IMG/VR virus record: IMGVR_UViG_3300045988_007243
Direction: 5' to 3' (one strand)
DNA length: 64,000 bases
Source: a virus
Lineage: Duplodnaviria; Heunggongvirae; Uroviricota; Caudoviricetes
The notes beneath the pieces were generated by a model. It saw only the letters and a list, made by a program, of their open reading frames with translations, was not told where the DNA came from and ran no database searches. Numbering within the stretch: the first letter of the stretch is position 1; the number at the start of each line of letters is the position of its first letter. The position numbers were made by a program, and so were the translations under genes. This document shows, piece by piece, positions 1 through 64,000 of the stretch.

Positions 1-665
1 AGAAGGATGGTGAGGATATCCCTAGTGCCAATTCTGCAACTTACACAAAACAGTCAGTAGCACCTTCTGACGCTGGTTCATACACTTGTGTTGTATCTGG
101 AGAGGGTGGAACAAGTGTTACCTCAGATGCAGCAACAGTTACTGTGAACGCACTACCTGTGATTACCAAGCAACCTTCTAATCAGACTATTAATGAAGGT
201 GGAAACATCAACTTAGCAGTTACTGCAACAGGTGCGACAGGTTACCAGTGGAAGAAAGATGGCTCTGACATTCCTTCAGCGACAAACGCTACCTATAGCA
301 AGTCTGGTGCTCTGCCAGCAGATGCAGGTTCATACACTTGCGTTGTAACAGGTGCAGGTGGTTCTGTTACTTCTAGCCCTGCAACAGTTACTGTGAATGC
401 ACTTCCGGTAATCACTCAGCAACCAACCAATCAAGAAATCACTGAAGGTGAGACCTTAACACTGAATGTTGTGGCAACAGGTGCGACAGGTTATCAGTGG
501 AAGAAAGGTGAGGAAGTCATCCCAGATGCAACTGCTGCAACTTACACCAAAGAAGGTGCAACCGCTGCTGATGCAGGAAGCTACACCTGTGTAGTGACTG
601 GCGCAGGTGGCTCTGTAACATCTAATGCAGCAACAGTTACAGTTAACCCAGCAGGGGAGGCGTAA
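1..665 (+). CDS. Ig-like domain repeat protein, 5'-truncated at window edge (structural or decoration protein candidate)
   Basis: Open frame runs from nt 3 with no stop to TAA at 663-665; 83-aa units repeat with the conserved GSYTCVV Ig-type motif; track ORF 144..665 is the same frame from an internal GTG. Confidence 0.6.
   Translation, partial: KDGEDIPSANSATYTKQSVAPSDAGSYTCVVSGEGGTSVTSDAATVTVNALPVITKQPSNQTINEGGNINLAVTATGATGYQWKKDGSDIPSATNATYSKSGALPADAGSYTCVVTGAGGSVTSSPATVTVNALPVITQQPTNQEITEGETLTLNVVATGATGYQWKKGEEVIPDATAATYTKEGATAADAGSYTCVVTGAGGSVTSNAATVTVNPAGEA
147..644 (+). repeat. Tandem 249-bp in-frame coding repeat (2 full copies, a third partial copy upstream)
   Basis: NALPVIT...GSYTCVVTGAGGSVTS...ATVTV unit repeated at protein and DNA level. 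Confidence 0.7.
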
Positions 666-1129
666 TGCAACTCTCAAGAAAAGGTTTAGATGCTATTAAG
701 TTCTTCGAAGGTCTGAAGTTAGAGGCTTACGAAGACTCTGCCGGAATCCCAACAATCGGGTATGGGACAATCCGTATTGACGGGAAACCTGTTAAGATGG
801 GTATGAAAATCACGGCTGAACAAGCTGAACAGTATCTTCTCGCAGATGTTGAAAAGTTTGTTGCAGCAGTGAACAAAGCTATCAAGGTTCCAACTTCTCA
901 GAATGAGTTCGATGCACTTGTAAGTGAAACATACAACATCGGTATCACAGCTATGCAGGATTCTACATTTATCAAGCGCCACAATGCTGGTAATAAGGTA
1001 GGTTGTGCAGAAGCTATGCAGTGGTGGAACAAGATTACAGTCAAAGGTAAGAAGGTCACTTCAAACGGCTTGAAAAACAGACGTAGAATGGAAGCTGACA
1101 TTTATCTTGACAGTGTATATCCAAAGTAA
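665..1129 (+). CDS. Endolysin, GH24 T4-type lysozyme
   Basis: N-terminal FFEGLKLEAYEDSAGIPTIGYGT matches the T4 lysozyme catalytic Glu/Asp region ([22 protein letters not shown]); start ATG overlaps upstream stop (TAATG). Confidence 0.85.
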   Translation: MQLSRKGLDAIKFFEGLKLEAYEDSAGIPTIGYGTIRIDGKPVKMGMKITAEQAEQYLLADVEKFVAAVNKAIKVPTSQNEFDALVSETYNIGITAMQDSTFIKRHNAGNKVGCAEAMQWWNKITVKGKKVTSNGLKNRRRMEADIYLDSVYPK

Positions 1130-1138
1130 TATCTTCAT

Positions 1139-1162
1139 AGGCTCCTTCGGGAGCCTTTTTTA
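1139..1162 (+). terminator. Rho-independent terminator
   Basis: AGGCTCCTTCGGGAGCCT hairpin followed by T-run, then RBS AAGGAGAAAACTATG of the next gene. Confidence 0.7.
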
Positions 1163-1180
1163 TTTTCTAAGGAGAAAACT

Positions 1181-1579
1181 ATGAAACTTTGGGCTAGTGA
1201 TTTTGGGACTTTTAAATACACTCGTAATGGTTCGCTTGTACGCATCATTGGAAACAATGTAGTTTCAAGAGGCGACAAGGTGTATACACGGTTTACTGTA
1301 GAGCTTGTTGAACTGTCACCTATTGAGTCTGTGAACAATGGTATGTTCAAGTTTGAGACTTACAATGTCAATGAGCATGGACAATTCAATCCTCTTGGTG
1401 AAAGTGGACTTGATATTATTTCAGAGCACCCATTGACAAAAGAGCAACTTGCAGGTTACTATAAAACTGTTCTTGAAAGGCAGTTAGCAACACATGAACA
1501 AGAAGCTAACTACCATTTACAGCATTGCGAAACTTTAAGAGCAAAAATCGAACAAGCAGAGAGAGGTTTTTATGAATAA
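1181..1579 (+). CDS. Hypothetical protein (early operon)
   Basis: ORF with RBS; 132 aa; no recognisable motif. Confidence 0.5.
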   Translation: MKLWASDFGTFKYTRNGSLVRIIGNNVVSRGDKVYTRFTVELVELSPIESVNNGMFKFETYNVNEHGQFNPLGESGLDIISEHPLTKEQLAGYYKTVLERQLATHEQEANYHLQHCETLRAKIEQAERGFYE

Positions 1580-1967
1580 TAACAGTCATATCCACGTTAA
1601 AGTTGATGTCAGTCGTTACAGCGAAAATGAGGAACTAGACCTGCGAGATGCTCTTCTATTTGAGAAGAATGGCAATCTTCATTTGCATTTTGAAGGTACA
1701 AATACGTACCTCCACAGATGCCGAGATGATGCAGACGGTTGTCCTGTTTTTGCTTGGTATAATTTAGAGTTTCCTCTTTATGCCATCCACTATCCAGATG
1801 GTGGAGAAGACTGGACTACCCAATCAATCTTTGATGAGCTTAACGGTATTCCAGTTGAGCAAGAAGAGCAAGAACCTGTTGAACTCACCTTTACTTTCAT
1901 CAAAGAAGAGAAAGTTGGTGATTTGTCTGTAACTGAAGCAATTCAAGTTTCACAGGTTATTCGTTAA
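1572..1967 (+). CDS. Hypothetical protein
   Basis: ORF overlapping the upstream stop (translational coupling). Confidence 0.5.
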   Translation: MNNNSHIHVKVDVSRYSENEELDLRDALLFEKNGNLHLHFEGTNTYLHRCRDDADGCPVFAWYNLEFPLYAIHYPDGGEDWTTQSIFDELNGIPVEQEEQEPVELTFTFIKEEKVGDLSVTEAIQVSQVIR

Positions 1968-2260
1968 TGAGCAAAGTACAGGTTATCTTCCCTATTTGTG
2001 ACTTCTCACTAGAGCGTGAACTTGACCTGTACGAAGAAATTACTGACGAAATCATCTGGTCTGTTGTAGAAGAGGCTATCAAGAAGCTGTATGGTGGCCT
2101 CTTAAACCCATCAAGTAAAAAGCTCAATACTAAACAAGTAGCTGATACGTACACTTCATACGATGCCTACAACAAACCTTTTGAGAATACCTGCTTTGAC
2201 CTTATGGTAGGTAATAATAAAGTCAACTATTTCTTCGTCAGAGAGTTTAACGATGAGTAA
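1967..2260 (+). CDS. Hypothetical protein
   Basis: Coupled ORF, 97 aa. Confidence 0.45.
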   Translation: MSKVQVIFPICDFSLERELDLYEEITDEIIWSVVEEAIKKLYGGLLNPSSKKLNTKQVADTYTSYDAYNKPFENTCFDLMVGNNKVNYFFVREFNDE

Positions 2261-2597
2261 GCTCCATGTCACAGTGTACAAAAACTTCTCAGATATTAAA
2301 GAGTCTTTAACCAATAAGCTTGACATGCAACGGAAAAGACTCTTTTTAATGTATGACATTGATAACTACAACCACCCTAGAGAGTTTAACTACAAGGATG
2401 GTACAAAGGTTGTTGAATTTGAAGATTCTGTAACAGTGTATGTCAAACATGACTTACCAGCAAAGTACATAGGGATGTTAGAGTATTACATATTTAAACA
2501 TACAGGTATGCGTGGTGAGTCTGTCAAGATATCTTCTATAGAAGTTTTTGAGAAACCTAACACACAACTTAAAAAGTATTTAATGAGGAAACTATAA
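2253..2597 (+). CDS. Hypothetical protein
   Basis: Coupled ORF, 114 aa. Confidence 0.45.
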   Translation: MSKLHVTVYKNFSDIKESLTNKLDMQRKRLFLMYDIDNYNHPREFNYKDGTKVVEFEDSVTVYVKHDLPAKYIGMLEYYIFKHTGMRGESVKISSIEVFEKPNTQLKKYLMRKL

Positions 2598-3178
2598 TGT
2601 CAGAAGAACATGAGCACATCCAACCAGAAGTTACATTAGTCAAACATTTCGGGAATGTAGAAGGCTGTGTAGCACTTTTTCAGACCAACATTAACTCTCC
2701 AGTCAAACTGTGCAAATTGACGATAAACACCAACAACATCAGTGTATGTGTGAATGAAGAAGTTCAATACTTCAAATTCAATGACAAAGAGGTCGATGCT
2801 GCACTATTGAAATATAGAGCAAATCTTGAAAAAGATATTGACCATAAAGAGGTGGTGAGTCTCTTTGCAGACCTTCATAAGCTTCTTGATAAGGTTGAAA
2901 AAAGAACATACTACATGAATAATGGTTCTATCATTACCACTATGATTTCACCATGTATCTCTGAGCCAATCTTCACAGATGACGGTGCTTACTACATTGT
3001 AGCTTCAGCGGTATCTGATTGGTGGTTAAAGAACAACGCCCTGAAAACAGTGATTGATGCTATCAGAGAGCACATCCCTACATTCAGCCCGTGGAAAGGG
3101 AAAGGTGATGAGTTTATCGCACTATTGAGTGAAGAGAGCAACAAGCGCAGTGCATTACTGCCTAAAAAATACTCTTGA
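2597..3178 (+). CDS. Hypothetical protein
   Basis: Coupled ORF, 193 aa. Confidence 0.5.
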   Translation: MSEEHEHIQPEVTLVKHFGNVEGCVALFQTNINSPVKLCKLTINTNNISVCVNEEVQYFKFNDKEVDAALLKYRANLEKDIDHKEVVSLFADLHKLLDKVEKRTYYMNNGSIITTMISPCISEPIFTDDGAYYIVASAVSDWWLKNNALKTVIDAIREHIPTFSPWKGKGDEFIALLSEESNKRSALLPKKYS

Positions 3179-3261
3179 CCGAATATACAACATTAACTAT
3201 GATGGGAGCTATCGAGAGGTAGTTCCCTTTTTAGTTTCTTGAGAAGATACGTGGTGAAAGA

Positions 3262-3480
3262 ATGAAAAAACTAACTACAGTTGAAGATTACTACAAACTG
3301 TCCCTGTTAGAACAGTATCGCAGAAGCCAGAATATCAGAAAATGCTATGGTAAACACGCCGAAGGTGATTTTTACCATTGCTATGATGCAGATTTAAAAG
3401 GCGTAACACCTAGAGGGAAAGTTCTGCAAAGATTTGTTGACCTTGAATGGAACAAACGATTGAGAGGGGTTGGAAAATGA
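3262..3480 (+). CDS. Hypothetical protein
   Basis: ORF, 72 aa. Confidence 0.4.
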   Translation: MKKLTTVEDYYKLSLLEQYRRSQNIRKCYGKHAEGDFYHCYDADLKGVTPRGKVLQRFVDLEWNKRLRGVGK

Positions 3481-3980
3481 TTTACGAAGAGAGATACAAG
3501 ATAGATTATCAGGATACTCGACATCACACTTCTTTAAGAGTGACAAAACCAAATGGAGATACTGGTATCATAGCACATTTTGGTGGTGATTATTGGTACG
3601 GTACGGGTTGCTTTGAAGGCTACAGTCAAGAATACTTGAAAGCTTTCTACAGAGACTTTACAAACGACTACAACAGGGTTGTTGATGAAAAGAATAAGTG
3701 CATTAAGCATGAACACCATGCCAGAGGTTGTCTAAGTATTGTTATGGTACTTGCGTTCTTCTTAGCAATGTTACTGGCAGTATCAGCAATTAGCTGCATA
3801 GCTCAAGATTTGACAATTACACAGATTACTGCAAAGCTACATGATGTTTGGTACTTGTATGCTGTTCCTTTAGCTGGTATTATCATCTCACTAATGAGGT
3901 TCAGAGTTCATAAGAAACGACTTAAGGACTCTGAGGGTAAACTTGAAGAGGTAAGTAAAGAATGCAACCTACAATTATAG
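3477..3980 (+). CDS. Hypothetical membrane protein
   Basis: ATGA start/stop overlap with upstream gene and GAGGGG RBS; two hydrophobic segments (LSIVMVLAFFLAMLLAVSAI, YAVPLAGIIISLM); track start 3447 is probably too early. Confidence 0.5.
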   Translation: MIYEERYKIDYQDTRHHTSLRVTKPNGDTGIIAHFGGDYWYGTGCFEGYSQEYLKAFYRDFTNDYNRVVDEKNKCIKHEHHARGCLSIVMVLAFFLAMLLAVSAISCIAQDLTITQITAKLHDVWYLYAVPLAGIIISLMRFRVHKKRLKDSEGKLEEVSKECNLQL

Positions 3981-4056
3981 CTGTATGTATTCGTTTTGCA
4001 ATCGCTGAAATGATTAACAAGGCAATCTTGAAAGATGCCTATGGAGAGACTAAGTA

Positions 4057-4281
4057 ATGATTAAGACACCTGTACCAATTTTTGGATTTCCTTCTATAGA
4101 AGAGTTTAAAGTTTATCTTGACAAAAACTTCTACAATGAGCAGCCTGTTACTTTACTGAAGAGTGACTTATCAGAGCTTCTTGATATGGTTATCAAGGCA
4201 ACTTCTGAGAAGGAACCTGAGCAGAAAGCTGAGAAGAAGACTAGTAAGAAATCCGATAAGAAGACTGAAAAGTCTGAGTAA
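4057..4281 (+). CDS. Hypothetical protein with Lys/Glu-rich C-terminus
   Basis: ORF, 74 aa. Confidence 0.4.
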   Translation: MIKTPVPIFGFPSIEEFKVYLDKNFYNEQPVTLLKSDLSELLDMVIKATSEKEPEQKAEKKTSKKSDKKTEKSE

Positions 4282-4333
4282 TAACTTAGGGGTTACTTGA
4301 TAGCCCCTTTGTAGAAACTTAGAAGGTAGCGAA

Positions 4334-4756
4334 ATGAAAGAGCTTATTGGTAAAAGATTGACAGTTTATTGCTCTAAAACAAAGAAACCACTCACTTCTG
4401 TGAAGGTCTTTGATGTTGACGACACTGGTGTAGAGTATCCAATCCAATGCACAATAATTACTCCATTCAATGCAGATGATATGGATTTTAAAGAGTGCGA
4501 AGTGATATCTTTTAATGCTGATGGGTATTGGAGAGGTAAGTTAAACAAGCAATCGAAAGATTTTGATATGCAAATCCTCATCAATGAAGGCTATATCGGT
4601 GTAAAAGATATCCTTGTAGAAGCCTATGAAGAAGGTATAATAGATGTTGTGCATGATGTTGAAGAAGCTTTAAAGCTCATTATGCCACATTTAGAATCTG
4701 GAAAGCTGACTTTAGAGATGCTTAATAGGGTTATTCGGAGAGCTTATGAAAATTAA
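4334..4756 (+). CDS. Hypothetical protein
   Basis: ORF, 140 aa. Confidence 0.5.
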   Translation: MKELIGKRLTVYCSKTKKPLTSVKVFDVDDTGVEYPIQCTIITPFNADDMDFKECEVISFNADGYWRGKLNKQSKDFDMQILINEGYIGVKDILVEAYEEGIIDVVHDVEEALKLIMPHLESGKLTLEMLNRVIRRAYEN

Positions 4757-5210
4757 AGAAGTCGTTCAAAAAGCCATGCTTAACAATTCAACTAAACATG
4801 AAATGTACATAGAGATTTGTGATAAGTTGAACTGCTCAAGACATGCTGCTAAGGTTCTTGTACATTGTTTTATCTGGGAATGCTCAGAGGCTTATATGCA
4901 ATATGTAGCGTTTGAGAGTTCTCACTTACTAGGTGATGTAGAAGCTGGTGAGAAGCTAAAAGAACCTGAAGTGAAAACAGTCCCTAAAGTTGGTAATACA
5001 TACCCTCTTAAAGACTTCAAGACTGGAAAGGTTGTTGCAAAAGGTGTAGTAGAATCTGTTTATCACGATGGTAAATACTTACTTAAAATATTTGAGTATG
5101 ATAGCCACCACACACACTTATGTGGGATTACATTCTTAGTAACAGAAGAAGACCTCATTAAGAACAACGGCAACAAGTTCGCAGTTCCAGCTTACCAAGT
5201 TTTACGATAA
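4746..5210 (+). CDS. Hypothetical protein
   Basis: Coupled ORF, 154 aa. Confidence 0.5.
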   Translation: MKIKEVVQKAMLNNSTKHEMYIEICDKLNCSRHAAKVLVHCFIWECSEAYMQYVAFESSHLLGDVEAGEKLKEPEVKTVPKVGNTYPLKDFKTGKVVAKGVVESVYHDGKYLLKIFEYDSHHTHLCGITFLVTEEDLIKNNGNKFAVPAYQVLR

Positions 5211-5214
5211 TGGT

Positions 5215-5772
5215 GTGATAGATATGGAAAAAGATAACTTAAAAGAAGTTGAAGGTAACTACTTAGTACTTGACTGGAATGATATTCGTGGAGCACTCTA
5301 CGAAGAAAGCCTTAATAGGTTAGAACAAATTATCTTTGCAGTACGGGGTTACAGAGAGGTTCAAAATGGTAAAGAGCCACTTGAAGGAATCTTTGTAGAG
5401 AAGTCTTATCCGTTCTATGAAGACACTTTACAGAAAGTTAAAATGTACTTTAGACAGAAGAACCGTAAAGTGGTCACTATGGTATCTCTTGGTGGACAGA
5501 ATATGTCTGTGATGGAAGATATTAATCCTAAGAGACCGAGTAAAGGTATCTGTATAAAAATCACAGGACATGAAGAGTATATCTCAGTGGATGATTTTAG
5601 TTCATTCTGTAATGGCTCTTGTGTCTTTAATGGTTTTCACTATGATATCCGAGTGTACCCAATCAAGGGAGATGATATCATGATGCAGGTATTTGATAAC
5701 AACAACGGCTTTACTCATTTTTATCAGACAACCAAGTCATCACTAAAAACAGTTCTGGAAACACTGATTTAA
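5215..5772 (+). CDS. Hypothetical protein
   Basis: ORF, 185 aa; last gene of the plus-strand block. Confidence 0.5.
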   Translation: MIDMEKDNLKEVEGNYLVLDWNDIRGALYEESLNRLEQIIFAVRGYREVQNGKEPLEGIFVEKSYPFYEDTLQKVKMYFRQKNRKVVTMVSLGGQNMSVMEDINPKRPSKGICIKITGHEEYISVDDFSSFCNGSCVFNGFHYDIRVYPIKGDDIMMQVFDNNNGFTHFYQTTKSSLKTVLETLI

Positions 5773-5783
5773 AATATCTTAAG

Positions 5784-5808
5784 AGCCTCCTTAATTGGGG
5801 GCTTTTTT
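5784..5808 (+). terminator. Rho-independent terminator closing the plus-strand early operon
   Basis: AGCCTCC-TTAATT-GGGGGCT hairpin followed by TTTTTT. Confidence 0.65.
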
Positions 5809-5809
5809 A

Positions 5810-7436
5810 ATTTTTATAAAATTTTATCGGTTGTCCCAACCTCTGGGTCACCATCATATGTGAATAAAATATCTATCCTTCTTAGCAACCTTCTTAATCT
5901 TACTCTCTATATAGTTATATAGTACTATATAGTATCTTAGTAACTATCTAGTGGTCTTAATAGCCCTCTGTATAACCCTTCTAACAAGCCCTCTAACAAA
6001 CCTTCTTAACAACCTATACAATCACCTTAACCATCTCTCTACACCTTCTTAGAAGCCCCTATACACCTCTTAATCTCTATGTCAGCTATGATACCCTCTA
6101 TAGGTGTTCACTAGGAAATACTAAGCCTCTATATAGACTGTTTTAACAAACTTAACAGGAATATCTTTACAGACCTTATCTCACAAGGTCTAACACGGTA
6201 CTAACAAGGTATCTTATAAGCCTGTTTATGCCTGTATTTTTAAAAGACTGTATAGGTAATTATTCAGAATTTTAAAATTTTTATAAAATAGGACTATCAA
6301 GTCATTTTTTAGGGTCTTTGAAGGGACTCAAAAATATCTGATTAGGGTGTATATCTGCTTGGTAGCCCTTAACAGCTCCCTTACAAGTACTTTGCAAAAT
6401 TTTAAAATATCCTTAACAATCTCTTAACAGTTCTCACATCTTCTTAACAACTCTTCAAAGGTCTTAACAGATTCTTAACAGAACTAACAAGGCTGTAACA
6501 GTTTCTTAACAGTTGATACATAGGCTTTACAGAATCTTAACAGATGACTAATAAGAGCTAACAGGGATTGGTAGATGATTCGGATGAAGCATCCTCATAA
6601 CAATACCAATTAGTTAATTTTAAAGAGTTATTTTGTTAAGATAATTAACAAGTTTCTAACAAGTATTTAATCTTTTTAACAAGCTATTAACATGGTCACT
6701 ACTCTTTTCTTATCGTTCCCTCTCCCTCTTAGTGATTCTCTAAACATACCTCTTAAAAGCTCTCTATAGCTCTTTATAAGCCCTTTTAAGCCTCTTCCTA
6801 GTAATTACACCCCAACTGTACAGACACCTTTTTATAGAGCTTTACAGGAGCTTTTAAGGCTATGTCAAAGACTCTTACAAGGCTTTTACGTGGTTTTAAC
6901 AGAGATTTAACAAGGGGCTAACAAGTTGCTAACAAGTGCCTTAAAAGCATAACTATGTAGGGATTGTTAAGAATTTGTTAAGAAAATGTTAAGGGGGCTA
7001 GCATTTACGTAACTTTATAGCTTCTTTTACGTAACTTTGAAGCAACTTTATAGCCCCTATAACATACTTTTAAGACACTAACAATAGGATTCGATAGATT
7101 CCTATCTCATAGCCCTTTTTAGTAGTTCACAAGAATACTAACGAGATAATAAAGCTTATAACCTTATAAGATTCTTTTAAGCCTCTATAAAGCCCTGTAA
7201 AGAGCTTTTTAGGGTGAGTTAATGCAATCCCTTAAGTTATATTGATAAGGCTGTTATAGAGCTTTATAGAGCGTTTTAGTGGTTGCCCTTCCCTTTCGGG
7301 TTATGGGCTTATATTTAAGTTGATTTGATAAGAGGTTATAGAGTAAACTATAGAGTTATTGCTTTTAAGGTATGGGATAGATTCTGGAAAGGAAAGGGAA
7401 AGGATTGTATAGGGATTCGATAAGACGTAAAAAAGC
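5810..7436. repeat. ORF-free G-poor region with dense short iterons (CTTAACAG/CTAACAAG, CTCTATAG/CTTTATAG, CTTTTAAG families)
   Basis: No ORF of 60 aa or more in any frame over about 1.6 kb between convergent transcription units; more than 30 TAACA(A/G) words, locally phased about 10-11 bp (6400-6560); TTTACGTAACTTT twice near 7000. Confidence 0.6.
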
Positions 7437-7491
7437 CCCTATGAGAAGGAGCTTTGAAGGTATCTGGGGCTATTTAGCCCCGTTGCGTCGA
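7437..7491 (-). terminator. Terminator region at the end of the minus-strand early array
   Basis: GGGGCTAAATAGCCCC hairpin and a GGGGC followed by a U-run on the minus strand, just past the stop of 7492..7740. Confidence 0.45.
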
Positions 7492-7740
7492 TTAGTTGTA
7501 ACCTTGTTTATTGTAGTACAGTGAGATAATCAAGTCACCCCAGTAATGATAGTGATGCTCGTCGTTTAATGCCTCTTTTACAGCGTCTTTCCAGAAGTCA
7601 TCAGTAGGGTTATAATCTGGGATAACTTGCTTGATAACTGTCTTCACTAATGAAAAACACTCATCAGTTCCACCAATATCAAATTTAACGTCCAGAGTAT
7701 AACAGCCATAAGCATTGACAGTTGCGCGGATAGTTGCCAT
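7492..7740 (-). CDS. Hypothetical early protein
   Basis: ORF preceded by the conserved leader AACTAGGAGATTCAAAAATG. Confidence 0.55.
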   Translation of the reverse strand: MATIRATVNAYGCYTLDVKFDIGGTDECFSLVKTVIKQVIPDYNPTDDFWKDAVKEALNDEHHYHYWGDLIISLYYNKQGYN

Positions 7741-7834
7741 TTTTGAATCTCCTAGTTTAAGGACTTTACTTAGTGGGGAAGGCCATTCCCTCCCCGTTGA
7801 TGAGTAATTTACTGCATGTTGGCGTATGTTGCAA
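7741..7834 (-). promoter_or_regulatory. Early promoter-leader cassette, family A (TTGCAA-N17-TAAATT, leader stem-loop GGGGAGGGAATGGCCTTCCCC, RBS)
   Basis: Sigma70-like -35/-10 with 17-bp spacer; the -10 overlaps the stop of the upstream gene; near-identical copies precede four other genes. Confidence 0.6.
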
Positions 7835-8072
7835 GCCTTTTTTCGTTGTATTTTGTAAGAATCTCACAAGATAAAACATCGTAATTTGTAATAGCGTTGC
7901 CTTTGTCGAGGTCAAAGAATCCAAACGCTTTACCGTCTTTGAATCCTACAACTTCATAAGACTCTTTGATGATTTCACCATTGAACAAATCGCTTTCAAT
8001 GCGGTGTAATAATGCTACGTTTTCTTTGTCGGTTGCGATTTGTAAAAGTGTGGTCAATTCTACGTTTTCCAT
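7809..8072 (-). CDS. Hypothetical early protein
   Basis: ORF with conserved leader. Confidence 0.55.
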   Translation of the reverse strand: MENVELTTLLQIATDKENVALLHRIESDLFNGEIIKESYEVVGFKDGKAFGFFDLDKGNAITNYDVLSCEILTKYNEKRLATYANMQ

Positions 8073-8163
8073 CTTGATAACTCCTAGTTTAAGGACTTTA
8101 CTTAGTAGGGAGGTTATCCCTCCCGTTGATTAGTAATTTACTTGTTTTGATATCTGATTGCAA
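8073..8163 (-). promoter_or_regulatory. Early promoter-leader cassette, family A
   Basis: TTGCAA-N17-TAAATT then GGGAGGGATAACCTCCC stem-loop and RBS; an additional TTGACA-N17-TAACTT candidate lies further upstream near 8240-8270. Confidence 0.55.
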
Positions 8164-8292
8164 GCAATTTTTTAAGTTTATCTATAAAGAATCTTTTAAG
8201 TTAATCCCTTTTAGATAAACCCCCTCGAACAAAGTTACCAATGTCAAGGGGCATTGTCAACACTTTTTTAAAAGTTTTTTGTAAGTTATTGA

Positions 8293-8634
8293 TTAACTGA
8301 TGAATATTTTTTCAGGTTTTACATAGCTGATACGCTGACTTTTTAGCAAGTCATCCCAGATTATTGCCGCAATATGAGAATAACCAGACTCACGCAAGAG
8401 CTTCATTGCTTTACATCTCGTTTCAAATCTGGTTGCGTAGTACTCACTATTCAAAACAGTTTTCTTCCCTTCGTTATCTGTATGGATAATCTGCATTACT
8501 TGAAAGGGGCTGACATCCTCGCCTTTGTTCCATTGCTCAAAGTATTTTAGGCACTGCATAGGTGACATCTTATCGCTTACTTGAGTTGACCAAGATGCGC
8601 CAGCTTTATCGGTAATTACGGTTACATAAGCCAT
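8293..8634 (-). CDS. Hypothetical early protein
   Basis: ORF with conserved leader, 113 aa. Confidence 0.55.
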   Translation of the reverse strand: MAYVTVITDKAGASWSTQVSDKMSPMQCLKYFEQWNKGEDVSPFQVMQIIHTDNEGKKTVLNSEYYATRFETRCKAMKLLRESGYSHIAAIIWDDLLKSQRISYVKPEKIFIS

Positions 8635-8726
8635 TTTTGAATCTCCAGTTTAGGATTTTATTTAGTGGGGAAGGTCATCCCCTCCCCGTTGATTGACAAT
8701 TTACAGATTTTTATCAGGCTTGTCTA
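8635..8726 (-). promoter_or_regulatory. Early promoter-leader cassette, family A
   Basis: TAGACA-N17-TAAATT, leader stem-loop GGGGAGGGGATGACCTTCCCC, RBS GGAGAT. Confidence 0.55.
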
Positions 8727-8957
8727 GTCTTTTTCAATGATAATTTCATATTGACCGTCAACACTGTCGAAATAGATTCCGTCGTCATCTTCTGTCTTAA
8801 AGTAACATTGTATATCATCACTGGCGGGATAGTCTTGCCTTGCTATCTGGCAAACTTGAATAGCATTTTCTTTACTTCCTGTAAACTCTTCAAGCCCTTT
8901 AAAGTCACATGAATGGCCATTACAAATTGAGAGGATGAGATAAACGGTTGTAAGCAT
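8724..8957 (-). CDS. Hypothetical early protein with hydrophobic N-terminus
   Basis: ORF, 77 aa; upstream AGCCCCTTGTAGGGGCT hairpin plus RBS. Confidence 0.45.
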   Translation of the reverse strand: MLTTVYLILSICNGHSCDFKGLEEFTGSKENAIQVCQIARQDYPASDDIQCYFKTEDDDGIYFDSVDGQYEIIIEKD

Positions 8958-9023
8958 GATTTAAGCCCTCTAAAAGCCCCTACAAGGGGCTGATTAGTGT
9001 TTATAAGGTGATTGCATAGGTTT

Positions 9024-9566
9024 TTAGAAAAAGCTCTTTAAATCCTCTTCTGCAATGTTTCCTGTCAGTGTGTCCATGATGTCACAAAAAACCTGAATAC
9101 TGTCGGACTGTTGAACACTTTTAGCAAGAAGTTCCAGAGACTTATCAAGATAGTTTAAATTTGGGTTATCCAGTGAAGGAAGACAAAAAGGCGAAAACAT
9201 AGCATTAAATTCAGTGATGTAAACCTTTTTAATCCAATTTAAATCGAAATATTCTGTAAAACTTGCCACACTCGACATATTATCACAAGAATAATCATCA
9301 TTTAACTCATCTTCTGGAATATCAAGTTCCAAGATGACAATGTTTTGAGTTTTCATCTGAAAAGCTGCGGTGATAGTGGCATTGCCCAGAGCTTGTTGTA
9401 TACCTTCAGATGCTATCTCTTCCGCATCGTCGCCATAGATTTTATTTTCTGGATAAACGTAAAAATTGCCGTCCATATCCGAACAATTCCATGCACCTGA
9501 TGGCTTATCACCGTTATTAATCAGGTTGAGGAAATTTTCTTGAGTAGTTCCGTGATAACATTTCAT
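9024..9566 (-). CDS. Candidate ADP-ribosyltransferase (H-Y-E class, Arr/diphtheria-toxin-like N-terminal YHGT motif)
   Basis: N-terminus MKCYHGTT...GAW...GNFYVYPENKIY resembles the NAD-binding (F)YHGT...W.GFY signature of Arr, diphtheria toxin and exotoxin A; acidic stretch ILELDIPEDE could carry the catalytic Glu; motif-level only. Confidence 0.35.
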   Translation of the reverse strand: MKCYHGTTQENFLNLINNGDKPSGAWNCSDMDGNFYVYPENKIYGDDAEEIASEGIQQALGNATITAAFQMKTQNIVILELDIPEDELNDDYSCDNMSSVASFTEYFDLNWIKKVYITEFNAMFSPFCLPSLDNPNLNYLDKSLELLAKSVQQSDSIQVFCDIMDTLTGNIAEEDLKSFF

Positions 9567-9652
9567 TTTTAGAATCTCCAGTTTAGGATTTAGTGGTAAA
9601 GCTCTTTATCTGAGGCTTAAGTTATCAACTTTTAAGCCCCTTGTAAAGTACT
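9567..9652 (-). promoter_or_regulatory. Early promoter-leader cassette, family B (TTTACA-N17-TAACTT overlapping inverted repeat GGGGCTTA-N13-TAAGCC)
   Basis: Conserved about 70-nt element shared with cassettes at 10365-10450, 11622-11710 and 12005-12090. Confidence 0.55.
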
Positions 9653-9856
9653 TTATTTGTTATTTTTGACAACTTTTAAAACTGCAAGATAGCCTAAGCA
9701 ATAAGAATCACCGAAGAGAGTCCTACCCATGAAAGAATCCTCTTTGATATCCTTTGCAGTGACAGTTTTTTCTACGCCGTGGGAAAGGACTATATCACCA
9801 ACTTTGATATCTTTGATGTGTGTAGTTTCAATGGTTAAACCATTAATAATAGCCAT
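9653..9856 (-). CDS. Hypothetical early protein
   Basis: ORF with family A leader, 67 aa. Confidence 0.5.
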   Translation of the reverse strand: MAIINGLTIETTHIKDIKVGDIVLSHGVEKTVTAKDIKEDSFMGRTLFGDSYCLGYLAVLKVVKNNK

Positions 9857-9949
9857 TTTCAGAATCTCCAGTTTAGGACTTTATTTAGTGGGGAAGGTCA
9901 TTCCCTCCCCGTTGATGTGTAATTTAGACTATCTAAAAATCAGTGTCAA
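9857..9949 (-). promoter_or_regulatory. Early promoter-leader cassette, family A
   Basis: TTGACA-N17-TAAATT, GGGGAGGGAATGACCTTCCCC stem-loop, RBS GGAGAT. Confidence 0.6.
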
Positions 9950-9959
9950 CAAAAATTTT

Positions 9960-10364
9960 TTATAGTTCTGCATAAATTGCATCGCAGATATTACGGAAAT
10001 CGTGATTTGCCAAATTACGCTGCAACCAAGTGGCGAAAAAGTCAGCGATTGCAAAGTTAGCATCATACTCGACAGATAACCACACTTTAACAGCAAATCG
10101 GAACATTTTCAAATCTAACTCTTTATTCATTACCTTAGATTTGCCTAACATGTCGGCCATTTCATGTTGTGCACCGTCTAGCGTGATACCTGCTGCAACG
10201 TCAGTCAATGAGTTTTTTACGCTTTCAACGTCTAAGATAACACTTTGAATCTTCCCAATAATGTTTTGCAGTGTTTTATCTGGTGCTGATGACGTGATAA
10301 CATTAATCCGGTTAACGGTCAAACGTGCTTTTAAAATTGATAATTCACGGTTATTAATAGCCAT
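9960..10364 (-). CDS. Hypothetical early protein
   Basis: Start set at the ATG after RBS GGAGAA (MAINN...); track start 10379 is a TTG inside the conserved leader. Confidence 0.5.
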   Translation of the reverse strand: MAINNRELSILKARLTVNRINVITSSAPDKTLQNIIGKIQSVILDVESVKNSLTDVAAGITLDGAQHEMADMLGKSKVMNKELDLKMFRFAVKVWLSVEYDANFAIADFFATWLQRNLANHDFRNICDAIYAEL

Positions 10365-10450
10365 TTTTAAGTTCTCCAATTTAGGATTTAGTGGTAAAGC
10401 TCTTTATCTGGGGCTTACTTTATCGAACTATAAGCCCCTTGTAAAGTACT
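10365..10450 (-). promoter_or_regulatory. Early promoter-leader cassette, family B
   Basis: TTTACA-N17-TAAAGT with GGGGCTTATAGTTCGATAAAGTAAGCCCC inverted repeat spanning spacer and -10. Confidence 0.55.
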
Positions 10451-10723
10451 TTACATTAAATGCAGTTTTTTGCCTTTTACTATAATGTAACTCGATGCGC
10501 TATTGCTTTGCACATCTTGATAAATTCTGCGTAAACGTCCTTCGTAGTATACTTTCCAACTGGTTGGAATCTTTTTCCCGTATCCTGTAGCAGTTTTTTG
10601 GAGTCCTGCAACTTGCCAATTTAAGATGTGTTGCTCAGCTTGTAAATCATCAAAGTGCATCACACCATTCACATAGTGACGCAGGGTTACGTTTAAAGTG
10701 CGACCGTTGTTAGTAGTATACAT
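10451..10723 (-). CDS. Hypothetical early protein
   Basis: ORF, 90 aa, preceded by RBS-only leader (co-transcribed with the upstream small ORF). Confidence 0.5.
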   Translation of the reverse strand: MYTTNNGRTLNVTLRHYVNGVMHFDDLQAEQHILNWQVAGLQKTATGYGKKIPTSWKVYYEGRLRRIYQDVQSNSASSYIIVKGKKLHLM

Positions 10724-10749
10724 TTTCAGAATCTCCTAGTTTAAGGATT

Positions 10750-10908
10750 TTATTTTGACAGTTCACTAATTAAGACATCAAAGATTATATCATTATCTGC
10801 TACAGTTGCAACACCAGTGATATAATCAATTTCTAAGATAACAACAACTTTCGTACATAAACCGTCATCTATATCATTCCAGACAACTTTATCACCTGCA
10901 CAAAACAT
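10750..10908 (-). CDS. Small hypothetical early protein (52 aa, below the track cutoff)
   Basis: ATG directly after a family A leader and RBS; translation MFCAGDKVVWNDIDDGLCTKVV... read from the sequence. Confidence 0.4.
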   Translation of the reverse strand: MFCAGDKVVWNDIDDGLCTKVVVILEIDYITGVATVADNDIIFDVLISELSK

Positions 10909-11002
10909 TTTTGAATCTCCTAGTTTAAGGACTTTATTTAGTGGGGAAGGTCATTCCCTCCCCGTTGATGTGTAATTTAATCTATCTAAAAACCAGTGTC
11001 AA
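10909..11002 (-). promoter_or_regulatory. Early promoter-leader cassette, family A
   Basis: TTGACA-N17-TAAATT, GGGGAGGGAATGACCTTCCCC stem-loop, RBS. Confidence 0.6.
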
Positions 11003-11331
11003 CAGTTTTGTTTTCGTTTGCTCAATTCTTGAACAATTACAGCGTAGTAGTCTTTTAAGTCACTGACATTTAAAGCATTTATCAGAGAATTATAATCATC
11101 AACTAACTGAAAATTATCTTTGAAGATGTCACTTATCTGATAGGTTTTCGCTTTATATCTGAAGCTCATCTCTAGCCGCTTTATTTGCTCATCACTGAGG
11201 CGCCCTAGAAAGCTTTCTACAAGGTTATTACTAACCTGCTGCGTAATTGCCTTACTTGCTAGATTATAGGCTTTATATGCCTTATATAGCGCGAAAATGG
11301 CAATGATTGCAGTGATACCAGTCATTAACAT
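10999..11331 (-). CDS. Hypothetical membrane protein
   Basis: ORF, 110 aa with N-terminal hydrophobic helix ITAIIAIFALY. Confidence 0.5.
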   Translation of the reverse strand: MLMTGITAIIAIFALYKAYKAYNLASKAITQQVSNNLVESFLGRLSDEQIKRLEMSFRYKAKTYQISDIFKDNFQLVDDYNSLINALNVSDLKDYYAVIVQELSKRKQNC

Positions 11332-11621
11332 GGTGTTTCCTCTTTACGTGATACTTTGCCATTTACAGTTATCTCATAGGATTCTAATAAATCGCTTTTA
11401 GACTTTACAGGACTTTTAAAAGTATTATCGTATATATTAACTTGTAATACAGGTTTTTTATACTCCCTGCAACTGTTCCATAAGCAAATCACTACACGAC
11501 GACCTTTTATTTTGCCGTGTAACCATTCCATAACATCATGCCTATTCCTTGATGTCTCGATAAAATCAATTTTGTTGAGTAATTTGCTCAAATTTTCACG
11601 CACTTGATTTGATAATTTCAT
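11325..11621 (-). CDS. Hypothetical early protein
   Basis: ORF with conserved leader, 98 aa. Confidence 0.5.
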   Translation of the reverse strand: MKLSNQVRENLSKLLNKIDFIETSRNRHDVMEWLHGKIKGRRVVICLWNSCREYKKPVLQVNIYDNTFKSPVKSKSDLLESYEITVNGKVSRKEETPC

Positions 11622-11710
11622 TTTAGAATCTCCTAGTTTAAGGTCTTTATTTGATAAAGCTCTTTATCTGGGGCTTAAGGTATCAGCTTTTAAGCCCCCT
11701 GTAAAGTACT
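11622..11710 (-). promoter_or_regulatory. Early promoter-leader cassette, family B
   Basis: Same conserved element as 9567-9652. Confidence 0.55.
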
Positions 11711-12004
11711 TTATTTGTTAATTTTCAGCTTTGCATAACTTCTCATTGTACGAATGGGGGATGTTAATGCTACGCGTCTAATGTATGCCTTTTTCGTGTA
11801 TACATTTGTCTTCCCGATAGTGTTTACACATGTAAAAAGGTTTATCGGTGAATTTTTTAACTTCAACTGTTTATCAACCTTCACGCCCCACCTTACAGCA
11901 GATTGTTTTCCGTTGTCAACCACTTTCCCGCATAACTTTTTAGCCATAACGCGAGCGTCATCACGAGTCTTTGCAGTAATTACAACGTTTTTGATAATAG
12001 CCAT
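11711..12004 (-). CDS. Hypothetical early protein
   Basis: Start set at the ATG after RBS GGAGAA (MAIIKN...); track start 12019 is in the leader. Confidence 0.5.
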   Translation of the reverse strand: MAIIKNVVITAKTRDDARVMAKKLCGKVVDNGKQSAVRWGVKVDKQLKLKNSPINLFTCVNTIGKTNVYTKKAYIRRVALTSPIRTMRSYAKLKINK

Positions 12005-12090
12005 TTTTAAGTTCTCCAATTTAGGATTGAGTGGTAAAGCTCTTTATCTGGGGCTTACTTTATCGAACTATAAGCCCCTTGTAAAGTACT
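12005..12090 (-). promoter_or_regulatory. Early promoter-leader cassette, family B
   Basis: TTTACA-N17-TAAAGT with GGGGCTTA-N13-TAAGCCCC inverted repeat, immediately after the stop of the upstream gene. Confidence 0.55.
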
Positions 12091-12474
12091 TTATTTGTTA
12101 ATTTTGAAGATAGTTACATAACCATCGCTGCCGATGATTTGTGATGCTCCAGCTTTTTCTACTTGATAGCCCATATTTTCAAGATGGTAAACAGCATCAT
12201 CATAACCATATGCACCGCCCTGATAACGTCTCTTATCACATCTTACTAATACCTTTCCACGTCCTGCCAGTGCATTTAGTACGGCTTTTTCACTTGAAAG
12301 TGTACCATCTAACATGGTTGCCGTGTAATGGTTGATTCTATTCCCGTTTACATCATACTTAAAATTGAATGCGTGAACAACGATAATGTTACCTTTAAAA
12401 TTTTCATCAAGTGACTTCTCCAGTGCGTTGCGAAAGTTGTCTTTGTTGATGAATTTAGGTGCACGATATGCCAT
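12091..12474 (-). CDS. Hypothetical early protein
   Basis: Start set at ATG (MAYRAPKF...) after RBS AGGAGATTCAAAA; track start 12540 lies in the leader. Confidence 0.5.
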   Translation of the reverse strand: MAYRAPKFINKDNFRNALEKSLDENFKGNIIVVHAFNFKYDVNGNRINHYTATMLDGTLSSEKAVLNALAGRGKVLVRCDKRRYQGGAYGYDDAVYHLENMGYQVEKAGASQIIGSDGYVTIFKINK

Positions 12475-12540
12475 TTTTGAATCTCCTAGTTTAAGGTTGT
12501 TGAGCTTGTCGCCCCGTCTGATGCAAATATTAGATAACAC
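12475..12540 (-). promoter_or_regulatory. Promoter (TTGACT-N17-TAATAT) and leader of the first array gene
   Basis: Sigma70-like hexamers read on the minus strand about 35-60 nt upstream of the ATG. Confidence 0.5.
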
Positions 12541-12983
12541 AGTTCAAAGAGTCAAGAAAATTTTTAAAAATATTTTTTGCAAAATTGTAATGAAACGGGT
12601 GCGCGCGACTACCACAAAACAGAACTACAATCAAGAATTATTTTTCAATCCGCTACAAATTTTTCTGTTGACTTTTATTTTCAGATGTGGTAGCCTTGTG
12701 AGAAATGGCGACAGTCCCACCTACCCCCACCTACCTGCACAATTCTAAAATGATTTTTCTTGCCCGACCTGATTTTTCTCTGCACGTTTTGAAAATGAAA
12801 AAACCCTTTGGAGATTACCTGCACAGTTTGAAAATGAATTTTCTCTTTGGAGTTCAAAATTTTCTCTATAGATTCCTCTACAGAACTCTACCTGCACAAA
12901 TCTGAAATGAAAAAGCCCTCCTTACCTGAAAAATTTACCAGATAAGAAAGGCTTAGTCTATTGTGAATATACTACGAAGTTTC
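12541..12983. repeat. Intergenic region with four copies of an about 30-bp motif (minus sense TTTTCATTTTCAAA-N-TGTGCAGGTA) and a GGTAGGTGGG direct repeat
   Basis: ACCTGCACA occurs 3 times plus one variant on the plus strand at 45-70 bp spacing; no ORF. Confidence 0.5.
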
Positions 12984-13769
12984 TTAGTTCTTTGCGTCTA
13001 AGAAGGTAAGTTCTGGTGAAGAGAAGATTAACTCAATATCCTCATCAGTTCTTGCATAGATATAAGCATCTGCATCACTGCCAAATGTTACTGCAATTCT
13101 GTGATTGCTCTTCGACAGGTGGGTAACTAGAGCGTTACTCAGAGACATCTTCTCAACCGGAGGGTTACTTTGATGTATCTTACCTTTTCTTCGTCTGAAG
13201 AGGGTAACTGCATCATTAGTGAACACTACTACACCTGCAAAGTATTCTGGTTCACAGTAGTTCTTCCAACCTGAGAGTAACTTGTGGTACATCTCTCCTT
13301 CATAGACATATAGATAAACATCTACACTCTTCATCACCTGATTGATGATAACTGTGACGGCTTGAGGGTCAAGTCCACCGATACCTGCACCAATCATAGG
13401 TAAACCAACTTTCTTCAACTGGTTAACTTCACAGTATCTGTTAAGCTGTTTCAAAGATGACTCTAAAGCACTGTATCGGGCATCTTTACCAGTATGAAGT
13501 TGGGTGTAAAGGTTAGCTATACGGCCTTGTTTTAAACGTGCTACAGAGAAATTACCTAGTAAATTTTCACAGGGTTTGTGACGAATGCCACCTGCAAACA
13601 GGTAAACTTCTGTGTCAGTATCATACACTTTTGGATAACGCTTAGAAATAGTTGCTGCAATACCTGCACCCATGAAATTCATACAGTTGCAACCATGACC
13701 AATGATATCAAATTTGCCTTTATCAAATGCGTCAAAGATATCACCTTTGATGATTTTTACAATACCCAT
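12984..13769 (-). CDS. Macro domain protein (TARG1/DarG-like ADP-ribose-processing domain) with extra C-terminal domain
   Basis: GDIFD...DIIGHGCNCMNFMGAGIA...VGLPMIGAGIGGLD matches the TARG1-type macro domain pattern (GDLF...CISEDCRMGAGIA...PRIGCGLDRL). Confidence 0.55.
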   Translation of the reverse strand: MGIVKIIKGDIFDAFDKGKFDIIGHGCNCMNFMGAGIAATISKRYPKVYDTDTEVYLFAGGIRHKPCENLLGNFSVARLKQGRIANLYTQLHTGKDARYSALESSLKQLNRYCEVNQLKKVGLPMIGAGIGGLDPQAVTVIINQVMKSVDVYLYVYEGEMYHKLLSGWKNYCEPEYFAGVVVFTNDAVTLFRRRKGKIHQSNPPVEKMSLSNALVTHLSKSNHRIAVTFGSDADAYIYARTDEDIELIFSSPELTFLDAKN

Positions 13770-13970
13770 TTAACATCTCTCCCAAGATTCTTTATCTTCT
13801 GAAGGTTTTACACGTTGCCCTTCGTGGTCTACCCAGATACACCCACAACCTTCACAGATTACTGGCATTGCATAACCAGCTTTAAAGTCATCTTCAGTGA
13901 TAAGACCTTTTAAGTCACCTGTATCACGTCCGAACATTTCGATAGAACAGTCTTTACAGAAGTCAGCCAT
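13770..13970 (-). CDS. Small Cys-rich hypothetical protein (possible zinc ribbon)
   Basis: CKDC...CEGCGC motifs, 66 aa. Confidence 0.4.
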   Translation of the reverse strand: MADFCKDCSIEMFGRDTGDLKGLITEDDFKAGYAMPVICEGCGCIWVDHEGQRVKPSEDKESWERC

Positions 13971-13982
13971 ATAATATATACC

Positions 13983-14210
13983 TTATAGTTCAGTTTCTCG
14001 TAATTCTTTACCTTCATCATAGAAGCATTTATAGAATGTGTCTATAGAGATTCTGGCAAAGGTGAGGTCTTCAAAGTATTCCTCTGGAGTTGTCCCTGTA
14101 AAACTAAAACTGTCGAGGCTGTAAAATGGTATCACTGTGTCGTGACTCACGAAAACACATGCTGACGTGACTTCTCCAGTATCTTTGTCAATTACCTCTA
14201 GAGCTTTCAT
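13983..14210 (-). CDS. Hypothetical protein
   Basis: ORF, 75 aa. Confidence 0.4.
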   Translation of the reverse strand: MKALEVIDKDTGEVTSACVFVSHDTVIPFYSLDSFSFTGTTPEEYFEDLTFARISIDTFYKCFYDEGKELRETEL

Positions 14211-14511
14211 AGCTTACCTTTTCGGTTAGTTCATATAAATCAACATGCTCAATACTGTCGATGTTGATATCAATCTTTTTGAAACGTTCTATCACTTCGT
14301 TGTCAGTCATCCATATCAGACACCAATGATTCTGGATGGATTCTTCAAGAAGGTCAACACAATCTTTAAAAGTTTTTGTATCACTTCTTGTTCCTACCAC
14401 TGCGATTGTTCCATATAACCACTTACCGTTGCCATAGGTCACTTGTGCTACACCAACCTCTTTATCTTTCTCATAGTAAACGGCTACAAAATCTCTTCCA
14501 TTAATCTGCAT
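14188..14511 (-). CDS. Hypothetical protein
   Basis: ORF, 107 aa. Confidence 0.45.
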   Translation of the reverse strand: MQINGRDFVAVYYEKDKEVGVAQVTYGNGKWLYGTIAVVGTRSDTKTFKDCVDLLEESIQNHWCLIWMTDNEVIERFKKIDINIDSIEHVDLYELTEKVSYESSRGN

Positions 14512-14513
14512 AG

Positions 14514-14783
14514 TTACTTCCTCGTTTTAAGAACTGCTAAGATTTCTTTAGAGTCTGGTAAGAACCATGTGTAGTGATTCTCTTTGATTTCTGGATGAGT
14601 GTCAACCTTTATTTTGCACTCTTTACCAACATGCTTAAGTTGTGCTGTGACACCTTGCATAAAGATATGGCACATCACATTATCCATAATGGTTGGTGAG
14701 AAATCAACCCGCATATAAGTTTCTTTTGGTCGTGGTAGCAGTAAGTACCCTTCTACATAGAAAGTATCTTCGTTCTCTGTCAT
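14514..14783 (-). CDS. Hypothetical protein
   Basis: ORF, 89 aa. Confidence 0.45.
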   Translation of the reverse strand: MTENEDTFYVEGYLLLPRPKETYMRVDFSPTIMDNVMCHIFMQGVTAQLKHVGKECKIKVDTHPEIKENHYTWFLPDSKEILAVLKTRK

Positions 14784-15049
14784 TGCTGCTTATTCCCTAA
14801 TAAAATCATGTCAATAAGGTTATTAGCTTTGATTGTACACTGGTAAAATCCGTCACGGTAGAACTCAAGTGCTGCTGCTACATCACTACCTGTGTTGCCT
14901 TTGATAATATACCGTGATTCTTCTTGTGTGTACTTATCACTCTCACTTACTTGGGAGTTTTTGAATGTACTGCTCACTTTGTTCGTTGAACACCCTGACA
15001 TAGTTATCAGTAACACAAACATTATAAAACTCTGGCTTAGTTTTTTCAT
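14780..15049 (-). CDS. Outer-membrane lipoprotein, o-spanin candidate (Rz1-like)
   Basis: Signal peptide with lipobox-like LITMSGC; start lies inside the 3' end of the upstream membrane protein gene in another frame (overlapped architecture). Confidence 0.45.
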   Translation of the reverse strand: MKKLSQSFIMFVLLITMSGCSTNKVSSTFKNSQVSESDKYTQEESRYIIKGNTGSDVAAALEFYRDGFYQCTIKANNLIDMILLGNKQQ

Positions 15050-15290
15050 ATGTTAGTACCTCTTTTGTATGCTTATTCTTAGCAAGCACATCTTTCAAAT
15101 CATTTTTGTAATTGGTGCTGAGTGTGGCTAAACCTTCCTGATAAGCATCTTTAGCAACACTTATTAGTTTCTCATTATTTAGCTCAGTTTCAGCAACTTG
15201 ATAGTCTCTGTAAGAGTATCCTCCCCAGACACCTGCACCAACTAAGAAAACAATTATGAAAGTAGCTTGACAGAACTCTTTAAATGTCAT
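14943..15290 (-). CDS. Type II inner-membrane protein, i-spanin candidate (Rz-like)
   Basis: N-terminal TM helix FIIVFLVGAGVWGGY followed by a helical, charged periplasmic domain; overlaps the lipoprotein gene. Confidence 0.45.
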   Translation of the reverse strand: MTFKEFCQATFIIVFLVGAGVWGGYSYRDYQVAETELNNEKLISVAKDAYQEGLATLSTNYKNDLKDVLAKNKHTKEVLTYEKTKPEFYNVCVTDNYVRVFNEQSEQYIQKLPSK

Positions 15291-15308
15291 TTAACAATCT
15301 CCTAAAAT

Positions 15309-15331
15309 GAAAAAGGCTCCCGAAGGAGCCT
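15309..15331 (-). terminator. Rho-independent terminator
   Basis: AGGCTCCTTCGGGAGCCT hairpin plus U-run on the minus strand, followed by RBS GGAGAT of 14943..15290. Confidence 0.6.
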
Positions 15332-15342
15332 GTATCTTAACC

Positions 15343-15807
15343 TTAACCGAGGACTTTAGCAAGGATATTCGCAGCCATCGAAGAAGCTTTTGCAGCAGCA
15401 GCTACCCCAGCTTTGATAGCGTTATCCTTGATAGCAGATACCGTTGCAGCATCAGTAAAGAGATAAGTAGTTGTTTTAGAACCACTTGTAAAGGAAAGCA
15501 TAAGAGCAGTTTCCAGATTGAAAGAGCGATACGGAGCACCTTCTTTAACGATACCTTCAGCACCTAATTCTGAGGCCATCCCCATATCATAGATAGTCAT
15601 CAGGTTTTCTTTGTGTGCAGTCGTTGAACCAGAACCTTTGACGTGTTTCTTAACATTCAAAAGAGCACGATACTCTCGGATGTTGCCGTCTGCTTTTACA
15701 TTGACAGCACGGAAGATTTTACCCTCAAAGTTGTTCTTGATAATGTTACGAACTACTTCAGATTTGTTTGCCGTAACGTCCAGTGCTACCGTAATGATAT
15801 TGTTCAT
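15343..15807 (-). CDS. Hypothetical protein with Ala-rich C-terminus
   Basis: ORF, 154 aa. Confidence 0.5.
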   Translation of the reverse strand: MNNIITVALDVTANKSEVVRNIIKNNFEGKIFRAVNVKADGNIREYRALLNVKKHVKGSGSTTAHKENLMTIYDMGMASELGAEGIVKEGAPYRSFNLETALMLSFTSGSKTTTYLFTDAATVSAIKDNAIKAGVAAAAKASSMAANILAKVLG

Positions 15808-15931
15808 AAGTTTTCTCTCAATGTTTAACTAACATGGTTTTGATGTGTGGAAGGATTCTGTTCACCTTCTGCACATTCTTCTCTGTATCTTCTATAAAAC
15901 ATACTATATTAAAGTAAGGAAGAATGCAAGA

Positions 15932-16513
15932 CTAAATCATCCTCACTTTCAAACTTTCTGCACTTATAGAGTTAGTTCCAAAACCACGCATAAAAAGCAA
16001 GTAATCATGCTCTATATTGTGCCTTAAAAACATCTCAGTAGGTATTCTCTGAGATTCACCTCTCGCTGTCAAGAGTCCAATTGCAGCATGGTTAGCAATT
16101 GCATCAATAATATTGAAAACATACGTTGGTTTTGCTCTTACAGAGTCAAGCAAATTAGTGTACTGTGAAAATGACCCATCAATCAATTCTGTTGAGCAAT
16201 CTTCGTGATTAAAATTTGTAAGAACACCATCAATATCTGCTAAGATGAGGTTACCTTTTTCTACAAGGTCTTTATTGACTATGACTAAGCTGTCACGCCT
16301 TACACCTATAGTTTGTCCAGTCTCTTTATCTACAACATTCACAATTGTCTCTGATGTGTGGAACTCTTCGAGTGAACATACAACTTCTCTTGCGGTGTCT
16401 TCAAAATCCCTACACTGTTCTGGAGTCCATACACAGGAATCAAGACCTAACTCATGAGGGTGCAAGTCGTAAGCATGGCACAGTACTTCATCAGACTTTC
16501 TTAATTTTTTCAT
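15932..16513 (-). CDS. HAD-superfamily phosphatase candidate (nucleotidase-like)
   Basis: LILADIDGVLTNF matches HAD motif I (DxDGT/V); GLLTARGE resembles motif II. Confidence 0.45.
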   Translation of the reverse strand: MKKLRKSDEVLCHAYDLHPHELGLDSCVWTPEQCRDFEDTAREVVCSLEEFHTSETIVNVVDKETGQTIGVRRDSLVIVNKDLVEKGNLILADIDGVLTNFNHEDCSTELIDGSFSQYTNLLDSVRAKPTYVFNIIDAIANHAAIGLLTARGESQRIPTEMFLRHNIEHDYLLFMRGFGTNSISAESLKVRMI

Positions 16514-17039
16514 GGTTTACCTTAGAAATGTTTGTTGCAAATTCACATTGAGCAATCACTTTCATATTGTTATAGACATCTTGAGAATATTTCTTAGCTT
16601 TAGGAATTTTGTATGAATACCCAGCATTATAAGATGCTAAAACTTTTTGTAAAGTCTTCTTTGACTTTGGTTGACCATGTACCTTCGTCCAAAACTCAAG
16701 CTCTTTGTGAGTTTCCTTAGCAGCATAATCAAAGTCTTTTAAGAGTTTCTTTTTAGCCACATTAGGACTAATTTTGTTACGCTTTACAACAGTCTTCAAG
16801 TGATTCTGGAAAATACCATAGTCATGGGTCTTTTTATTCTCTACCTTCAGACCTAACTCTGACTCTTGTAAGGCTATAGCAGCTAGAGTGATACCCCAAC
16901 CTTTACCCATATTATTCTCACCATACTGGTAAGCTTTTAACATGTTTACTTTTTGGCTAATTGATAGCTCTGGGCAGTCAACTGCATAAGATAAGTGTGC
17001 TGTAAACATTAAGCACAAACCTAGAATCAATTTCTTCAT
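16491..17039 (-). CDS. Secreted lytic transglycosylase (SLT domain) with signal peptide
   Basis: N-terminal signal peptide MKKLILGLCLMFTAHLSYA; SLT motifs QESELG, YGIFQ, SYNAG. Confidence 0.55.
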   Translation of the reverse strand: MKKLILGLCLMFTAHLSYAVDCPELSISQKVNMLKAYQYGENNMGKGWGITLAAIALQESELGLKVENKKTHDYGIFQNHLKTVVKRNKISPNVAKKKLLKDFDYAAKETHKELEFWTKVHGQPKSKKTLQKVLASYNAGYSYKIPKAKKYSQDVYNNMKVIAQCEFATNISKVNHEKIKKV

Positions 17040-17100
17040 TGGTTCCCCTGTTTAGTTTATCGTGACATCAATTATACAGCACTCTGCACAAAATACAAAT

Positions 17101-17123
17101 AAAAAAGGCCGCCGAAGCAGCCT
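17101..17123 (-). terminator. Rho-independent terminator after rIIB
   Basis: GGCTGCTTCGGCGGCC hairpin plus U-run on the minus strand. Confidence 0.55.
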
Positions 17124-17139
17124 TTTAAGAAATTACTTA

Positions 17140-18249
17140 TTAGATTTCACGTTTACGTTGAGAGATGAGTTCACCAGCAGTGCCAACGATGACATGCAAA
17201 GCTTCAGTCTTACCGTCCCATGCTTCCAGCACTTTACGTTGATTATCAACGATTGCTGCAACTTCATAACGAGAGGAACGCATCTTCATATCGTTGTAAT
17301 CAGTTGGAACAGATACAACATCTCGTGGATGGACACGAACCTTCAGGATTGTATCACCTGAGAAGCAACGAACATAATCCCAAGCACCAACATGAAGACC
17401 TTGAGAGCAAGTTACGTTACGGTTATTATCAACCATCCAACGTGGCATTTCTACAATGTTACCCAAATCATTAGGCACTTTGTAGGTGTGAGAGTCAACC
17501 AGCTTGCCTTCACGAGTAGAGACTTTCTTCCAACCAATGATGTAGCCTTCTTCATCAATTTCAACATCAAGGTGAGATACAAATCCCCAAAGTTGTTCTA
17601 CAGAATCTTTAGATGGGTTTTCCATCAGTTTTTCGAAGAACATCACAAGGCGTTCGAAACCTTTATCTCCAGTCTTCATCATGTGAAGAATACGGTCAAC
17701 CAGAGTAGAACGCATCTCAACAGCACCGTAGAATAACTTGTCACCTTTGATTGTGATAGCTCCCTGCGTGAAGTTTTCGATAGACTTACGAATGTTCATC
17801 AGTTCAAAGGCTTTCTTGAACTCACCTTTCACAACATGAACTACAATCTCTTGATAGTTCGGATGAGTAGACTCAACAATTTCAGATTCTGAACCGTAAG
17901 TCATAATTACAGAGTCGCCAGTAATCATGTACTCAATCTTGTCATCTTTCTGCATAGCTTCGTGCAGTTTATTTACTGGAGCTTTCTGTACAGAATCTTT
18001 AACAACCTTTTTAACTGGCTTGTCAGCTTTCTTTTTAAAGGTCTTAGCAACTTGCTTCAAAGTCTTCGTAGCTGGTGTAGAAGTCGCCTTTTTATTCCCT
18101 TTTAAGGTTGCTTCATGACGCTCTACAGCACGACCGACTGAACGGGTTGAGGTATTAAATTTCTGTGCAATAGCTGTTTTAGTCAGCTTGCCCTCTTTAA
18201 CCAGTTTGTAAATTTCTGCGTCAATCTGTGCTTTAGTTTTGGTAGTCAT
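17140..18249 (-). CDS. rIIB: rIIB-like protein
   Basis: 369-aa protein immediately downstream of an rIIA-like gene, basic Lys-rich N-terminal region; assignment by synteny and general resemblance. Confidence 0.4.
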   Translation of the reverse strand: MTTKTKAQIDAEIYKLVKEGKLTKTAIAQKFNTSTRSVGRAVERHEATLKGNKKATSTPATKTLKQVAKTFKKKADKPVKKVVKDSVQKAPVNKLHEAMQKDDKIEYMITGDSVIMTYGSESEIVESTHPNYQEIVVHVVKGEFKKAFELMNIRKSIENFTQGAITIKGDKLFYGAVEMRSTLVDRILHMMKTGDKGFERLVMFFEKLMENPSKDSVEQLWGFVSHLDVEIDEEGYIIGWKKVSTREGKLVDSHTYKVPNDLGNIVEMPRWMVDNNRNVTCSQGLHVGAWDYVRCFSGDTILKVRVHPRDVVSVPTDYNDMKMRSSRYEVAAIVDNQRKVLEAWDGKTEALHVIVGTAGELISQRKREI

Positions 18250-18293
18250 CTTATTACTCTCTCTTGTTAGTTAATAAATCATTTTGTGATGCT

Positions 18294-18323
18294 ATTCTAA
18301 GGGGCTTTGAAGCCCCTTGTCAA
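18294..18323 (-). promoter_or_regulatory. Promoter TTGACA-N17/18-TAGAAT with GGGGCTTCAAAGCCCC hairpin in the spacer
   Basis: Read on the minus strand between rIIA stop and rIIB start. Confidence 0.45.
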
Positions 18324-18328
18324 ACACT

Positions 18329-20695
18329 TTAATCGTAAATTGTAGTCCCTTCTGGAACACACTTCACATCAAAGCCTAAGAACTTACCCACTTCGATAGG
18401 TGACACTTTATTCCAATCTAAATGAGAAAGCAAGAAGTTTTCTTGTTTTCTTTTTGAAAGGTAGTTTGTCACCTTAATGACCATGCGGTCACCAGCTTTC
18501 TTAATTTTCTTGTAAAGCTTTGTATCATTGTCAAGGCATTCTTTCAAAGTTTGCAATCTACTAACAGTGTAAGTGTATGCAAACGGTGCAGCAACGTATT
18601 GGATTTTACCGAACATTGCCTCTACAGCCTCTTCATTACCTTCTAGGAAGATAGTTTTGTTTGTATCCAGTGAATAGCAATAACCACGAGAAATCTTCCT
18701 ATTATTGAATGTAAAGTTTCTGGCAATAATCCAGCTACTTGTAAGGTCAAGAACACCATCCATGTAGATGCGTGTCATATACCTGTTATGATTAATCCAA
18801 TGAACATCAGTTAAGCTGTCATTCAAGAGCTTCTCATCTACTTCAATCCAGTCTTCTGGTATCTTTTTCCAATTTGCTTTTCGGAAAACATAGACTGTCT
18901 TTCCAATAACATTAGCAACTGACTTAGCTACATCTTCTGGGGATGAGCAAAAACATCTACCATCAACTGTGTCGCCTACTGCCTTGATATAAAGCTGAGA
19001 CTCTTCAATTGTGTCTAAGTCCTCTGACACCTCTTTGTAGGAGGCTACACCTTCTGCTGGAACAGCTTTCCAGAGTTTTACAACACCTCTTACAGCTTCT
19101 TTACGCTGGTAATGGTGTTCCTTATCAGACATTTTCACAATCTTTAACAAGCTTTTATCAAGTTTGTGCAGATTGATTAAGTCATCTAACTCTTTTTCAG
19201 TCGAGAATACAAAGACAATACCATTGTATCTGTGAAACAGACTAGACTCACTTGCATAGTCTCGACATGCACCACGCAAGATTTGGTTACGCCCAACAGT
19301 CTTCTCAGTGCCATTTTTATTTCGACGGTCATTAATCACGAACAAAAACTGTCCAATCTGGCTTTTGCGCATTGCACCAAAGATGTTGAACATGCTCGCC
19401 TCTTGAGTGTAGGATAGTGCTGTTGCACGAATCTTACTCTCTAAAGAGTTAAACTTGACATAAGCAACTGGGTCATAAAGATAATCTACTTTAGGGATAT
19501 TGTTCCCGTTCCTATCAACCTTAATATTACCTTTACCGTCACGTTCGTAAATGACTGAGCCGTCTTCTGCGTAGATAATTCCACGACGAATGTTTAGCAA
19601 TTCTTCTTCCAGAGAATCAAGCTTAACACCTCCCCACTCTAGCTTTGGACACACAGCATTAAACATCTCTCGTGAGTTCAAACGTAACTCAGCATAAGCC
19701 TGTGCAGCATCCATGAGTGTAGGTTGACTATTAACTTTCTTGATAACATCCTTTGTAATCGCTTCAGTTATCTTTTTAGTAGCCTCAATGATAACATTTT
19801 TTGTCGTATCATTCATCTGCAATGCTTCACGAGAAGCTGCAATAGCAACTGAACCAATAGGCATGTAGATGTTTACAAGGTCTACGCTCCTACGGAAAAA
19901 CTCTGGCAAGACTTTGAAGAAATCATCACCAAGTAATGCTTCCATGTTCACTGGATAGGCAATATTACCCATCACCACATTAAACTCTGTCCTGTTACCA
20001 CTAGAACGCCAGCTTTGCTTATGAATCATGGCATCATAAACACCTTCTTCACGGGCAATGACGTTCATATCTGCTAATACATCGTCGTACTCAATATTAC
20101 TTTCTGGTTTTACAGTGAAGTATGAGTACACATTTCCAGCTTCTTCAAAGAACTTTGAGATACGGTGGTCAGCAACTGCCACACGTACAGCTAAACCATT
20201 AGGTTCTTTTGTTGGGTTAGTTGTCAGCTTAGTTACTTGAGGGATACCATTCTCAAGATAAACAGAGTACTTATTAACAACACCGTCAACATAGCTAGAT
20301 ACTGTGAATGACTGAGCAATTGCAAATGGTGACTTTGAGCCGATACCCATTGCACCAATGTAGTCATTAGAGTCATTCTTCGTAGAAGCTCCATAGTTTA
20401 GGTACAAACTCATAACTTTATCATGAGTCAATCCAGTTCCAAAATCACGAACTTCAAAGTAAGGCTCAAAACGAGTAGGTAAATGCACATGGAACGGGAT
20501 GTTCTCTTTTCCAGCTTCTTTCTGAGCATCTACTGCGTTACATGACAGTTCACGAATCACTGCCCTTTCTTTAAAGGTATACACACCAGAACTCAAAAGG
20601 CTGAACATCTCAGGTGTCATTGTAATCTGTGCTTGAGACGTCTCTAAAGAAGTTGAACTCTTAATCACTTCTGCGTGGTCATTTACCATGCGCAT
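18329..20695 (-). CDS. rIIA: rIIA-like protein with N-terminal GHKL (histidine-kinase-like) ATPase fold
   Basis: N-box ELSCNAVDA, G1 box DFGTGL, G2 box GAMGIGSKS; 788 aa. Confidence 0.6.
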   Translation of the reverse strand: MRMVNDHAEVIKSSTSLETSQAQITMTPEMFSLLSSGVYTFKERAVIRELSCNAVDAQKEAGKENIPFHVHLPTRFEPYFEVRDFGTGLTHDKVMSLYLNYGASTKNDSNDYIGAMGIGSKSPFAIAQSFTVSSYVDGVVNKYSVYLENGIPQVTKLTTNPTKEPNGLAVRVAVADHRISKFFEEAGNVYSYFTVKPESNIEYDDVLADMNVIAREEGVYDAMIHKQSWRSSGNRTEFNVVMGNIAYPVNMEALLGDDFFKVLPEFFRRSVDLVNIYMPIGSVAIAASREALQMNDTTKNVIIEATKKITEAITKDVIKKVNSQPTLMDAAQAYAELRLNSREMFNAVCPKLEWGGVKLDSLEEELLNIRRGIIYAEDGSVIYERDGKGNIKVDRNGNNIPKVDYLYDPVAYVKFNSLESKIRATALSYTQEASMFNIFGAMRKSQIGQFLFVINDRRNKNGTEKTVGRNQILRGACRDYASESSLFHRYNGIVFVFSTEKELDDLINLHKLDKSLLKIVKMSDKEHHYQRKEAVRGVVKLWKAVPAEGVASYKEVSEDLDTIEESQLYIKAVGDTVDGRCFCSSPEDVAKSVANVIGKTVYVFRKANWKKIPEDWIEVDEKLLNDSLTDVHWINHNRYMTRIYMDGVLDLTSSWIIARNFTFNNRKISRGYCYSLDTNKTIFLEGNEEAVEAMFGKIQYVAAPFAYTYTVSRLQTLKECLDNDTKLYKKIKKAGDRMVIKVTNYLSKRKQENFLLSHLDWNKVSPIEVGKFLGFDVKCVPEGTTIYD

Positions 20696-20723
20696 AATAC
20701 TTTCCTCTTAGTTTACTGTTAAA

Positions 20724-20900
20724 TTACTTATTAAACATTTTACCAGAACCACCACACATAGGGCAACAACCTGCTCTTGTATAACCTTCTCCGTTACAGT
20801 AGTCACACTTCTTGTGTTCTGCAAAGTACTTACAAAGAAGATAAACAAGGACTGCTACACTACCAAGTGACAGTAAAATTTCTACCCAATATGCTTGCAT
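20724..20900 (-). CDS. Small membrane-anchored protein with DnaJ-type zinc finger (58 aa, below track cutoff)
   Basis: Translation MQAYWVEILLSLGSVAVLVYLL...CDYCNGEG...CPMCGGSG (two CxxCxGxG units); overlaps the 3' end of 20882..21217 by 19 nt. Confidence 0.35.
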   Translation of the reverse strand: MQAYWVEILLSLGSVAVLVYLLCKYFAEHKKCDYCNGEGYTRAGCCPMCGGSGKMFNK

Positions 20901-21217
20901 GACTCACCTCTCATGTTTTTGTAAAGGATAAAGCTTCTGTCATGGACGATACTTGTAGATACTGCAAAGTTACTTTCAAGCATCTGTTTGTTTGGATTGT
21001 AGAAGCTTTTTTTAAACTCGTCAAGCGCAAATTGGTGATGGTCTGGAAGACCTTTTACACAAACCTTTATTGTGATTGCTGCTGCAATCTTGCCAGTCAG
21101 TTCTTCTTTAGCTGCTACTAAAATTTTGTTAAGGAACTTTTTACCATCTTCAGGTTTCTTAATGTTCTCCCAACGTTCTTCTAAGACAATGTTGATGTTC
21201 ATCTCTTTGATTTTCAT
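20882..21217 (-). CDS. Hypothetical protein
   Basis: ORF, 111 aa. Confidence 0.45.
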   Translation of the reverse strand: MKIKEMNINIVLEERWENIKKPEDGKKFLNKILVAAKEELTGKIAAAITIKVCVKGLPDHHQFALDEFKKSFYNPNKQMLESNFAVSTSIVHDRSFILYKNMRGESCKHIG

Positions 21218-21230
21218 AATCTTCTCCAGA

Positions 21231-21257
21231 AATTAAAAAGGCTCCCGTAGGAGCCTC
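21231..21257 (-). terminator. Rho-independent terminator after the NAMPT-like gene
   Basis: GAGGCTCCTACGGGAGCC hairpin followed by UUUUUAAUU on the minus strand. Confidence 0.6.
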
Positions 21258-21270
21258 TTATCATATACTT

Positions 21271-23052
21271 TTAAAGCTGCTTGTCAATATTATTTCGAAT
21301 ATCACCAAGAGTTGTGTAACCGAACTGCTCAGAGTCACTAAAGACTAAACGTAAAGCACAAGCTGGGTGGTCAAGTACATCTGCAAAACTCTGGAATCCA
21401 TAGCCATCTACAGCTTTCAGCTTATCACCATCCCACATAGGTGCTACACCACCAAAGGCAGATTTCTTAACACCACTATCTGTTTTAGGGTCTTTTGCAA
21501 GCATAATCTCTTTACCACCAATGCTTGCCAGAGTTGCTTTGACAGCAAATGCAAAGGTGTCACGAGTCATGTACTGGTAAGTGTAAGAACCTACACCAAA
21601 CACTACGTTAGAGCTTGCAAAACCCATTTCATACAAACGCTTCAGTATTTCGTTTGCACGTTCCAACGTGATAGAGTCGCCATAAATAAGCCCGATATGC
21701 TCATCCAGTACTTTAAAACCTTTAGAGTTGATAGTTCCCCCAAAGATGTTATACAGTGTCTTGATAGCTCCATCAATCTCCGCTACAGGACGTGTTACAA
21801 CGTTTGCAGAACCAACCATATAAGCATTTTTCAACAGCACTGTATCAGCAACTTCAAAGTCTTCTCTGTCAACAACCATTTCGTAGCCTTCTGACAGTAG
21901 CCATCCAGCAATACCATAGTTGATGTTTTCAAGCTTCATGTTCAGAACAGCATTCAACATTGTGTCGCTGGCTTCCAGCTTGCTTAAGTGTTCGTAATAA
22001 GCCTTTTTAGCACACTCTAAATGGATTGCTTTGTATCCTGTGACAATATGTACAGGGTCTCCAGAGTCAGGGCGAATTACCAGTTTACCATCACGTTCCA
22101 TAATTTCTTTACGGAGTGCTGGTAAGATTTCTGACACAGTTCTCCAGAAGTTATAAGTATCTGAAACAATACTTGCAATACCAGTTGGGTAAGTTTCTGT
22201 TAAGAAACGACGGAAGGTTTGTAACTCACCTTTAAAGCGTCTTTCTTCTTCAATCAACTCATTACCACCTTCCCAAGCAATGTTTGCACACATTACAGAG
22301 TGCTCAGTGGCTGGTACAGAACTACCAATATCAGAGATTAGGTAAGACTGACCATAGATTCGTTTAGCCGTGTATACAGCAGGGAAACTATCAGTTCCTT
22401 TAAAGCTGGTTAAGTGACCTACAGCATTAAATGCGTCATCAGTAAAGCCGGACATACCACGCATAGCAAAGTCATGGCACTGATAAGGCAAATGTAAGTC
22501 GTTGTCACAAGTAAGGTCAGACCACTTCTTACAGATACGTTTGTAGTGCAATGCAATAGTTGCAATGGTACAAGCCTTCCAAATCTCAGCAGAGAAAGCA
22601 TCTTCCAGATATCCCGCTACCCAATGGAAACCTGAAACAGTGTTCTGGAAGACAATCATTGGTACACGCATAGGAACAACTGTGCCTTCTTCTACAGCGT
22701 AGACTTCAACTGGTAGATAACCTAAGTCGTGGAGTGCTTCCCAATGTTCTCGACCAATAGCATCTTTGCCCAGAACACCGTTCATGATTTCTAAGATTTC
22801 GTCAATTGCTTCTTTTTTGTCACGTTCAAAGAAAGTGGCGTTCCAGTGGTCTATCAAGTAATCTTTAACGAAACGTTGAATACCAAAAGCTACTACACCA
22901 TCAATTGCTAAAGGGCTGTTAAACCATTTATCGCTACGTGGTGTCAGGTTCAGCATAAGGTACTGTGTGGCATCTGGATACTGATATATATGTGATGCCT
23001 TGTAAGCATCTGCGTTTAAACCTGCTGGTACTGCATAAAGTGATTTAGTCAT
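21271..23052 (-). CDS. nadV: Nicotinamide phosphoribosyltransferase family protein (NadV/NAMPT-like; possible Namat of a NARP1-type pathway)
   Basis: N-terminal ADAYKASHIYQYP matches the NAMPT DSYK.THY.QYP motif; length 593 aa; adjacent to a Prs-family gene. Confidence 0.75.
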   Translation of the reverse strand: MTKSLYAVPAGLNADAYKASHIYQYPDATQYLMLNLTPRSDKWFNSPLAIDGVVAFGIQRFVKDYLIDHWNATFFERDKKEAIDEILEIMNGVLGKDAIGREHWEALHDLGYLPVEVYAVEEGTVVPMRVPMIVFQNTVSGFHWVAGYLEDAFSAEIWKACTIATIALHYKRICKKWSDLTCDNDLHLPYQCHDFAMRGMSGFTDDAFNAVGHLTSFKGTDSFPAVYTAKRIYGQSYLISDIGSSVPATEHSVMCANIAWEGGNELIEEERRFKGELQTFRRFLTETYPTGIASIVSDTYNFWRTVSEILPALRKEIMERDGKLVIRPDSGDPVHIVTGYKAIHLECAKKAYYEHLSKLEASDTMLNAVLNMKLENINYGIAGWLLSEGYEMVVDREDFEVADTVLLKNAYMVGSANVVTRPVAEIDGAIKTLYNIFGGTINSKGFKVLDEHIGLIYGDSITLERANEILKRLYEMGFASSNVVFGVGSYTYQYMTRDTFAFAVKATLASIGGKEIMLAKDPKTDSGVKKSAFGGVAPMWDGDKLKAVDGYGFQSFADVLDHPACALRLVFSDSEQFGYTTLGDIRNNIDKQL

Positions 23053-23097
23053 CTTTTAATATCTCTCAAAATGGGGCTTTTAAGCCCCTATAAACTT

Positions 23098-23979
23098 TCA
23101 ATCAAGGTTTGCTACAGTAACTTGGCCGTAATGTGTTAAGCCACGGTCTTTAGCTTCACCTAAAGAGTTTGTAGTGTAAATATGGTCGATACCATTGTCA
23201 AGAAGGTTTTCAACATCTTTAGAGAAGATACCATGTGTTACATAAAGCTCCACACGTTTTGCACCTGCTTCACGTAGGTGTTTAGCTGCCTCTATGAAGG
23301 TTCGACCACCATCACAGATATCATCCAGAATCATGACGGTTTTATCTGCCAAATCAACATCATCAAGGATTCGCATACCAGTAATTTCACCAGTCTTAAG
23401 GTTACGTACTTTAGACATTGTGATGTATGGTTTATCCACCTCTTTAGCAGTCTCTGCAATCTTCTTAGAAGCACCTGCATCTGGGGCTACTAAATAATCA
23501 ATCAAAGGGTCATTCGCATAGTGGACTGCAATTTCCTTTTGAGGAATACTTTGGAAGCAGTTAAACAGGTTATCTGGAACGTAACTGTGAGGGTCAACTG
23601 CACAGACTGCACCAAATCCCATTGCATTTACCTGTTTAGCAAAAACCTTTAAAGCTGCTGCGTCGCCTTTAAACATGTGACGGTCATAACGTGCATTTGG
23701 TAAGTAGTAAAAGATGACAGTCTTTAAAGCATAATCATGAGGAATTAAATCATCAATTGCTTCTTTAGCAAGTGCCACAGCAAACAATGTATCCTTATCA
23801 TAACCTTTTACAATCATAATCACATTGTTGATGGATGATGCTGCATAAGCAGTGAAATCAACAAACTCTGGCGAAAAGTGTCCACCAATCTCACCAGAAG
23901 GAAATTGGATGATGTTAAACTCTTCTTCATGAGTCCCTTTAGTTGGTGAATGAACTGTAACACGGATAGATGTTTTCAT
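23098..23979 (-). CDS. prs: Ribose-phosphate pyrophosphokinase family protein (Prs-like; possible Adps of a NARP1-type pathway)
   Basis: VIFYYLPNARYDRH (like VIPYFGYARQDRR), LVAPDAGASKK, MILDDICDGGRTF...GAKRVELYVTHGIFS (like VLVDDMIDTGGTL...GAKRVFAYATHPIFS); start moved to the ATG after the upstream stop. Confidence 0.7.
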   Translation of the reverse strand: MKTSIRVTVHSPTKGTHEEEFNIIQFPSGEIGGHFSPEFVDFTAYAASSINNVIMIVKGYDKDTLFAVALAKEAIDDLIPHDYALKTVIFYYLPNARYDRHMFKGDAAALKVFAKQVNAMGFGAVCAVDPHSYVPDNLFNCFQSIPQKEIAVHYANDPLIDYLVAPDAGASKKIAETAKEVDKPYITMSKVRNLKTGEITGMRILDDVDLADKTVMILDDICDGGRTFIEAAKHLREAGAKRVELYVTHGIFSKDVENLLDNGIDHIYTTNSLGEAKDRGLTHYGQVTVANLD

Positions 23980-23990
23980 AGTTTTCTCTC

Positions 23991-24269
23991 TCAATCAAAG
24001 GTTATGTTTGTTACTGCCATTGCAGATTTGCATTTTGCAGGGTCTACAACGTGATAAAGTACACTACAGTTACCTGTGCTGTCTGGTACAGGTTTGACCC
24101 ATTGATGCTTTATAGTTGGCTCTCCTAAATCTTTGTAAGAGCCATCTGTAAAATTGTTTACCATCTCAAGTGCAATTGGTTCTGGGACATGACCACGTAT
24201 CATGTACATCTCACAGCCGTTACCACCTTCACTCACTAATGGTAGAATCTCCCACTTTTCTTTAGCCAT
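23991..24269 (-). CDS. Hypothetical protein
   Basis: ORF, 92 aa. Confidence 0.45.
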   Translation of the reverse strand: MAKEKWEILPLVSEGGNGCEMYMIRGHVPEPIALEMVNNFTDGSYKDLGEPTIKHQWVKPVPDSTGNCSVLYHVVDPAKCKSAMAVTNITFD

Positions 24270-24777
24270 TATAAGTTGCCCTATAAACTGTCTCGAACTT
24301 CAACAGGAGAGATATTGCCAAATCTGTATAGTTGTTGTCAAGCACATCTGGCATATTATTTTTGATATATTTCTCTTGCTCTTCATAGGTCATCTTGGGG
24401 ATACTTAGGAGGCTATCTCCTTGCTTCTGGTTATCAGTTTTAGTTTGGATAAACCAGTTTGCACAGTGATGTTCACCACCTTTTGTAACAGGTTTGTGAT
24501 GACCTAATGTAAATGTTTGCTTACCCGTATACCTGCAAAGATTGTTCAGTGTTGCAATGGTGTTCTTCACAACACACCATTCATACAGGTTATCTATTGT
24601 GTAGTGTGGGTAATAACGGACAAGTGCTCTTTCACGGAAGTTATCACGATTCCAAAGAACCATGTGATTAGAATTTGAAGGGTCATATTTGTGGGAGTCT
24701 ATAAACTCTTGACGCTCATCAAAGCTGAGTCTTAGAACTGACATTGCAGCAGAACGTTTTAGGTTTGACAGATACAT
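24262..24777 (-). CDS. HNH endonuclease candidate
   Basis: GHHKPVTKGGEHHCANW resembles the HH.P...GG....N HNH core. Confidence 0.4.
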   Translation of the reverse strand: MYLSNLKRSAAMSVLRLSFDERQEFIDSHKYDPSNSNHMVLWNRDNFRERALVRYYPHYTIDNLYEWCVVKNTIATLNNLCRYTGKQTFTLGHHKPVTKGGEHHCANWFIQTKTDNQKQGDSLLSIPKMTYEEQEKYIKNNMPDVLDNNYTDLAISLLLKFETVYRATYNG

Positions 24778-24827
24778 ATCATCTCCAAAATAAAAGGGAA
24801 CCTTTACAGTCCCCTTATAGTATCTGC

Positions 24828-25148
24828 TTACTGAGCTACTTTCAAGATTCTTGTGAATGGAATTTCACTTTCTTCCATTAACTCTTTAGTTTCTTTGGTA
24901 ACTTTCACAAAGTTATCTAGGCAGATAATCTTCTTATCTTTCTTACTATAGGTTAATTTAACCTTTTCAATATCTTTCTCAGAGCTTTTCTCTTCATTGA
25001 AGAGTTTTACAGCCTCTTTGAATGGGATATATGAGCCATCATTATCACTAATGAATCCTGTACCACAATAGTAGGAGTTATGCTCTATAGCCATAAACTG
25101 GCACAGTAAGAAAATCTGTAATTTACGAGTGTTATAAACTTTGCTCAT
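24828..25148 (-). CDS. Hypothetical protein
   Basis: ORF, 106 aa. Confidence 0.45.
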   Translation of the reverse strand: MSKVYNTRKLQIFLLCQFMAIEHNSYYCGTGFISDNDGSYIPFKEAVKLFNEEKSSEKDIEKVKLTYSKKDKKIICLDNFVKVTKETKELMEESEIPFTRILKVAQ

Positions 25149-25150
25149 GA

Positions 25151-25417
25151 TTATTTAGCCTTCTTATTACGTTTACGGTTACGAGCTTTCTTAGCTGCTC
25201 GTTTAATAGCTGCTGCACCAGACTGACGGTGGGCTTGTTTCTTACCACCTTTGCCACGGCCTACATAGATGTAAGGCTGCTGTTCAATTTGGCTTGTAAG
25301 AACCTGTGCAACCGCTGAAGCATCTACACCGACCTGCTTTCCAGTCATAGAAACAATTGCTGCTGCTTTTGCCAGTGCCTTCAAGAATCCAGCTTTCATA
25401 TTACCTAAAATTCCCAT
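25151..25417 (-). CDS. Small basic protein (Lys/Arg-rich C-terminus), possible nucleic-acid-binding protein
   Basis: Start set at the ATG after RBS GAGAGAGACTAAAA; C-terminal KRAAKKARNRKRNKKAK. Confidence 0.4.
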   Translation of the reverse strand: MGILGNMKAGFLKALAKAAAIVSMTGKQVGVDASAVAQVLTSQIEQQPYIYVGRGKGGKKQAHRQSGAAAIKRAAKKARNRKRNKKAK

Positions 25418-25515
25418 TTTTAGTCTCTCTCTCATTAAAGTTTAATACAGAACTTATGAAGTTCTTCTTCAGTGATACCAATTGGAGTTATACCTTAGTC
25501 CATTTGCCAGAATAA

Positions 25516-26001
25516 TCATTCTGCTCGCCATTGGCAATCGCCTTGCCACCCATACTCTTTTCTCCAGAGGTTTTGGTTATCAGAACCACGATATGGTTTA
25601 ACTGTTGGTTTAGATGAATCATACTTACCATCAATCACCACGTCAACATATTTCATCACATCAAGGTGAATTTTTTCATGTAACTGAAAACCTGTCCAGA
25701 GCCAGATAGATTTTTCTGGGTAAACGGTTTTAATACGTTTGCATATGTTGGTAACCTCTTGAATGTTTCTATCATCCAGAGGTTCTCCACCAAGTATTGA
25801 CAGCCCACTGATGGCATTATCATCCATTAACTTAATGATGCCATAAAGGTTTGCATAAGTGAACTCTTTACCAGCATTAAACTTCCAAGACTCCCTGTTA
25901 AAGCAGCCTTCACAGTGATGTTTACAGCCAGCTACGAAGAGGCTTACACGAACCCCTTCACCATTAGCTGTGTCAAATGGTCGAATCTCCATGTAATTCA
26001 T
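25516..26001 (-). CDS. nrdG: Anaerobic ribonucleotide reductase activating protein (radical SAM)
   Basis: N-terminal DTANGEGVRVSLFVAGCKHHCEGCFN cluster typical of NrdG. Confidence 0.8.
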   Translation of the reverse strand: MNYMEIRPFDTANGEGVRVSLFVAGCKHHCEGCFNRESWKFNAGKEFTYANLYGIIKLMDDNAISGLSILGGEPLDDRNIQEVTNICKRIKTVYPEKSIWLWTGFQLHEKIHLDVMKYVDVVIDGKYDSSKPTVKPYRGSDNQNLWRKEYGWQGDCQWRAE

Positions 26002-26036
26002 CTAGTTACCTCACCAATATTATTTAATTGTTTTAC

Positions 26037-26432
26037 TCATTCAAACACCACCTGACAAGGAACCTGTTTAGTAATAAATTCTTCACAGTGCTCTTTAATG
26101 AAGTTTTGTAATGGTACACAATCTTGTGCGCAAGTCATTAGCATAATGTACTCTGGATTCATAATATTTTCAAGACTGTAGAAGACAACATCGTTAGATA
26201 GTTCATGACCGTCTTCTTCAGACCAAGTTCCAGTGACTACAGCTAATTTGTCAAGCAATTCATTAGGCAATGCTACACCATCTTCTACAGAATCACTTAG
26301 AACGTTGTCGCTGATGTACAATGTGAAGGTCGTATGGAATGTTGAATATCTTACGTGATTCTTTTCGCAAGAGCCACACTCTGAGGCGTAGTCTTTAATC
26401 CACTCTAACTGTTTTTGGTTCAACTTAATCAT
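26037..26432 (-). CDS. Hypothetical protein
   Basis: ORF, 131 aa. Confidence 0.45.
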   Translation of the reverse strand: MIKLNQKQLEWIKDYASECGSCEKNHVRYSTFHTTFTLYISDNVLSDSVEDGVALPNELLDKLAVVTGTWSEEDGHELSNDVVFYSLENIMNPEYIMLMTCAQDCVPLQNFIKEHCEEFITKQVPCQVVFE

Positions 26433-26629
26433 AATTTCACCCTAGTTGGTAATGCACTGAATGCTATAGCTAACCCTAAAAATGGTTTGAAGCATGACCA
26501 TAAATCCATTTGTCCATGATATGATAAACTCCATTGTGGGTCTGAAAAACCCCATACCATAACACTAACCCCAAAGAAGAAGATTAGAATGTGGAGTATG
26601 TATATCAACGTTTTTGATATTTTAAACAT
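26429..26629 (-). CDS. Small hydrophobic membrane protein
   Basis: 66 aa with two hydrophobic segments. Confidence 0.35.
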   Translation of the reverse strand: MFKISKTLIYILHILIFFFGVSVMVWGFSDPQWSLSYHGQMDLWSCFKPFLGLAIAFSALPTRVKL

Positions 26630-26793
26630 TTTAACTTATCTCTCAATTCACAATAAGAAAGTCCTAAAAAGAACCCTAGTAAGACAGAACCTATGAATAG
26701 GCCAATGATGTTCTCTGCCATATCTAACATCCAATAAAAAAGGTGATGTAAGCCTATCAAGACCCACACCACCTTGTCAAGTTTTACATAAGG

Positions 26794-27351
26794 TTATTTT
26801 TTCTTACAATTGTCAAAATGATATCGAGTCATGTTACCAGCACCACCAGTCATACCACAATGAGGGCAAGTTTTCTTTTTCTTTGGCTTTTTTCCGGCTT
26901 CTGACATCTTCTTCCTTGTTTCTATAGACCTTTTACAACCTTTTGATTTTGTATTGCCTATTTGAGATTCTCCTAATCGTCTTCGATGTTCTTCAGTGAA
27001 AACCCTACCTTTATTCACAATAGATAAAGCTTTCGAGTTCAAAGCTCTTACCTTTTCATAGTCTCTGGATGATATTTTCCTATCTAGGCCATCATGAGCT
27101 AACCTGTTCCATGCAAACCATAACTTATGATTGTTTGGATACATCTTAACCAGTAATTTATGAGCTATATAATGCTCTCTAGGTGTAAGCAAAGCAATAT
27201 TATCTCCACTAATTTTATCTCCACCTAGACATACTGGTATGATATGGTGTCTTTCATAACCCTTACCTTGACATTTGTAGTATGTAAGAGGCACACCCCT
27301 TTCAGAATGTGCCTTCTTAATAATTGCATTATATATTAGTTCGTAATTCAT
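26794..27351 (-). CDS. Free-standing HNH homing endonuclease with NUMOD3-like repeats
   Basis: YERHHIIPVCLGGDKISGDNIALLTPREHYIAH HNH core; C-terminal FTEEHRRRLGESQIGNTKSKG repeat and basic zinc-finger tail; sits immediately downstream of nrdD. Confidence 0.65.
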   Translation of the reverse strand: MNYELIYNAIIKKAHSERGVPLTYYKCQGKGYERHHIIPVCLGGDKISGDNIALLTPREHYIAHKLLVKMYPNNHKLWFAWNRLAHDGLDRKISSRDYEKVRALNSKALSIVNKGRVFTEEHRRRLGESQIGNTKSKGCKRSIETRKKMSEAGKKPKKKKTCPHCGMTGGAGNMTRYHFDNCKKK

Positions 27352-27358
27352 TTGTATG

Positions 27359-28306
27359 CTACATAGAAACCCTATCCTTAATTTCTGCCATCTTAGCGTC
27401 ATTCATTCGAGACTGACCTTTAATTTTTGTGAATGACAAGTACCCGCACACCCTGTTAATCACAGAGATATCATGTGAATGGCAAACCTCACATTCTTCA
27501 ACATCAGCCTTTGGTCTGTTACCACAATGTTCACAGATTGCTAAGTCAAAGTTAAGCCCTTGATAAAAACCTTTCAACATCCCTCTTGTAATACAACTTT
27601 TAAGTGCTGGTAAGTTTTCTGGGTTAGCTACCCTTACATACTGGATTCTGCCACCTCTACAGATATGGAAGAATGGCTCTTCTAATTCCTGCTTCTCAAA
27701 TGGTGAGATGTTTGCTGCAACATTCATATGGAAACTGTTTGTAAAGTATTCCTTGTCAGAAACGCCTTTAATAACACCAAACATATCTCTGAACTGTTTT
27801 AGCTGAGTTCCACACAATGACTCTGCTGGAGTGCCATATACTGCATACAGGAAGCCATCTTCATTCTTAAACTCTTCAGTTTTCATGTTAATGTATGCCA
27901 GAACATCGTATGCAAAACTGGAACTTCCAACTTCATGAAGTCGTTTACCTTCAGCAAGAACAGATAACTCATCAAGAGCAGTAACCCCAAAAGAAGCTGT
28001 GAAGGACTTCACAATATCCCAACCAACCTTGTCAGTAGGCTTCTTAGTCCCTTTATACAGACCACCTTGTGTGAATGCAAGAGGGTTAGAACTTGCTGGC
28101 ATATTGGCAATCATTTCGTAACGTTTCTTATGGAAGCTGCGAATCATTTCTAGGTACTTATCAAGCTCTTTCCAGAAATCTAAACCATTCTCTTTAGAAT
28201 ACTGGTAAATCATTGGTAAGTTCAAAGATACAGCACCAATGTTAGCACGACCTACATAAAACTCTTCACCATATTCGTTATGGTATGGTGATAAAAATGC
28301 TCTACA
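27359..28306 (-). CDS. nrdD: Anaerobic ribonucleoside-triphosphate reductase, exon 2
   Basis: In-frame continuation CRAFLSPYHNEYGEEFYVGRANIGAVSLNLP... matches NrdD (E. coli PMGCRSFL...GVVSLNLPRIA); C-terminal CEHCG...CEVCHSHD...RVCGYLS glycyl-radical region. Confidence 0.8.
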   Translation of the reverse strand, partial: CRAFLSPYHNEYGEEFYVGRANIGAVSLNLPMIYQYSKENGLDFWKELDKYLEMIRSFHKKRYEMIANMPASSNPLAFTQGGLYKGTKKPTDKVGWDIVKSFTASFGVTALDELSVLAEGKRLHEVGSSSFAYDVLAYINMKTEEFKNEDGFLYAVYGTPAESLCGTQLKQFRDMFGVIKGVSDKEYFTNSFHMNVAANISPFEKQELEEPFFHICRGGRIQYVRVANPENLPALKSCITRGMLKGFYQGLNFDLAICEHCGNRPKADVEECEVCHSHDISVINRVCGYLSFTKIKGQSRMNDAKMAEIKDRVSM

Positions 28307-29048
28307 CTTGTTGTTCAGGTAAGTTCGCTAAGCTTACCCCGCTTTATTCAAGCTGCTTACTGTCGCCAGTAAGTCCAGACTATATCTTCTACTTATTTCT
28401 AAGTAGCGTACCATTTCGAGTCGCTTGACCCTACACCGCTACATTCATCACGGTTAGTCGTTCGGCATTTAGATGTATTCAAACTCATATTCGAAGTTAT
28501 TATGCTCTTTTACACCCTTCAATATTGAAGAGATGGTCTTGCGATTGTGTCCAAGTATATTGGATAACTCTCGTATTGACTTAGTAACAATAACTTCCTT
28601 TGTCACTTTGTGTGTGGCTTTCACGGCATATGAACGCTTGTGGAACTTGTAGCACCCGTTCTCATAACCTTCTTTAGCATTCTCAGAATGAGTACCCCAT
28701 TCTAAGTTGGATGCGTGGTTATTTAGTTTGTTATCGTCCTTATGTTTTACAATTGGAAGATTATTTGGGTTAGGTACATATTTCTCAGCAACTAACCTGT
28801 GGACATACATGTCACGATTCTTCTTACCGTAAAACCTCACTTTCATATACCCAGTGTTGGATTTCCACTGCGTAAGCTCTACACCATTTTCCCTAAAGAC
28901 TTTTCCATCTTCAGTGACGTGATAGTTTGGCATGTAAGACTCCTATGTTGTATAGTTTCTTACATCGTACATCATTTAGCACAGGATTGTCTACATCTGT
29001 AGAGTTTCCCTGTTTAGGCACGTTTTAGATGAGCTATAGAGCCTGTTA
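28307..29048 (-). other. Group I intron (td-like core) interrupting nrdD
   Basis: Minus-strand sense begins UAACAGGC...CCUAAACAGGGAAACUCUACAGAUGUAGACAAUCCUGUGCUAAAUG and ends ...GUAGGGUCAAGCGACUCGAAAUG...AGAUAUAGUCUGG...GGGGUAAGCUUAGCGAACUUACCUGAACAACAAG, closely matching recalled T4 td intron core elements; exon 1 ends with U, intron ends with G. Confidence 0.75.
28469..28933 (-). CDS. Intron-encoded HNH homing endonuclease
   Basis: MPNYHVTEDGKVF...SNTGYMKVRF...HRLVAEKYVPNP...NLEWGTHSEN pattern typical of HNH_3-family intron endonucleases; lies wholly within the nrdD intron with its own AGGAG RBS. Confidence 0.7.
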   Translation of the reverse strand: MPNYHVTEDGKVFRENGVELTQWKSNTGYMKVRFYGKKNRDMYVHRLVAEKYVPNPNNLPIVKHKDDNKLNNHASNLEWGTHSENAKEGYENGCYKFHKRSYAVKATHKVTKEVIVTKSIRELSNILGHNRKTISSILKGVKEHNNFEYEFEYI

Positions 29049-30245
29049 ACCCATCGGCGAAATAACCTTGCCAGAACGCTCAAAAGCCTCTGCTACAGCA
29101 CCATGACCAGATACACTTAAGAAATCTGGATACATAGCTTTAGAGCAACACTCAATAGCTTTACTGTACAGGTGACCTTGACAGATATTTTCATCATGTC
29201 TCTTCTGGTCATAAATATAAACCAGTTTAGGGAATACAACAGGCTTCTTACTCTTACCTTGTCCATTCATGCGAACATCAAGAATGGTGTTTGCAATCAT
29301 GTATTGCAGTCGGTTGTCTTCATTAGACATATCTGAGTCGAGCAACCCAAATGTTAAAGTTGTGAATGCGAAATCACCACGGCTGCAAGGTACAGTGTTC
29401 AGTTTCATTTCAAGTGACTGAAAACCTTGAGTTAATTCAATCTGTAGCTGCTCCATGACATAATTATGGTAATGTTCTTTAGGAATACCATAAGATGCTG
29501 CTTTCTCAGCATGATAGCGTAGAGACTTCTTAGCATACGGTACAAGCACCTTATCAATCTCTGCTAAAGTAAATCCACCAAATTGCTGTGCAGTTGCTGA
29601 AAGAACTACATCACCAATAACCTGTAAGGCTGACAGCACAGACTTCGGTTCACAGTATTCGATGCCAGACATCTCAAAGCCACCTTTCAGTACTTTACCA
29701 ATGTCAAACAAGCAACAGTTAATGCCGCCAAAAATCAGGTCTCTTAAATCGTGGATATAGATAAACCCTTTTTCAATGGCTTCAAGTTCCTCTGGTGTTA
29801 AATGGTACTGCTTAAAGATTTCTTTAGTCAGGTAACCACGAATAATTGAACCTTTTGTAGAAATTAAACTGCTGTCAAAGTTAGCGTTTTCACGGTCACC
29901 TAAGAAGAGCGTGTCTCTAGTCTTTTGGTAAAGCTCATCCCAATTTTGAGCAACCTCTTTCCGGTAATTTCTGTATGTTGAGTAAGACTCATAAATCTCG
30001 TGATTGACTTCTGCCAAAGCACCCTCAACAATGCTGTGAATATCATTGACTGAGATGAGTAAATTATTCTGCTTAGTGGACTTTACCAGAATCCTCATAA
30101 ATGCTGACTCAAGAGCTTGGGTAACATCTGGTGGGAGTTCTTTATATCCAACCCTGTTAGCTGACTTAGTTACTGCTGCTAAAACTTTTTTGATATCAGG
30201 TTCTTCAAGTGAGCCATTCTTTTTAATAATCTGTACTTTGTTCAT
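29049..30245 (-). CDS. nrdD: Anaerobic ribonucleoside-triphosphate reductase, exon 1
   Basis: N-terminal NrdD region ending ...VISPMG; the track stop codon (29046-29048) is the first triplet of the intron. Confidence 0.8.
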
Positions 30246-30261
30246 TATTGCCCCTTTACAT

Positions 30262-30283
30262 GCTAAAAAGGTCTCCGAAGAGA
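30262..30283 (-). terminator. Terminator upstream of nrdD
   Basis: GGTCTCTTCGGAGACC hairpin plus UUUUU on the minus strand, followed by RBS of nrdD. Confidence 0.5.
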
Positions 30284-30293
30284 CCCTTTCATT

Positions 30294-30500
30294 TTAAATC
30301 TTTTTAGAAAACTTTGAAACGAGTTTTCTTAGTTTTTCAGTGATGCCTAGCTGTATCTCTAATATTTCGAAGATAACCCATAGTAACATGGCTCCAAACA
30401 ATGAACCTTGTTCAAAGTCAGTAAATAGGTTAACAATCAGCATACCAATCACAATAGCTGGTGCATCAACAACCAAACCTTCCCAAATGCGTTTAAGCAT
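30294..30500 (-). CDS. Small membrane protein
   Basis: 68 aa, two hydrophobic segments. Confidence 0.4.
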   Translation of the reverse strand: MLKRIWEGLVVDAPAIVIGMLIVNLFTDFEQGSLFGAMLLWVIFEILEIQLGITEKLRKLVSKFSKKI

Positions 30501-30735
30501 TATTCACCTCTGCCATAAAATTCTGTAGCGTCCCAACAGGTTTTAGGTTTTGACCGTCAGTTTTCATGATGAATGGCATCTGACGAACTGGCATCTGTGC
30601 AATATCCATCAGGTCTGACAGTTCATAATCCTGCCCTAACATTCTCACAACATGGTCAATACCACGAGCTTTTGCAAAATTCTTTGCAGTCTCACACTGA
30701 GGGCATCCAGTTTTGGAGTAAATCACATAAGTCAT
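30493..30735 (-). CDS. Glutaredoxin-like protein (NrdH/Grx-type redoxin)
   Basis: CPQC active-site motif at residues 11-14 in an 80-aa protein; located next to nrdB. Confidence 0.65.
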   Translation of the reverse strand: MTYVIYSKTGCPQCETAKNFAKARGIDHVVRMLGQDYELSDLMDIAQMPVRQMPFIMKTDGQNLKPVGTLQNFMAEVNNA

Positions 30736-31808
30736 TAAGGAACCTCTAAAAATCCACTATTCAAATCATCTACAACAGTATTCAATAGGTACGCACCGTT
30801 CTGTTGCTCCTGATTAGCATTCTGCTCTTTATCAATTTCCATCTTCTTAATCATGTACTTCAAAGGTGGTTCTTTAGGAGCTACAAAATCTCTGGGAATG
30901 CCAAACATATCATACAGTGGGGCAGCATTATAGTAAACCCACTCATGAAGAAGCTTTGTATTTAAGCCAACTACAGCACGTCCTTCGGAGAAGATATAAT
31001 ACGACCATTTCTCTTCACTTTCAACTACTTCATCTAAGATTACTTTAATCTCTGGAAGAATTTGTTGAAAAGCTTTCTGCCACTCATCATCTCTTAAAGT
31101 TTCTTTTAAAACTTCAATATCAATTTTAGTGTGAAGGATTTCGTCAAGCATAATTTTCTGGACAGCTTGAGCAATACCCTGAAATTTATCTTGAGCATCA
31201 AGTGCAAAAGTACATGCAAAGGATGCCATAAAAGATATACCTTCAAGTGCAGTCACTGCAAACAGCCCTTTCAGAATCACTTTATGGAAGTGTAAAGGGT
31301 CTTTGTCCAGAAGTGAGTCGCGCACATAACTCAGACGATAGTTTATACCTTCATCCAGTAATTCTTCAAGAACACGATTCACAGTTTTTAATCGGTCTTG
31401 TACAGCAACATTCTGGTTAATCTCATCTAAGATTGTTTCAGGGTTTTTAATACATTGCCTTACAATCTCTGAGTAAGTAAGAGCATGTAGGTTTTCAATC
31501 TCAGACTGCTTCATAATTGCAGTTGCATAGATGTCATCAGAGATAAATGGTGCAAAGGCAAATGCCAAACTCTTAGCAACTTGAGTATCTGCTTCCCACT
31601 GCCACTTAAGAATCTCAAGCATTACACCTGACATTGATGCTGGTACACTCTCAAAATCAAGACGTGATTGTTCAAAAGGGAACTCATCTTCTGACCAATC
31701 TTGTGCTTTTTGTTGTTTATAAAGCTCAAAGATTTTTGGGTAGTGTTTATTAAGTGAGTCAAAAGTTTTTCTCTCACCACCTAAAAAGATTGGGTGCTGG
31801 TTAATCAT
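30735..31808 (-). CDS. nrdB: Ribonucleotide reductase class Ia beta subunit
   Basis: Ferritin-like region with SEIENLHALTYSEIV; start set at the ATG (MINQHP) with AAGGAG RBS and ATGA overlap to the upstream gene. Confidence 0.8.
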   Translation of the reverse strand: MINQHPIFLGGERKTFDSLNKHYPKIFELYKQQKAQDWSEDEFPFEQSRLDFESVPASMSGVMLEILKWQWEADTQVAKSLAFAFAPFISDDIYATAIMKQSEIENLHALTYSEIVRQCIKNPETILDEINQNVAVQDRLKTVNRVLEELLDEGINYRLSYVRDSLLDKDPLHFHKVILKGLFAVTALEGISFMASFACTFALDAQDKFQGIAQAVQKIMLDEILHTKIDIEVLKETLRDDEWQKAFQQILPEIKVILDEVVESEEKWSYYIFSEGRAVVGLNTKLLHEWVYYNAAPLYDMFGIPRDFVAPKEPPLKYMIKKMEIDKEQNANQEQQNGAYLLNTVVDDLNSGFLEVP

Positions 31809-32062
31809 AGCGTGATTTCTCCTTTCTTTATCATTTCTAAGGCTTGTTTTCTGTCTAAAACTTCCCAATTTTCTTTGTTGAACATCTCATAAGGTCTTGC
31901 GTAGATTTTACCATCTGCTGTAGAGATGTAAGAGATACCAGCAACCCATGAGTCATCCTTTTGTTTTATCATCATGTCTGTGCTACTCACATAGTACATC
32001 GTTTTCCGAGGCTTGTGGAGCAAGTATATAGGTCGCTCATGTTTTTCTATTAAATCTTTCAT
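31805..32062 (-). CDS. Small hypothetical protein between nrdA and nrdB
   Basis: Start set at the internal ATG (MKDLIEK) with GGAGAG RBS. Confidence 0.4.
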   Translation of the reverse strand: MKDLIEKHERPIYLLHKPRKTMYYVSSTDMMIKQKDDSWVAGISYISTADGKIYARPYEMFNKENWEVLDRKQALEMIKKGEITL

Positions 32063-32117
32063 GGTCTCTCCAAAGTTATTTTTAGAGGGTCTTTTACGAC
32101 CCTCATAGTTGTTAAAA

Positions 32118-34352
32118 CTAAACACCACAACCCTCGCAATAAGCATCTTGCAGTGCAGATTTACCTACACCAATGCGACTGTTAAGGTAGTACATGGTTT
32201 TCATACCTACCGAGTTGGCATAAATCATGTACTTCAAAGCTTGAGCCAATGATACCTTCTTAGACTTTGCATAGTCAACATAGAAATCTGAAGAGATAGC
32301 TTGACCAGTGAACTTTTGAACAATTGCATAACAATCAATCAGGTCAAAGGTGTCAATACCCCAAGCAATTTCATATACATACTTCAACTCTTCATAATCT
32401 GGAACAATAAACAGTACGTTACCAGTTGCAGACTTTTTAGTTAAAATAAAGTCACGAATTGGGTACAAGCCGTTTGTCGTATTAGTTGCTAGTGAAGAAC
32501 TCTCATTAGGCATGTAAGCTTCTAATACAGAGTTTCGGATTCCACCATTCTCTTTGATACGTTGTGCTAAGTCATCCCAATCATATCGTAGTTTCGCATC
32601 ATGCTTTTCATCAATCTTCTTGTTAGCTGTCTTTGGAGGAACCCACCCTTCAGGATACTTAGTGAACTGCATATACTCAGGTACACCACGTTCTTTAGCA
32701 AGTCTCAAAGAAGCTTCGTGTAAGTAGTAAGAGTGCATTTCAGCAAGCTCATGAAGCTTCGTCTTACCTGCTCTTGAAGAATAGTTCACGTAGTTCTTCG
32801 CAAGGTAATGAGCCACATTTGTAAGGCCAATCCCAACAGAACGACGCTTCTGAACATGGTTACGCATCGACGGATACGGATAATCCATAAGGTCAATAAC
32901 GGAGTCAACCATTGCAAGAGCATAATAAGCAACGTCAGCGTATTCATCTTCTGAAATTCTCCCTGCAACCAAACTAGCTAGGAAGCAAAGAGCTACCTCA
33001 CCATCCTCTTTCACAGCATCATCTCTGTAAAGGTCTGTCTCTTTCTCAAAGCCGTACACTGGCAACACAATTTCCATACAAAGATTTGACATCTTCAAAG
33101 GCTCTTTAAATGGTGTATGTGTGTTTGCATTATTCGTGAAGAATGGGTACACACGACCTGTAGCATAACGCTGTTGAATAAACAGCTTAGCAATTTCACG
33201 AGCCTTTACCCGTCTGTGCTTAACACCTGAATGTACTGCGTGACCAACTGCCATAGCAAACTCATCAGCAGATGCTGTGTAGAACATGTCATAGAGTTTT
33301 GGTGCATCTTTGTAAGAGAATAGCAACCAGTCTGTATCATATTGAACACACTGCCAGAAATAATCATTTGTACCGAATGAGTAGTCCATCTCGTTAATAC
33401 GTTTAGAAGGAACCGTTGTAGGGTGCTTCAAACGCAGTAAATCTTCAATCTGCGGGTCTAGAGCAGTGTAGAAGTTATTAGCTGAACCACCACGACTCTT
33501 CTGTTTGTTTGCCTCTACAGATGAGCGTACAAGCTTGTAATAAGGTAGTTTACCCATGTGCTCAATAGTATTTTGACGGATACCATCACCAATGGTGCGA
33601 GTTTCCATCAGCATCCCAATACCAGCTTGCTTTGTAGTCATATCATAAGCAACCTTTGCAGCAATACCGAGAGACTCAGCAGTATCATTTGCCTTAATCA
33701 AACAGCATGACGCATAACCTGATTTAGTTGCTCTTAACCCGTTTAAATATGGCGTAGGGGCGTTAATCTTCAGGTCAGATAGGTAAGTGTACAGCTTGAT
33801 AACATCTTGCAGTCTACGGTGCTTTGGTTGCTTCTCAAAGGCTTTCATAGCCATACCCATGAACATAAATTGTGGTGACTCAAAAAGTCTTCCCGTTTTA
33901 ATATCACGGATACCATACTTGTCTCTGAACTGTTTCAAGACTGCATAACCGTAAGAGATATCTTTTGAGTGCACAATGTAACCTTGCAGGTATTCAAGCT
34001 CTTCCTGTGAGTAGTCCATCTTCTCCCAAAGTCCTGCTCTCTCCATATTTTTAACGAAGGTAACCAGCGTAGGAACCTTAGTAAAGCCTCCAAAGGCTTC
34101 TTTGTAGATAATCCCCAGAAGTAGCCGTCCAGCCATATCTGAGTACTCTTGAGTTTGTTTATCAACACAAACATCAATCATGGCTTGGTGCATCTCTTTT
34201 GTAGTGCAACCCTCATAGACACGTTTCATAGCTTCCATAGTGACTTCTGACCAGATAATTCCACGTTTATCTGCCCATGATGCCCACTTATTCAGTCTTT
34301 CTGGGTCAAAGCTTACTACTGTACCATTTGATTTTTTAATTGTCTTAATCAT
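32118..34352 (-). CDS. nrdA: Ribonucleotide reductase class Ia alpha subunit
   Basis: 744 aa; N-terminal ATP-cone-like region and C-terminal CEGCGV tail characteristic of NrdA. Confidence 0.85.
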   Translation of the reverse strand: MIKTIKKSNGTVVSFDPERLNKWASWADKRGIIWSEVTMEAMKRVYEGCTTKEMHQAMIDVCVDKQTQEYSDMAGRLLLGIIYKEAFGGFTKVPTLVTFVKNMERAGLWEKMDYSQEELEYLQGYIVHSKDISYGYAVLKQFRDKYGIRDIKTGRLFESPQFMFMGMAMKAFEKQPKHRRLQDVIKLYTYLSDLKINAPTPYLNGLRATKSGYASCCLIKANDTAESLGIAAKVAYDMTTKQAGIGMLMETRTIGDGIRQNTIEHMGKLPYYKLVRSSVEANKQKSRGGSANNFYTALDPQIEDLLRLKHPTTVPSKRINEMDYSFGTNDYFWQCVQYDTDWLLFSYKDAPKLYDMFYTASADEFAMAVGHAVHSGVKHRRVKAREIAKLFIQQRYATGRVYPFFTNNANTHTPFKEPLKMSNLCMEIVLPVYGFEKETDLYRDDAVKEDGEVALCFLASLVAGRISEDEYADVAYYALAMVDSVIDLMDYPYPSMRNHVQKRRSVGIGLTNVAHYLAKNYVNYSSRAGKTKLHELAEMHSYYLHEASLRLAKERGVPEYMQFTKYPEGWVPPKTANKKIDEKHDAKLRYDWDDLAQRIKENGGIRNSVLEAYMPNESSSLATNTTNGLYPIRDFILTKKSATGNVLFIVPDYEELKYVYEIAWGIDTFDLIDCYAIVQKFTGQAISSDFYVDYAKSKKVSLAQALKYMIYANSVGMKTMYYLNSRIGVGKSALQDAYCEGCGV

Positions 34353-34365
34353 TTTCGAATCCTAC

Positions 34366-34387
34366 AGATGAAAAGAGCCTCCGAAGA
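34366..34387 (-). terminator. Terminator upstream of nrdA
   Basis: GAGCCTCTTCGGAGGCTC hairpin plus U-run on the minus strand. Confidence 0.5.
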
Positions 34388-34398
34388 GGCTCCCTAGT

Positions 34399-34737
34399 TT
34401 AAATCTTGAAAATTTGCTCATTCTGCCACATATCGTAAAACTTATCACTTACTTTTGTGACTGAAGAAGTGTGCATACAATTCAGGGAGAACCATGATGA
34501 TGTATTATCATCCATAAGTGTTTCAAGTTTTTGTGTAACGTTCACATCCATGTCTGCAACAACGTAATTGCCTCGCATCTTGCAAACAATTCTTCCAAAC
34601 AAGATTGCACTTCTACCTCTTCGGTCATCACAGTACATAACTGTGTCCCCGTGCTTAACATCTTGTCCGAGGCTGTCAACGCCTAACTTAGCACCTGAGA
34701 CAATATCATCATAAGATAGCTTTTTTGCTTTAGACAC
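34399..34737 (-). CDS. Hypothetical protein
   Basis: ORF, 112 aa. Confidence 0.45.
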   Translation of the reverse strand: MSKAKKLSYDDIVSGAKLGVDSLGQDVKHGDTVMYCDDRRGRSAILFGRIVCKMRGNYVVADMDVNVTQKLETLMDDNTSSWFSLNCMHTSSVTKVSDKFYDMWQNEQIFKI

Positions 34738-35062
34738 GGTATTTCTCCAAGTTTCTTTTTAGATACAACCAACCATAGTCAGTCCTTTCTACACCCATAA
34801 AGAGTGGAGCCATCACAACTTTACCGAAAGTATTCCTGTGTTGGCAGATTTCAAAGGAATATTCTTTCTCAATATCAATCCCGTATTTGTATAGGACTGC
34901 TTTTAAAACTTGTTCATTGTCCAGAAGTGTATCTGGAGTCTCACCATATTTTTCTAGTAACGGGTCATTCATAAACACCGTCATAGAAATATTGTAGTTT
35001 GAGAAGTGGCTCTTTTGAGCCACACCCTCTTTATTAATGTTCTGTGAATCCATTATAACCAA
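34730..35062 (-). CDS. Hypothetical protein
   Basis: ORF, 110 aa. Confidence 0.45.
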   Translation of the reverse strand: MVIMDSQNINKEGVAQKSHFSNYNISMTVFMNDPLLEKYGETPDTLLDNEQVLKAVLYKYGIDIEKEYSFEICQHRNTFGKVVMAPLFMGVERTDYGWLYLKRNLEKYRV

Positions 35063-35789
35063 CCCCTTTTAACCAGCACTTCAGGTTATTAGCATCATAA
35101 TTCAGTTTCGGGTATGAGGTTACATGGAACTGCTCACCATCATAGTAGACAATATCTGCAATCCATAGTCCATTCTCTTTACAGAAATCTTTATCTGCTT
35201 TAGAGGTAATTGGATTAACTTCTACAAAACCATCTACACCCAAATCCTTTAAGCTACATACAATACCTTTGCAGATAACGCATGTATCAGATACTACCAC
35301 AAAAAGTTCTTGGCTTTCAAGCTCTACAATGTATTCACCAAGCTGTACTTTAGGGAGATTTGATTGCTTCATAATCTTCCCATCGGCTGCACGGACAATC
35401 GCATACCACTCTTTACCATCAACCACTGACATTCTGATGATACACTCTTGACCAGTACGCTTCTCAATATCTGCAAGACGTTTTAAAGCTTCTTCATAGT
35501 CATCTGTGTACTTCAGGTCATTATTATGGCAAACAGCTTTCATAGCACCGTTATGGTCATGTTGTGACAGATAAATCAGACCATCAAGAACATATTGCAA
35601 ATCTGCCTGAGCATCCAGTGTCTCAATGGGGTCTTTTTCTTCAATTGCTTTTACAAGCTCTTTTGCTTCTTCAAGCATACACAGAGACTGGGATTTTAAA
35701 GATTCCCAATACTCATCACTGTAAGGTTGCTTTTGAGTGTTTCCACAACGAAGGTTCCAGTTTTTTACTGATTCTCTTGAGTTAAACAT
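35034..35789 (-). CDS. Hypothetical protein; N-terminal region weakly MazG-like (nucleotide pyrophosphohydrolase)
   Basis: Acidic helical motif LEEAKELVKAIEEKDPIETLDAQADLQYVLDG; weak, motif-level. Confidence 0.3.
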   Translation of the reverse strand: MFNSRESVKNWNLRCGNTQKQPYSDEYWESLKSQSLCMLEEAKELVKAIEEKDPIETLDAQADLQYVLDGLIYLSQHDHNGAMKAVCHNNDLKYTDDYEEALKRLADIEKRTGQECIIRMSVVDGKEWYAIVRAADGKIMKQSNLPKVQLGEYIVELESQELFVVVSDTCVICKGIVCSLKDLGVDGFVEVNPITSKADKDFCKENGLWIADIVYYDGEQFHVTSYPKLNYDANNLKCWLKGVGYNGFTEH

Positions 35790-36028
35790 TCGGACTCCTT
35801 AAAATATCTGTTAACTTTTAGCTCTCGTGTTTCAATATATTCTAGATGCTCACGTAGCTCTTGACGTTTAAGCATTAGGTGCTGCATTTGAGACTCAACA
35901 GCTTCAACTTCTTTAATTATTGACTCTCTGGCATTTGCAAGAATGCGCTCAAGTTCTTCAATCTTGCTGTCAACCTTTGCTACATGACTCACAGCTTTAC
36001 TTTTGTTAAACATTTTATTCTCTCTCAA
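35765..36028 (-). CDS. Hypothetical coiled-coil protein
   Basis: ORF, 87 aa, heptad-rich. Confidence 0.4.
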   Translation of the reverse strand: MRENKMFNKSKAVSHVAKVDSKIEELERILANARESIIKEVEAVESQMQHLMLKRQELREHLEYIETRELKVNRYFKESECLTQENQ

Positions 36029-36034
36029 TAGTTA

Positions 36035-36532
36035 TCAAGTACAGTTTGCTTTCATTACCTTATGGATTCTTTTTTCAGCATCTTCATAAGTTTCTTTAGT
36101 GATAAACTTAATTGCTGCAATATTGGCATTGTAGAAGAGTCTGAGCTTAGAGTCAATCCTTTTTGTCATTACATCGAATTTATGTTGGAGGTTTGCTTCA
36201 CCATAAACTAGACCACCTTTCGTGTAGTAGGTTTGGATAATGTAAAAGTCAAAAAATTCTTTTCCAAAGCTCTCAATATCTTTTTTAATATACTCAGAAG
36301 AAGTCTCATAAGTCATCCAATCACTCTCCTTAGTGACTACCTTCTTCCGAGTCTTGCCAGCAACTTTTCTTTTGGTCACACTATTAAGCTGTTTCTTTCC
36401 AATATAATATTGTCCGGTCTTCTTACAGTGTACTAAATAGACAAAACCAAAATGTTTAGTGGGGTCAACTTCCCCACATAAAGATATCCAATGACCATAG
36501 GTAGGACAATTGCCAAATCCTTTAATCTTCAT
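36035..36532 (-). CDS. GIY-YIG endonuclease (Seg-like homing endonuclease candidate)
   Basis: FGFVYLVHCKKTGQYYIGKK matches the GIY-(x10)-YIG signature. Confidence 0.5.
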   Translation of the reverse strand: MKIKGFGNCPTYGHWISLCGEVDPTKHFGFVYLVHCKKTGQYYIGKKQLNSVTKRKVAGKTRKKVVTKESDWMTYETSSEYIKKDIESFGKEFFDFYIIQTYYTKGGLVYGEANLQHKFDVMTKRIDSKLRLFYNANIAAIKFITKETYEDAEKRIHKVMKANCT

Positions 36533-37562
36533 TCATACACGGCTCCCAATTATATTTCTTGAAAGAGAAATTGTCTTTTGGATTTCTCTCTTGATATGCT
36601 ATCCAGAAATGCTGTTCCATTAACTCTAACGGTGTCTTTGTAACAGTCTGTCCATCCCATGACACATAGGTATAAGAGTCTTTTTTAGCATAGAGTTCAT
36701 AGATAGCATCAAGACACTCTTTGTAGGTCTCTTTACCATCTAAAGCATTCATCACAGCTACTTTACCAGCACCTTTAAGTCCGAAGTAGTTGTCTGCATT
36801 ATCTCCAGCAACAGCCTGATAACACAAGAATTTAAAACCTACACCAACTGTTTTTGCAGCTTTTGGTTTTGATTTGATAGGGCAATCCCAGATATCACCA
36901 ACATTGTTGTCAGCAATAAAAATTAGTGGTGACTTTTCATAAGTCATATCAATACAATAAGTCCCTTCAGCTTGTCGAAGGTCTTTGTCAATACTCATAA
37001 GAGCAGCTTTCTTACCCATCTTTTCAGCTTTAGCAATTACGATTGAATCGGCTTCGAAGCCACCCCTTAAGAGTTTGAACTCTGGTCTTGACAGAAGATA
37101 TTCACGACAAGCAACTAAGTGTGTTGGTGTGACAGCATCTTTACGGTTACCTTGATATTGGTGCTCAAGACCTTTAATGTCTTTATGCTTATGCACACCT
37201 TTCTCTGTTAAATAACCCACCCAAGTTCTTTCTTTACCAACAACCTTAAGCCATTCCTGAAGCACCTGTTGAGTCGCCATGATAGCTTCTTTCTCACTCT
37301 TAGCTTCTTTCCAAGTCTGTCTTTCCCATTCATCTTCATCAAATGTCAGGCCAAGCTCTTCCACAAGGATTCTCTGGTCTGCTAACCATCTTGCAGCATC
37401 TTTTGCATTATCAAACGAATCAGATTCCTCTGCTGTGAGTTTATTGACATATTTATATTTTGCTTTCTCAACTACACAAGCACCTTTATAGGCAATACTG
37501 TCAGAGTCAATAAAAACATGTGTAACTGAATCGGGAAGTTTTGTTAATGTGTACTTCTCCAT
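36522..37562 (-). CDS. 5'-3' exonuclease (T7 gp6-like, FEN/PIN fold)
   Basis: VFIDSDSIAYKG, ALMSIDKDLRQ and AGDNADNYFGLKGAGKV align to T7 gp6 acidic-residue motifs. Confidence 0.65.
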   Translation of the reverse strand: MEKYTLTKLPDSVTHVFIDSDSIAYKGACVVEKAKYKYVNKLTAEESDSFDNAKDAARWLADQRILVEELGLTFDEDEWERQTWKEAKSEKEAIMATQQVLQEWLKVVGKERTWVGYLTEKGVHKHKDIKGLEHQYQGNRKDAVTPTHLVACREYLLSRPEFKLLRGGFEADSIVIAKAEKMGKKAALMSIDKDLRQAEGTYCIDMTYEKSPLIFIADNNVGDIWDCPIKSKPKAAKTVGVGFKFLCYQAVAGDNADNYFGLKGAGKVAVMNALDGKETYKECLDAIYELYAKKDSYTYVSWDGQTVTKTPLELMEQHFWIAYQERNPKDNFSFKKYNWEPCMNED

Positions 37563-37585
37563 TATGGCTCTCCATATGAAAAAGC

Positions 37586-37612
37586 CCCATACTAAGTACA
37601 GGGCTTTAAAGT
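37586..37612 (-). terminator. Terminator after the SSB gene
   Basis: AAAGCCCTGTACTTAGTATGGGGCTTTTT on the minus strand. Confidence 0.45.
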
Positions 37613-37625
37613 AACTTTTTAGAGA

Positions 37626-38483
37626 TTAGTCTTCTGTATCGAAGTCTTCATCTTCTTCGTCATCTGGGTCTGGCAAGTCTTCATCGTCACCATCATCAGA
37701 ATTATTCGAAGGTTTGTGGTCTGTTGCGTCTTCTTCAGTGATTTCACCGTTATCTTCAACACCGTCAAGGCCAAGCATAGCCAGTTCATCTTCATCCAGT
37801 TCAGGTTCACCATTAGCACCGTTACCACCAGTGTAAGGTACAAGAGTATCAATGATAAACTGTTCCTGAATAGGTTTTGTCAGAACATTGTTCTCAAAAG
37901 TGTAGAAGTGAGTAGAGAGAATCACACTACCGAAAGAACCGTTACCAACTGCAATATCTGGATGAATTACATCATAGTTCTTGTCATCTTCATGTTTATC
38001 AGATGCTTGAGCTTTGATTTTCTTCATCGGCTGTTTAACAGCTACACGCTTACCATTTACTTCTTCAATCAGCATTACAGGGAATGACTGTTTAGCTGTC
38101 CATACAGCACCATCTTTATAAGCTGCTGCACGACTTACTTTCAAGATGTAGTAAGTGTCTGCTTCAAAAGGTGGTTTACAACCAAACTTCTCTTCGAAGT
38201 CATCTGCATCAACTGCTTCAGTAGTAACTTTATCCCAACCTTCTGGGTTCTTCTTAGACTTAGTAAACTCTTTAAAGAGTTTGTTACCGTCTTCTGCCAG
38301 AATTGATACGCTGTAGTTACAATCTTTTCCTGGGAATTTCTTGTCAATAGATTTACCTTTACCCGGACGTGGTGAAGTGTTCAGGTAATAAAACCATACA
38401 TCTTTCAGCAGGTAACGCAGAGTTTGACGTTCAGTACCGTTGTACTTCTCTACCGGAGCTTTCATTTTAACAACTTTAGACAT
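37626..38483 (-). CDS. Single-stranded DNA-binding protein (T7 gp2.5-like) with acidic C-terminal tail
   Basis: Highly acidic C-terminus DDGDDEDLPDPDDEEDEDFDTED; position between helicase and exonuclease. Confidence 0.5.
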   Translation of the reverse strand: MSKVVKMKAPVEKYNGTERQTLRYLLKDVWFYYLNTSPRPGKGKSIDKKFPGKDCNYSVSILAEDGNKLFKEFTKSKKNPEGWDKVTTEAVDADDFEEKFGCKPPFEADTYYILKVSRAAAYKDGAVWTAKQSFPVMLIEEVNGKRVAVKQPMKKIKAQASDKHEDDKNYDVIHPDIAVGNGSFGSVILSTHFYTFENNVLTKPIQEQFIIDTLVPYTGGNGANGEPELDEDELAMLGLDGVEDNGEITEEDATDHKPSNNSDDGDDEDLPDPDDEEDEDFDTED

Positions 38484-38555
38484 TATTTAAACCTCTATCT
38501 CAATTTATGAAGAGTACCAATTCTAATTTGTTGATACTCTATTGTCAAATACTAA

Positions 38556-38705
38556 TTACTGGAAGTTGTGCTTATCTTTAGAAGCTGCTTTACGTGCAGT
38601 TTTTCCAGTTCTTACACGTTTTTCTTCATAGTATTTTGCTGGTTTTCCAGCAGTGGCTTTTAAGGAATCCCCAAAAACTTTTTCAAATGCTTTAGAGTGT
38701 TTCAT
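38556..38705 (-). CDS. Small Lys-rich protein (49 aa, below track cutoff)
   Basis: Translation MKHSKAFEKVFGDSLKATAGKPAKYYEEKRVRTGKTARKAASKDKHNFQ read from the sequence. Confidence 0.3.
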   Translation of the reverse strand: MKHSKAFEKVFGDSLKATAGKPAKYYEEKRVRTGKTARKAASKDKHNFQ

Positions 38706-38983
38706 GATATTCTCCGATATACTTGATATTCAAACACATTTTCTTTCATTATAAACAGCCAACCAATATTATGTTCAGGTATAGTAATAGTGACTGTGAT
38801 AATACTGTGATGGAACTTTTCTTCTACCTCAACACCTCCATCACATTTCATGTAGAGCATTCTATAGAACCTATCAATCTTTGTCAAACACTCTTCCTGA
38901 AATTTATTTAAACTTTTTTCTTCAAAGAAGGGTGTGAACCCCTCTCTTTTATAACTATCACTCAGTTTCGAATGGGCAGTCAT
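38702..38983 (-). CDS. Hypothetical protein
   Basis: ORF; start uncertain, overlaps the helicase 3' end. Confidence 0.35.
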   Translation of the reverse strand: MTAHSKLSDSYKREGFTPFFEEKSLNKFQEECLTKIDRFYRMLYMKCDGGVEVEEKFHHSIITVTITIPEHNIGWLFIMKENVFEYQVYRRIS

Positions 38984-40949
38984 CTGCATCCTCACTTAAT
39001 ACAGGTGGAATCGTTGAGCTTTGACGCTGCTCTTCAGTATAGACTTCACCAGTCTCACGGTCAAACACTTCATCCTCATAATGTGGCAAAGAGTCATCAT
39101 AATGGTCTTCAGCTTCACCAATACCAAACTGTTGGCGAATATTTTCTGCTGCGCCATCAATGTCAACTCCACAACCAGATGCTTTAATGAGACGTCCTGT
39201 ATCTGGATTGTACCAAGTATGACCAGCAATACCAGTTGACTTACCATGACGACGACATTTAGTTAACTTGATTTTTGTCAAGTTTTTCTTAACAGGGTCT
39301 GGGTCAACCTTGTTACGCATTAACAGAATGTTGTTCATAGAAATCTGGAAATACGCACCAGAGCCTTTAATATCCTCTTCAGAGATATCTCCACCTTCGG
39401 AGTTAGCCTTCTGACCACCTGCACTTTTACGAACGTGACAGACGTTAACCTGTGCATACTGGTAGCGTTTGCAACGGCGCAATAGCTCAGACAAAACTTC
39501 CTCTTCATCCGTATCTGAACGTGACAGAGCCAACGTAATAGGGTCAAGAATAATAATCTTACAGTCTAAGCTGTTAACAAGATAGTCAACAAACTCCAGC
39601 AAGTTATCTTGGTCAATTGCCCCTTGATGGTCTACGATGTGGATACGACGACCTTTAGACAGTTCTGCGTGTGCTTCCTTCAATTCATCCCAATCACGTT
39701 CGTCATAAGGAATCTCAGAAATCTGCTTGCTGAGGTGGATTGCACAGAGCATCTCCATCAACTCTTCATAGGTATCTTCTACAGGAATTACACCAATATT
39801 GTAATCGGTTTCCTTCCAAGCAGTGTAAATCATTTCACGGGTATATGCTGATTTACCTACTGAAGATGGTGCTGCCAGAGTTGTAATCTCACCTAAACCG
39901 TAACCACCATAAGTCAGTCTGTTCAAATCTCCGAAAGATTCTGGGAAAGGAATCAATGGAATCTGACCACGATTCTTCATTGCCTCAAAACCATCTGCGA
40001 AGTTCTTGATACCAGCAGGACAGTAACGAGGTGCATTGTAGATACGCTGCTTAAACCCTTCCAGAACTGTATCTTTCTCTTTATAGAACTTTGTCCACCA
40101 CTCGTTAAGGTCTTTTACACCTTCTGGATACTGGAATAAACGAACCTTCTCAATAGGGAGAATGCCAGCAGCCTCTTTAGTGGCTTTAGCACCTGCTTCA
40201 TCGTTATCAAAGCACAAGTAAATCTCATCAAATGATGTAATGTACTGATAGTTATCCTTGATAGACTTGATGTTTGCACCTGATGGAACAGATACGTGAC
40301 AGTAATTCTTACGACGAGACTTGTCTTTAATAGCAAGAGAAGTCATATAGATTGCTGTCGCACATTCCATCTCACCTTCCCAGATGAATAGACGGTTACC
40401 ACCTTCTGGAGCAATCCATGAACCGAACATCGCCAGTTCACCTTTAATGTCTCCAACACCACCAGAAAAGTCTTTTAACTTACCACGTAGGTGCTCTTTG
40501 GGATGGTCTTCTGGGTAACGGTGACGAACACGGTAGCCAACATGCTCTAGCTTGCCATCTTCATTGCGTTTGTAAGTTGGATAGAAATGCGCATCAATTT
40601 CACCATCACTGTCAATGTCAACCTTAATACCCAAACGCTCAAGAACTTTTGCAGGAATCTTCCTGTCCTTTAAGTCCATTGCTTCAAGGTTTTCTTTGAC
40701 ATCTTCTAAATCCATTCCACGGAAAGTACGGTTTTTATTGTCTGAACCAGTAGAATAAGTGCTCACGATTTGTCCTTTATCAAAATCCCACTCTGGGAAA
40801 CCTTTGTTACAACTGAAGCAAGTCATCGAATAAGAATCATCGTCATGATGATAGATTGAACCAGCATCTGATGAACCACAACGTGGACATGCACAATGAC
40901 CAACAAACTGACCAGCCTCTTTCAATTTACGACCTTTAGACATTAGCAC
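38958..40949 (-). CDS. DNA primase-helicase (T7 gp4-like)
   Basis: N-terminal zinc ribbon CACPRCG...CFSCNKGF, central TOPRIM-like region, Walker A GLGEITTLAAPSSVGKSAY, DnaB-family helicase C-terminus. Confidence 0.8.
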   Translation of the reverse strand: MLMSKGRKLKEAGQFVGHCACPRCGSSDAGSIYHHDDDSYSMTCFSCNKGFPEWDFDKGQIVSTYSTGSDNKNRTFRGMDLEDVKENLEAMDLKDRKIPAKVLERLGIKVDIDSDGEIDAHFYPTYKRNEDGKLEHVGYRVRHRYPEDHPKEHLRGKLKDFSGGVGDIKGELAMFGSWIAPEGGNRLFIWEGEMECATAIYMTSLAIKDKSRRKNYCHVSVPSGANIKSIKDNYQYITSFDEIYLCFDNDEAGAKATKEAAGILPIEKVRLFQYPEGVKDLNEWWTKFYKEKDTVLEGFKQRIYNAPRYCPAGIKNFADGFEAMKNRGQIPLIPFPESFGDLNRLTYGGYGLGEITTLAAPSSVGKSAYTREMIYTAWKETDYNIGVIPVEDTYEELMEMLCAIHLSKQISEIPYDERDWDELKEAHAELSKGRRIHIVDHQGAIDQDNLLEFVDYLVNSLDCKIIILDPITLALSRSDTDEEEVLSELLRRCKRYQYAQVNVCHVRKSAGGQKANSEGGDISEEDIKGSGAYFQISMNNILLMRNKVDPDPVKKNLTKIKLTKCRRHGKSTGIAGHTWYNPDTGRLIKASGCGVDIDGAAENIRQQFGIGEAEDHYDDSLPHYEDEVFDRETGEVYTEEQRQSSTIPPVLSEDADDCPFETE

Positions 40950-41136
40950 CTCTTCGTTGTAGTTCTGCTTTTAATCCATTTTCAATCTTGTCCAGTTCAT
41001 GAATTTCATCTGCAATCTCTTTCCTTCGTGATTCAACTCTCTTAAGACGTTCAATCATTACCTCATTGGAAAGAGATGAGAGTTCCACTAAACGGTGGTC
41101 AATAACTTTAAAATTGTCTTTTACTCTCATCTTCAT
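40936..41136 (-). CDS. Small coiled-coil protein
   Basis: ORF, 66 aa. Confidence 0.35.
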   Translation of the reverse strand: MKMRVKDNFKVIDHRLVELSSLSNEVMIERLKRVESRRKEIADEIHELDKIENGLKAELQRRGANV

Positions 41137-41144
41137 TCTCTCTT

Positions 41145-41888
41145 TTAAATCTTCAGGATAGCTCTTAGCTTGCTCTCAAGGTCTGCAAGAGTACCATTAT
41201 TATGAATAATGTCACGCTCATATTTTGTAGAAATCCCATTTTCTGAAACATGTGATGAAACTTTGTCCACATTGTCTCTTTTTACTTCAATGGTTTGGTG
41301 TGCAAATCTACTCAGCCACTCAGCTTCAGAGTCAAATCTTAAATCACTGATTAAAACAACACCTTCTTGATTTCTAAGTGAGCAAACATCAAAGAAATTT
41401 ACCATTCGTTTTTCGAGGTCTTTAGCCCAGAACTTGTCACCCATAACTTTACGGATAACTTCAGTGCCCCAAATCTGTTGAATTTGTCTTGATGAGAATT
41501 TATACTTATTGCTAAATCCCAGACGTGTCAATAGAGTCGGTTTAGCAACCTTCTTAAGCTCCATGATTAATCGTCCTGTCAATTCCGACATAAGTTTAAA
41601 GTCAGTATGGTAACGTTCACCTTTGAAGGTAAACTCCATAGCTTCAGTAACTTTGAACATAAGTTCAGAATATGATAAATCAAAAACCTGTGGAGTCTCT
41701 TTAGTTTCACCATACAGGTCATTCCAAGTCAGGTCAAATATCTTTGATGCAGATAGCTTAAGGTTGTCTGCATAGGCCATTACTGCAACATTGTAGCCGT
41801 ACTCATCTTCTAAGATGTTCTTCACAATAGAACATGAGGTGTCTTTTCCAGAACGTGCCTTTCCAGTAAATGCAATAATATTACTCAT
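41145..41888 (-). CDS. Deoxynucleoside monophosphate kinase (T4 gp1-like)
   Basis: P-loop AFTGKARSGKDT similar to the T4 gp1 P-loop. Confidence 0.55.
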   Translation of the reverse strand: MSNIIAFTGKARSGKDTSCSIVKNILEDEYGYNVAVMAYADNLKLSASKIFDLTWNDLYGETKETPQVFDLSYSELMFKVTEAMEFTFKGERYHTDFKLMSELTGRLIMELKKVAKPTLLTRLGFSNKYKFSSRQIQQIWGTEVIRKVMGDKFWAKDLEKRMVNFFDVCSLRNQEGVVLISDLRFDSEAEWLSRFAHQTIEVKRDNVDKVSSHVSENGISTKYERDIIHNNGTLADLESKLRAILKI

Positions 41889-41949
41889 TTTATCTCCCTT
41901 AATTACTAAAAAGCCCCCAACTAAGGAGGCTTGTAAGATTTATAAAGAC

Positions 41950-42750
41950 TTAGTGCAGTTGGTCAGCATACTCTTTTTCAGCCATAGCTGAGATTTGCTT
42001 CACAAAATCATCACCGAAGTTAATGCGTAGTTTCTCTTCAATGATTGAAGCACCAATGTTCACCAAAACATCATTGATTGCTTGCATACTAACGCCACCA
42101 GTCATCTCCTCAATGAACTCAATACTCACACCCATCATCTGTGAAAGTTGGATTAGTGCAACGATATTCATCATCGTAGAGATAGCTGGAATCATCAGTG
42201 CAACTTTCACCTGAAGTGGTTCTATATCAGCTACAGAGTCATTTTCAACAGCTTCTTCCAAAGACTCTTTAGTTTGCTGGATAATCTCCTTGATTCGTGG
42301 GTTTAGTTCTTCTACACCCCAATCAAGTTTTTCATATCGTGACAACTTCTCTTCCATTCGCTTCTCAAGAGCAGCCATAACAGCACTAGTTGATGAAATT
42401 AACAGGTCAATTAGTTCATCATTACCTGCGAGTAGTAGCAAGTCTTTTTCTTCAGTGGTCATGGCAATATAGTCATTTTTCTGCATCTCATAAAAAATGA
42501 ACTCTGCAAGGGCATCAACACCTACAACGATAGATGCTAAAGCAAGTGTTTTGTCGCAAAGCATCATGTTGACCTGTTCTGCAAAAGCACCGTTATCAGA
42601 CTTGTCTTCAGGCAAGTTATAGCTTGCAGGCATAAACTGTTCTGTGTAGTTGTTGCCACGAAGAATCATAGCCATGCTTTCTACGGCATTGATTAAGAAC
42701 GCTTCGTCAATACCTTTTTCTTCAAGCATCTTTTCTACATCGATATTCAT
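41950..42750 (-). CDS. Hypothetical protein
   Basis: ORF, 266 aa. Confidence 0.5.
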   Translation of the reverse strand: MNIDVEKMLEEKGIDEAFLINAVESMAMILRGNNYTEQFMPASYNLPEDKSDNGAFAEQVNMMLCDKTLALASIVVGVDALAEFIFYEMQKNDYIAMTTEEKDLLLLAGNDELIDLLISSTSAVMAALEKRMEEKLSRYEKLDWGVEELNPRIKEIIQQTKESLEEAVENDSVADIEPLQVKVALMIPAISTMMNIVALIQLSQMMGVSIEFIEEMTGGVSMQAINDVLVNIGASIIEEKLRINFGDDFVKQISAMAEKEYADQLH

Positions 42751-42751
42751 A

Positions 42752-43174
42752 TTATTTCTCTCTCAGTTGGTTAAGTTTCTTTCTAGAACATTTTAAGTTT
42801 TCGGATGAAGAAAAGTCAAGTGTCTTTTCAGAACGTGGATAATAGTGCCTATCCCAAGAAGTTTCAACATCGTTAATCAGTGACGCTAGATTACACAGGT
42901 CTGTACCACTTTGCAACCTCTTTTTAAGAGAATCTAGTAAAGCAACTGTGTCTTTAGCTTTACGTCTAGCTGTAGCAACATCTTTCATATGCTCAAATAC
43001 AGAGCATTTTAAGTCATCTTCATAGTTTTCAGACAACTCTATTTCATGTTGTATATCAACCATTCTCCTGTGATGGTGAGCATATTCCCGTTGAGCAGCA
43101 ATGTCAAGTTCTTCCAACTTCTGCAAAGCTCTAACAAAGTCAGCTATGTCTGGGTGAACAAACATTTTCTGCAT
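42752..43174 (-). CDS. Hypothetical protein
   Basis: ORF, 140 aa. Confidence 0.5.
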   Translation of the reverse strand: MQKMFVHPDIADFVRALQKLEELDIAAQREYAHHHRRMVDIQHEIELSENYEDDLKCSVFEHMKDVATARRKAKDTVALLDSLKKRLQSGTDLCNLASLINDVETSWDRHYYPRSEKTLDFSSSENLKCSRKKLNQLREK

Positions 43175-43431
43175 GTAAGCCTCTTTTAAGTAACTATTAA
43201 GTTTTAATCTTTTATCTTAACGTATTCTATACGTTATACTTTAAAGCTTTTTAAAAGCTATTAAATAATCTTTTAAGAGTTTTAAAGTATCTGTATAGTT
43301 AAACTGTTAAGTAACCTTTTAAGTAAAAACCCACTTCGCAAAGATTAACACCTTGTCAAGTACATTGTCAACTTGCTTTTTATAATTTTTTGCAGTAATG
43401 TATGAGGTTAATGATTTTAGAGGGAGTAAAA
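43175..43431. promoter_or_regulatory. Divergent intergenic control region (promoters for the DNA polymerase and the leftward operon)
   Basis: AT-rich, TTGTCA and TATAAT hexamers near 43350-43385, SD AGGGAG before ATG 43432; contains CTTTTAAG/CTGTTAAG words like the 5810-7436 region. Confidence 0.4.
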
Positions 43432-45574
43432 ATGGAAAACGTAGATTTTAAAAACTTACATTTAGTTGGTGATACAGAAACTGATGGTTTACTCCTTGAG
43501 TTCACTAAAGTGCACGTAATGGCTTTTGCAGACTATAAATCTGACGATGAAGAGCCACCTGTATGGGTCTTTACAGATGAGCCTATCCTCGGTCACAAGT
43601 ATACCAAGTACATCAAGGGCGGCTTACGTGAAGGTATTGAGTTTGCGTTAAAGGCAAAACGTCTTTGCATCCATAACGGTCTCGGTTATGACTGGTGGGT
43701 TTTCAATCACATTGCACCTGATTTATGGAACTTTGATAATCCAAAGTGTAAGCCGTGGAGTAATTTCTTTCAGGATTCTCTTATCCAGTCTCGTGTTCAG
43801 TGGATGGATAGGCCAACTCCAAAGGGTTATAAAGGTGCTCATGGTTTGGCTGCATGGGGTGCTCGTGTTGGTGTTCGTAAACCAGAGATTGAACATTGGG
43901 GTGTGTGGAATGCAGAAATCTTCACTCGTGTTGTAGAAGATATCCGTATTAACGCCAAAACTAAACGGGCACTTGATAACGAGTATCTCAAGCTTAAGAA
44001 GTGTGGTATAGACACTTATGAAACCTACATGCGAGCTAAAGAAACATCTTTCTGGATGAGTCAACAGGCTATCAATGGTTGGAAAGCTGATAAAGAACTT
44101 ATGGAGTTCCATGTAAAGGAACTTGACAAGTTGACTAATGAGCTTGCTTCAGAGGTTGAACCACATCTACCACCAACTATTAAGACCAAAGGTAAAGTAA
44201 CTGGTGAAGAGTTTGCAAAGGCTTGGAATGAGTATGTTGAAACATTTGGTCATGCAGATGGACTGAAGAGGATTACCAAGTACCCTAAAACAAAGTATCG
44301 TCAGCAGGTACGTAACGGTGAGATGCAGACATACGAAATCAAGCCATTTGGTAAGCCAACTACAAAGATTTTTAACATTGAAAAAAGGAATTGCTATACA
44401 CCAACCAACTCTGTAACTGGTGAAGAGTACAAGGAAGGCTTTGTAGCAATGAAGGATGCTCGTGCAATTTGCAATGAGTTGAACGCAAAGATTGGTAAGA
44501 AATGCAAAGACTGGAAGCCAGTAAAAACAGTCAAAACTGTGAAGTACTATAACAGCCACGTTGTTAACCACTTTGAACTTGAGTCAAGTCGCTACACAGG
44601 TTTGATTGATGCACCATATACACCAATTGAGTTTGAAGTTTCTCGTATGACTCAGGTAGCAGTTGTTAAAGACTACTTGAAATCAGTTGGTTGGATTCCA
44701 GATGACTGGAACTACAAGAAAGACTCTGATGGTCGCCCTGTCAAAGTTTGTCGTTTCAAAGACAATAAAAAGATGATTACAAAGCATCCTAAGTGGCAGG
44801 AAATGGTTGAGCGGTGTGGTTTGAGTTATGTTGAACACGAAGGCGTCCAGTACATTGAGCATAACTGGTCTGTGAAGAAGTACACAGATTTGCTTGAGCC
44901 TTGCTTAATCCGTACTTCACCAAAACTTACTGAATCATCTTACGATACGATTGAAGGTGAGCTTGGACAGAAGATTGCTAAATACTACACTTTGATGCAC
45001 CGACGCAGAACTATTGAGAACTCAAAGGATGATGAAAAAGGTTGGTTGAACCAGATTCGTCCTGATGGTCGCCTTAGTGCTGGTGCAATGGTGTTTGGTA
45101 CTTCAACTGGACGTATGACACAATATGGTATTGTAAACGTACCGTCTGGTGCTGCTGTCTATGGAGCACCTATGAGGGAGGTTTGGACTTGTGAAGAGGG
45201 TACTAATATTGTTTCAGCCGACATGAATAGCGCCCAACTTGTGCTACTGTGTAACTTTATGGGTGATAAAGATTTCACTAAAGCGGTGACAGAGGGTAAA
45301 GAAGAGGTTGAGTTTGTCAAACAAGAGGATGGTAGATACTATTGCAAACATTTTGACCAGTATCTAAACCCAGCTATTGACAAGTATTTACATTATGATT
45401 CTGAAAATGACTTATACGTGGTGTACTCAGGGACTGATGCACATACTTTGAATAGTATCTACTTCAGTCTTAATAAAGAGGAAGACATCTTGACATGTCG
45501 AGCTACTCAGGATACAAGTCTTCTTCAAGAAATTAGTAAAGGTCGTAAGAAAGCCAAAAATGGCATCTATGCGT
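43432..45574 (+). CDS. DNA polymerase, family A T7-like, exon 1 (3'-5' exonuclease and polymerase N-terminal part)
   Basis: Exo I motif VGDTETDGL near the N-terminus; ends inside motif B at ...RKKAKNGIYA; remainder of the track ORF (to 45615) is intron sequence. Confidence 0.75.
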
Positions 45575-46376
45575 CAGTGGCGCATGTAAAACGTTGTGAA
45601 TTGCTGGAAGCCTAAGTCTGTAAAGATATGGTAATCAGCAGCGAAGTCTCCGTTAGGACTCCTAAAACAAAGGAGAGAGACAATGGCAGGTTACGAAGAG
45701 AGATTATGCACTGAGTGTGGTACGGAGTTTAAACCATATCAATACAATCAGAAACGGTGCAGAAGTTGTGTATTAAAGTTTGACAGAAGGGCAGAACACA
45801 GGGTTCTTACTAAGAAATGCCCTAGTTGTGAGAAGGTGTTCATGCCGAGAACAGCAAGGCAAGTTTATTGTTCGTCACATTGCGGTGAGAAAGGTAGAGT
45901 TAAGAATTACTACCTAAGAACATATGGATTGGAAAGAGAAGAGGTTGAGTCTCTACTCCGTGACTGTGATTACAAATGTCAAATTTGTGGCGGCGAAGGT
46001 TTTATCATGAATGGTTCACGACACAAGGCTAAACTTGTTGTTGACCATGACCATAAAACCGGAAAGGTAAGAGGTATGTTATGCCACAATTGCAACAGAG
46101 CTTTGGGGTTGCTTGCAGATAGTGTTGATAACATGCAAAGAGCGATTGACTATCTAAGCAAATGATATAACTATAGAGATTCCTAACAGAGAAACGTTCA
46201 GAGACTATCGAAAAGCATACTTAACGTATGAACTGAGTAGAGTAGGGTGGTAAGCTAATGACCATCCCCAAGTGCAACGGTAGCATCACTGCTACGTGAT
46301 ATAGTCCGACACTCCGTAGAAATGCGGAGAAGTTCATAAGAGAACTGGTACACCTTGCGAGTGTATTGACCAGATG
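45575..46376 (+). other. Intron (group I-like) interrupting the DNA polymerase gene in motif B
   Basis: Frame breaks after IYA and resumes as LFGAGDEK; 3' region has R-like GUUCAGAGACUA and S-like GAUAUAGUCCGAC elements; exon 1 ends in U, intron ends in G; boundaries approximate (two alternative 5' sites six nt apart). Confidence 0.6.
45683..46165 (+). CDS. Intron-encoded HNH endonuclease
   Basis: Zinc-ribbon N-terminus (CTECG...CRSC...CPSC...CSSHC) and HNH core LVVDHDHKTGKVRGMLCHNCNRALG. Confidence 0.7.
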   Translation: MAGYEERLCTECGTEFKPYQYNQKRCRSCVLKFDRRAEHRVLTKKCPSCEKVFMPRTARQVYCSSHCGEKGRVKNYYLRTYGLEREEVESLLRDCDYKCQICGGEGFIMNGSRHKAKLVVDHDHKTGKVRGMLCHNCNRALGLLADSVDNMQRAIDYLSK

Positions 46377-46933
46377 TATTGTTCGGGGCTGGCGATGAGA
46401 AATTTGCTAAGACGATTAAAGCATCTACAACTGAGGAAGGTGCTTTAACTAAGCAAACATACTTTGTACGTCTCCCTAAAATTAAGAAGTTGATAGATAA
46501 TTTAGAAGCAGACTTCAAAGCCACTAAGAAGGCTCTTGAAGAGGTATTTGGTAAGACTGCCGCAATCTCTAAAGGGGGGTTTGTAAAGGTTGCTGGAGCT
46601 TGGTTGTGGTGTAAATCTCCACATAAGTTATTGAATTATTTGCTTATGGGTTCGGAAAGTCAGGTTCAGAATGAAGCCATCAACCTCGCTTGTAGAAGAA
46701 CTTGTGAAGAGGGTCTTACAAAGTTGAATGGTCGAAAACCAGCTATTGGTGCTAGATTGCTTTTAGCATATCACGATGAGAATAGTTGGGAGTGTCCAGA
46801 AGACATGACGCAGGATGTTAAAGCAGTAATTGACTGGATGTATGGTCAAGCGTCAAGAAATTTAGGGCTTAAGGAGGAAACGCTTGTAACTGGTACTGGT
46901 AAAGTTGGTAAAAATTGGCTTGAAGTACACTGA
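46377..46933 (+). CDS. DNA polymerase, family A T7-like, exon 2 (C-terminal palm/fingers)
   Basis: LFGAGDEKFAKTI..., SPHKLLNYLL, YHDENSWEC, GTGKVGKNWLEVH align with the T7 gp5 C-terminus (YGAGDEKIG, SPHAALNTLL, VHDEIQVGC, EGKMGPNWAICH). Confidence 0.75.
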
Positions 46934-46994
46934 TTAGTATTGACAAGGTGCTCATGGAAGAGTACCTTATACAATATCTTATATAGGAGGCTAT

Positions 46995-47207
46995 ATGACA
47001 CTTTCAGACGTTATTCAGCAACTTCACGACAACTGCTACACTCCAGAGTTGATTCAAGAGATGCTTATTGTGGTGATGCCTAGTAAGTTCGTAAAAGGTT
47101 TTAATCAGGACACTTTAAGGTCTGCGCATATTCTTATCGTTGACGGTAAGATTGCAAGAGACCGTACAGGAGTCCTTAAGGGTGAGCGTATTAATATTAA
47201 CTTTTGA
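46995..47207 (+). CDS. Hypothetical protein
   Basis: ORF with AGGAGG RBS, 70 aa. Confidence 0.45.
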   Translation: MTLSDVIQQLHDNCYTPELIQEMLIVVMPSKFVKGFNQDTLRSAHILIVDGKIARDRTGVLKGERININF

Positions 47208-47225
47208 GTATTGGAGACACCAAAA

Positions 47226-47381
47226 ATGAAACGCAAAGCAAAGTTTTTCAATTTATATGGCAGAGTCGCCAAAGGTTTTGATTGGCAATTGTTACGTTCT
47301 AATGTTAAAAGCAACGAATTAGCACCTCTCATCATAAGCTACCGGCGTACATACAGGGAAGTAGAACATCGTGAACAGTAA
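47226..47381 (+). CDS. Small basic hypothetical protein (51 aa, below track cutoff)
   Basis: ATG after GGAGA RBS; MKRKAKFFNLYGRVAKGF... Confidence 0.3.
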   Translation: MKRKAKFFNLYGRVAKGFDWQLLRSNVKSNELAPLIISYRRTYREVEHREQ

Positions 47382-47625
47382 AATTGAAAAGTCTTATGAA
47401 GTTATCAGAAGCAAAGACAAAGCTACATCCCTAATCGCTGACGCTTGGAGCAGAGGCTTAGATTATGAATGGTATCTTAGTGTATGCCAAGAGTTATCAG
47501 TCTCTCCCGTATCAAAAGAAACTTTCGATAAACTCTACGCAGTTTGCCAAGAGGGCTACAATGAAGCCATGCTTCAAAACTGCATGAGTTTAATCAACCC
47601 AAAAGCATCTGACTTATTCTTTTAA
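47371..47625 (+). CDS. Hypothetical protein
   Basis: ORF, 84 aa. Confidence 0.4.
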   Translation: MNSKIEKSYEVIRSKDKATSLIADAWSRGLDYEWYLSVCQELSVSPVSKETFDKLYAVCQEGYNEAMLQNCMSLINPKASDLFF

Positions 47626-47634
47626 GGTGAAGAT

Positions 47635-47841
47635 ATGGAAGCCCTAGTAAACTACATCTACTGTTATGATGTTGTTCACTCCACTACATCCGTAGCTCAA
47701 CGTAATCCAATCGTCCCACGAGAAGGTGAATTGGTTCGCATCGATGGTTGGACTTACACTGTGGAAAGCATCATTCACAAGTTTGATGTTGCTGGTGATG
47801 TTCAAGTTATTGACGTAGAGATTGGTGGTAAGAGAAAATGA
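47635..47841 (+). CDS. Hypothetical protein
   Basis: ORF, 68 aa. Confidence 0.4.
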   Translation: MEALVNYIYCYDVVHSTTSVAQRNPIVPREGELVRIDGWTYTVESIIHKFDVAGDVQVIDVEIGGKRK

Positions 47842-48941
47842 CAATTCTATACAAACAAAATAAAGATGGCTCTTTTAACGTCTGGTCATGTGTTGCTGTA
47901 GGTGACAAAGTTATTACAACCTATGGTAAAGAGAATGGCAAGATGATGTTTGAAGAGTATACAGCAGAGCCTAAGAACATCGGTAAAAAGAATGAGCGTA
48001 ACGCTGAACAGCAAGCTCTCTTTGAAGTTGCTGCTAAGTATAAAAAGCAAGTTGACCGTAAAGGTTATGCTTACACAAAAGAGTCTGCACAGAATACTGA
48101 GAAGGTAGGTGTACAGCTTGCTCATGATGCTGCAAAGGTTAGTCATGCAAAGTATCTGAAGTTCCCTGCTGATGCTCAACCGAAACTTGATGGTGTCCGT
48201 TGTAGGATTTCAAGGCACTTAAGTATTGGCAGTGTATTCACAGCATACTCTCGTGAAAATACTGTTTACAAAATCCCTACTGAACTAATACCTGACATTA
48301 TGGCAATGTTAAGGCTCCACAAAGATGTTGATGAATTTGATGGAGAGATTTATGCTCATGGGTGGGACTTAGAAGATATCGTCTCTATGATTAAAAATGA
48401 AGACAATCCTGACAGATACCTGCTCAAGTTTTACTGGTATGATATTTGTGACAGCACTAAGACGTGGCCTGAGCGTAGAGATATTATTGAGACTTCACCA
48501 TTGAATGACTTTAGAGACGGCTGTAGAGTTGTCCCTGTTAAGTCTCGTCGTGTAAATTCTTGGGAAGAATTTGATGAAGCTCATGATAAGTGGGTTGAAG
48601 CTAAGTTTGAAGGTGCGATGTACCGCTCAATCTCTGAAGACTCCTTCTATGAGTGTTGTCACCGTTCATACTTCTTGATTAAGCACAAGAAGATGCACAC
48701 TGAAGAGTTTAAAGTGACTGGTGTCAAGACTGATAAACGTGGTCATGGCAAGTTCGTTGTAGAGACTCTTCCTAACGTCTTTGTAGATGTCTCATGGAAG
48801 ACTACTCATGAGAAGAAACAGTATCTTGCTGAGCATCCTGAAGAGTTTATCGGGAAACCTTTAACGGTACAGTTCCAGAAGATGACTCGTAAGGGGTCTT
48901 TACAGTTTCCTGTTGGTCTCGTTATTAGGGATTATGAATAG
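47838..48941 (+). CDS. ATP-dependent DNA ligase
   Basis: Adenylation motif I PKLDGVRC (KxDG); 367 aa. Confidence 0.75.
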   Translation: MTILYKQNKDGSFNVWSCVAVGDKVITTYGKENGKMMFEEYTAEPKNIGKKNERNAEQQALFEVAAKYKKQVDRKGYAYTKESAQNTEKVGVQLAHDAAKVSHAKYLKFPADAQPKLDGVRCRISRHLSIGSVFTAYSRENTVYKIPTELIPDIMAMLRLHKDVDEFDGEIYAHGWDLEDIVSMIKNEDNPDRYLLKFYWYDICDSTKTWPERRDIIETSPLNDFRDGCRVVPVKSRRVNSWEEFDEAHDKWVEAKFEGAMYRSISEDSFYECCHRSYFLIKHKKMHTEEFKVTGVKTDKRGHGKFVVETLPNVFVDVSWKTTHEKKQYLAEHPEEFIGKPLTVQFQKMTRKGSLQFPVGLVIRDYE

Positions 48942-49129
48942 TGAAAAGAGAGATTATCAAGTTTACAAATCCGGGTAGTTGTTGTCCGGTTCATGATAAG
49001 TATCCTAGCAACACCTACAAGAATAGGCGCTCTATCAAGAAGAGGTCACTCTTTATTAAGAAAGAGCACAGGCATGTGAGGCGGGTCGTTAAGCAAAATC
49101 TTCATAAAACTTTATTAGAAAGTTGTTGA
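48941..49129 (+). CDS. Small basic Cys-containing protein
   Basis: ORF, 62 aa. Confidence 0.35.
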   Translation: MKREIIKFTNPGSCCPVHDKYPSNTYKNRRSIKKRSLFIKKEHRHVRRVVKQNLHKTLLESC

Positions 49130-50121
<992 letters not shown>

Positions 50122-50123
50122 TT

Positions 50124-50564
50124 ATGAATACAAAAGCATTAGCAGCAAAGTTTAGTTACGGTGACACTGTATCACATTCTGAGATGGACACCTTCTTAGG
50201 TATTGTGAAGCCAACTTATCAAGGTGACATTGTTAAGTACGAAGATGAAATGAAGGCTTATGCACTTACACGTCTAAACCGACTTGAGAAGTTTATTGAA
50301 AAGCTTCTTAAAGAAGAGAAGATTTATCTAGTTGCTTCAATGGGTGTCGGTTATCGTGTGGTTGAACCTAAACATCAAGCAACTATTGCAAAACGTAAAA
50401 TGTCTGGTAAGATTGGTCGTGCTTTAAAGCAAGCCACTCAAGCAATTGAGAATGTGAATACTATGGCACTTAGTCATCAAGAACGTTCACGACTGATTGA
50501 ACAGCAAAACCATTTAGCTGCTATGAAAGCTAACATTAACAAGCAACGTAGAAAACCTTTCTAA
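50124..50564 (+). CDS. Hypothetical protein (cassette gene 2)
   Basis: ORF, 146 aa. Confidence 0.5.
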   Translation: MNTKALAAKFSYGDTVSHSEMDTFLGIVKPTYQGDIVKYEDEMKAYALTRLNRLEKFIEKLLKEEKIYLVASMGVGYRVVEPKHQATIAKRKMSGKIGRALKQATQAIENVNTMALSHQERSRLIEQQNHLAAMKANINKQRRKPF

Positions 50565-51063
50565 GTTGACTAGGTAGCCTCTTCGGAGGCTCCTTTTTAA
50601 AAGGTCTTTAAGAGGGTCTTTTAATGAGGTACGGCGCGGTTAGGTAAGGTCTGGTAGGGTAGGGTGAGGTTTGGTAAAGTGCGGGTAGTTAATCGGAGCT
50701 ACATTAAAATCCGATTATATCACTTAAGAGTCTTCTAAGAGGGTTTTTAAGTGAGGTGTGGCACGGTAATGCTAGGTAGGGTCAGGTCAGGTCAGGTGAG
50801 GTAAGGTATGGGTAGTTAGTCTCAGCTACATTAAAATGAGACTCACCTTTTTAAAAGGTCTTTAAAGAGGGTCTTTTAATAAGGCGGGGTGCGGCTCGGT
50901 CTGGTTGTGTGATGTTCGGCTTGGTTAGGTAATGTATGGAAGGATGGCAGTAGCCTTATAAAAAATCTGCCAAATAAGCTATAAAATCTGTTGACAAGTC
51001 AGGCGTTATAGCTTATTTTTATACTCAATGTAATACAAAATTTAATATAACTTTGAGGTCATT
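50565..51063 (+). repeat. Structured repeat cluster B: three units of conserved box, G/T-rich block and hairpin with conserved loop
   Basis: Hairpins AATCGGA-GCTACATTAAAA-TCCGATT, AGTCTCA-GCTACATTAAAA-TGAGACT and TGGCAG-TAGCCTTATAAAAAAT-CTGCCA; stems covary relative to cluster A while loops are conserved; ends with a TTGACA promoter for 51064. Confidence 0.6.
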
Positions 51064-51447
51064 ATGAAAAAGATTTTATTAGCTGCTGCAATGGTTATGG
51101 CAATGAATTTACCAGTCAATGCAACAGAACTTCCAAATGTGGACTTATCAGGTGTTCCAGAAGACACTTGCCAGATTGTTAAAGGTGTTGCTTTGGCTAA
51201 TGGTGAGTTACTTAAACCAATCTCTGAAGAGTCTTTAACAGAGATGACTGATAAGGTAACTGACTATCAGTATCGTGTTCTTGCGGAATATTTCCTACAA
51301 TCTGCAAATATTAAAGAGAAGCACCCTGATGATATTGATGTACAAGCTATGCTTAATCATCGTATCCAGTTCAAAGAAGATTTAATGCAAAAAGCTATGT
51401 ACGGTGTTGAGTATTTCTTAGAAAACAGAAGCTGCACAGGTATTTGA
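51064..51447 (+). CDS. Secreted hypothetical protein (signal peptide)
   Basis: N-terminal MKKILLAAAMVMAMNLPVNA signal peptide; 127 aa. Confidence 0.5.
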   Translation: MKKILLAAAMVMAMNLPVNATELPNVDLSGVPEDTCQIVKGVALANGELLKPISEESLTEMTDKVTDYQYRVLAEYFLQSANIKEKHPDDIDVQAMLNHRIQFKEDLMQKAMYGVEYFLENRSCTGI

Positions 51448-51448
51448 T

Positions 51449-51661
51449 ATGGCTCTTAAAAAGTTACATCCCAGAAGCGGTTATGGTAAGATAATTGACG
51501 ATACAGACGGCTTTACAGTCTTTACAGTTATCTGTCAAGATGATTCACAGATTGAAAAGGCTCTTGATGATTATCTTAACAATGAACGTGAAAAGGTTAG
51601 AGCTACAAACATAGATTCATTGATTGACACTTCACGCAAACGGAAGAAGAAAGATGAATGA
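51449..51661 (+). CDS. Hypothetical protein
   Basis: ORF, 70 aa. Confidence 0.4.
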   Translation: MALKKLHPRSGYGKIIDDTDGFTVFTVICQDDSQIEKALDDYLNNEREKVRATNIDSLIDTSRKRKKKDE

Positions 51662-51953
51662 GGTTTTTGACCCTTATGCCCCACAAGATGATTGGGAGGC
51701 TGATAGAGAGGCTGAAATGGAGAGTTATGTTTGTCCAATGGATGTAGACGAAATGAGAGACTTCGTTGCACATCGTTTTAAGAGAGAGATTAAATCCAGA
51801 GGTCTTTCTCAAGAGCAAGTTGCTAAAATTTGTGGTATCTCTCAGGCTCGTGTATCCAACATAATCAATCTCACTGGTAATGTCTCCCTTGAGTTTATGT
51901 TGGAAGTATGTGAAAAATTTGGTGTTAATTTTAATTTAAGGTTGGCAGATTAA
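51654..51953 (+). CDS. Helix-turn-helix transcriptional regulator (XRE-like)
   Basis: LSQEQVAKICGISQARVSNIIN HTH motif; start set at the ATG overlapping the upstream stop. Confidence 0.5.
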   Translation: MNEVFDPYAPQDDWEADREAEMESYVCPMDVDEMRDFVAHRFKREIKSRGLSQEQVAKICGISQARVSNIINLTGNVSLEFMLEVCEKFGVNFNLRLAD

Positions 51954-51954
51954 T

Positions 51955-52314
51955 ATGAAACGTGAAAACATTATCCACTCTGAAAACTTCGCATTAGGCT
52001 TTTATGGTGTACCTACTCACCTTGAAAAGTATTACGGTGTAAAGATTCTTTCCAATCTCATTATGGCTTACAAAGATGGTAAGATTAAGCATACTGAGAA
52101 GAAGCGTGTCATGGGTTATATGGCTGTAGGCTCAGCAATCTCGAACATTAAGCTGGAAACCACTAGCAGTCAAATTGTAAAAGACCACTTCATCAAAGAA
52201 CTTTACCACAATCTTGATGGTGTGGATGTTCAGGCTGTTTGGTTGGATGTTGATGGTCACAACTACACAAGTTTTGTTTTCAAAAACGATGACATTAAGT
52301 GCTTGTTCCCATAA
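51955..52314 (+). CDS. Hypothetical protein
   Basis: ORF, 119 aa. Confidence 0.45.
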   Translation: MKRENIIHSENFALGFYGVPTHLEKYYGVKILSNLIMAYKDGKIKHTEKKRVMGYMAVGSAISNIKLETTSSQIVKDHFIKELYHNLDGVDVQAVWLDVDGHNYTSFVFKNDDIKCLFP

Positions 52315-52327
52315 TAGGTGATTAACT

Positions 52328-52843
52328 ATGATTGATATCTACTTACAAGATGCTCATGCAGATTTCCTTAAAGAAATGCTTAAAAAGTTTATGGCTTCAC
52401 AGTATGAGAATGAAGCATCTTTTAAAATAGTTACATGTGGCGACGAAGCTGGTTTTGTTGAGATTGAGCATGAAGGCACTGGAAAGATTGTTTGCAAGCT
52501 ACCTGATAGCATGTTCTCTAAAACGTTCTTAACAAAGACTAGTATAAATGTTAAGCTTGTTCCTCAGATTGAAACATACTTTGGTACAGATTACCCTAAA
52601 GGTTTTAAGTCATTGATGAAGTACTTCTTAGATGACTTTGTGGGTAATCTTCTGAGGGAGGTAAAAGAAAGTCGTACAGTGTTAACTGTAGAGAACATGG
52701 GAGGCACTATCAAGGTCACTTCTGACTGTTTTGTTATGAGCCTCTTCGACTTCGTTCCTAAGAACTTTGATGGTATTCTGGATGAAGAAGATGACTGTGT
52801 AGACTTTATATTGGTTCTTGAACCAGTTTTTGAGGTTAAATAG
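52328..52843 (+). CDS. Hypothetical protein
   Basis: ORF, 171 aa. Confidence 0.45.
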   Translation: MIDIYLQDAHADFLKEMLKKFMASQYENEASFKIVTCGDEAGFVEIEHEGTGKIVCKLPDSMFSKTFLTKTSINVKLVPQIETYFGTDYPKGFKSLMKYFLDDFVGNLLREVKESRTVLTVENMGGTIKVTSDCFVMSLFDFVPKNFDGILDEEDDCVDFILVLEPVFEVK

Positions 52844-53104
52844 ATGAAAATTGAACACTGCTATGAGTCTGATGGAACACCTATCCGTTGTCCACATTGT
52901 GGGTGTACAGACTTACAAGGTGAGGTAAGTGAAATAGTCAACGGTCATATTGCTGAAGAAAGTACCCGATGCACAGGGTGTAATGAAATTATCGCTTTCT
53001 GGGCTTATGGTTCATACCAACCCTCTCCACATTTTATCTACCATCGTAGTAAAGTTGTGAAGAGTGTCATCAACTGGTTCATTAAGAAAGGGTTTACAAA
53101 ATGA
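52844..53104 (+). CDS. Small zinc-ribbon protein
   Basis: CPHCGC...CTGC motifs; 86 aa. Confidence 0.4.
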   Translation: MKIEHCYESDGTPIRCPHCGCTDLQGEVSEIVNGHIAEESTRCTGCNEIIAFWAYGSYQPSPHFIYHRSKVVKSVINWFIKKGFTK

Positions 53105-53646
53105 TTAAGCTAATATTTGCAAGTGGTGAAAACGGTGAATTTGGTACTCCAACTGGTATGCCGTGGCCTCGACATAAACAGGACATGCAAGAGTTTAAGA
53201 GACTCACTAAAGATAACTTAGTAGTCATGGGTAATGAAACTTTTAAGACTCTGGGTAGTAAACCATTACCAGAACGTACAAACCTCGTCTTAACGAACTC
53301 TGTTCCATATTTGGGTATAGACTTTGACAAAGACGATGTAATGTATGCTAAGGCTAGTAAAGAGTCCTTTGGAGCATTTTTGAAGTATCTTGATAGCTCT
53401 ATTGATGAAGACGTCTTTGTAATTGGTGGTGCAGGTGTTCTTGTCGATGCTTTGCCGTATGCTGGTGTAGTTTTCCATACAGTTTTCCATAAAGTTACTG
53501 AAGAGGCCACTGTGTATTTACCTTTTGAAAACTTCTTCGATAAACTGTATGATAGCCGTGTATTTGCAAAGGTGCAGTCAAGACCCTCCGATGATGGTAA
53601 AGCAACCTTTGAGATTTATGTTCCACAAGTAAAAGGACACTTTTGA
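53101..53646 (+). CDS. folA: Dihydrofolate reductase
   Basis: N-terminal IKLIFASGENGEFGTPTGMPW... DHFR-like pattern; adjacent to thymidylate synthase. Confidence 0.7.
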   Translation: MIKLIFASGENGEFGTPTGMPWPRHKQDMQEFKRLTKDNLVVMGNETFKTLGSKPLPERTNLVLTNSVPYLGIDFDKDDVMYAKASKESFGAFLKYLDSSIDEDVFVIGGAGVLVDALPYAGVVFHTVFHKVTEEATVYLPFENFFDKLYDSRVFAKVQSRPSDDGKATFEIYVPQVKGHF

Positions 53647-53647
53647 T

Positions 53648-54547
53648 ATGTCACAAGCTGATTTGAGTTACAAAAATATCCTGAACCATGTTTTATCCGT
53701 TGGTGAACTGCGTACTACAAGAACTGGAGATGTTATCTCTGCATTTGCTCCACCACAGTTTCGCTTTGATATGCGTACTGGTTTTCCACTCTTAACATCT
53801 AAACAGGTGTTTACACGGCAAGTTATTGGGGAAGCTTTATGGTTCCTGAATGGTGAGAATAAACTTGGCGAACTCCGTTACCGTACTTGGGGTGAAAATG
53901 ATGGAGAACGCTGGACTATCTGGTCAGATGATTTTAAACGCTGGTTAAGCTCTAATTATTCCTCTGAACAAGACTGGTTAGAAGATGCAGGTGGGAGAAT
54001 CTACGGGGTTCAGTGGAGAAACTTTGAAGGCCATAATGGTTGTGTTGTAGACCAGTTAGAGACCTTAGTAACGAAGATGAAGGGTGATATTACAGACCGC
54101 TACATGCTTGTTAATGCTTGGAATGCAGCAGATATTGCAGCTAACTCGATGGCTTTAGCACCTTGCCATGTACTGTTTCAGATTTATATCACTAATGAGG
54201 GTGAAGTTGACTTGCAATGGTATCAGCGTTCAGTAGACACCTTTTTAGGACTCCCGTTTAATATTGCATCTTATGGTTTTATTCTGGAAGTTCTTTGCAA
54301 GATGACTGGATACACTCCACGGTACTTGATAGGTGTCTTTGGAGATACTCAGATTTATCAGAACCATATGAAACAGGTTTATGAACTGATGAATAATGAA
54401 GAGTTCCATGCACCTACTTTTGAGATTGGTGTGCAGCTTAACACTCTAAGTGATTTAAAACACCTTACTGCAAGTGACTTTATTGGTGGTATTAGCAACT
54501 ACCAACATGCAGGGAAGATTGAAGCACCTTTGTCAGTAGGTAAGTAA
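53648..54547 (+). CDS. thyA: Thymidylate synthase (uninterrupted)
   Basis: Active-site region MALAPCHVLFQIY and other ThyA signatures (RTG, NAWN). Confidence 0.85.
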   Translation: MSQADLSYKNILNHVLSVGELRTTRTGDVISAFAPPQFRFDMRTGFPLLTSKQVFTRQVIGEALWFLNGENKLGELRYRTWGENDGERWTIWSDDFKRWLSSNYSSEQDWLEDAGGRIYGVQWRNFEGHNGCVVDQLETLVTKMKGDITDRYMLVNAWNAADIAANSMALAPCHVLFQIYITNEGEVDLQWYQRSVDTFLGLPFNIASYGFILEVLCKMTGYTPRYLIGVFGDTQIYQNHMKQVYELMNNEEFHAPTFEIGVQLNTLSDLKHLTASDFIGGISNYQHAGKIEAPLSVGK

Positions 54548-54552
54548 AACAA

Positions 54553-54576
54553 AAAAGGCTCCCGTAAAAAGGAGCC
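54553..54576. terminator. Bidirectional rho-independent terminator between convergent thyA and the tail module
   Basis: AAGGCTCCCGTAAAAAGGAGCCTT hairpin flanked by A-run upstream and T-run downstream. Confidence 0.65.
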
Positions 54577-54584
54577 TTAAAATT

Positions 54585-54956
54585 TTATTTTTCAGTATTC
54601 TTTGTGTTCTTCTCAGTAATAGCTTGGAGGGCTGATACTGATTGAGCCAGATTATTCACACTGTCAGAGAATTTATCAAGAGTTTTGGTAAGTTTTGCGT
54701 TTTCACCCTTAACATTCTCTAACTGAACTTTCTGGTTCTCCATCCCTAACTGAAGCAGTCTCATGTCAGACTGTAAATCACGAATAGCTGAATAGTTACT
54801 TTTGGAATAATTATCTAGCTGCTGTAACTTTGTTGTGACAGACACTTCTTGCTTACCACTTGAAACTTGCATAGTGGTATACATCCCAATAACACTAAAA
54901 ATACCAACTACAATTGCACCAATATTATTTTTAAAAGCTTCCTCTAGCCACTTCAT
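54585..54956 (-). CDS. Membrane-anchored coiled-coil protein (holin/antiholin or fibre-assembly candidate)
   Basis: N-terminal TM helix IGAIVVGIFSVIGMY then coiled coil; directly downstream of tail fibre genes. Confidence 0.35.
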   Translation of the reverse strand: MKWLEEAFKNNIGAIVVGIFSVIGMYTTMQVSSGKQEVSVTTKLQQLDNYSKSNYSAIRDLQSDMRLLQLGMENQKVQLENVKGENAKLTKTLDKFSDSVNNLAQSVSALQAITEKNTKNTEK

Positions 54957-55151
54957 TTATTTCTCCCCCTTAAAAGCTTTTTCTAAGTTATCTACGAACT
55001 CATCATCAATAGGTGTGTCTGTTTTACTCGCAAGGTATCTTGCAAGCTTAAAGAACACTTTCTCAATCATGTATTCACTTAGAAGGGATAAAATGAGTTT
55101 CCAGAAGAAGCTACCTAGATTTTTTAGAAGAATTGCTAGGATTGTAGGCAT
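54957..55151 (-). CDS. Small hydrophobic protein (holin candidate)
   Basis: 64 aa with hydrophobic N-terminal half and charged C-terminus. Confidence 0.3.
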   Translation of the reverse strand: MPTILAILLKNLGSFFWKLILSLLSEYMIEKVFFKLARYLASKTDTPIDDEFVDNLEKAFKGEK

Positions 55152-55230
55152 TTAATCACCTCATCAGCCAAGATGGTGAGAATACCCATAAAGAATATTA
55201 ACACCATCTTAACAATCAGTCAACAAGGGA

Positions 55231-57582
55231 TTAAGCAGTTCTTACCCAAGCCATTAACTTGTAGAACTGGTTAGTAACACTAAATGCTGAACCAGAACCT
55301 GTGCCACCAGTGTTACCACTAACTGTGTGGCTGTGAGCACCAATACCTACAGAGTGGGCGTGCCCCCCAGCAGATGCAGCAGTACCGCTAACTGAGTGAG
55401 TATGAGCACCATCATTTTCAGTCCATCCAACATGAGTCTGAGCAGAGTTCGAAGATGCGACCCTACCTGATGAAACGTTAGCGTTGTCACCCTGTGAAAT
55501 TCTGTGCGCGTGTTGCCCAGAAGTTGCAGCAGTACCACTAACTGAGTGGGTGTGAGCACCAGTGCTATTAGTGTTCTTCGTACCATAATCAAAAGATGAA
55601 GTGGTAGCAGAGAAACTATGAGTGTGTGATGGCAAGTTACCAACAGACAACGTTACAGAGTCTGAACCACCAGTTGTAGCAACATCCGAACCGTTTGCTG
55701 CTGCGACCCTGATAGTTCTGCCAACACCATTGTTCAGGTACGTCCAAGTTAACCCAGGAAGTGCTGTATTAGGGTCAACATTACTGTTAAACCACGTTAC
55801 AATACCTACTGGATAGATTTTATTAAGGTCTGTAGAGTCACTAATTGCTGTTGCAATTTTCTGGTCAGTTTCTGCTTTAGTATATGCACCAATCTCTGAA
55901 GGAGTTGGCTTTTGTGCTTCCGTGTAAACTTTAGACCAGCTATCCTCAAAACCATAATTATCTCTTGATGACCTATACCACATCCCACCATTTTTAAAGC
56001 TAAACTTTAATTGTGCAGATGGCGTAGAACTAATGCCTAAAAACATGTGATACACAAGTGAAGAAGACTGGCCCGTTGTGTTAGTAACCTTATAGAGACC
56101 TGTTTTTGCATCCCATGCAACACCATCACCATCCTTTTCAGAAGCTGTACCAGTGATACTTGCAAGCATATACCTTGCGTTTGCGGCAGATTGGGTATAG
56201 TATCTAGCATCTAAGTTAGCCCAATCAGAAGGTTGAACTTGACCAGTAATTCTTACAGTTTTATTTAGCAAAAAGTCATCTTCCATAAAAATAGTGGTCA
56301 CAGTTTTATCATTGTGGATAATGAATCTGGATGGGCGTGCTCTATCAGCAGTCCCGATGTACCACCTTCTCTCATTATCAGCATTATGACCAGAAAGGTA
56401 CAGTTCATTATCCTGAACAGTGTTTTTTAGTCGCAACAATGAACCATTTTGTGTAATAATTTGTGCAGACCTAAAAGTATTCATGTCGCTGAGTTTAGCA
56501 AGATTGCTCAAAGTTCCTGCTGGAATGTATCTAGAGTCAATGTTAGTCCAATCAGAAGGTTGAACTTGACCACCAATTTGGACTGTTCTGCTCATGGTAA
56601 TGGTGTTACCTAATGAGATTTGTGTTTTTGCTAAATAGTTATAGATGTTTACAATGTTCTCATCACCGTCATTACCAATGTACCACTTATTAGTCCCATC
56701 TGACTTTCTTGCTTGGATATACAAAGCCGTAGTTGTATCTACATTTTGAATAGTAATAGCATTAGCATTCTTCTTAACAACAAAATTAGTAAAAATATTA
56801 GAACCACTAAATGTGTTATTACCAGCTAACTGCGCAAATCTCTGATTAGCTGCTGTCTGAGTAAAGTATCTAGCATCTAAGTTAGCCCAATCAGAAGGTT
56901 GAACTTGACCAGTGATTTGAATTGATTTATTCACAGAGATTAGGTTAGCTAAAATCGCTACGTATGCACCAGATTTAACGTTTTTTAAAACAAGGTTGTC
57001 TGTGCCTTTATTATCATTGCCTAGATACCATCTGTTAGTGCCATCTGCATCTTGACCACGAATATAGAGTGGCATCCCTTGTGTAATATTCTTAACAATA
57101 AGGGCTTCATTGTCAGAGAGAATAGCTTGAGTACCTCTAAAGGTGTTATTTGCAGCTAATCTTGAGTATCTTGCATCATTCTCTTCATTAGTTCTCATCC
57201 CAAGTTCATTAGGACTTGGCTTATTCAGAGTATGATAAACAGTTGCCGACCTTGAAGCATCTGCAATAGTTAGTTTAAGGCCATTTGCGTTGATTTTAAA
57301 AGTCTTTAAAACATCCCCAATAGTAACCTCAGAAGAGCCTGTTGGGTTAAAGACTACCTTACCACCATAAAGTAGCTTAACAATTCCTAAGTCACCCGTC
57401 ATAGTGCTACCAGCAATCTGAACAAATCTTTCTAGTTTAAAAGATGCTAAGAAATCTTGATAGGTCATTCGACGGTCTTCATCGCCAAGCATTTCAGGTC
57501 TCTTTTTAACTCTGACATGAAGAAGGTCATCTGAACGGATTGTATCGATTGAGTTTAGTTCACTCAACTTGTAATCTGCCAT
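55231..57582 (-). CDS. Tail fibre protein with C-terminal His-rich HxH repeats (T4 gp37/gp12-like tip)
   Basis: Repeated HTHS/HAHS motifs (GAHTHSVSGTAA, GGHAHSVGIGAHSHTVSG); 783 aa. Confidence 0.65.
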   Translation of the reverse strand: MADYKLSELNSIDTIRSDDLLHVRVKKRPEMLGDEDRRMTYQDFLASFKLERFVQIAGSTMTGDLGIVKLLYGGKVVFNPTGSSEVTIGDVLKTFKINANGLKLTIADASRSATVYHTLNKPSPNELGMRTNEENDARYSRLAANNTFRGTQAILSDNEALIVKNITQGMPLYIRGQDADGTNRWYLGNDNKGTDNLVLKNVKSGAYVAILANLISVNKSIQITGQVQPSDWANLDARYFTQTAANQRFAQLAGNNTFSGSNIFTNFVVKKNANAITIQNVDTTTALYIQARKSDGTNKWYIGNDGDENIVNIYNYLAKTQISLGNTITMSRTVQIGGQVQPSDWTNIDSRYIPAGTLSNLAKLSDMNTFRSAQIITQNGSLLRLKNTVQDNELYLSGHNADNERRWYIGTADRARPSRFIIHNDKTVTTIFMEDDFLLNKTVRITGQVQPSDWANLDARYYTQSAANARYMLASITGTASEKDGDGVAWDAKTGLYKVTNTTGQSSSLVYHMFLGISSTPSAQLKFSFKNGGMWYRSSRDNYGFEDSWSKVYTEAQKPTPSEIGAYTKAETDQKIATAISDSTDLNKIYPVGIVTWFNSNVDPNTALPGLTWTYLNNGVGRTIRVAAANGSDVATTGGSDSVTLSVGNLPSHTHSFSATTSSFDYGTKNTNSTGAHTHSVSGTAATSGQHAHRISQGDNANVSSGRVASSNSAQTHVGWTENDGAHTHSVSGTAASAGGHAHSVGIGAHSHTVSGNTGGTGSGSAFSVTNQFYKLMAWVRTA

Positions 57583-57589
57583 TATAAAT

Positions 57590-57622
57590 TTTCCTCTAAA
57601 AAGGGGCTTTCAAGCCCCTGTA
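57590..57622 (-). promoter_or_regulatory. Hairpin element GGGGCTTGAAAGCCCC with U-run (terminator/attenuator, TTTACA upstream) between the tail fibre genes
   Basis: Read on the minus strand between 57629 and 57582. Confidence 0.4.
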
Positions 57623-57628
57623 AAGAAA

Positions 57629-58801
57629 TTAAGCTGTTCTCTGCCATACATACAGTACGAAGGATGGCTGTTCAATATTAACCGCCTGACCTCCACCAAC
57701 ACTATTTGTATTGCCACTATGTGTATGTTCAGAAGAAGAAACTGTTACAGTGCCACTATGCGTATGTGAACCAATACCAACTGTGTGGCTGTGAGCACCA
57801 ATACCAACTGCGTGGCTGTGGTTACCAGATGCACCAGATGTAACGCTAAAACTGTGTGAGTGTGCACCGTCACTGGATGTCCTTGATGTTCTCAATGCAC
57901 CACCACCATCAGAGTCAGCTACAGCATTACCAGTACCATCATTTTCTCTAGGGTACACATCATGGTTGTGAGTGCCATTTGTGCTAGTGTTACCTGACAC
58001 ACTGTGTGTATGGTTACCAGTTGTGTTAGTAGCTTTTGTCCCATAGTCAAAAGAGTTTGTAGTCTTAGTCCCATAATCAAAAGCTGAAATTGACACAGTT
58101 GCATTATGAGTGTGACCACCACCACTAAGTGACACAGAGTGGGAGTGTTGAGGCATGTTATTAACTGACAAAGTGACAGTTGAAGCACCAAATACAGAAC
58201 CTGCTGGTCTTGTATCAGAGTCATAGCCAACCAATGCCCTGCCTTTTGAAACTAACTCCCAAGTACCTCCACAAATTAAGTATGTAGAAGGGTTTGCAGA
58301 GTTCATAGAAAGATGGATAGTACCTACTGGATAAGAAGCCTGAACAGCCTTGTACAAGTTATTTACTGCTCTTGCTGTAGCATACTTATCTGCATCTTCG
58401 TTATAAAGGTTAGATGTTGTCCAGTTCTGAACATTACTCAATCCTACCTGTGCCTTAGTTGTATTATGTGGGTTGCTCTTGTCCTGAATATGCTGTTGAA
58501 CAAGATTATTAACCTCTTCTGAAGACATAATCTGTAGATTTGCTCTTGCCTGAGCTACATTAGTAACGTCTGATAAGTTATTTGCAGCAACTAACTGAAG
58601 AGCATTAATAACGTTATCTAAACCAATTTGTGTTTTAGTCACACCATGAGGGTTATTTCTTAGGCTTGAGTGTGGAGCAAGTAATTGCTCAAGAGTACAT
58701 CTCTTATCCTCAATACCCTGCTTAAGATGGAAGATATCACTAAGGTCAATTGGTAAGGCTGCTTGAGGCAAGGCACTAATTTGAATTTCACCTACTGCCA
58801 T
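57629..58801 (-). CDS. Tail fibre protein with His-rich HxH repeats
   Basis: HSHSVSLSGGGHTHNATV, HTHSVSGNTSTNGTHNH, AHSHSFS, HSHAVGIGAHSHTVGIGSHTHSG; C-terminus ends WQRTA like the neighbour (WVRTA); shares an identical 24-nt DNA segment with 55231..57582. Confidence 0.65.
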   Translation of the reverse strand: MAVGEIQISALPQAALPIDLSDIFHLKQGIEDKRCTLEQLLAPHSSLRNNPHGVTKTQIGLDNVINALQLVAANNLSDVTNVAQARANLQIMSSEEVNNLVQQHIQDKSNPHNTTKAQVGLSNVQNWTTSNLYNEDADKYATARAVNNLYKAVQASYPVGTIHLSMNSANPSTYLICGGTWELVSKGRALVGYDSDTRPAGSVFGASTVTLSVNNMPQHSHSVSLSGGGHTHNATVSISAFDYGTKTTNSFDYGTKATNTTGNHTHSVSGNTSTNGTHNHDVYPRENDGTGNAVADSDGGGALRTSRTSSDGAHSHSFSVTSGASGNHSHAVGIGAHSHTVGIGSHTHSGTVTVSSSEHTHSGNTNSVGGGQAVNIEQPSFVLYVWQRTA

Positions 58802-58803
58802 TA

Positions 58804-64000
<5,197 letters not shown>

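Follow-up and report, generated by a model that had tools for sequence, protein, structure and literature searches.

Do the adjacent Prs-like and Nampt-like genes of this phage serve conventional NAD salvage, or do they rebuild NAD+ that host defences have consumed? An earlier note on this DNA had proposed the second answer and described the pair as a candidate module of the NARP1 (NAD+ reconstitution pathway 1) type. The window analysed here, a stretch of 64,000 nucleotides, is a segment of a Felixounavirus genome and colinear with the Escherichia phage Bas63 (JohannRWettstein) at 14.3-77.8 kb. NARP1 was first discovered in genes 79-80 of Bas63 (Osterman et al., bioRxiv 10.1101/2024.02.11.579819). 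Judged by sequence comparison, the two genes of the window are very probably a NARP1 operon of a Felixounavirus. The NARP1 reading of the earlier note is supported, but the module is not new, as the system has already been published in the same genus. The literature of 2024-2026 covers NARP1, and the window adds a member in the genus of its discovery. What is less charted is limited to a distal Macro-domain protein, a folded insertion in Namat and a divergent Adps allele.

In the proposed mechanism, some host defences (for example SIR2-HerA, DSR1/2, Thoeris type I, SEFIR) split NAD+ into ADP-ribose and nicotinamide. With pyrophosphate taken from ATP, Adps would then convert ADP-ribose at its 1'' position into ADPR-pyrophosphate (ADPR-PP), and Namat would combine ADPR-PP and nicotinamide directly into NAD+. 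For this step, Namat would rely on Nampt-type chemistry and on an adenine-binding clamp that prefers ADPR-PP to PRPP. Bas63 without genes 79-80 is sensitive to SIR2-HerA. In an independent knockout screen, the efficiency with which the phage plates on Sir2-HerA cells falls by 1e4-1e6 when either g79 or g80 alone is deleted, and complementation restores the plating of the deletion phages. Metabolomics provides evidence for the NARP1 reactions in Bas63-infected cells. The Bas63 Adps 'did not purify well', and the biochemistry was therefore done with the proteins of the Bacillus phage SPbetaL1, which in vitro convert ADPR and ATP to ADPR-PP, and ADPR-PP and nicotinamide to NAD+. By analogy with this published work on Bas63 and SPbetaL1, the window pair would carry out both enzymatic reactions and have the anti-defence phenotype. 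The analogy spans some distance, as the SPbetaL1 proteins are only 35-47% identical to those of the window, and the Adps allele of the window differs from that of Bas63. The NARP1 pair should allow a phage to evade SIR2-HerA, DSR1/2, Thoeris type I and SEFIR.

The gene pair and its relation to Bas63

The coordinates reported before, 21271..23052 for an ORF of 593 aa and 23098..23994 for an ORF of 298 aa, both on the minus strand, matched exactly, and all motifs that had been quoted for the products, namely NADAYKASHIYQYP, LDDICDGGRTF and GAKRVELYVTHGIFS, were found. On the minus strand, the Namat-like gene is indeed downstream of the Prs-like gene, and adps precedes namat. The start of adps was refined to the ATG at 23979, which is preceded by GAGAGAGAAAAC and is the same as the annotated start of Bas63 gp79; the alternative start at 23994, which would give 298 aa, is a TTG. 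In Pfam, the 593-aa protein matches NAPRTase and NAMPT_N, and the Prs-family protein matches Pribosyltran and Pribosyl_synth. The two genes are co-oriented and separated by a gap of 45 nt, and they are adjacent in the sense in which adjacency defines NARP1. The features of the region are collected in the table.

Features of the gene pair, of its surroundings and of the distal Macro-domain gene
Feature	Position	Strand	Remark
adps, putative ADP-ribose pyrophosphokinase (Prs-family)	23098..23979	-	293 aa from ATG; orthologous to Bas63 gp79
namat, putative nicotinamide ADP-ribose transferase (Nampt-family)	21271..23052	-	593 aa; orthologous to Bas63 gp80
Codons of the Namat selectivity-clamp helix motif GSYTYQYMTRD (aa 488-498)	21559..21591	-	match to published consensus
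Codons of the Namat selectivity-clamp loop (aa 37-52, TPRSDKWFNSPLAIDG)	22897..22944	-	identical to Bas63 in the part compared
Codons of the Namat insertion subdomain (aa ~340-427)	21772..22035	-	alignment gaps
Macro-domain protein, 261 aa, candidate accessory gene	12984..13769	-	ortholog of Bas63 gp95 'putative phosphatase'
Intercistronic hairpin GGGGCT-TAAA-AGCCCC	23073..23088	-	inside the adps-namat spacer 23053..23097
Terminator-like hairpin directly past the namat stop codon	21236..21259	-	pattern match
Strong sigma70-like site, 11/12 matches, overlapping the 21236..21259 hairpin	21287..21260		would serve the next genes
Upstream terminator-like hairpin	24794..24816	-	pattern match

The window and Bas63 share the genus, the gene order, the flanking genes and the stem of the spacer hairpin, and, over the stretches compared, also the clamp loop and the helix motif of Namat. 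The Namat protein is 98% identical (579/593) to Bas63 gp80, and the products of the flanking genes are 89-98% identical to Bas63 gp77, gp78, gp82 and gp83. Adps is only 78% identical (229/293) to Bas63 gp79. The difference is concentrated in the first 180 residues (68% identity), whereas the remainder is 95% identical. At the nucleotide level, the 5' two-thirds of adps diverge, with 65-82% identity compared to more than 90% in the flanks. The window allele of adps is the commoner one among Felixounaviruses. In Bas63, namat is moreover followed directly by an additional gene for a 114-aa protein, gp81, which is missing from the window.

Adps and Namat compared with Prs and Nampt

Adps and Namat share folds and catalytic cores with E. 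coli Prs, H. ducreyi NadV (9ke8) and human NAMPT. The earlier note had suggested that profile HMMs or structures could separate Adps from bona fide Prs, and Namat from NAMPT. For Adps, the profiles did so. The window protein passes only the broad NCBIfam subfamily model TIGR01251 (120.6 bits, cut-off 113) and stays below every Prs equivalog cut-off (90-102 bits against about 296-297), just as the proven SPbetaL1 Adps fails with 74-81 bits. With the model PRK01259, E. coli Prs scores 533 bits and the window Adps 90 bits. Pairwise comparisons point the same way. Adps is 35% identical to the SPbetaL1 and Thalassa Adps and 29% identical to E. coli Prs, and its alignment scores are 244-301 with two proven or operon-linked Adps proteins and 161 with E. 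coli Prs. The window Adps thus appears to belong to the phage Adps clade, apart from cellular Prs. In alignments, its Lys190 (in SKVR) coincides with the K-x-R motif found in both SPbetaL1 Adps and an archaeal Prs, and is the counterpart of the catalytic Lys162 of SPbetaL1 Adps, which is equivalent to K197 of B. subtilis Prs. A search by sequence for a solved Adps structure returned Prs entries only, and NCBIfam release 20, Pfam and PHROGs hold no curated HMM specific for Adps or Namat.

For Namat, sequence and fold rank the Namat structures first, but the 'nicotinate phosphoribosyltransferase' equivalog NF006629, which the window protein passes, cannot discriminate, because the proven SPbetaL1 Namat passes it too. 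In a PDB sequence search, the SPbetaL1 Namat structures 9w5w/9w5x (PMC12774641) were the best matches (E ~3e-128), well ahead of human NAMPT (~1e-39). They are also the best fold match of the AF2 model of the window protein (pLDDT 92.5), with a TM-score of 0.95 normalised on the target. The Nampt-like catalytic core is intact, with F195, R198, D221, the ATEHSVMCA segment that bears the catalytic His, R327, D329, G458-D459 and G488-S489 all retained. Twenty NAD+-contacting residues from the SPbetaL1 crystal structure could be mapped, and all are identical or conservatively replaced in the window protein (R40 by K42 followed by W43, S190A, A362S and F392Y).

The selectivity clamp distinguishes Namat from NadV and Nampt, which lack its two aromatic residues. 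The helix motif GSYTYQYMTRD fits the consensus GS-X-phi-X-phi-X-phi-TRD, with the aromatic residues Y490 and Y494 at motif positions 3 and 7. The corresponding segments are GAQTYQRNTRD in the bona fide NadV of H. ducreyi, with Q and R at the two aromatic positions, and GGALLQKVDRD in a Xanthomonas Nampt, with A and K. The clamp loop of Namat contributes the residue that stacks on adenine, which is either an Arg at position 3 or the stacking residue after a Lys or Tyr. In the loop of the window protein, TPRSDK42-W43, Lys42 is followed by Trp43, so that the sequence provides a residue for adenine stacking. Bas63 Namat is the described case of a Lys at loop position 3 with the next residue stacking on adenine, and the loop of the window Namat would stack in the same manner.

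The window thus has the same two-enzyme architecture as SPbetaL1, and the NAD+ contacts and clamp motif of Namat are conserved between them, as is the catalytic Lys in Adps. The two systems differ in sequence (47% identity for Namat, 35% for Adps), in the clamp loop, where SPbetaL1 has Arg40 in place of Lys-Trp, and in the length of Namat. The SPbetaL1 protein, with 491 aa, lacks two insertions, one of about 70-90 aa and the other of about 11 aa. The larger insertion is also absent from Nampt structures. Homologues have between 19 and 97 aa in this region, and the AF2 model of the window protein shows helices and strands there (pLDDT 92-97). The insertion is not mentioned in the paper on the Namat structures (PMC12774641). 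It might provide a surface for regulation or interaction, which the crystallised SPbetaL1 enzyme does not have.

Alternative routes to NAD+ and the distal Macro-domain gene

The earlier note had said that such pairs are usually annotated as NAD salvage, and nearly all GenBank annotations do imply the classical pathway. There, the Prs-like enzyme would make PRPP, the Nampt-like enzyme would make NMN, and the host NadR or PncC/NadD/NadE would complete NAD+. Pfam, NCBIfam, PHROGs and all annotated relatives use the names Prs and NAPRTase/Nampt, and some flux of this kind is possible, since Namat retains an activity that forms NMN from PRPP in vitro. However, the SPbetaL1 homologue gave no product in a Prs assay, yet formed ADPR-PP from ADPR and ATP, and both the scores of the window Adps under all Prs equivalog cut-offs and the intact adenine clamp of Namat speak against classical salvage, which we consider very unlikely. 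A pathway of the NARP2 type, in which Nampt cooperates with a phage NMNAT, is hardly conceivable. In Vibrio phage KVP40, NARP2 consists of Nampt and a bifunctional Nmnat/Nudix protein. Like NARP1, it has a Nampt-family enzyme, to which the Namat family is homologous, and the purpose of restoring NAD+ during infection. In contrast to NARP1, it needs an NMNAT and PRPP, the substrate that KVP40 Nampt prefers. The earlier note had seen no NMN adenylyltransferase in the window, and Pfam scans bear this out. No CTP_transf_like or NUDIX domain was found among 62 window ORFs, which comprised non-structural genes from about 85 aa upwards (one of the two lists gave the best 25 of 36 families), nor in ten proteins of Bas63, nine of which are encoded beyond the segment that the window covers. 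NARP2 is also at odds with the Adps gene adjoining the Namat gene, and according to published work, NARP1 and NARP2 have never been found in one phage. NARP1 is favoured over NadV plus NMNAT because the adenine clamp is present, Adps scores like proven Adps and unlike true Prs, and an NMNAT was not found in the ORFs scanned; this last point had already been argued in the earlier note. More than 200 related GenBank records still read 'ribose-phosphate pyrophosphokinase / nicotinamide phosphoribosyltransferase', and would be better annotated as an anti-defence module.

A further question is whether this NARP1 is extended by a third gene. In the NARP1-AP of Vibrio phage Gary and Thalassavirus (Adps-Adpp-Namat; bioRxiv 10.64898/2026.01.28.702374), Adps and Namat are accompanied by a Macro protein. 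The window encodes homologous Adps and Namat, and a homologous Macro-domain protein. Its only Macro gene among the ORFs scanned (Pfam Macro, 30 bits, cut-off 22) encodes a Macro domain at the N-terminus and a beta-rich domain at the C-terminus. Four ORFs neighbouring NARP1 (58, 111, 92 and 171 aa) were scanned and contain no Macro domain, so that the gene does not lie within two genes of NARP1, the distance that defines NARP1-AP. It is possible, though unlikely, that NARP1-AP is split here and that the Macro protein acts in trans as an ADPR-1''-phosphate phosphatase like Adpp, feeding ADP-ribose to Adps and Namat. The protein belongs to phrog_335, as does the Macro gene that Vibrio phage Thalassa carries between adps and namat. 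It is 28-31% identical, along the full macro domain, to the biochemically validated Adpp of Gary (28%, E 7e-15) and to Thalassa gp184 (E 2e-17). It shares the motifs HxCNC...MGxGIA...N[LV]Y[TG]Q...PxIG[AC]G, and has the same profile of PDB similarities as the validated Adpp. The published screen covered only two genes on either side of NARP1 and would therefore have missed a split arrangement; those of its supplementary files that were searched contain none of the Escherichia, Salmonella, Shigella, Citrobacter and Erwinia phage names searched for. Against a split NARP1-AP, the Macro gene is about 7.5 kb, or roughly 15 genes, downstream of namat and outside the operon, and its product has an extra C-terminal domain of about 100 aa without counterpart in Adpp. 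Moreover, the Macro family occurs much more widely than NARP1, with 2998 records compared to 1394 with Adps. Among Escherichia phages, the numbers are 998 and 178, and the Macro set includes T-even phages. A de-ADP-ribosylating role of the protein, for example against DarT, is just as plausible, because TARG1, Poa1p and DarG match its fold about equally well.

The distinction matters for the range of defences. A phage with NARP1 should stay sensitive to aRES unless ADP-ribose is supplied from ADPR-1''-phosphate, and a split NARP1-AP would make the phage resistant also to the RES-type (aRES) phosphorolysis of NAD+. More doubtfully, Felixounaviruses may run an extended NARP1 across the genome, with the Macro protein turning ADPR-1''-phosphate or other modified forms of ADP-ribose (O-acetyl-ADPR, sirtuin-type) into ADP-ribose, which would widen the set of NAD+-attacking defences that the phage withstands. 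Only two leads merit a small experiment, the Macro gene outside the operon and the insertion in Namat.

Hairpins and promoter-like sites around the gene pair

The earlier note had placed a hairpin and no other gene between the two genes, and the 45-nt spacer does contain a hairpin and no ORF. The predicted folding energy of the spacer is about -11.5 to -12.6 kcal/mol. The hairpin is followed by the purine-rich ATTTTGAGAGA, which looks like a ribosome-binding site. A role as a terminator was rejected, as the T-run is too short for the criterion applied. Bas63, Henu12 and Maleficent have the stem unchanged, with variation confined to the loop; since the stem is identical in the four genomes, there is no covariation. 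In Kolesnikvirus Ea_Tu10, where the spacer is 13 nt long, and in SPbetaL1, where the genes abut, the hairpin is absent. It is a lineage-specific feature and outside the definition of NARP1. Scans of the whole window for tRNA genes and Rfam families returned no hits.

Judged by pattern matches, the two terminator-like hairpins at 24794..24816 and 21236..21259 bracket four genes, which encode proteins of 171 aa and 92 aa, Adps and Namat. This order recurs in Bas63, Henu12 and Maleficent. Outside the Ounavirinae, the 171-aa gene has no general linkage to NARP1, and in Phapecoctavirus-type phages it is tens of kb away from adps. Several weaker sigma70-like matches (9-10/12) are found in the region, with a modest enrichment of 59 found over 40 expected from shuffles.

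The gene pair and its counterpart in Bas63

The earlier note proposed that an adjacent Prs-like and NAMPT-like gene pair encodes NARP1, the pathway that rebuilds NAD+ from ADP-ribose and nicotinamide, with Adps making ADPR-pyrophosphate and Namat making NAD+. ORF calls place two co-oriented genes at identical coordinates, the motifs quoted in the note are all found in the two proteins, and the 45-nt spacer contains the hairpin described and no ORF. Over its entire length, and in reverse orientation, the window runs colinear with positions 14.3-77.8 kb of the Felixounavirus JohannRWettstein (Bas63, MZ501086), an Escherichia phage. Since NARP1 was discovered in genes 79-80 of this very phage (bioRxiv 10.1101/2024.02.11.579819), the colinearity settles the NARP1 reading. 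Namat is 98% identical to Bas63 gp80 (579/593) and Adps 78% identical to gp79 (229/293), and the neighbours gp77, gp78, gp82, gp83 and rIIA are kept in unchanged order at 89-98% identity. As a typical member of a system that was published in 2024 and discovered in this genus, the module is already known. Residual interest lies in a distal Adpp-like Macro gene, an insertion in Namat, and a divergent, albeit commoner, Adps allele.

Deletion of the Bas63 operon leads to SIR2-HerA sensitivity and deeper NAD+ loss, ADPR-pyrophosphate is seen only where the wild-type phage met the defence system, and both reactions have been demonstrated in vitro with homologues from the Bacillus phage SPbetaL1 (bioRxiv 10.1101/2024.02.11.579819). 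In an independent Bas63 knockout screen, single deletion of g79 or g80 lowers plating efficiency on Sir2-HerA cells by 1e4-1e6, and complementation rescues it.

A megablast search with the locus matches 258 phage records at up to 96% identity. In 228 of these, nearly all from Felix O1-like phages of Escherichia, Salmonella and Shigella, a single match spans at least 80% of the query. Compared with Bas63, a mosaic patch of 65-82% nucleotide identity covers the 5' two-thirds of adps (23427..24026, minus strand), between flanks of more than 90%; in the protein, identity is 68% over residues 1-180 and 95% over residues 181-293. Related phages fall into two adps allele groups: 155 records share at least 90% identity with the window, and 94 share 60-80%. 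The window belongs to the commoner group, and Bas63, the phage used in the experiments, to the rarer. Bas63 and some relatives also have an extra 114-aa gene, gp81, directly 3' of namat, which is missing from the window (indel at about 21220).

The adps start is likelier to be the ATG at 23979 than the TTG at 23994, because the purine-rich GAGAGAGAAAAC precedes the former and the resulting 293 aa agree with the annotated ortholog. The order of the 171-aa gene, the 92-aa gene, adps and namat, which together fill the block between two terminator-like hairpins, is kept in Bas63, Henu12 and Mooglevirus Maleficent. Across the same phages, the spacer hairpin differs in its loop alone, its stem being invariant. 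A Kolesnikvirus has a spacer of 13 nt that lacks the hairpin, and the SPbetaL1 genes adjoin directly; the hairpin thus characterises a lineage and does not belong to the definition of NARP1. A simple terminator criterion does not class it as a terminator, and a role as mRNA stabiliser or weak attenuator would be a guess.

Features of the NARP1 locus and its surroundings
Feature	Coordinates	Strand	Basis or remark
namat, 593 aa	21271..23052	minus	ORF call; Pfam NAPRTase and NAMPT_N
adps	23098..23994 (TTG, 298 aa); 23098..23979 (ATG, 293 aa)	minus	ORF call; Pfam Pribosyltran and Pribosyl_synth
Spacer hairpin GGGGCT-TAAA-AGCCCC	23073..23088	minus	spacer fold about -12 kcal/mol
Terminator-like hairpin, 5' side of four-gene block	24816..24794	minus	pattern match
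Terminator-like hairpin, 3' side of four-gene block	21259..21236	minus	pattern match
Large Namat insertion after RPDSGDP strand, aa ~340-427	21772..22035	minus	gap against SPbetaL1 Namat and all Nampt structures
Smaller Namat insertion, aa ~262-276		minus	gap against SPbetaL1 Namat and all Nampt structures
171-aa gene, ortholog of Bas63 gp77 (89.5% identity)	24262..24777	minus	ahead of adps
92-aa gene	23991..24269	minus	ahead of adps
rIIA (788 aa) and rIIB (369 aa)	17140..20695	minus	just downstream of NARP1
Macro-domain protein, 261 aa, ortholog of Bas63 gp95	12984..13769	minus	Pfam Macro, 30 bits against cut-off of 22

Identity of the two enzymes

Namat is defined in a 2026 structural study by a Nampt-like catalytic core and an adenine "selectivity clamp" of a variable loop plus a helix, the latter with the consensus GS-X-phi-X-phi-X-phi-TRD and aromatics at motif positions 3 and 7 (PMC12774641). 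The window protein reads GSYTYQYMTRD, whereas the same alignment register holds GAQTYQRNTRD in the true NadV of Haemophilus ducreyi and GGALLQKVDRD in the Xanthomonas Nampt. Its clamp loop, TPRSDK-W, equals that of Bas63 over the stretch compared and represents the published case of a lysine followed by a stacking residue. Twenty NAD+-contacting residues were mapped from the SPbetaL1 Namat structure; each is either identical or a conservative replacement here, and the conserved ATEHSVMCA segment with the catalytic histidine is retained. Among solved structures, the Namat entries 9w5w/9w5x rank first by sequence (E ~3e-128), followed by H. ducreyi NadV (1e-105), the enzyme from Xanthomonas (4e-51) and human NAMPT (~1e-39). 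The order is unchanged when an AlphaFold2 model (pLDDT 92.5, pTM 0.91) is compared by fold, the TM-score on the Namat target being 0.95. The separation from NAMPT called for in the earlier note thus comes out on the Namat side.

The large insertion is modelled as a confidently folded helix-strand subdomain (pLDDT 92-97). The region is 19 to 97 aa long among homologues, all of which have the Namat-type motif, and the structural paper makes no mention of it (PMC12774641). Homologues of 496 aa with the motif GS[YF]TYQYNTRD, one cluster of which comprises 1229 sequences, are found on multi-megabase contigs of Klebsiella, Cronobacter, Erwinia, Kosakonia and Phytobacter; their location suggests that chromosomal or prophage NARP1 may exist in Enterobacteriaceae.

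For Adps, the curated libraries NCBIfam, Pfam and PHROGs hold no specific model, and a sequence search of solved structures finds no Adps. In the comparison with Prs profiles proposed in the note, the window protein scores 90-102 bits, far below the cut-offs of about 296-297, much like the biochemically proven SPbetaL1 Adps (74-81 bits); the PRK01259 score of E. coli Prs is 533 bits. The window protein is 35% identical to the SPbetaL1 and Thalassavirus Adps (alignment scores 244-301) against 29% for E. coli Prs (score 161), and its catalytic lysine is conserved as Lys190 of a K-x-R motif. In the published phylogeny, Adps is a phage-specific clade, with Namat adjoining 97% of the members.

The note had further argued from the lack of a visible NMNAT, the partner of Nampt in the NARP2 pathway. 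Pfam scans bear this out: no CTP_transf_like or NUDIX match is present in the 62 window ORFs (one of the two family lists giving the best 25 of 36), or in ten Bas63 proteins, nine of them from the genome part outside the window. In the original study, NARP1 and NARP2 do not co-occur in any phage. With Bas63 orthology and the membership of both enzymes, the NARP1 reading was right.

A distal Macro-domain gene

According to a January 2026 preprint, a RES-type defence (aRES) cleaves NAD+ to nicotinamide and ADPR-1''-phosphate, the latter of which NARP1 cannot use, and 15% of NARP1 operons include a Macro-domain phosphatase, Adpp, that restores ADP-ribose; the screen was limited to two genes on either side of NARP1 (bioRxiv 10.64898/2026.01.28.702374). 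No Macro gene is found beside the window pair, but one lies on the same strand 7.5 kb downstream.

A link of this protein to Adpp is suggested by its membership in phrog_335, to which the Macro gene that separates adps from namat in Vibrio phage Thalassa (preprint Table S1) also belongs. Its identity across the entire macro domain is 31% to the Thalassa protein (E 2e-17) and 28% to the biochemically validated Adpp of Vibrio phage Gary (E 7e-15). The link is also favoured by the absence of Escherichia, Salmonella, Shigella, Citrobacter and Erwinia phage names from the preprint's supplementary files, including Table S1 (bioRxiv 10.64898/2026.01.28.702374). However, the Macro family has twice the spread of Adps, with many members in T-even phages, the model (pLDDT 90.7) matches TARG1, Poa1p and DarG about equally well, a profile just as ambiguous for the validated Adpp itself, and the window protein carries an additional beta-rich C-terminal domain of ~100 aa for which no match was found. 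On balance, we treat the gene as a lead and consider a real extension of the pathway rather unlikely.

Surrounding genes

The 171-aa and 92-aa genes always precede adps in Ounavirinae. Bas63 gp77 reportedly acts against the Ec67 retron and is described as GIY-YIG; scans of its window ortholog give one weak match, of HNH type, in PHROGs and none in Pfam. For Bas63 rIIA and rIIB, activity against the qatABCD defence system has been reported, and NARP1 therefore lies within a stretch rich in anti-defence genes.

Elsewhere in the window, 5772..7492 is a 1.7 kb region without ORFs of at least 45 aa, tRNAs or Rfam matches, and Bas63 has the same gap. Its dense short CTTAACA(A/G) repeats, in both orientations and at 11- and 31-nt spacing, resemble a putative iteron-type origin or regulatory region. 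In nrdD (26794..30245, minus strand), an HNH_3 homing-endonuclease ORF (28469..28933) interrupts the gene, as in Bas63, and a NUMOD3-containing ORF (26794..27402) has no counterpart there; no group I intron model scores above the Rfam threshold in this region. In the family A DNA polymerase gene (43402..46933, plus strand), an insertion of ~800 bp with an Endonuclease VII-domain ORF (45683..46165) separates a 737-aa ORF from a C-terminal one of 184 aa, whereas the Bas63 gene is uninterrupted and encodes 909 aa.

Follow-up and report, generated by a model that had tools for sequence, protein, structure and literature searches.

In the window, by which we mean the whole stretch of 64,000 nucleotides of phage DNA that was analysed, the nrdD gene on the minus strand is divided in two by 742 nucleotides that carry an open reading frame (ORF) of their own. 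Such a locus raises the question of whether the two pieces are expressed as one protein after removal of the intervening sequence from the RNA, as two polypeptides, or no longer as a functional enzyme at all, and the further question of where the intervening sequence and the gene inside it come from. The original prediction was a group I intron with a core like that of the T4 td intron and an endonuclease gene of the HNH type.

A passage in Moreno Switt et al. (PMC3728262) describes homing endonuclease genes that lie between, or have been inserted into, conserved genes of Felix O1-like phages, and Bardina et al. (PMC4837284), in a passage that cites this work, have the nrdD of these phages split by a homing endonuclease gene. 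According to an excerpt of the paper on the BASEL collection (PMC8594841), intron boundaries were annotated there via comparative genomics, and in GenBank record MZ501086 from this collection NrdD is given as a joined coding sequence in two pieces. A passage of the SPJ41 paper (PMC9951933) counts 'two introns' among the three ncRNAs of that genome. A literature search for splicing, RNA or cleavage experiments on an nrdD intron of the window's type found none.

The Split nrdD Gene

Sequence matches with 98-99% identity place the region among the Felix O1-like phages (genus Felixounavirus), and its minus-strand neighbourhood is a nrdB–glutaredoxin–nrdD–nrdG cluster. Exon 1 of nrdD (29049..30245, minus strand), identified from the ORF list and Pfam, has 399 codons, which encode an ATP-cone and the N-terminal half of NrdD, and ends with ...VISPMG. 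Exon 2 (27359..28306, minus strand), identified by Pfam, has 315 codons, starts with CRAFLSPYH and contains the catalytic Cys400 and the glycyl-radical domain. Positions 1-250 of the Pfam NRDD profile are matched in exon 1 and positions 264-560 in exon 2, with the Pfam ATP-cone matched in the former and Pfam Gly_radical in the latter. From this division of a single profile follows that each ORF encodes one half of the same protein. The borders of the split are 29049|29048 and 28307|28306, and the insert sits between the codons for Gly399 and Cys400.

Intronless alleles (wV8, LF82P2 and radambza) read ...ATGGGT|TGC... across this point, and the exon join is thereby confirmed. The predicted join of the two minus-strand pieces, VISPMG|CRAFLSPYH, agrees both with these alleles and with the Pfam halves, and the predicted insert of 742 nucleotides from 28307 to 29048, following a U and ending with G, turned out to be exact to the base. 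The predicted ligated junction is ...CCGAUGGGU|UGUAGAGCA..., i.e., ...ATGGGT|TGTAGAG..., and the spliced product would be a NrdD of 714 amino acids in which ...SPMG-CRAFL... is restored. The Cys of PMGC aligns with residue 290 of T4 NrdD, which we take to be the thiyl-radical cysteine.

Consider, as an alternative, that an endonuclease cassette has split nrdD and that two polypeptides assemble without any splicing. A passage on the NrdA of Aeromonas phage Aeh1, which is split by mobE (PMC3653736), provides a precedent for such a gene in pieces; most GenBank records annotate two NrdD coding sequences and an endonuclease, and that the literature search found no splicing experiment also counts in its favour. 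Exon 1 runs into a UAA stop codon formed by the first three bases of the intron, and the first in-frame start codon of exon 2 is a TTG at 28225, 27 codons past the Cys. A separate exon 2 product would lack Cys400, because its first start codon comes only after these 27 codons, and this speaks against two assembling polypeptides. An intein is ruled out, the insert beginning with an in-frame stop codon and its ORF lying in an RNA loop.

Group I Identity and Anatomy of the Intron

When the whole window was scanned with Rfam at gathering thresholds, no match was obtained, and the intron was found in E-value mode. The model Intron_gpI (RF00028) then scores 33.1 bits for 28356-28536 and, in a second match at 28930-29013, 15.6 bits; the better match has an E-value of 1.8e-6 when the region alone is searched and of 1.2e-4 for the window as a whole. 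The curated gathering cutoff is 50 bits, and the window copy stays below it because an ORF of 465 nucleotides in P6a lowers its score. Among the proven T4 introns, those with an ORF in P6 score 40.3 bits (td) and 35.7 bits (nrdB), and the nrdD (sunY) intron, with its ORF outside the core, scores 105.3 bits. The EC6 allele, an intron of 316 nucleotides from which the ORF is naturally deleted, scores 53.6 bits, above the cutoff.

The fold was derived from an alignment of the window intron, trimmed of its ORF, with the introns of T4 td, T4 nrdD and JB75 nrdD, intron 2 of Vibrio phage F98 and intron 2 of phita32. The RNAalifold consensus recovers P1, P3, P4, P5, P6/P6a, P7.1, P7.2, P8, P9, P9.1 and P9.2, and P7, as part of the P3/P7 pseudoknot, was added to the consensus before pairs were counted. 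This gives 71 pairs including P7, for which 96.9% of the cells are paired, and in 35 of the 71 both sides have changed among the six introns. When the partners are slid by one to three columns, pairing drops to 35-40%, and the observed values were reached in none of 500 shuffles. P7 is invariant across the six introns and is uninformative for covariation. All core helices are intact in the window intron, and this comparative evidence confirms the minus-strand insert in nrdD as a group I intron of T-even type.

The intron (28307..29048, minus strand; 742 nucleotides, placed from Rfam, covariation and the helix map as T-even/IA2 type) begins with UAACAGGC directly after U29049, and its terminal G is at 28307. 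The internal guide sequence (29029..29041, minus strand) consists of the P10 guide CUCUAUA (29041..29035) followed by the 3' strand of P1, GCUCAU (29034..29029). P1, AUGGGU/GCUCAU, has 6 bp with a U·G at the 5' splice site, and P10, CUCUAUA/UGUAGAG, pairs with the first bases of exon 2 over 7 bp. The two P10 strands of F98 are GAUUGGCA/UGCCGAUC: both differ from those in the window while their complementarity is kept, which means that P10 covaries. The exon 2 versions of the intronless alleles weaken P10.

The 5' core (28979..29022, minus strand), as given by the RNAalifold consensus and the pair counts, contains the 5' strand of P3, P4, P5, P4' and the 5' strand of P6, and its helices 2-5 are 100% paired. 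In the 3' core (28307..28477, minus strand), where the helix map and the pair counts of helices 6-14 apply, P6a', P6', P7, P7.1, P7.2, P3', P8, P7', P9, P9.1, P9.2 and the terminal G follow each other. The 3' half of 163 nucleotides (28469..28307) is 100% identical to the ORF-less intron of EC6. P7.1 (28454..28435) and P7.2 (28431..28418) are located between P7 and P3'; these elements (helices 8-10) are paired in all six relatives, with compensatory changes, and from their presence follows that the intron belongs to subgroup IA2, the T-even type.

The anatomy also bears on the possibility of a gene in pieces, against which it sets a complete, covarying group I core on the flanks of the ORF, P1 and P10 that fit the exon ends exactly, and alleles that have lost the ORF and retained the whole core. 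Two polypeptides from an unspliced nrdD are, in our judgement, extremely improbable, and splicing is the reading on which the following is based.

The Intron-Encoded Endonuclease

The ORF in the P6a loop (28469..28933, minus strand) encodes 154 amino acids and is assigned by Pfam, PHROG and PDB comparisons to the HNH homing endonucleases of the I-HmuI family. It matches Pfam HNH_3 with E=1.3e-10 and PHROG 59 with E=1.3e-42, and its residues 3-152 align with residues 12-169 of I-HmuI (PDB 1U3E) with E=3.7e-9. The HNH_3 match and the full-length alignment to I-HmuI bear out the prediction that the protein is of the HNH and not of the GIY-YIG type. I-HmuI, the HNH nickase encoded by the DNA polymerase intron of Bacillus phage SPO1 and a relative of I-BasI and I-TwoI, is likewise encoded by a phage group I intron, and the two proteins have the same order of domains: an N-terminal domain, the HNH motif and a C-terminal helix-turn-helix. 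In the window protein the C-terminus is helix-turn-helix-like, with weak NUMOD1/HTH matches. The two differ in target gene and host intron, and their alignment is too diverged for a meaningful identity figure.

The F98 and phita32 homologues retain all three residues of the H-N-N motif (His64, Asn76 and Asn85), the first and last of which fall on the His and the final Asn of this motif in I-HmuI. At the position of Asp74 in I-HmuI, presumably the acidic metal ligand before the catalytic His, the window protein has Lys63 (Lys in phita32 and Cys in F98), with Asp66 and Asp67 close behind. From the replacement of Asp74 by Lys63 follows that catalytic competence is not guaranteed.

At the start of the gene, ViennaRNA predicts a P6a-loop hairpin, AUGUAAGA/UCUUACAU (28932..28965, minus strand), with a free energy of -11.1 kcal/mol. 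It encloses the GGAG ribosome-binding site, 8 nucleotides upstream of the endonuclease AUG, and the first two bases of this start codon. By analogy with T4 I-TevI, whose translation is known to be restrained in a similar way, the hairpin may delay synthesis of the endonuclease.

Relation to the T4 Introns

The original prediction took the core to be td-like on account of stretches nearly identical to the T4 td intron. These stretches are indeed present, with 1, 1, 0 and 0 mismatches to td, but they are common to all T4 introns; GGGUCAAGCGACUCGAAA, for instance, is identical in the T4 nrdB intron. Alignment to the td, nrdB and nrdD introns, evaluated by half-intron and by helix, shows a similarity that is real and that is not specific for td. 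The 5' half of the window intron is 70% identical to T4 td, 78% to T4 nrdD and 60% to T4 nrdB, and the 3' half is 71% identical to td, 72.5% to nrdD and 63.5% to nrdB. Over the whole aligned core, in an alignment without T4 nrdB, the identity is 59% to T4 td, 65% to T4 nrdD, 65% to F98 and 61% to phita32. What stands of the td-like core is that two parts of it are as close or closer to td than to the nrdD introns: P4-P5 is 78% identical to td and to JB75 alike, and from P9.2 to the end td is closest, with 79% identity as against 59% for T4 nrdD.

Other parts have other affinities. The region of P1, J1-3 and P3 resembles nrdD introns, and the window intron has no P2, where td has an insertion of 13 columns in the alignment. 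The P7.1 hairpin, with its GAUGAAUGUA loop, is of nrdD type and 100% identical to the JB75 nrdD intron and to phita32, and a stretch of 38 nucleotides at P7.1 is 97% identical to T4-like nrdD introns. A core specifically of td lineage is rejected, in view of the lower identity to td than to T4 nrdD and F98 and the absence of P2. As judged from its sequence, the intron core is a mosaic, and the combination of a P7.1 like that of T4-like nrdD introns at another site with a td-like 3' end suggests that helices may have been exchanged between introns.

The T4 nrdD (sunY) and JB75 introns share with the window intron the host gene, the intron family, the absence of P2 and the layout of the P1 loop. 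The ORF of the T4 nrdD intron is I-TevII and is placed in the 3' P9.1 region, whereas that of the window is an HNH gene in the P6a loop, a location in which the window intron is like td and nrdB and unlike sunY. With T4 td it has in common the IA2 type of core, in which P4-P5, P7 and P9.2 are nearly the same, and an ORF in the P6 loop, the 3' end of which abuts the P6'/J6-7 core sequence in both cases. The td intron differs by its P2 hairpin, its short P7.1 and its host gene, which is that for thymidylate synthase, and its endonuclease I-TevI, a GIY-YIG enzyme, is listed under a different phage protein family (phrog_314).

Insertion Site and Same-Site Introns

The T4 nrdD intron interrupts ...AYE|YEV..., at about residue 283 of the present protein. 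The window site is about 116 codons downstream of this, and identity of the two sites is rejected.

In phita32, a coliphage of 139 kb with no genus in its record, and in the Vibrio phages F98, F90, F101 and 184E37.1, there is an intron at the identical MG|CR site with the same P1, AUGGGU/GCUCAU. These introns have HNH homologues in P6a, with a protein identity of 48-50% for phita32 and 40-41% for the F98 type, and their P7.1 segments are 96-100% identical to that of the window. They differ from the window intron in P6a, P8, P9 and the peripheral helices, with 61-65% identity in the core, and the nrdD genes of phita32 and the Vibrio phages have a second, upstream intron besides the one at MG|CR. 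The same site, the same P1 and the homologous HNH gene in phita32 and F98 argue for an old unit and not a recent shuffle, and by this comparison the association of the intron with its HNH gene appears to be of long standing. The shuffling of cores and endonucleases that had been proposed for this locus holds in a general and known sense only: among related cores, both the endonuclease and the loop in which it is encoded vary.

The same data decide on the idea that an intron of td lineage moved ectopically into nrdD and had its GIY-YIG gene swapped for an HNH gene. The four motifs quoted for td match it best, the segment from P9.2 to the end is closer to td than to T4 nrdD, and the ORF is in the P6 loop as in td, all of which would be expected from such a history. 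The identity over the whole core, the missing P2 and the nrdD-type P7.1, shared in full with JB75 and phita32, are evidence against it, and the homologous units of intron and HNH gene at MG|CR in phita32 and F98 mean that both pairing and site are old. A td origin is accordingly unlikely, and an old MG|CR intron with its own HNH gene is preferred.

Some further features of the same-site introns were observed. In F98 and phita32 the endonuclease ORF continues across J6/7 and includes part of the P7 strand, so that it ends with ...EMPND and has its stop codon within GACUAA. The window ORF is closed five codons sooner by an in-frame UAA (28455..28471, minus strand), behind which the MPND codons are still present. 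The nrdD genes of phita32 (approximately 1275..2122 of its locus) and F98 (approximately 207..1365) are in three pieces. Their extra upstream inserts, which bear ORFs, follow ...TSVNG in phita32 and ...LQFG in F98, neither of which is the T4 site, and the upstream insert of phita32 has a weak Rfam match, of 28.8 bits, in favour of a group I intron.

Allele States, Selection, and Flanking Exon Sequence

About 244 phage records hold this nrdD, and its MG|CR site in Felixounavirus has three allele states: no intron, an intron with the ORF, and an intron without it. The 3' half of the intron is found at 90% identity or more in about 115 of the 244 records, 61 of which have the ORF; the number of ORF-deleted alleles, about 54, is an approximate one obtained by subtraction (115 - 61). 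An identical in-frame ORF deletion occurs in at least 26 of the records listed. A junction query of 82 nucleotides returned only 66 records, a count that reflects the long exact words required by megablast. The remaining records, including wV8, are intronless, as is the nrdD of Felix O1 (PMC3185647).

The ORF-less intron of 316 nucleotides is present in EC6 (801..1116 of its locus), REP5-12, D1-2, BPSELC-1, P219, SPJ41 and others. In EC6 the deletion covers intron nucleotides 122-547, so that 426 nucleotides or 142 codons are lost in frame, and it leaves MPNNFEYEFEYI, with a remnant of 12 codons; the ribozyme core differs from that of the window at 2 positions only.

The spliced nrdD sequences of the window and of JohannRWettstein differ at 135 nucleotides and in 125 codons, with 18 of 714 residues changed and no stops. 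Their endonuclease ORFs differ by 40 nucleotides but 8 amino acids, and their ribozyme cores at 7 of 277 nucleotides. These counts indicate that the spliced nrdD frame and the endonuclease ORF are under purifying selection and that the ribozyme is likewise under constraint. The divergence of the intron, 6.3%, is the same as that of the exons, and this equality gives no indication that the intron passed between these two phages very recently.

Such numbers are difficult to reconcile with a decayed, non-splicing relic in an nrdD pseudogene that is tolerated thanks to the aerobic NrdAB. The window copy does fall under the Rfam cutoff, and nrdD is dispensable in aerobic growth in the laboratory, which makes a loss of function conceivable. 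Against this, both exons are open and their codon changes have the excess of silent ones that strong purifying selection leaves, the core has changed at far fewer positions than the exons' 6.3%, and every core helix is intact. A relic is thus very improbable, and a splicing-competent intron remains the reading adopted here.

The presence of the intron also has a correlate in the exon downstream of it. A recoded tract of about 55 nucleotides in exon 2 (28250..28306, minus strand) is a candidate for a co-conversion tract or an endonuclease target that accompanies the intron. The first 60 nucleotides of exon 2 have 11-14 differences, mostly synonymous, to three intronless alleles, as against 0-3 in the flanking bins of 60 nucleotides, and intron-bearing alleles differ from the window by only 1 nucleotide in the tract. 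To go by its sequence pattern, such recoding would be the expected mark of co-conversion, of target-site divergence, or of both. Presence or absence at one precise site among close relatives, together with a tract of flanking markers, is the pattern by which an intron is recognised as mobile, and it is the pattern seen at this locus.

Four records named after Campylobacter, MG065664 (A132), MG065668 (A126), MG065662 (A142) and MG065655 (C2), contain Felixounavirus nrdD at 97% or related intron sequences. The A142 record is flagged UNVERIFIED and classed as Vequintavirus. These records are probably mislabelled or contaminant assemblies.

Other Introns and Endonuclease Genes

A second group I intron of the window, identified by Rfam, interrupts its gene for a family-A DNA polymerase (45575..46376, plus strand); it has P1 AUGCGU/GCGCAU and terminal G46376. 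Exon 1 of the polymerase ends with ...AKNGIYA and has T45574 as its last base, and position 46377 is the first of exon 2 (LLFGAGDEKFAK). The ORF in this intron (45683..46165, plus strand; 160 amino acids) belongs to the endonuclease-VII family (Pfam E=1.1e-19). The Rfam score is 24.8 bits for the window copy and 61.7 bits for the ORF-less allele of REP8, above the cutoff of 50. Coverage of at least 80% of the query, which corresponds to an intron with the ORF, is found for 41 matching records, and other records are ORF-less.

Immediately after nrdD comes a gene for a free-standing HNH/NUMOD3 homing endonuclease of 202 amino acids (26794..27402, minus strand; PHROG 655, E=3.2e-58), which shares 44 nucleotides with the end of nrdD. 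In T4, the ORFs of the nrdA-nrdB and nrdD-nrdG intervals belong to PHROG 655 as well. The gene is absent from this position in JohannRWettstein and UAB_Phi87, and radambza has a putative endonuclease there.

Introns related to that of nrdD are found in other genes of unrelated phages, where the 3' half matches, in part or for the most part, at 71-79% identity. The match is between two terminase coding sequences in Aeromonas phage 4L372D, in the gene for the large terminase subunit in the rV5-like coliphage V5, and, in phi92, in a gene whose annotation calls it a spliced variant; Pseudomonas jumbo phages of about 280 kb have a match as well.

Discussion

The element in Felixounavirus nrdD is, with high probability, a group I intron of the T-even type (IA2) that splices itself and is mobile. 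From its anatomy, the covarying fold, the homology to the proven T4 introns, the allele polymorphism and the purifying selection we infer that it is spliced, and the following sequence of events is proposed. After transcription the ribozyme would fold, and in P1, with its U·G pair at the splice site, the exon 1 sequence AUGGGU would be paired to GCUCAU. An external guanosine would attack the 5' splice site, the guide CUCUAUA would hold UGUAGAG of exon 2 in P10, and the exons would be ligated after the terminal G, to give ...SPMG-CRAFL... in a predicted NrdD of 714 amino acids. The HNH gene in the P6a loop would be read from its own ribosome-binding site within the hairpin. Its product most likely nicks or cuts the intronless nrdD of co-infecting phages near the insertion site. 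Repair from the intron-bearing genome would then copy the intron together with about 55 nucleotides of the downstream exon, which is homing with co-conversion.

The element is an ordinary member of a well-known class, from a gene whose split has been published and which is spliced in at least one related annotation. The main value of the result is for annotation: the locus should be given as one spliced NrdD of 714 amino acids, instead of two fragment coding sequences and an endonuclease. Homing elements in genes for nucleotide metabolism are known, as a rule, to have the best conserved and functionally critical codons as their targets, and the position of the present intron, just before the codon for the thiyl-radical Cys, fits this pattern. 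No new principle is involved, and the co-existing alleles and the exon tract linked to the intron could be a handy model of homing dynamics.

More tentatively, and with somewhat less than even confidence, we suggest that the tract of about 55 nucleotides is the recognition and immunity determinant of a nickase of the I-HmuI type, and that introns from different sites and from unrelated phage families swap helices by recombination. If this is true, the tract and the three allele states within one genus would make up a natural system for the study of a complete homing cycle in lytic phages.

Follow-up and report, generated by a model that had tools for sequence, protein, structure and literature searches.

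A probable mobile group I intron with an Endo VII-motif endonuclease gene interrupts motif B of the family A DNA polymerase gene in a Felixounavirus genome

Introduction

The closest described counterparts of the element analyzed here are found in Escherichia phage JH2, phage EC6 and Salmonella phage FSL SP-010, where Fang et al. (2018, PMC6083498) listed the homologous endonucleases with the Endo VII motif as encoded by introns. An intron without an ORF has also been mentioned in the polymerase gene of Salmonella phage Meda (PMC6486253). Neither report gives a secondary structure, a splice junction or an experiment for the Felixounavirus intron. The window, that is, the whole stretch of 64,000 nucleotides that was analyzed, corresponds to a Felixounavirus (Felix O1-like) genome, with 97.6% identity to Escherichia phage HK3 and 97.2% to JH2. 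The genus, the gene and the insertion point are all as in JH2, EC6 and FSL SP-010, with no difference of substance; in the polymerase region, identity amounts to 97.2% with JH2 and to 88% with EC6 and FSL SP-010. The element is already known bioinformatically, and the window carries the same element in another isolate.

Other introns in phage polymerase genes have been described in PMC3428280. Like the one in the window, they reside in family A polymerases, show an IA2 architecture without P2, and have P7.1/P7.2 and an ORF with its own ribosome-binding site (RBS) in P6a; the upstream exon ends in a U that is paired with G, and the last base of the intron is a G. In E. coli Pol I numbering, they are inserted at 881 (PhiI and W31), 674 (Pf-WMP3, SPO1 and Bastille) and 676 (phiL7) (PMC3428280), whereas the site of the window intron, at about 764 in motif B, is absent among these positions. 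Moreover, canonical HNH endonucleases are encoded by those introns and their self-splicing has been shown, while the window encodes an Endo VII-motif endonuclease and its splicing is predicted.

Introns that also interrupt RxxxKxxxYxxxYG, and whose endonucleases are likewise of the Endo VII type, are known from Pseudomonas phage LUZ24 (Ceyssens et al., 2008), the Yersinia T7-like phages (Berlin type) and Pakpunavirus. Their 3' ribozyme parts are related to those of the window, but the polymerases that they interrupt are only distant relatives. The Pakpunavirus intron shares codon, phase and P1 geometry with the window, with one compensatory change. Reading of the sequences places the Yersinia intron 11 nt upstream of the window's site (after ACGUU of a Phe codon) and that of LUZ24 3–6 nt upstream, the distance varying with the alignment of a length difference of one residue. 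The endonuclease homologues are 51% (Yersinia phage) and 40% (Pakpunavirus) identical to that of the window.

Two further systems are of use for comparison. F-CphI of cyanophage S-PM2, a member of the DHHRN family, is free-standing beside the intron-containing psbA gene ("collaborative homing"), whereas the gene in the window lies inside the P6a loop; the activity of F-CphI has been shown, while the window endonuclease is known from sequence and its presumed target is the DNA polymerase gene. The td, nrdB and nrdD introns of T4 are, like that of the window, subgroup IA introns of an enterobacterial myovirus with an endonuclease ORF looped out from a peripheral helix (P6a in td). They differ in their host genes, in the presence of P2 and in their endonucleases, which are of the GIY-YIG type for I-TevI and I-TevII and of the HNH type for I-TevIII.

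Results and Discussion

The Polymerase Exons and Their Junction

The insert is very probably a mobile group I intron, IA2-like and with a homing-endonuclease gene inside, that splits a family A polymerase gene within motif B (Table 1). When left unspliced, the polymerase ORF extends from 43402 to 45615: after ...RKKAKNGIYA, 13 unrelated codons (SVAHVKRCELLEA) lead to a UAA at 45613-45615. This break, and the return of the frame some 800 bp later as LFGAGDEK..., had been proposed from the sequence of the window in an original prediction, and both were found again, with the frame resuming from 46377 after an insert of 802 nt. The exonuclease domain, the thumb, motif A and, up to ...GRKKAKNGIYA, the first half of motif B are encoded by exon 1, whose last base opens a Leu codon. 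Exon 2 provides the last two bases of this codon, followed by LFGAGDEK... (second half of motif B), motif C and the stop codon. The insertion point therefore lies after the first base of the Leu codon in the O-helix (motif B), at about codon 764 of E. coli Pol I and codon 528 of T7 gp5.

TABLE 1. Coordinates of the polymerase exons, the intron, its helices and the endonuclease gene in the window.
Feature	Coordinates	Strand	Evidence or remarks
Family A DNA polymerase, exon 1	43402-45574	+	ORF list; partial Pfam DNA_pol_A match; collinear with uninterrupted Alf5 and bumzen polymerases
P1	45568-45586	+	Exon UAUGCGU 45568-45574 pairs with internal guide GCGCAUG 45580-45586; Rfam alignment
Group I intron, 802 nt, IA2-like (P1, P3-P9.2, P7.1/P7.2; no P2)	45575-46376	+	0-nt gap in intron-less alleles; Rfam; sister introns
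P3 5' strand; P4	45592-45598; 45602-45607 / 45635-45640 (within 45592-45642)	+	Rfam alignment, helix check
P5; P5a (GUAA loop); P6 5' strand	45610-45612 / 45630-45632; 45616-45619 / 45624-45627; 45641-45642	+	
P6a stem	45647-45658 / 46181-46192 (45647-46192)	+	Endonuclease gene in terminal loop
Shine-Dalgarno AAGGAG	45670-45675	+	7 nt upstream of the ATG of the intron ORF
Intron-encoded endonuclease gene, 160 aa	45683-46165	+	Pfam PF02945; aligned to Hpy99I and T4 endonuclease VII
3' core half: P6 3'; P7 5' (G, bulged A, GACUA)	46196-46307: 46196-46197; G46201, A46202, 46203-46207	+	
P7.1; linker AACUGAGUAGAGUA; P7.2	46216-46220 / 46226-46230; 46245-46251 / 46261-46267	+	
P3 3'; P8; P7 3' (UAGUCC)	46273-46279; 46280-46285 / 46290-46295; 46302-46307	+	
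P9 (GAAA loop); P9.1	46312-46318 / 46323-46329; 46332-46335 / 46342-46345 (within 46312-46376)	+	
P9.2; terminal G	46346-46353 / 46361-46372; G46376 (within 46312-46376)	+	
DNA polymerase, exon 2	46377-46933	+	ORF list; Pfam; ungapped T7 gp5 alignment over junction

Joining of the two exons yields an in-frame ORF of 2730 nt (909 aa) containing GIYALLFGAGDEK. The same GIYALLFGAGDEK is read by the intron-less relatives, in which the gap is closed with zero extra bases. The comparison with uninterrupted homologues that had been suggested comprised 26 intron-less alleles (Alf5, bumzen and 24 IMG/VR contigs), and 0 nt were found between the equivalent flanks in every one of them. The boundaries are thereby exact, and those predicted earlier, with exon 1 ending in U45574 and the intron in G46376, hold; no other boundary restores the conserved ALL of ...YALLFG..., which a shift by one nucleotide (+1 or -1) would turn into ASL or AVL. 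The predicted junction in the spliced mRNA is ...AUCUAUGCGU/UAUUGUUCGGG... (the slash marks the junction, here and below), or ...TATGCGT/TATTGTTCGG... as DNA, and the peptide spanning it in the predicted polymerase is NGIYALLFGAGDEK. The corresponding intron-less site of Alf5 reads ...GGTATCTATGCAC/TGCTGTTCGGTGCAGG....

The spliced product was identical to the polymerases of Alf5 and bumzen (899–906 aa, uninterrupted) over GRKKAKNGIYALLFGAGDEKFAKTIKA, except for an S in place of A in bumzen (GRKKSKNG). Once the insert was removed, GRKKAKNGIYALLFGAG aligned without gaps to TRDNAKTFIYGFLYGAG of T7 gp5, leaving motif B (RxxxKxxxYxxxYG) continuous and of the same length as in T7, as had been anticipated. 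This ungapped alignment crosses the junction and covers residues 517–701 of T7 gp5, including the segment TRDNAKTFIYGFLYGAGDEK. In addition, the spliced product passed the Pfam DNA_pol_A cut-off (57.6 bits vs. 34.3 bits), whereas the separate exons, with 17.9 and 27.1 bits, both remained below it. With regard to the start codon, the polymerases of relatives are annotated from the equivalent of 43432 (MENVDF...) or 43411 (MILEGV...).

Two polymerase CDSs are annotated in many database records, a genome announcement speaks of "two genes encoding DNA polymerases" (PMC5968733), and a TTG codon at 46379 could formally serve as a start for exon 2. These points would agree with a truly split ("fractured") gene whose RNA stays unspliced and whose two parts are made as separate polypeptides that associate non-covalently, as in the Aeh1 nrdA gene split by mobE. 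Such an arrangement is nevertheless very improbable here: the break splits a codon after its first base, midway through the O-helix, and no Shine-Dalgarno-like sequence precedes the TTG. A site search between the exons, which might have favored two separate genes, detected no promoter-like or terminator-like sites there. The nature of the spacer, described in the next section, also argues against a split gene.

Three other readings, namely an intein, a programmed translational bypass and an artefact of sequencing or assembly, would account for the bare interruption of the reading frame and for nothing else, and the probability of any of them is close to nil. The insert is out of frame and contains stops in the polymerase frame, the first of them at 45613, which rules out an intein; its 802 nt are far longer than any known ribosomal bypass; and the recurrence of the same insert in dozens of independently sequenced phages rules out an artefact.

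Fold of the Group I Intron

The group I assignment was examined with Rfam, for which the curated threshold of RF00028 (group I intron) is 50 bits. No match was obtained on the whole window at the gathering threshold. Under permissive scoring, the window intron gave two partial matches of 24.8 bits (45495-45786, E = 6.9e-4) and 14.9 bits (46030-46329), both below 50 bits because the ORF of about 0.5 kb in P6a splits the match. Support at the threshold level therefore comes from the natural ORF-less sister introns of 268 and 311 nt, used as a proxy, which scored 62.1 and 62.9 bits (E = 1.5e-14 and 2.7e-14). Together with the Pfam result for the spliced product, these matches place the observation well outside chance. 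These sister introns are 97–99% identical to the ribozyme parts of the window, the Tf intron matching it at 83/84 and 191/196 bases. Scores of 92–94 bits were obtained for related introns of N4-like phages, and of 40.5 bits for that of Pakpunavirus.

The folding proposed earlier for locating P1-P9 and the internal guide sequence was carried out, and all the helices could be mapped (Table 1). In the helix check, every helix from P1 to P9.2 was canonical in the window, among them P3-P8 of the core with the pseudoknot formed by P3 and P7, and the ribozyme core is complete. P1 consists of 7 bp and is closed at the 5' splice site by the wobble U45574.G45580. A P10 pairing is possible between the P1 loop CAGUG (45575-45579) and UAUUG at the start of exon 2 (46377-46381), and the last base of the intron, G46376, directly precedes exon 2. 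In the P6a stem, 11 of the 12 positions are paired, with one C.A mismatch in the window. The core-like elements noticed before, GUUCAGAGACUA at 46196-46207 and GAUAUAGUCC at 46298-46307, are in place and fit the RF00028 consensus for J6/7-P7 and P7', respectively. P7.1 (46216-46230) and P7.2 (46245-46267), separated by a GUA-containing linker, lie between P7 and P3', a feature of IA2. This assignment was made by matching features to the criteria of PMC3428280, and the intron is referred to as IA2-like.

Compensatory changes were found in ten helices (P1, P3, P4, P5, P5a, P6, P6a, P7, P8 and P9) by means of a hand-curated helix table that leans towards the structure and compares only six sequences. 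The MAFFT alignment of the six mini-introns was structurally wrong in P1, in P5 of Pakpunavirus and in the P7.2-P3'-P8 stretch; it was therefore used only for an unsupervised check with RNAalifold, alongside the hand-curated table. In this check P4, P5, P5a, P6, P6a, P7 and P9 were recovered, with double changes in 16 of 41 pairs. Examples of compensatory changes are UAUGGGU paired with GCCCAUG in P1 of the Pakpunavirus homologue, U-A to C-G in P6a of BPS15S6, G-C to A-U in P7 of Pakpunavirus and C-G to U-A in P8 of Tf. P9 likewise showed compensatory changes, both by RNAalifold and in the table.

These results bear on the idea of a split gene, since a mere insertion scar would not account for an entire group I ribozyme in the spacer, with 97–99% conservation even in the ORF-less forms of 268 and 311 nt. 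Furthermore, the end of the exon pairs with the intron in P1, and in Pakpunavirus this helix has changed together with the exon sequence.

The Intron-Encoded Endonuclease

An endonuclease ORF of the HNH type with its own RBS had been predicted in the insert. The ORF and its RBS (AAGGAG, 7 nt before the ATG) were corroborated, and so was its identity as an endonuclease gene, but not the HNH assignment: the ORF matched Endonuclease_7 (PF02945, E = 1.1e-19) together with two weak zinc-ribbon matches, and none of the HNH families (PF01844, HNH_3 and similar) was matched in Pfam at E ≤ 0.01. The protein has CxxC zinc-ribbon pairs in the N-terminal part and an Endo VII-type catalytic domain at the C-terminus (CQIC...VVDHDHKTGKVRGMLCHNCN). 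The signature of the Endo VII motif, CxxC...DHDH...R...CxxCN, occupies residues 98-138 of 160. Alignments over the catalytic residues were obtained with Hpy99I (E = 1.5e-5) and T4 endonuclease VII (E = 0.0046); these residues align with those of Hpy99I and with D40, H41, H43, R54 and N62 of T4 Endo VII, and D121, H122 and N138 are the equivalents of D40, H41 and N62.

The Endo VII-motif (DHHRN) and HNH families belong to a common beta-beta-alpha-metal superfamily. Proteins with the Endo VII motif are without the central Asn of HNH according to PMC6083498, the source of the signature criteria used here. As judged from its motifs, the endonuclease is classified as a member of the Endo VII-motif (DHHRN) family, other than canonical HNH.

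The ORF is full length in the window, all the catalytic and zinc-binding residues are present, and the protein is 100% identical to that of phage JH2, with 3-4 residues differing in the copies of two further loci (L033 and L035). This near-identity suggests recent spread or constraint, and the C-terminal position of the motif corresponds to the "endonuclease" clade, not the "resolvase" clade, of PMC6083498. All these features speak against the alternative that the intron splices while its endonuclease is no longer an active homing enzyme, being either a decaying passenger or co-opted for Holliday-junction resolution or for competition with co-infecting phages. Decay of the ORF in relatives (the gene is frameshifted in VpaE1 and entirely missing from Tf and BPS15S6) would fit this alternative, as would the catalytic domain, which is that of the T4 resolvase, and the intron endonuclease of PhiPA3, which is documented in phage-phage interference (PMC11620839). 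Loss or change of function is, on balance, unlikely for the copy in the window.

A hairpin between CUCCU (45659-45663) and AGGAG that might hide the endonuclease RBS was also considered. It appeared in the minimum-free-energy fold, yet its z value against shuffled sequences was -0.66, no better than theirs, and it carries no weight here.

Proposed Mechanism of Splicing and Homing

For the preferred reading, a mobile intron, the following course can be proposed. A single RNA would be transcribed from the polymerase gene and the intron would fold; an external guanosine would attack after U45574, held by P1 in the U.G wobble with G45580, and the freed exon 1 would then attack after G46376, aided by the P10 pairing. 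The joined exons would be the mRNA for one polymerase of 899–909 aa, depending on the start codon. The endonuclease would be translated from its own RBS in the P6a loop and, by analogy with other intron endonucleases, would cleave, close to the insertion site, those polymerase alleles of co-infecting relatives that have no intron. Repair templated on the intron-carrying genome would copy the intron together with a few flanking exon bases (homing). No splicing or cleavage experiments and no RNA or biochemical data for Felixounavirus were found in the literature searched, and the predicted activities of the intron and of the endonuclease therefore rest on homology; the putative target of the enzyme is likewise deduced.

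A wider reading can be put forward tentatively as a possible, although somewhat doubtful, combination of three parts: that an active intron-encoded Endo VII-motif enzyme homes to the O-helix at Pol I codon 764; that such endonuclease-intron pairs have repeatedly colonized motif B, at positions within about 11 nt of one another, in the widely differing family A polymerases of Felixounavirus, Pakpunavirus, LUZ24-like and Yersinia T7-like phages; and that four synonymous differences at the junction (GCA C/UG CUG vs. GCG U/UA UUG) serve both P1 pairing and self-immunity. The endonuclease might also have a role in competition among co-infecting Felix O1-like phages.

Dozens of Felix O1-like genomes, several of them from candidates for biocontrol or therapy, have been deposited as "two DNA polymerase genes plus endonuclease VII". 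Most likely, these genomes have a single polymerase gene that carries a mobile intron, and this reading affects gene counts, pangenome clustering and polymerase-based phylogenies. The genus offers a compact natural series of the life cycle of a homing element, including an active-looking endonuclease gene and a trimmed intron, and also holds an uncharacterized endonuclease with the Endo VII motif, from a family defined only recently. Neither the series nor the endonuclease changes current understanding. The element is a selfish one of an ordinary, reported kind.

Distribution and Traces of Mobility

The insert is carried by approximately 96 of 262 Felixounavirus-like database records. At the sampled loci, the site was empty in 26 cases, occupied by the intron with its ORF in five (one of them frameshifted) and by an ORF-less intron in three, and presence and absence alternate among near-identical phages. 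The insert measures 801–805 nt with an intact ORF and 780 nt with the frameshifted ORF of VpaE1. The forms without ORF have 311 nt in phage Tf, where about 20 nt of the P6a loop are left, and 268 nt in BPS15S6, where P6a is also trimmed and the entire helix is a 4-bp hairpin. Each stage is therefore seen among the relatives: the empty site, the intron with an intact gene, the frameshifted gene and the ORF-less intron.

The intron ends CAGUGG...CCAGAUG are common to the window and the eight other sampled intron-carrying alleles. The exon flanks were UAUGCGU/UAUUG in all nine intron-carrying alleles and UAUGCAC/UGCUG at most of the empty sites; the latter would give P1 an A.C mismatch and a C-G pair in place of U.G. 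Two intron-less loci (L015 and L022) have the intron-type upstream flank, GCGU, which may be a footprint of intron loss or the native sequence of a lineage.

A link between the intron state and a free-standing endonuclease gene on the downstream side of the polymerase gene, as in collaborative homing, was considered and discarded: no correlation was found, and short and long downstream gaps both occurred with and without the intron. Phage phiSUSP1 was only about 85% identical to the window at the DNA level over exon 1.

The interrupted polymerase gene and its boundaries

A database search with the polymerase region (43402-46933) returned 262 phage records, nearly all of them Felix O1-like myoviruses of Escherichia, Salmonella, Shigella and Citrobacter. 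Since this region matches such phages, the best being Escherichia phages HK3 (97.6% over 100%) and JH2 (97.2%), the window is assigned by sequence similarity to a Felixounavirus genome. The ORF 43402..45615 reads as a polymerase up to ...GRKKAKNGIYA and then passes into 13 unrelated codons that end at a UAA stop; the polymerase frame was found again at 46377 (LFGAGDEK...), continuing to 46933, just as described in the original prediction of a gene split by an HNH-carrying group I intron. Positions 93-184 of the Pfam DNA_pol_A profile were matched in the first piece and positions 218-380 in the last, and neither piece alone attained the Pfam threshold. Joining 45574 to 46377 produced an in-frame ORF of 2730 nt, and the product scored 57.6 bits against DNA_pol_A (threshold 34.3 bits) and aligned without gaps to T7 gp5 across the junction (GRKKAKNGIYALLFGAGDEKFAKTI versus TRDNAKTFIYGFLYGAGDEKIGQIV), restoring the T7-like motif B that had been expected of the spliced gene.

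The database matches sorted into length classes, with the insert or its ORF accounting exactly for the difference between them, and representatives of each class were fetched. The proposed comparison with uninterrupted homologues was borne out by Alf5 and bumzen, where a single unbroken polymerase gene was observed, with 0 nt between the flanks (...TATGCAC/TGCTGTTCGG..., the slash marking the insertion site). The inserts of BPS15S6 (268 nt) and Tf (311 nt) have the same ends as that of the window (CAGTGGCGCATG...ACCAGATG) and carry no ORF. A further 30 loci came from scanning IMG/VR: 24 intron-less, four with the intron and its ORF (disrupted in one of them), one with an ORF-less intron and one too truncated to classify. 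A one-base shift of the boundary in either direction would replace the conserved Ala-Leu-Leu by Ala-Ser-Leu or Ala-Val-Leu, so that 45574/45575 with 46376/46377 is, judged from the aligned sequences, the sole boundary that agrees with the relatives. The insert is missing from Felix O1 itself, in agreement with the polymerase of 906 aa and the absence of introns in its genome paper (PMC3185647).

Many records annotate two polymerase fragments, but their separate translation is unlikely: the break interrupts a codon of the O-helix, exon 2 is not preceded by a convincing ribosome-binding site, no promoter-like or terminator-like site was found between the exons, and the ribozyme in the spacer stays conserved after loss of the ORF. 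An intein, translational bypass or an artefact were ruled out by the stop codons, the insert length and its recurrence in independent genomes.

Structure of the predicted ribozyme

At the gathering threshold no Rfam match was obtained for the window; a permissive search matched two halves separately (24.8 and 14.9 bits), as expected because about 0.5 kb of coding sequence lies in a peripheral loop. The ORF-less inserts scored 62.1 and 62.9 bits against the group I intron model RF00028 (threshold 50; E about 1e-14), and the ribozyme parts of the window and Tf introns were identical at 83/84 and 191/196 positions. The insert is predicted to be a group I ribozyme. Its helices, from P1 with the guide sequence to P9, were placed on the window coordinates as had been proposed, and every pair was checked; P2 is absent from the mapped structure. 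The two P7-strand motifs of the original prediction were located at 46196-46207 and 46298-46307.

Coordinates of the intron helices and of features at the nrdD locus
Feature	Position	Strand	Remark
P1	45568-74 / 45580-86		U45574.G45580 wobble at splice site
P10 (possible)	45575-79 / 46377-81		5 bp
P3	45592-98 / 46273-79		
P4	45602-07 / 45635-40		
P5	45610-12 / 45630-32		
P5a	45616-19 / 45624-27		
P6	45641-42 / 46196-97		
P6a	45647-58 / 46181-92		one C.A mismatch
P7	G46201 + 46203-07 / 46302-07		A46202 bulged
P7.1	46216-20 / 46226-30		
P7.2	46245-51 / 46261-67		
P8	46280-85 / 46290-95		
P9	46312-18 / 46323-29		GAAA loop
P9.1	46332-35 / 46342-45		
P9.2	46346-53 / 46361-72		
Terminal G	46376		
nrdD, interrupted	27359..30245	minus	
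nrdD pieces	29046..30245 and 27359..28225	minus	
HNH-type ORF between nrdD pieces	28469..28933	minus	154 aa
202-aa ORF	26794..27402	minus	directly downstream of nrdD exon 2, overlapping its end

An unconstrained minimum-free-energy fold of the ORF-less intron recovered P1, P3, P4, P5, P5a, P6, P6a, P7.1, P7.2, P8, P9 and P9.1. The intron has P7.1 and P7.2 with a GUA-containing linker between them, the features taken as typical of subgroup IA2 for the polymerase introns of PhiI, W31 and Pf-WMP3 (PMC3428280).

Related introns were detected in the RNA polymerase gene of the N4-like phages ZQ2 and MIF8 (RF00028, 92-94 bits), in a Pakpunavirus DNA polymerase gene (40.5 bits, with ORF) and in a Yersinia T7-like phage (27 bits, with ORF). 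RNAalifold, run on an unsupervised alignment of six sequences, predicted P4, P5, P5a, P6, P6a, P7 and P9, with both sides changed and pairing kept in 16 of the 41 pairs, and a helix table added double changes in P1, P3 and P8; these counts come from few sequences, and the table is in part curated by hand. In P1 the guide tracks the exon: the window pairs exon GCG with guide GCGC, and Pakpunavirus pairs exon GGG with guide GCCC. In P8 a C-G pair of the window is U-A in Tf, and in P6a a U-A pair is C-G in BPS15S6.

The introns of ZQ2 (460-703, 92 bits) and MIF8 (2455-2702, 94 bits), with a closely related group I core, break an RNAP2-like gene, and an ORF of about 215 aa that carries no annotation lies after them. 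GenBank gives the flanking polymerase pieces as separate CDSs and annotates no intron.

The predicted intron-encoded endonuclease

The predicted intron ORF with its own ribosome-binding site corresponds to a 160-aa ORF (45683..46165) with AAGGAG 7 nt upstream, and its protein is 100% identical to that of JH2. Residues 79-159 matched Pfam Endonuclease_7 (E = 1.1e-19), and no HNH family was matched in the Pfam search of this ORF. The domain aligned to the restriction enzyme Hpy99I (E = 1.5e-5) and to T4 endonuclease VII (E = 0.0046) across CxxC, DHDH, R and CxxCN, and the N-terminal half holds two more CxxC...CxxC(x) pairs that presumably form zinc ribbons for DNA binding. The same architecture characterises the Endo VII-motif "endonuclease clade", named the DHHRN family by Fang et al. 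after F-CphI was characterised (PMC6083498). The earlier designation "HNH" is therefore right at the superfamily level and imprecise at the family level.

With this refinement every element of the original prediction was confirmed, and the insert is a real, correctly interpreted mobile group I intron of textbook type. The element had already been flagged in print in JH2, EC6 and FSL SP-010 (PMC6083498) and, without its ORF, in Meda (PMC6486253); in the literature searched, no experimental splicing or cleavage was shown for Felixounavirus. Added here are precise coordinates for the junction and the helices, evidence of covariation, a series of alleles with its flank pattern and a comparison of insertion sites; the chief practical value lies in fixing the widespread "two polymerase genes" annotation.

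Allele series and flanking sequences

The insert is present in about 96 of the 262 records. Its ORF varies across the sampled alleles: it is intact in the window and in loci L033, L035 and L036, frameshifted through a 22-nt deletion in phage VpaE1, cleanly deleted at a CTAA microhomology in Tf, and gone along with most of P6a in BPS15S6 and locus L037. The exon edges read UAUGCGU/UAUUG in 9/9 intron-carrying alleles, and most empty sites read UAUGCAC/UGCUG or UACGCCC/UGUUA; all of these differences are synonymous. A perfect P1 with its U.G wobble requires precisely the intron-type bases at -2 and -1. This pattern is compatible with flanking markers having been co-converted in the course of homing, and the intron-type flank possibly shields the intron-carrying allele from its own enzyme.

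Two intron-less IMG/VR contigs (L015 and L022) have the intron-type upstream flank UAUGCGU, followed by UACUG or UGCUG. These bases may be native to their lineage, may mark a potential donor or recipient site, or may have been left behind by a lost intron.

The spacer from the polymerase stop to the next conserved small gene was also compared between the window and loci L001-L004 and L009-L038. It measures 66 nt in the window (46934..46994) and about 270 nt or 570-800 nt in many relatives; in long-spacer relatives (Alf5, BPS15S6, Tf, bumzen) it contains a free-standing gene for an HNH or homing endonuclease. The filling of this second slot for an optional endonuclease shows no link with the intron state.

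Comparison of insertion sites

By alignment of the motif RRSAKAINFGLIYG with the E. coli Pol I sequence, the insertion falls in Pol I codon 764, phase 1, which lies in the O-helix between the equivalents of Phe762 and Tyr766. This site differs from those catalogued for polymerase introns, since 764 is not among 674, 676 and 881 (PMC3428280). Introns with homologous Endo VII-type endonucleases also lie in motif B at the same codon and phase in Pakpunavirus, 3-6 nt upstream in LUZ24 and 11 nt upstream in the Yersinia T7-like phage, as judged by P1 pairing and frame restoration.

Other features of the window

ARAGORN detected no tRNA genes in the whole 64-kb window; since Felix O1-like genomes carry about 22 (PMC3185647), the tRNA cluster must sit elsewhere in the genome, beyond the window.

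The anaerobic ribonucleotide reductase gene nrdD was also found interrupted. Its insert gave a partial RF00028 match (28356..28536, minus strand; 33.1 bits, E = 8e-6) that includes the motif GAUAUAGUCU, and probably represents another group I intron, one that encodes a homing endonuclease of its own. The JH2 annotation at this locus reads NrdD / HNH homing endonuclease / NrdD, and the Meda announcement likewise describes an HNH endonuclease interrupting nrdD (PMC6486253). The adjoining 202-aa ORF, the JH2 counterpart of which is annotated "homing endonuclease", appears to be a free-standing gene for such an enzyme beside the split nrdD.
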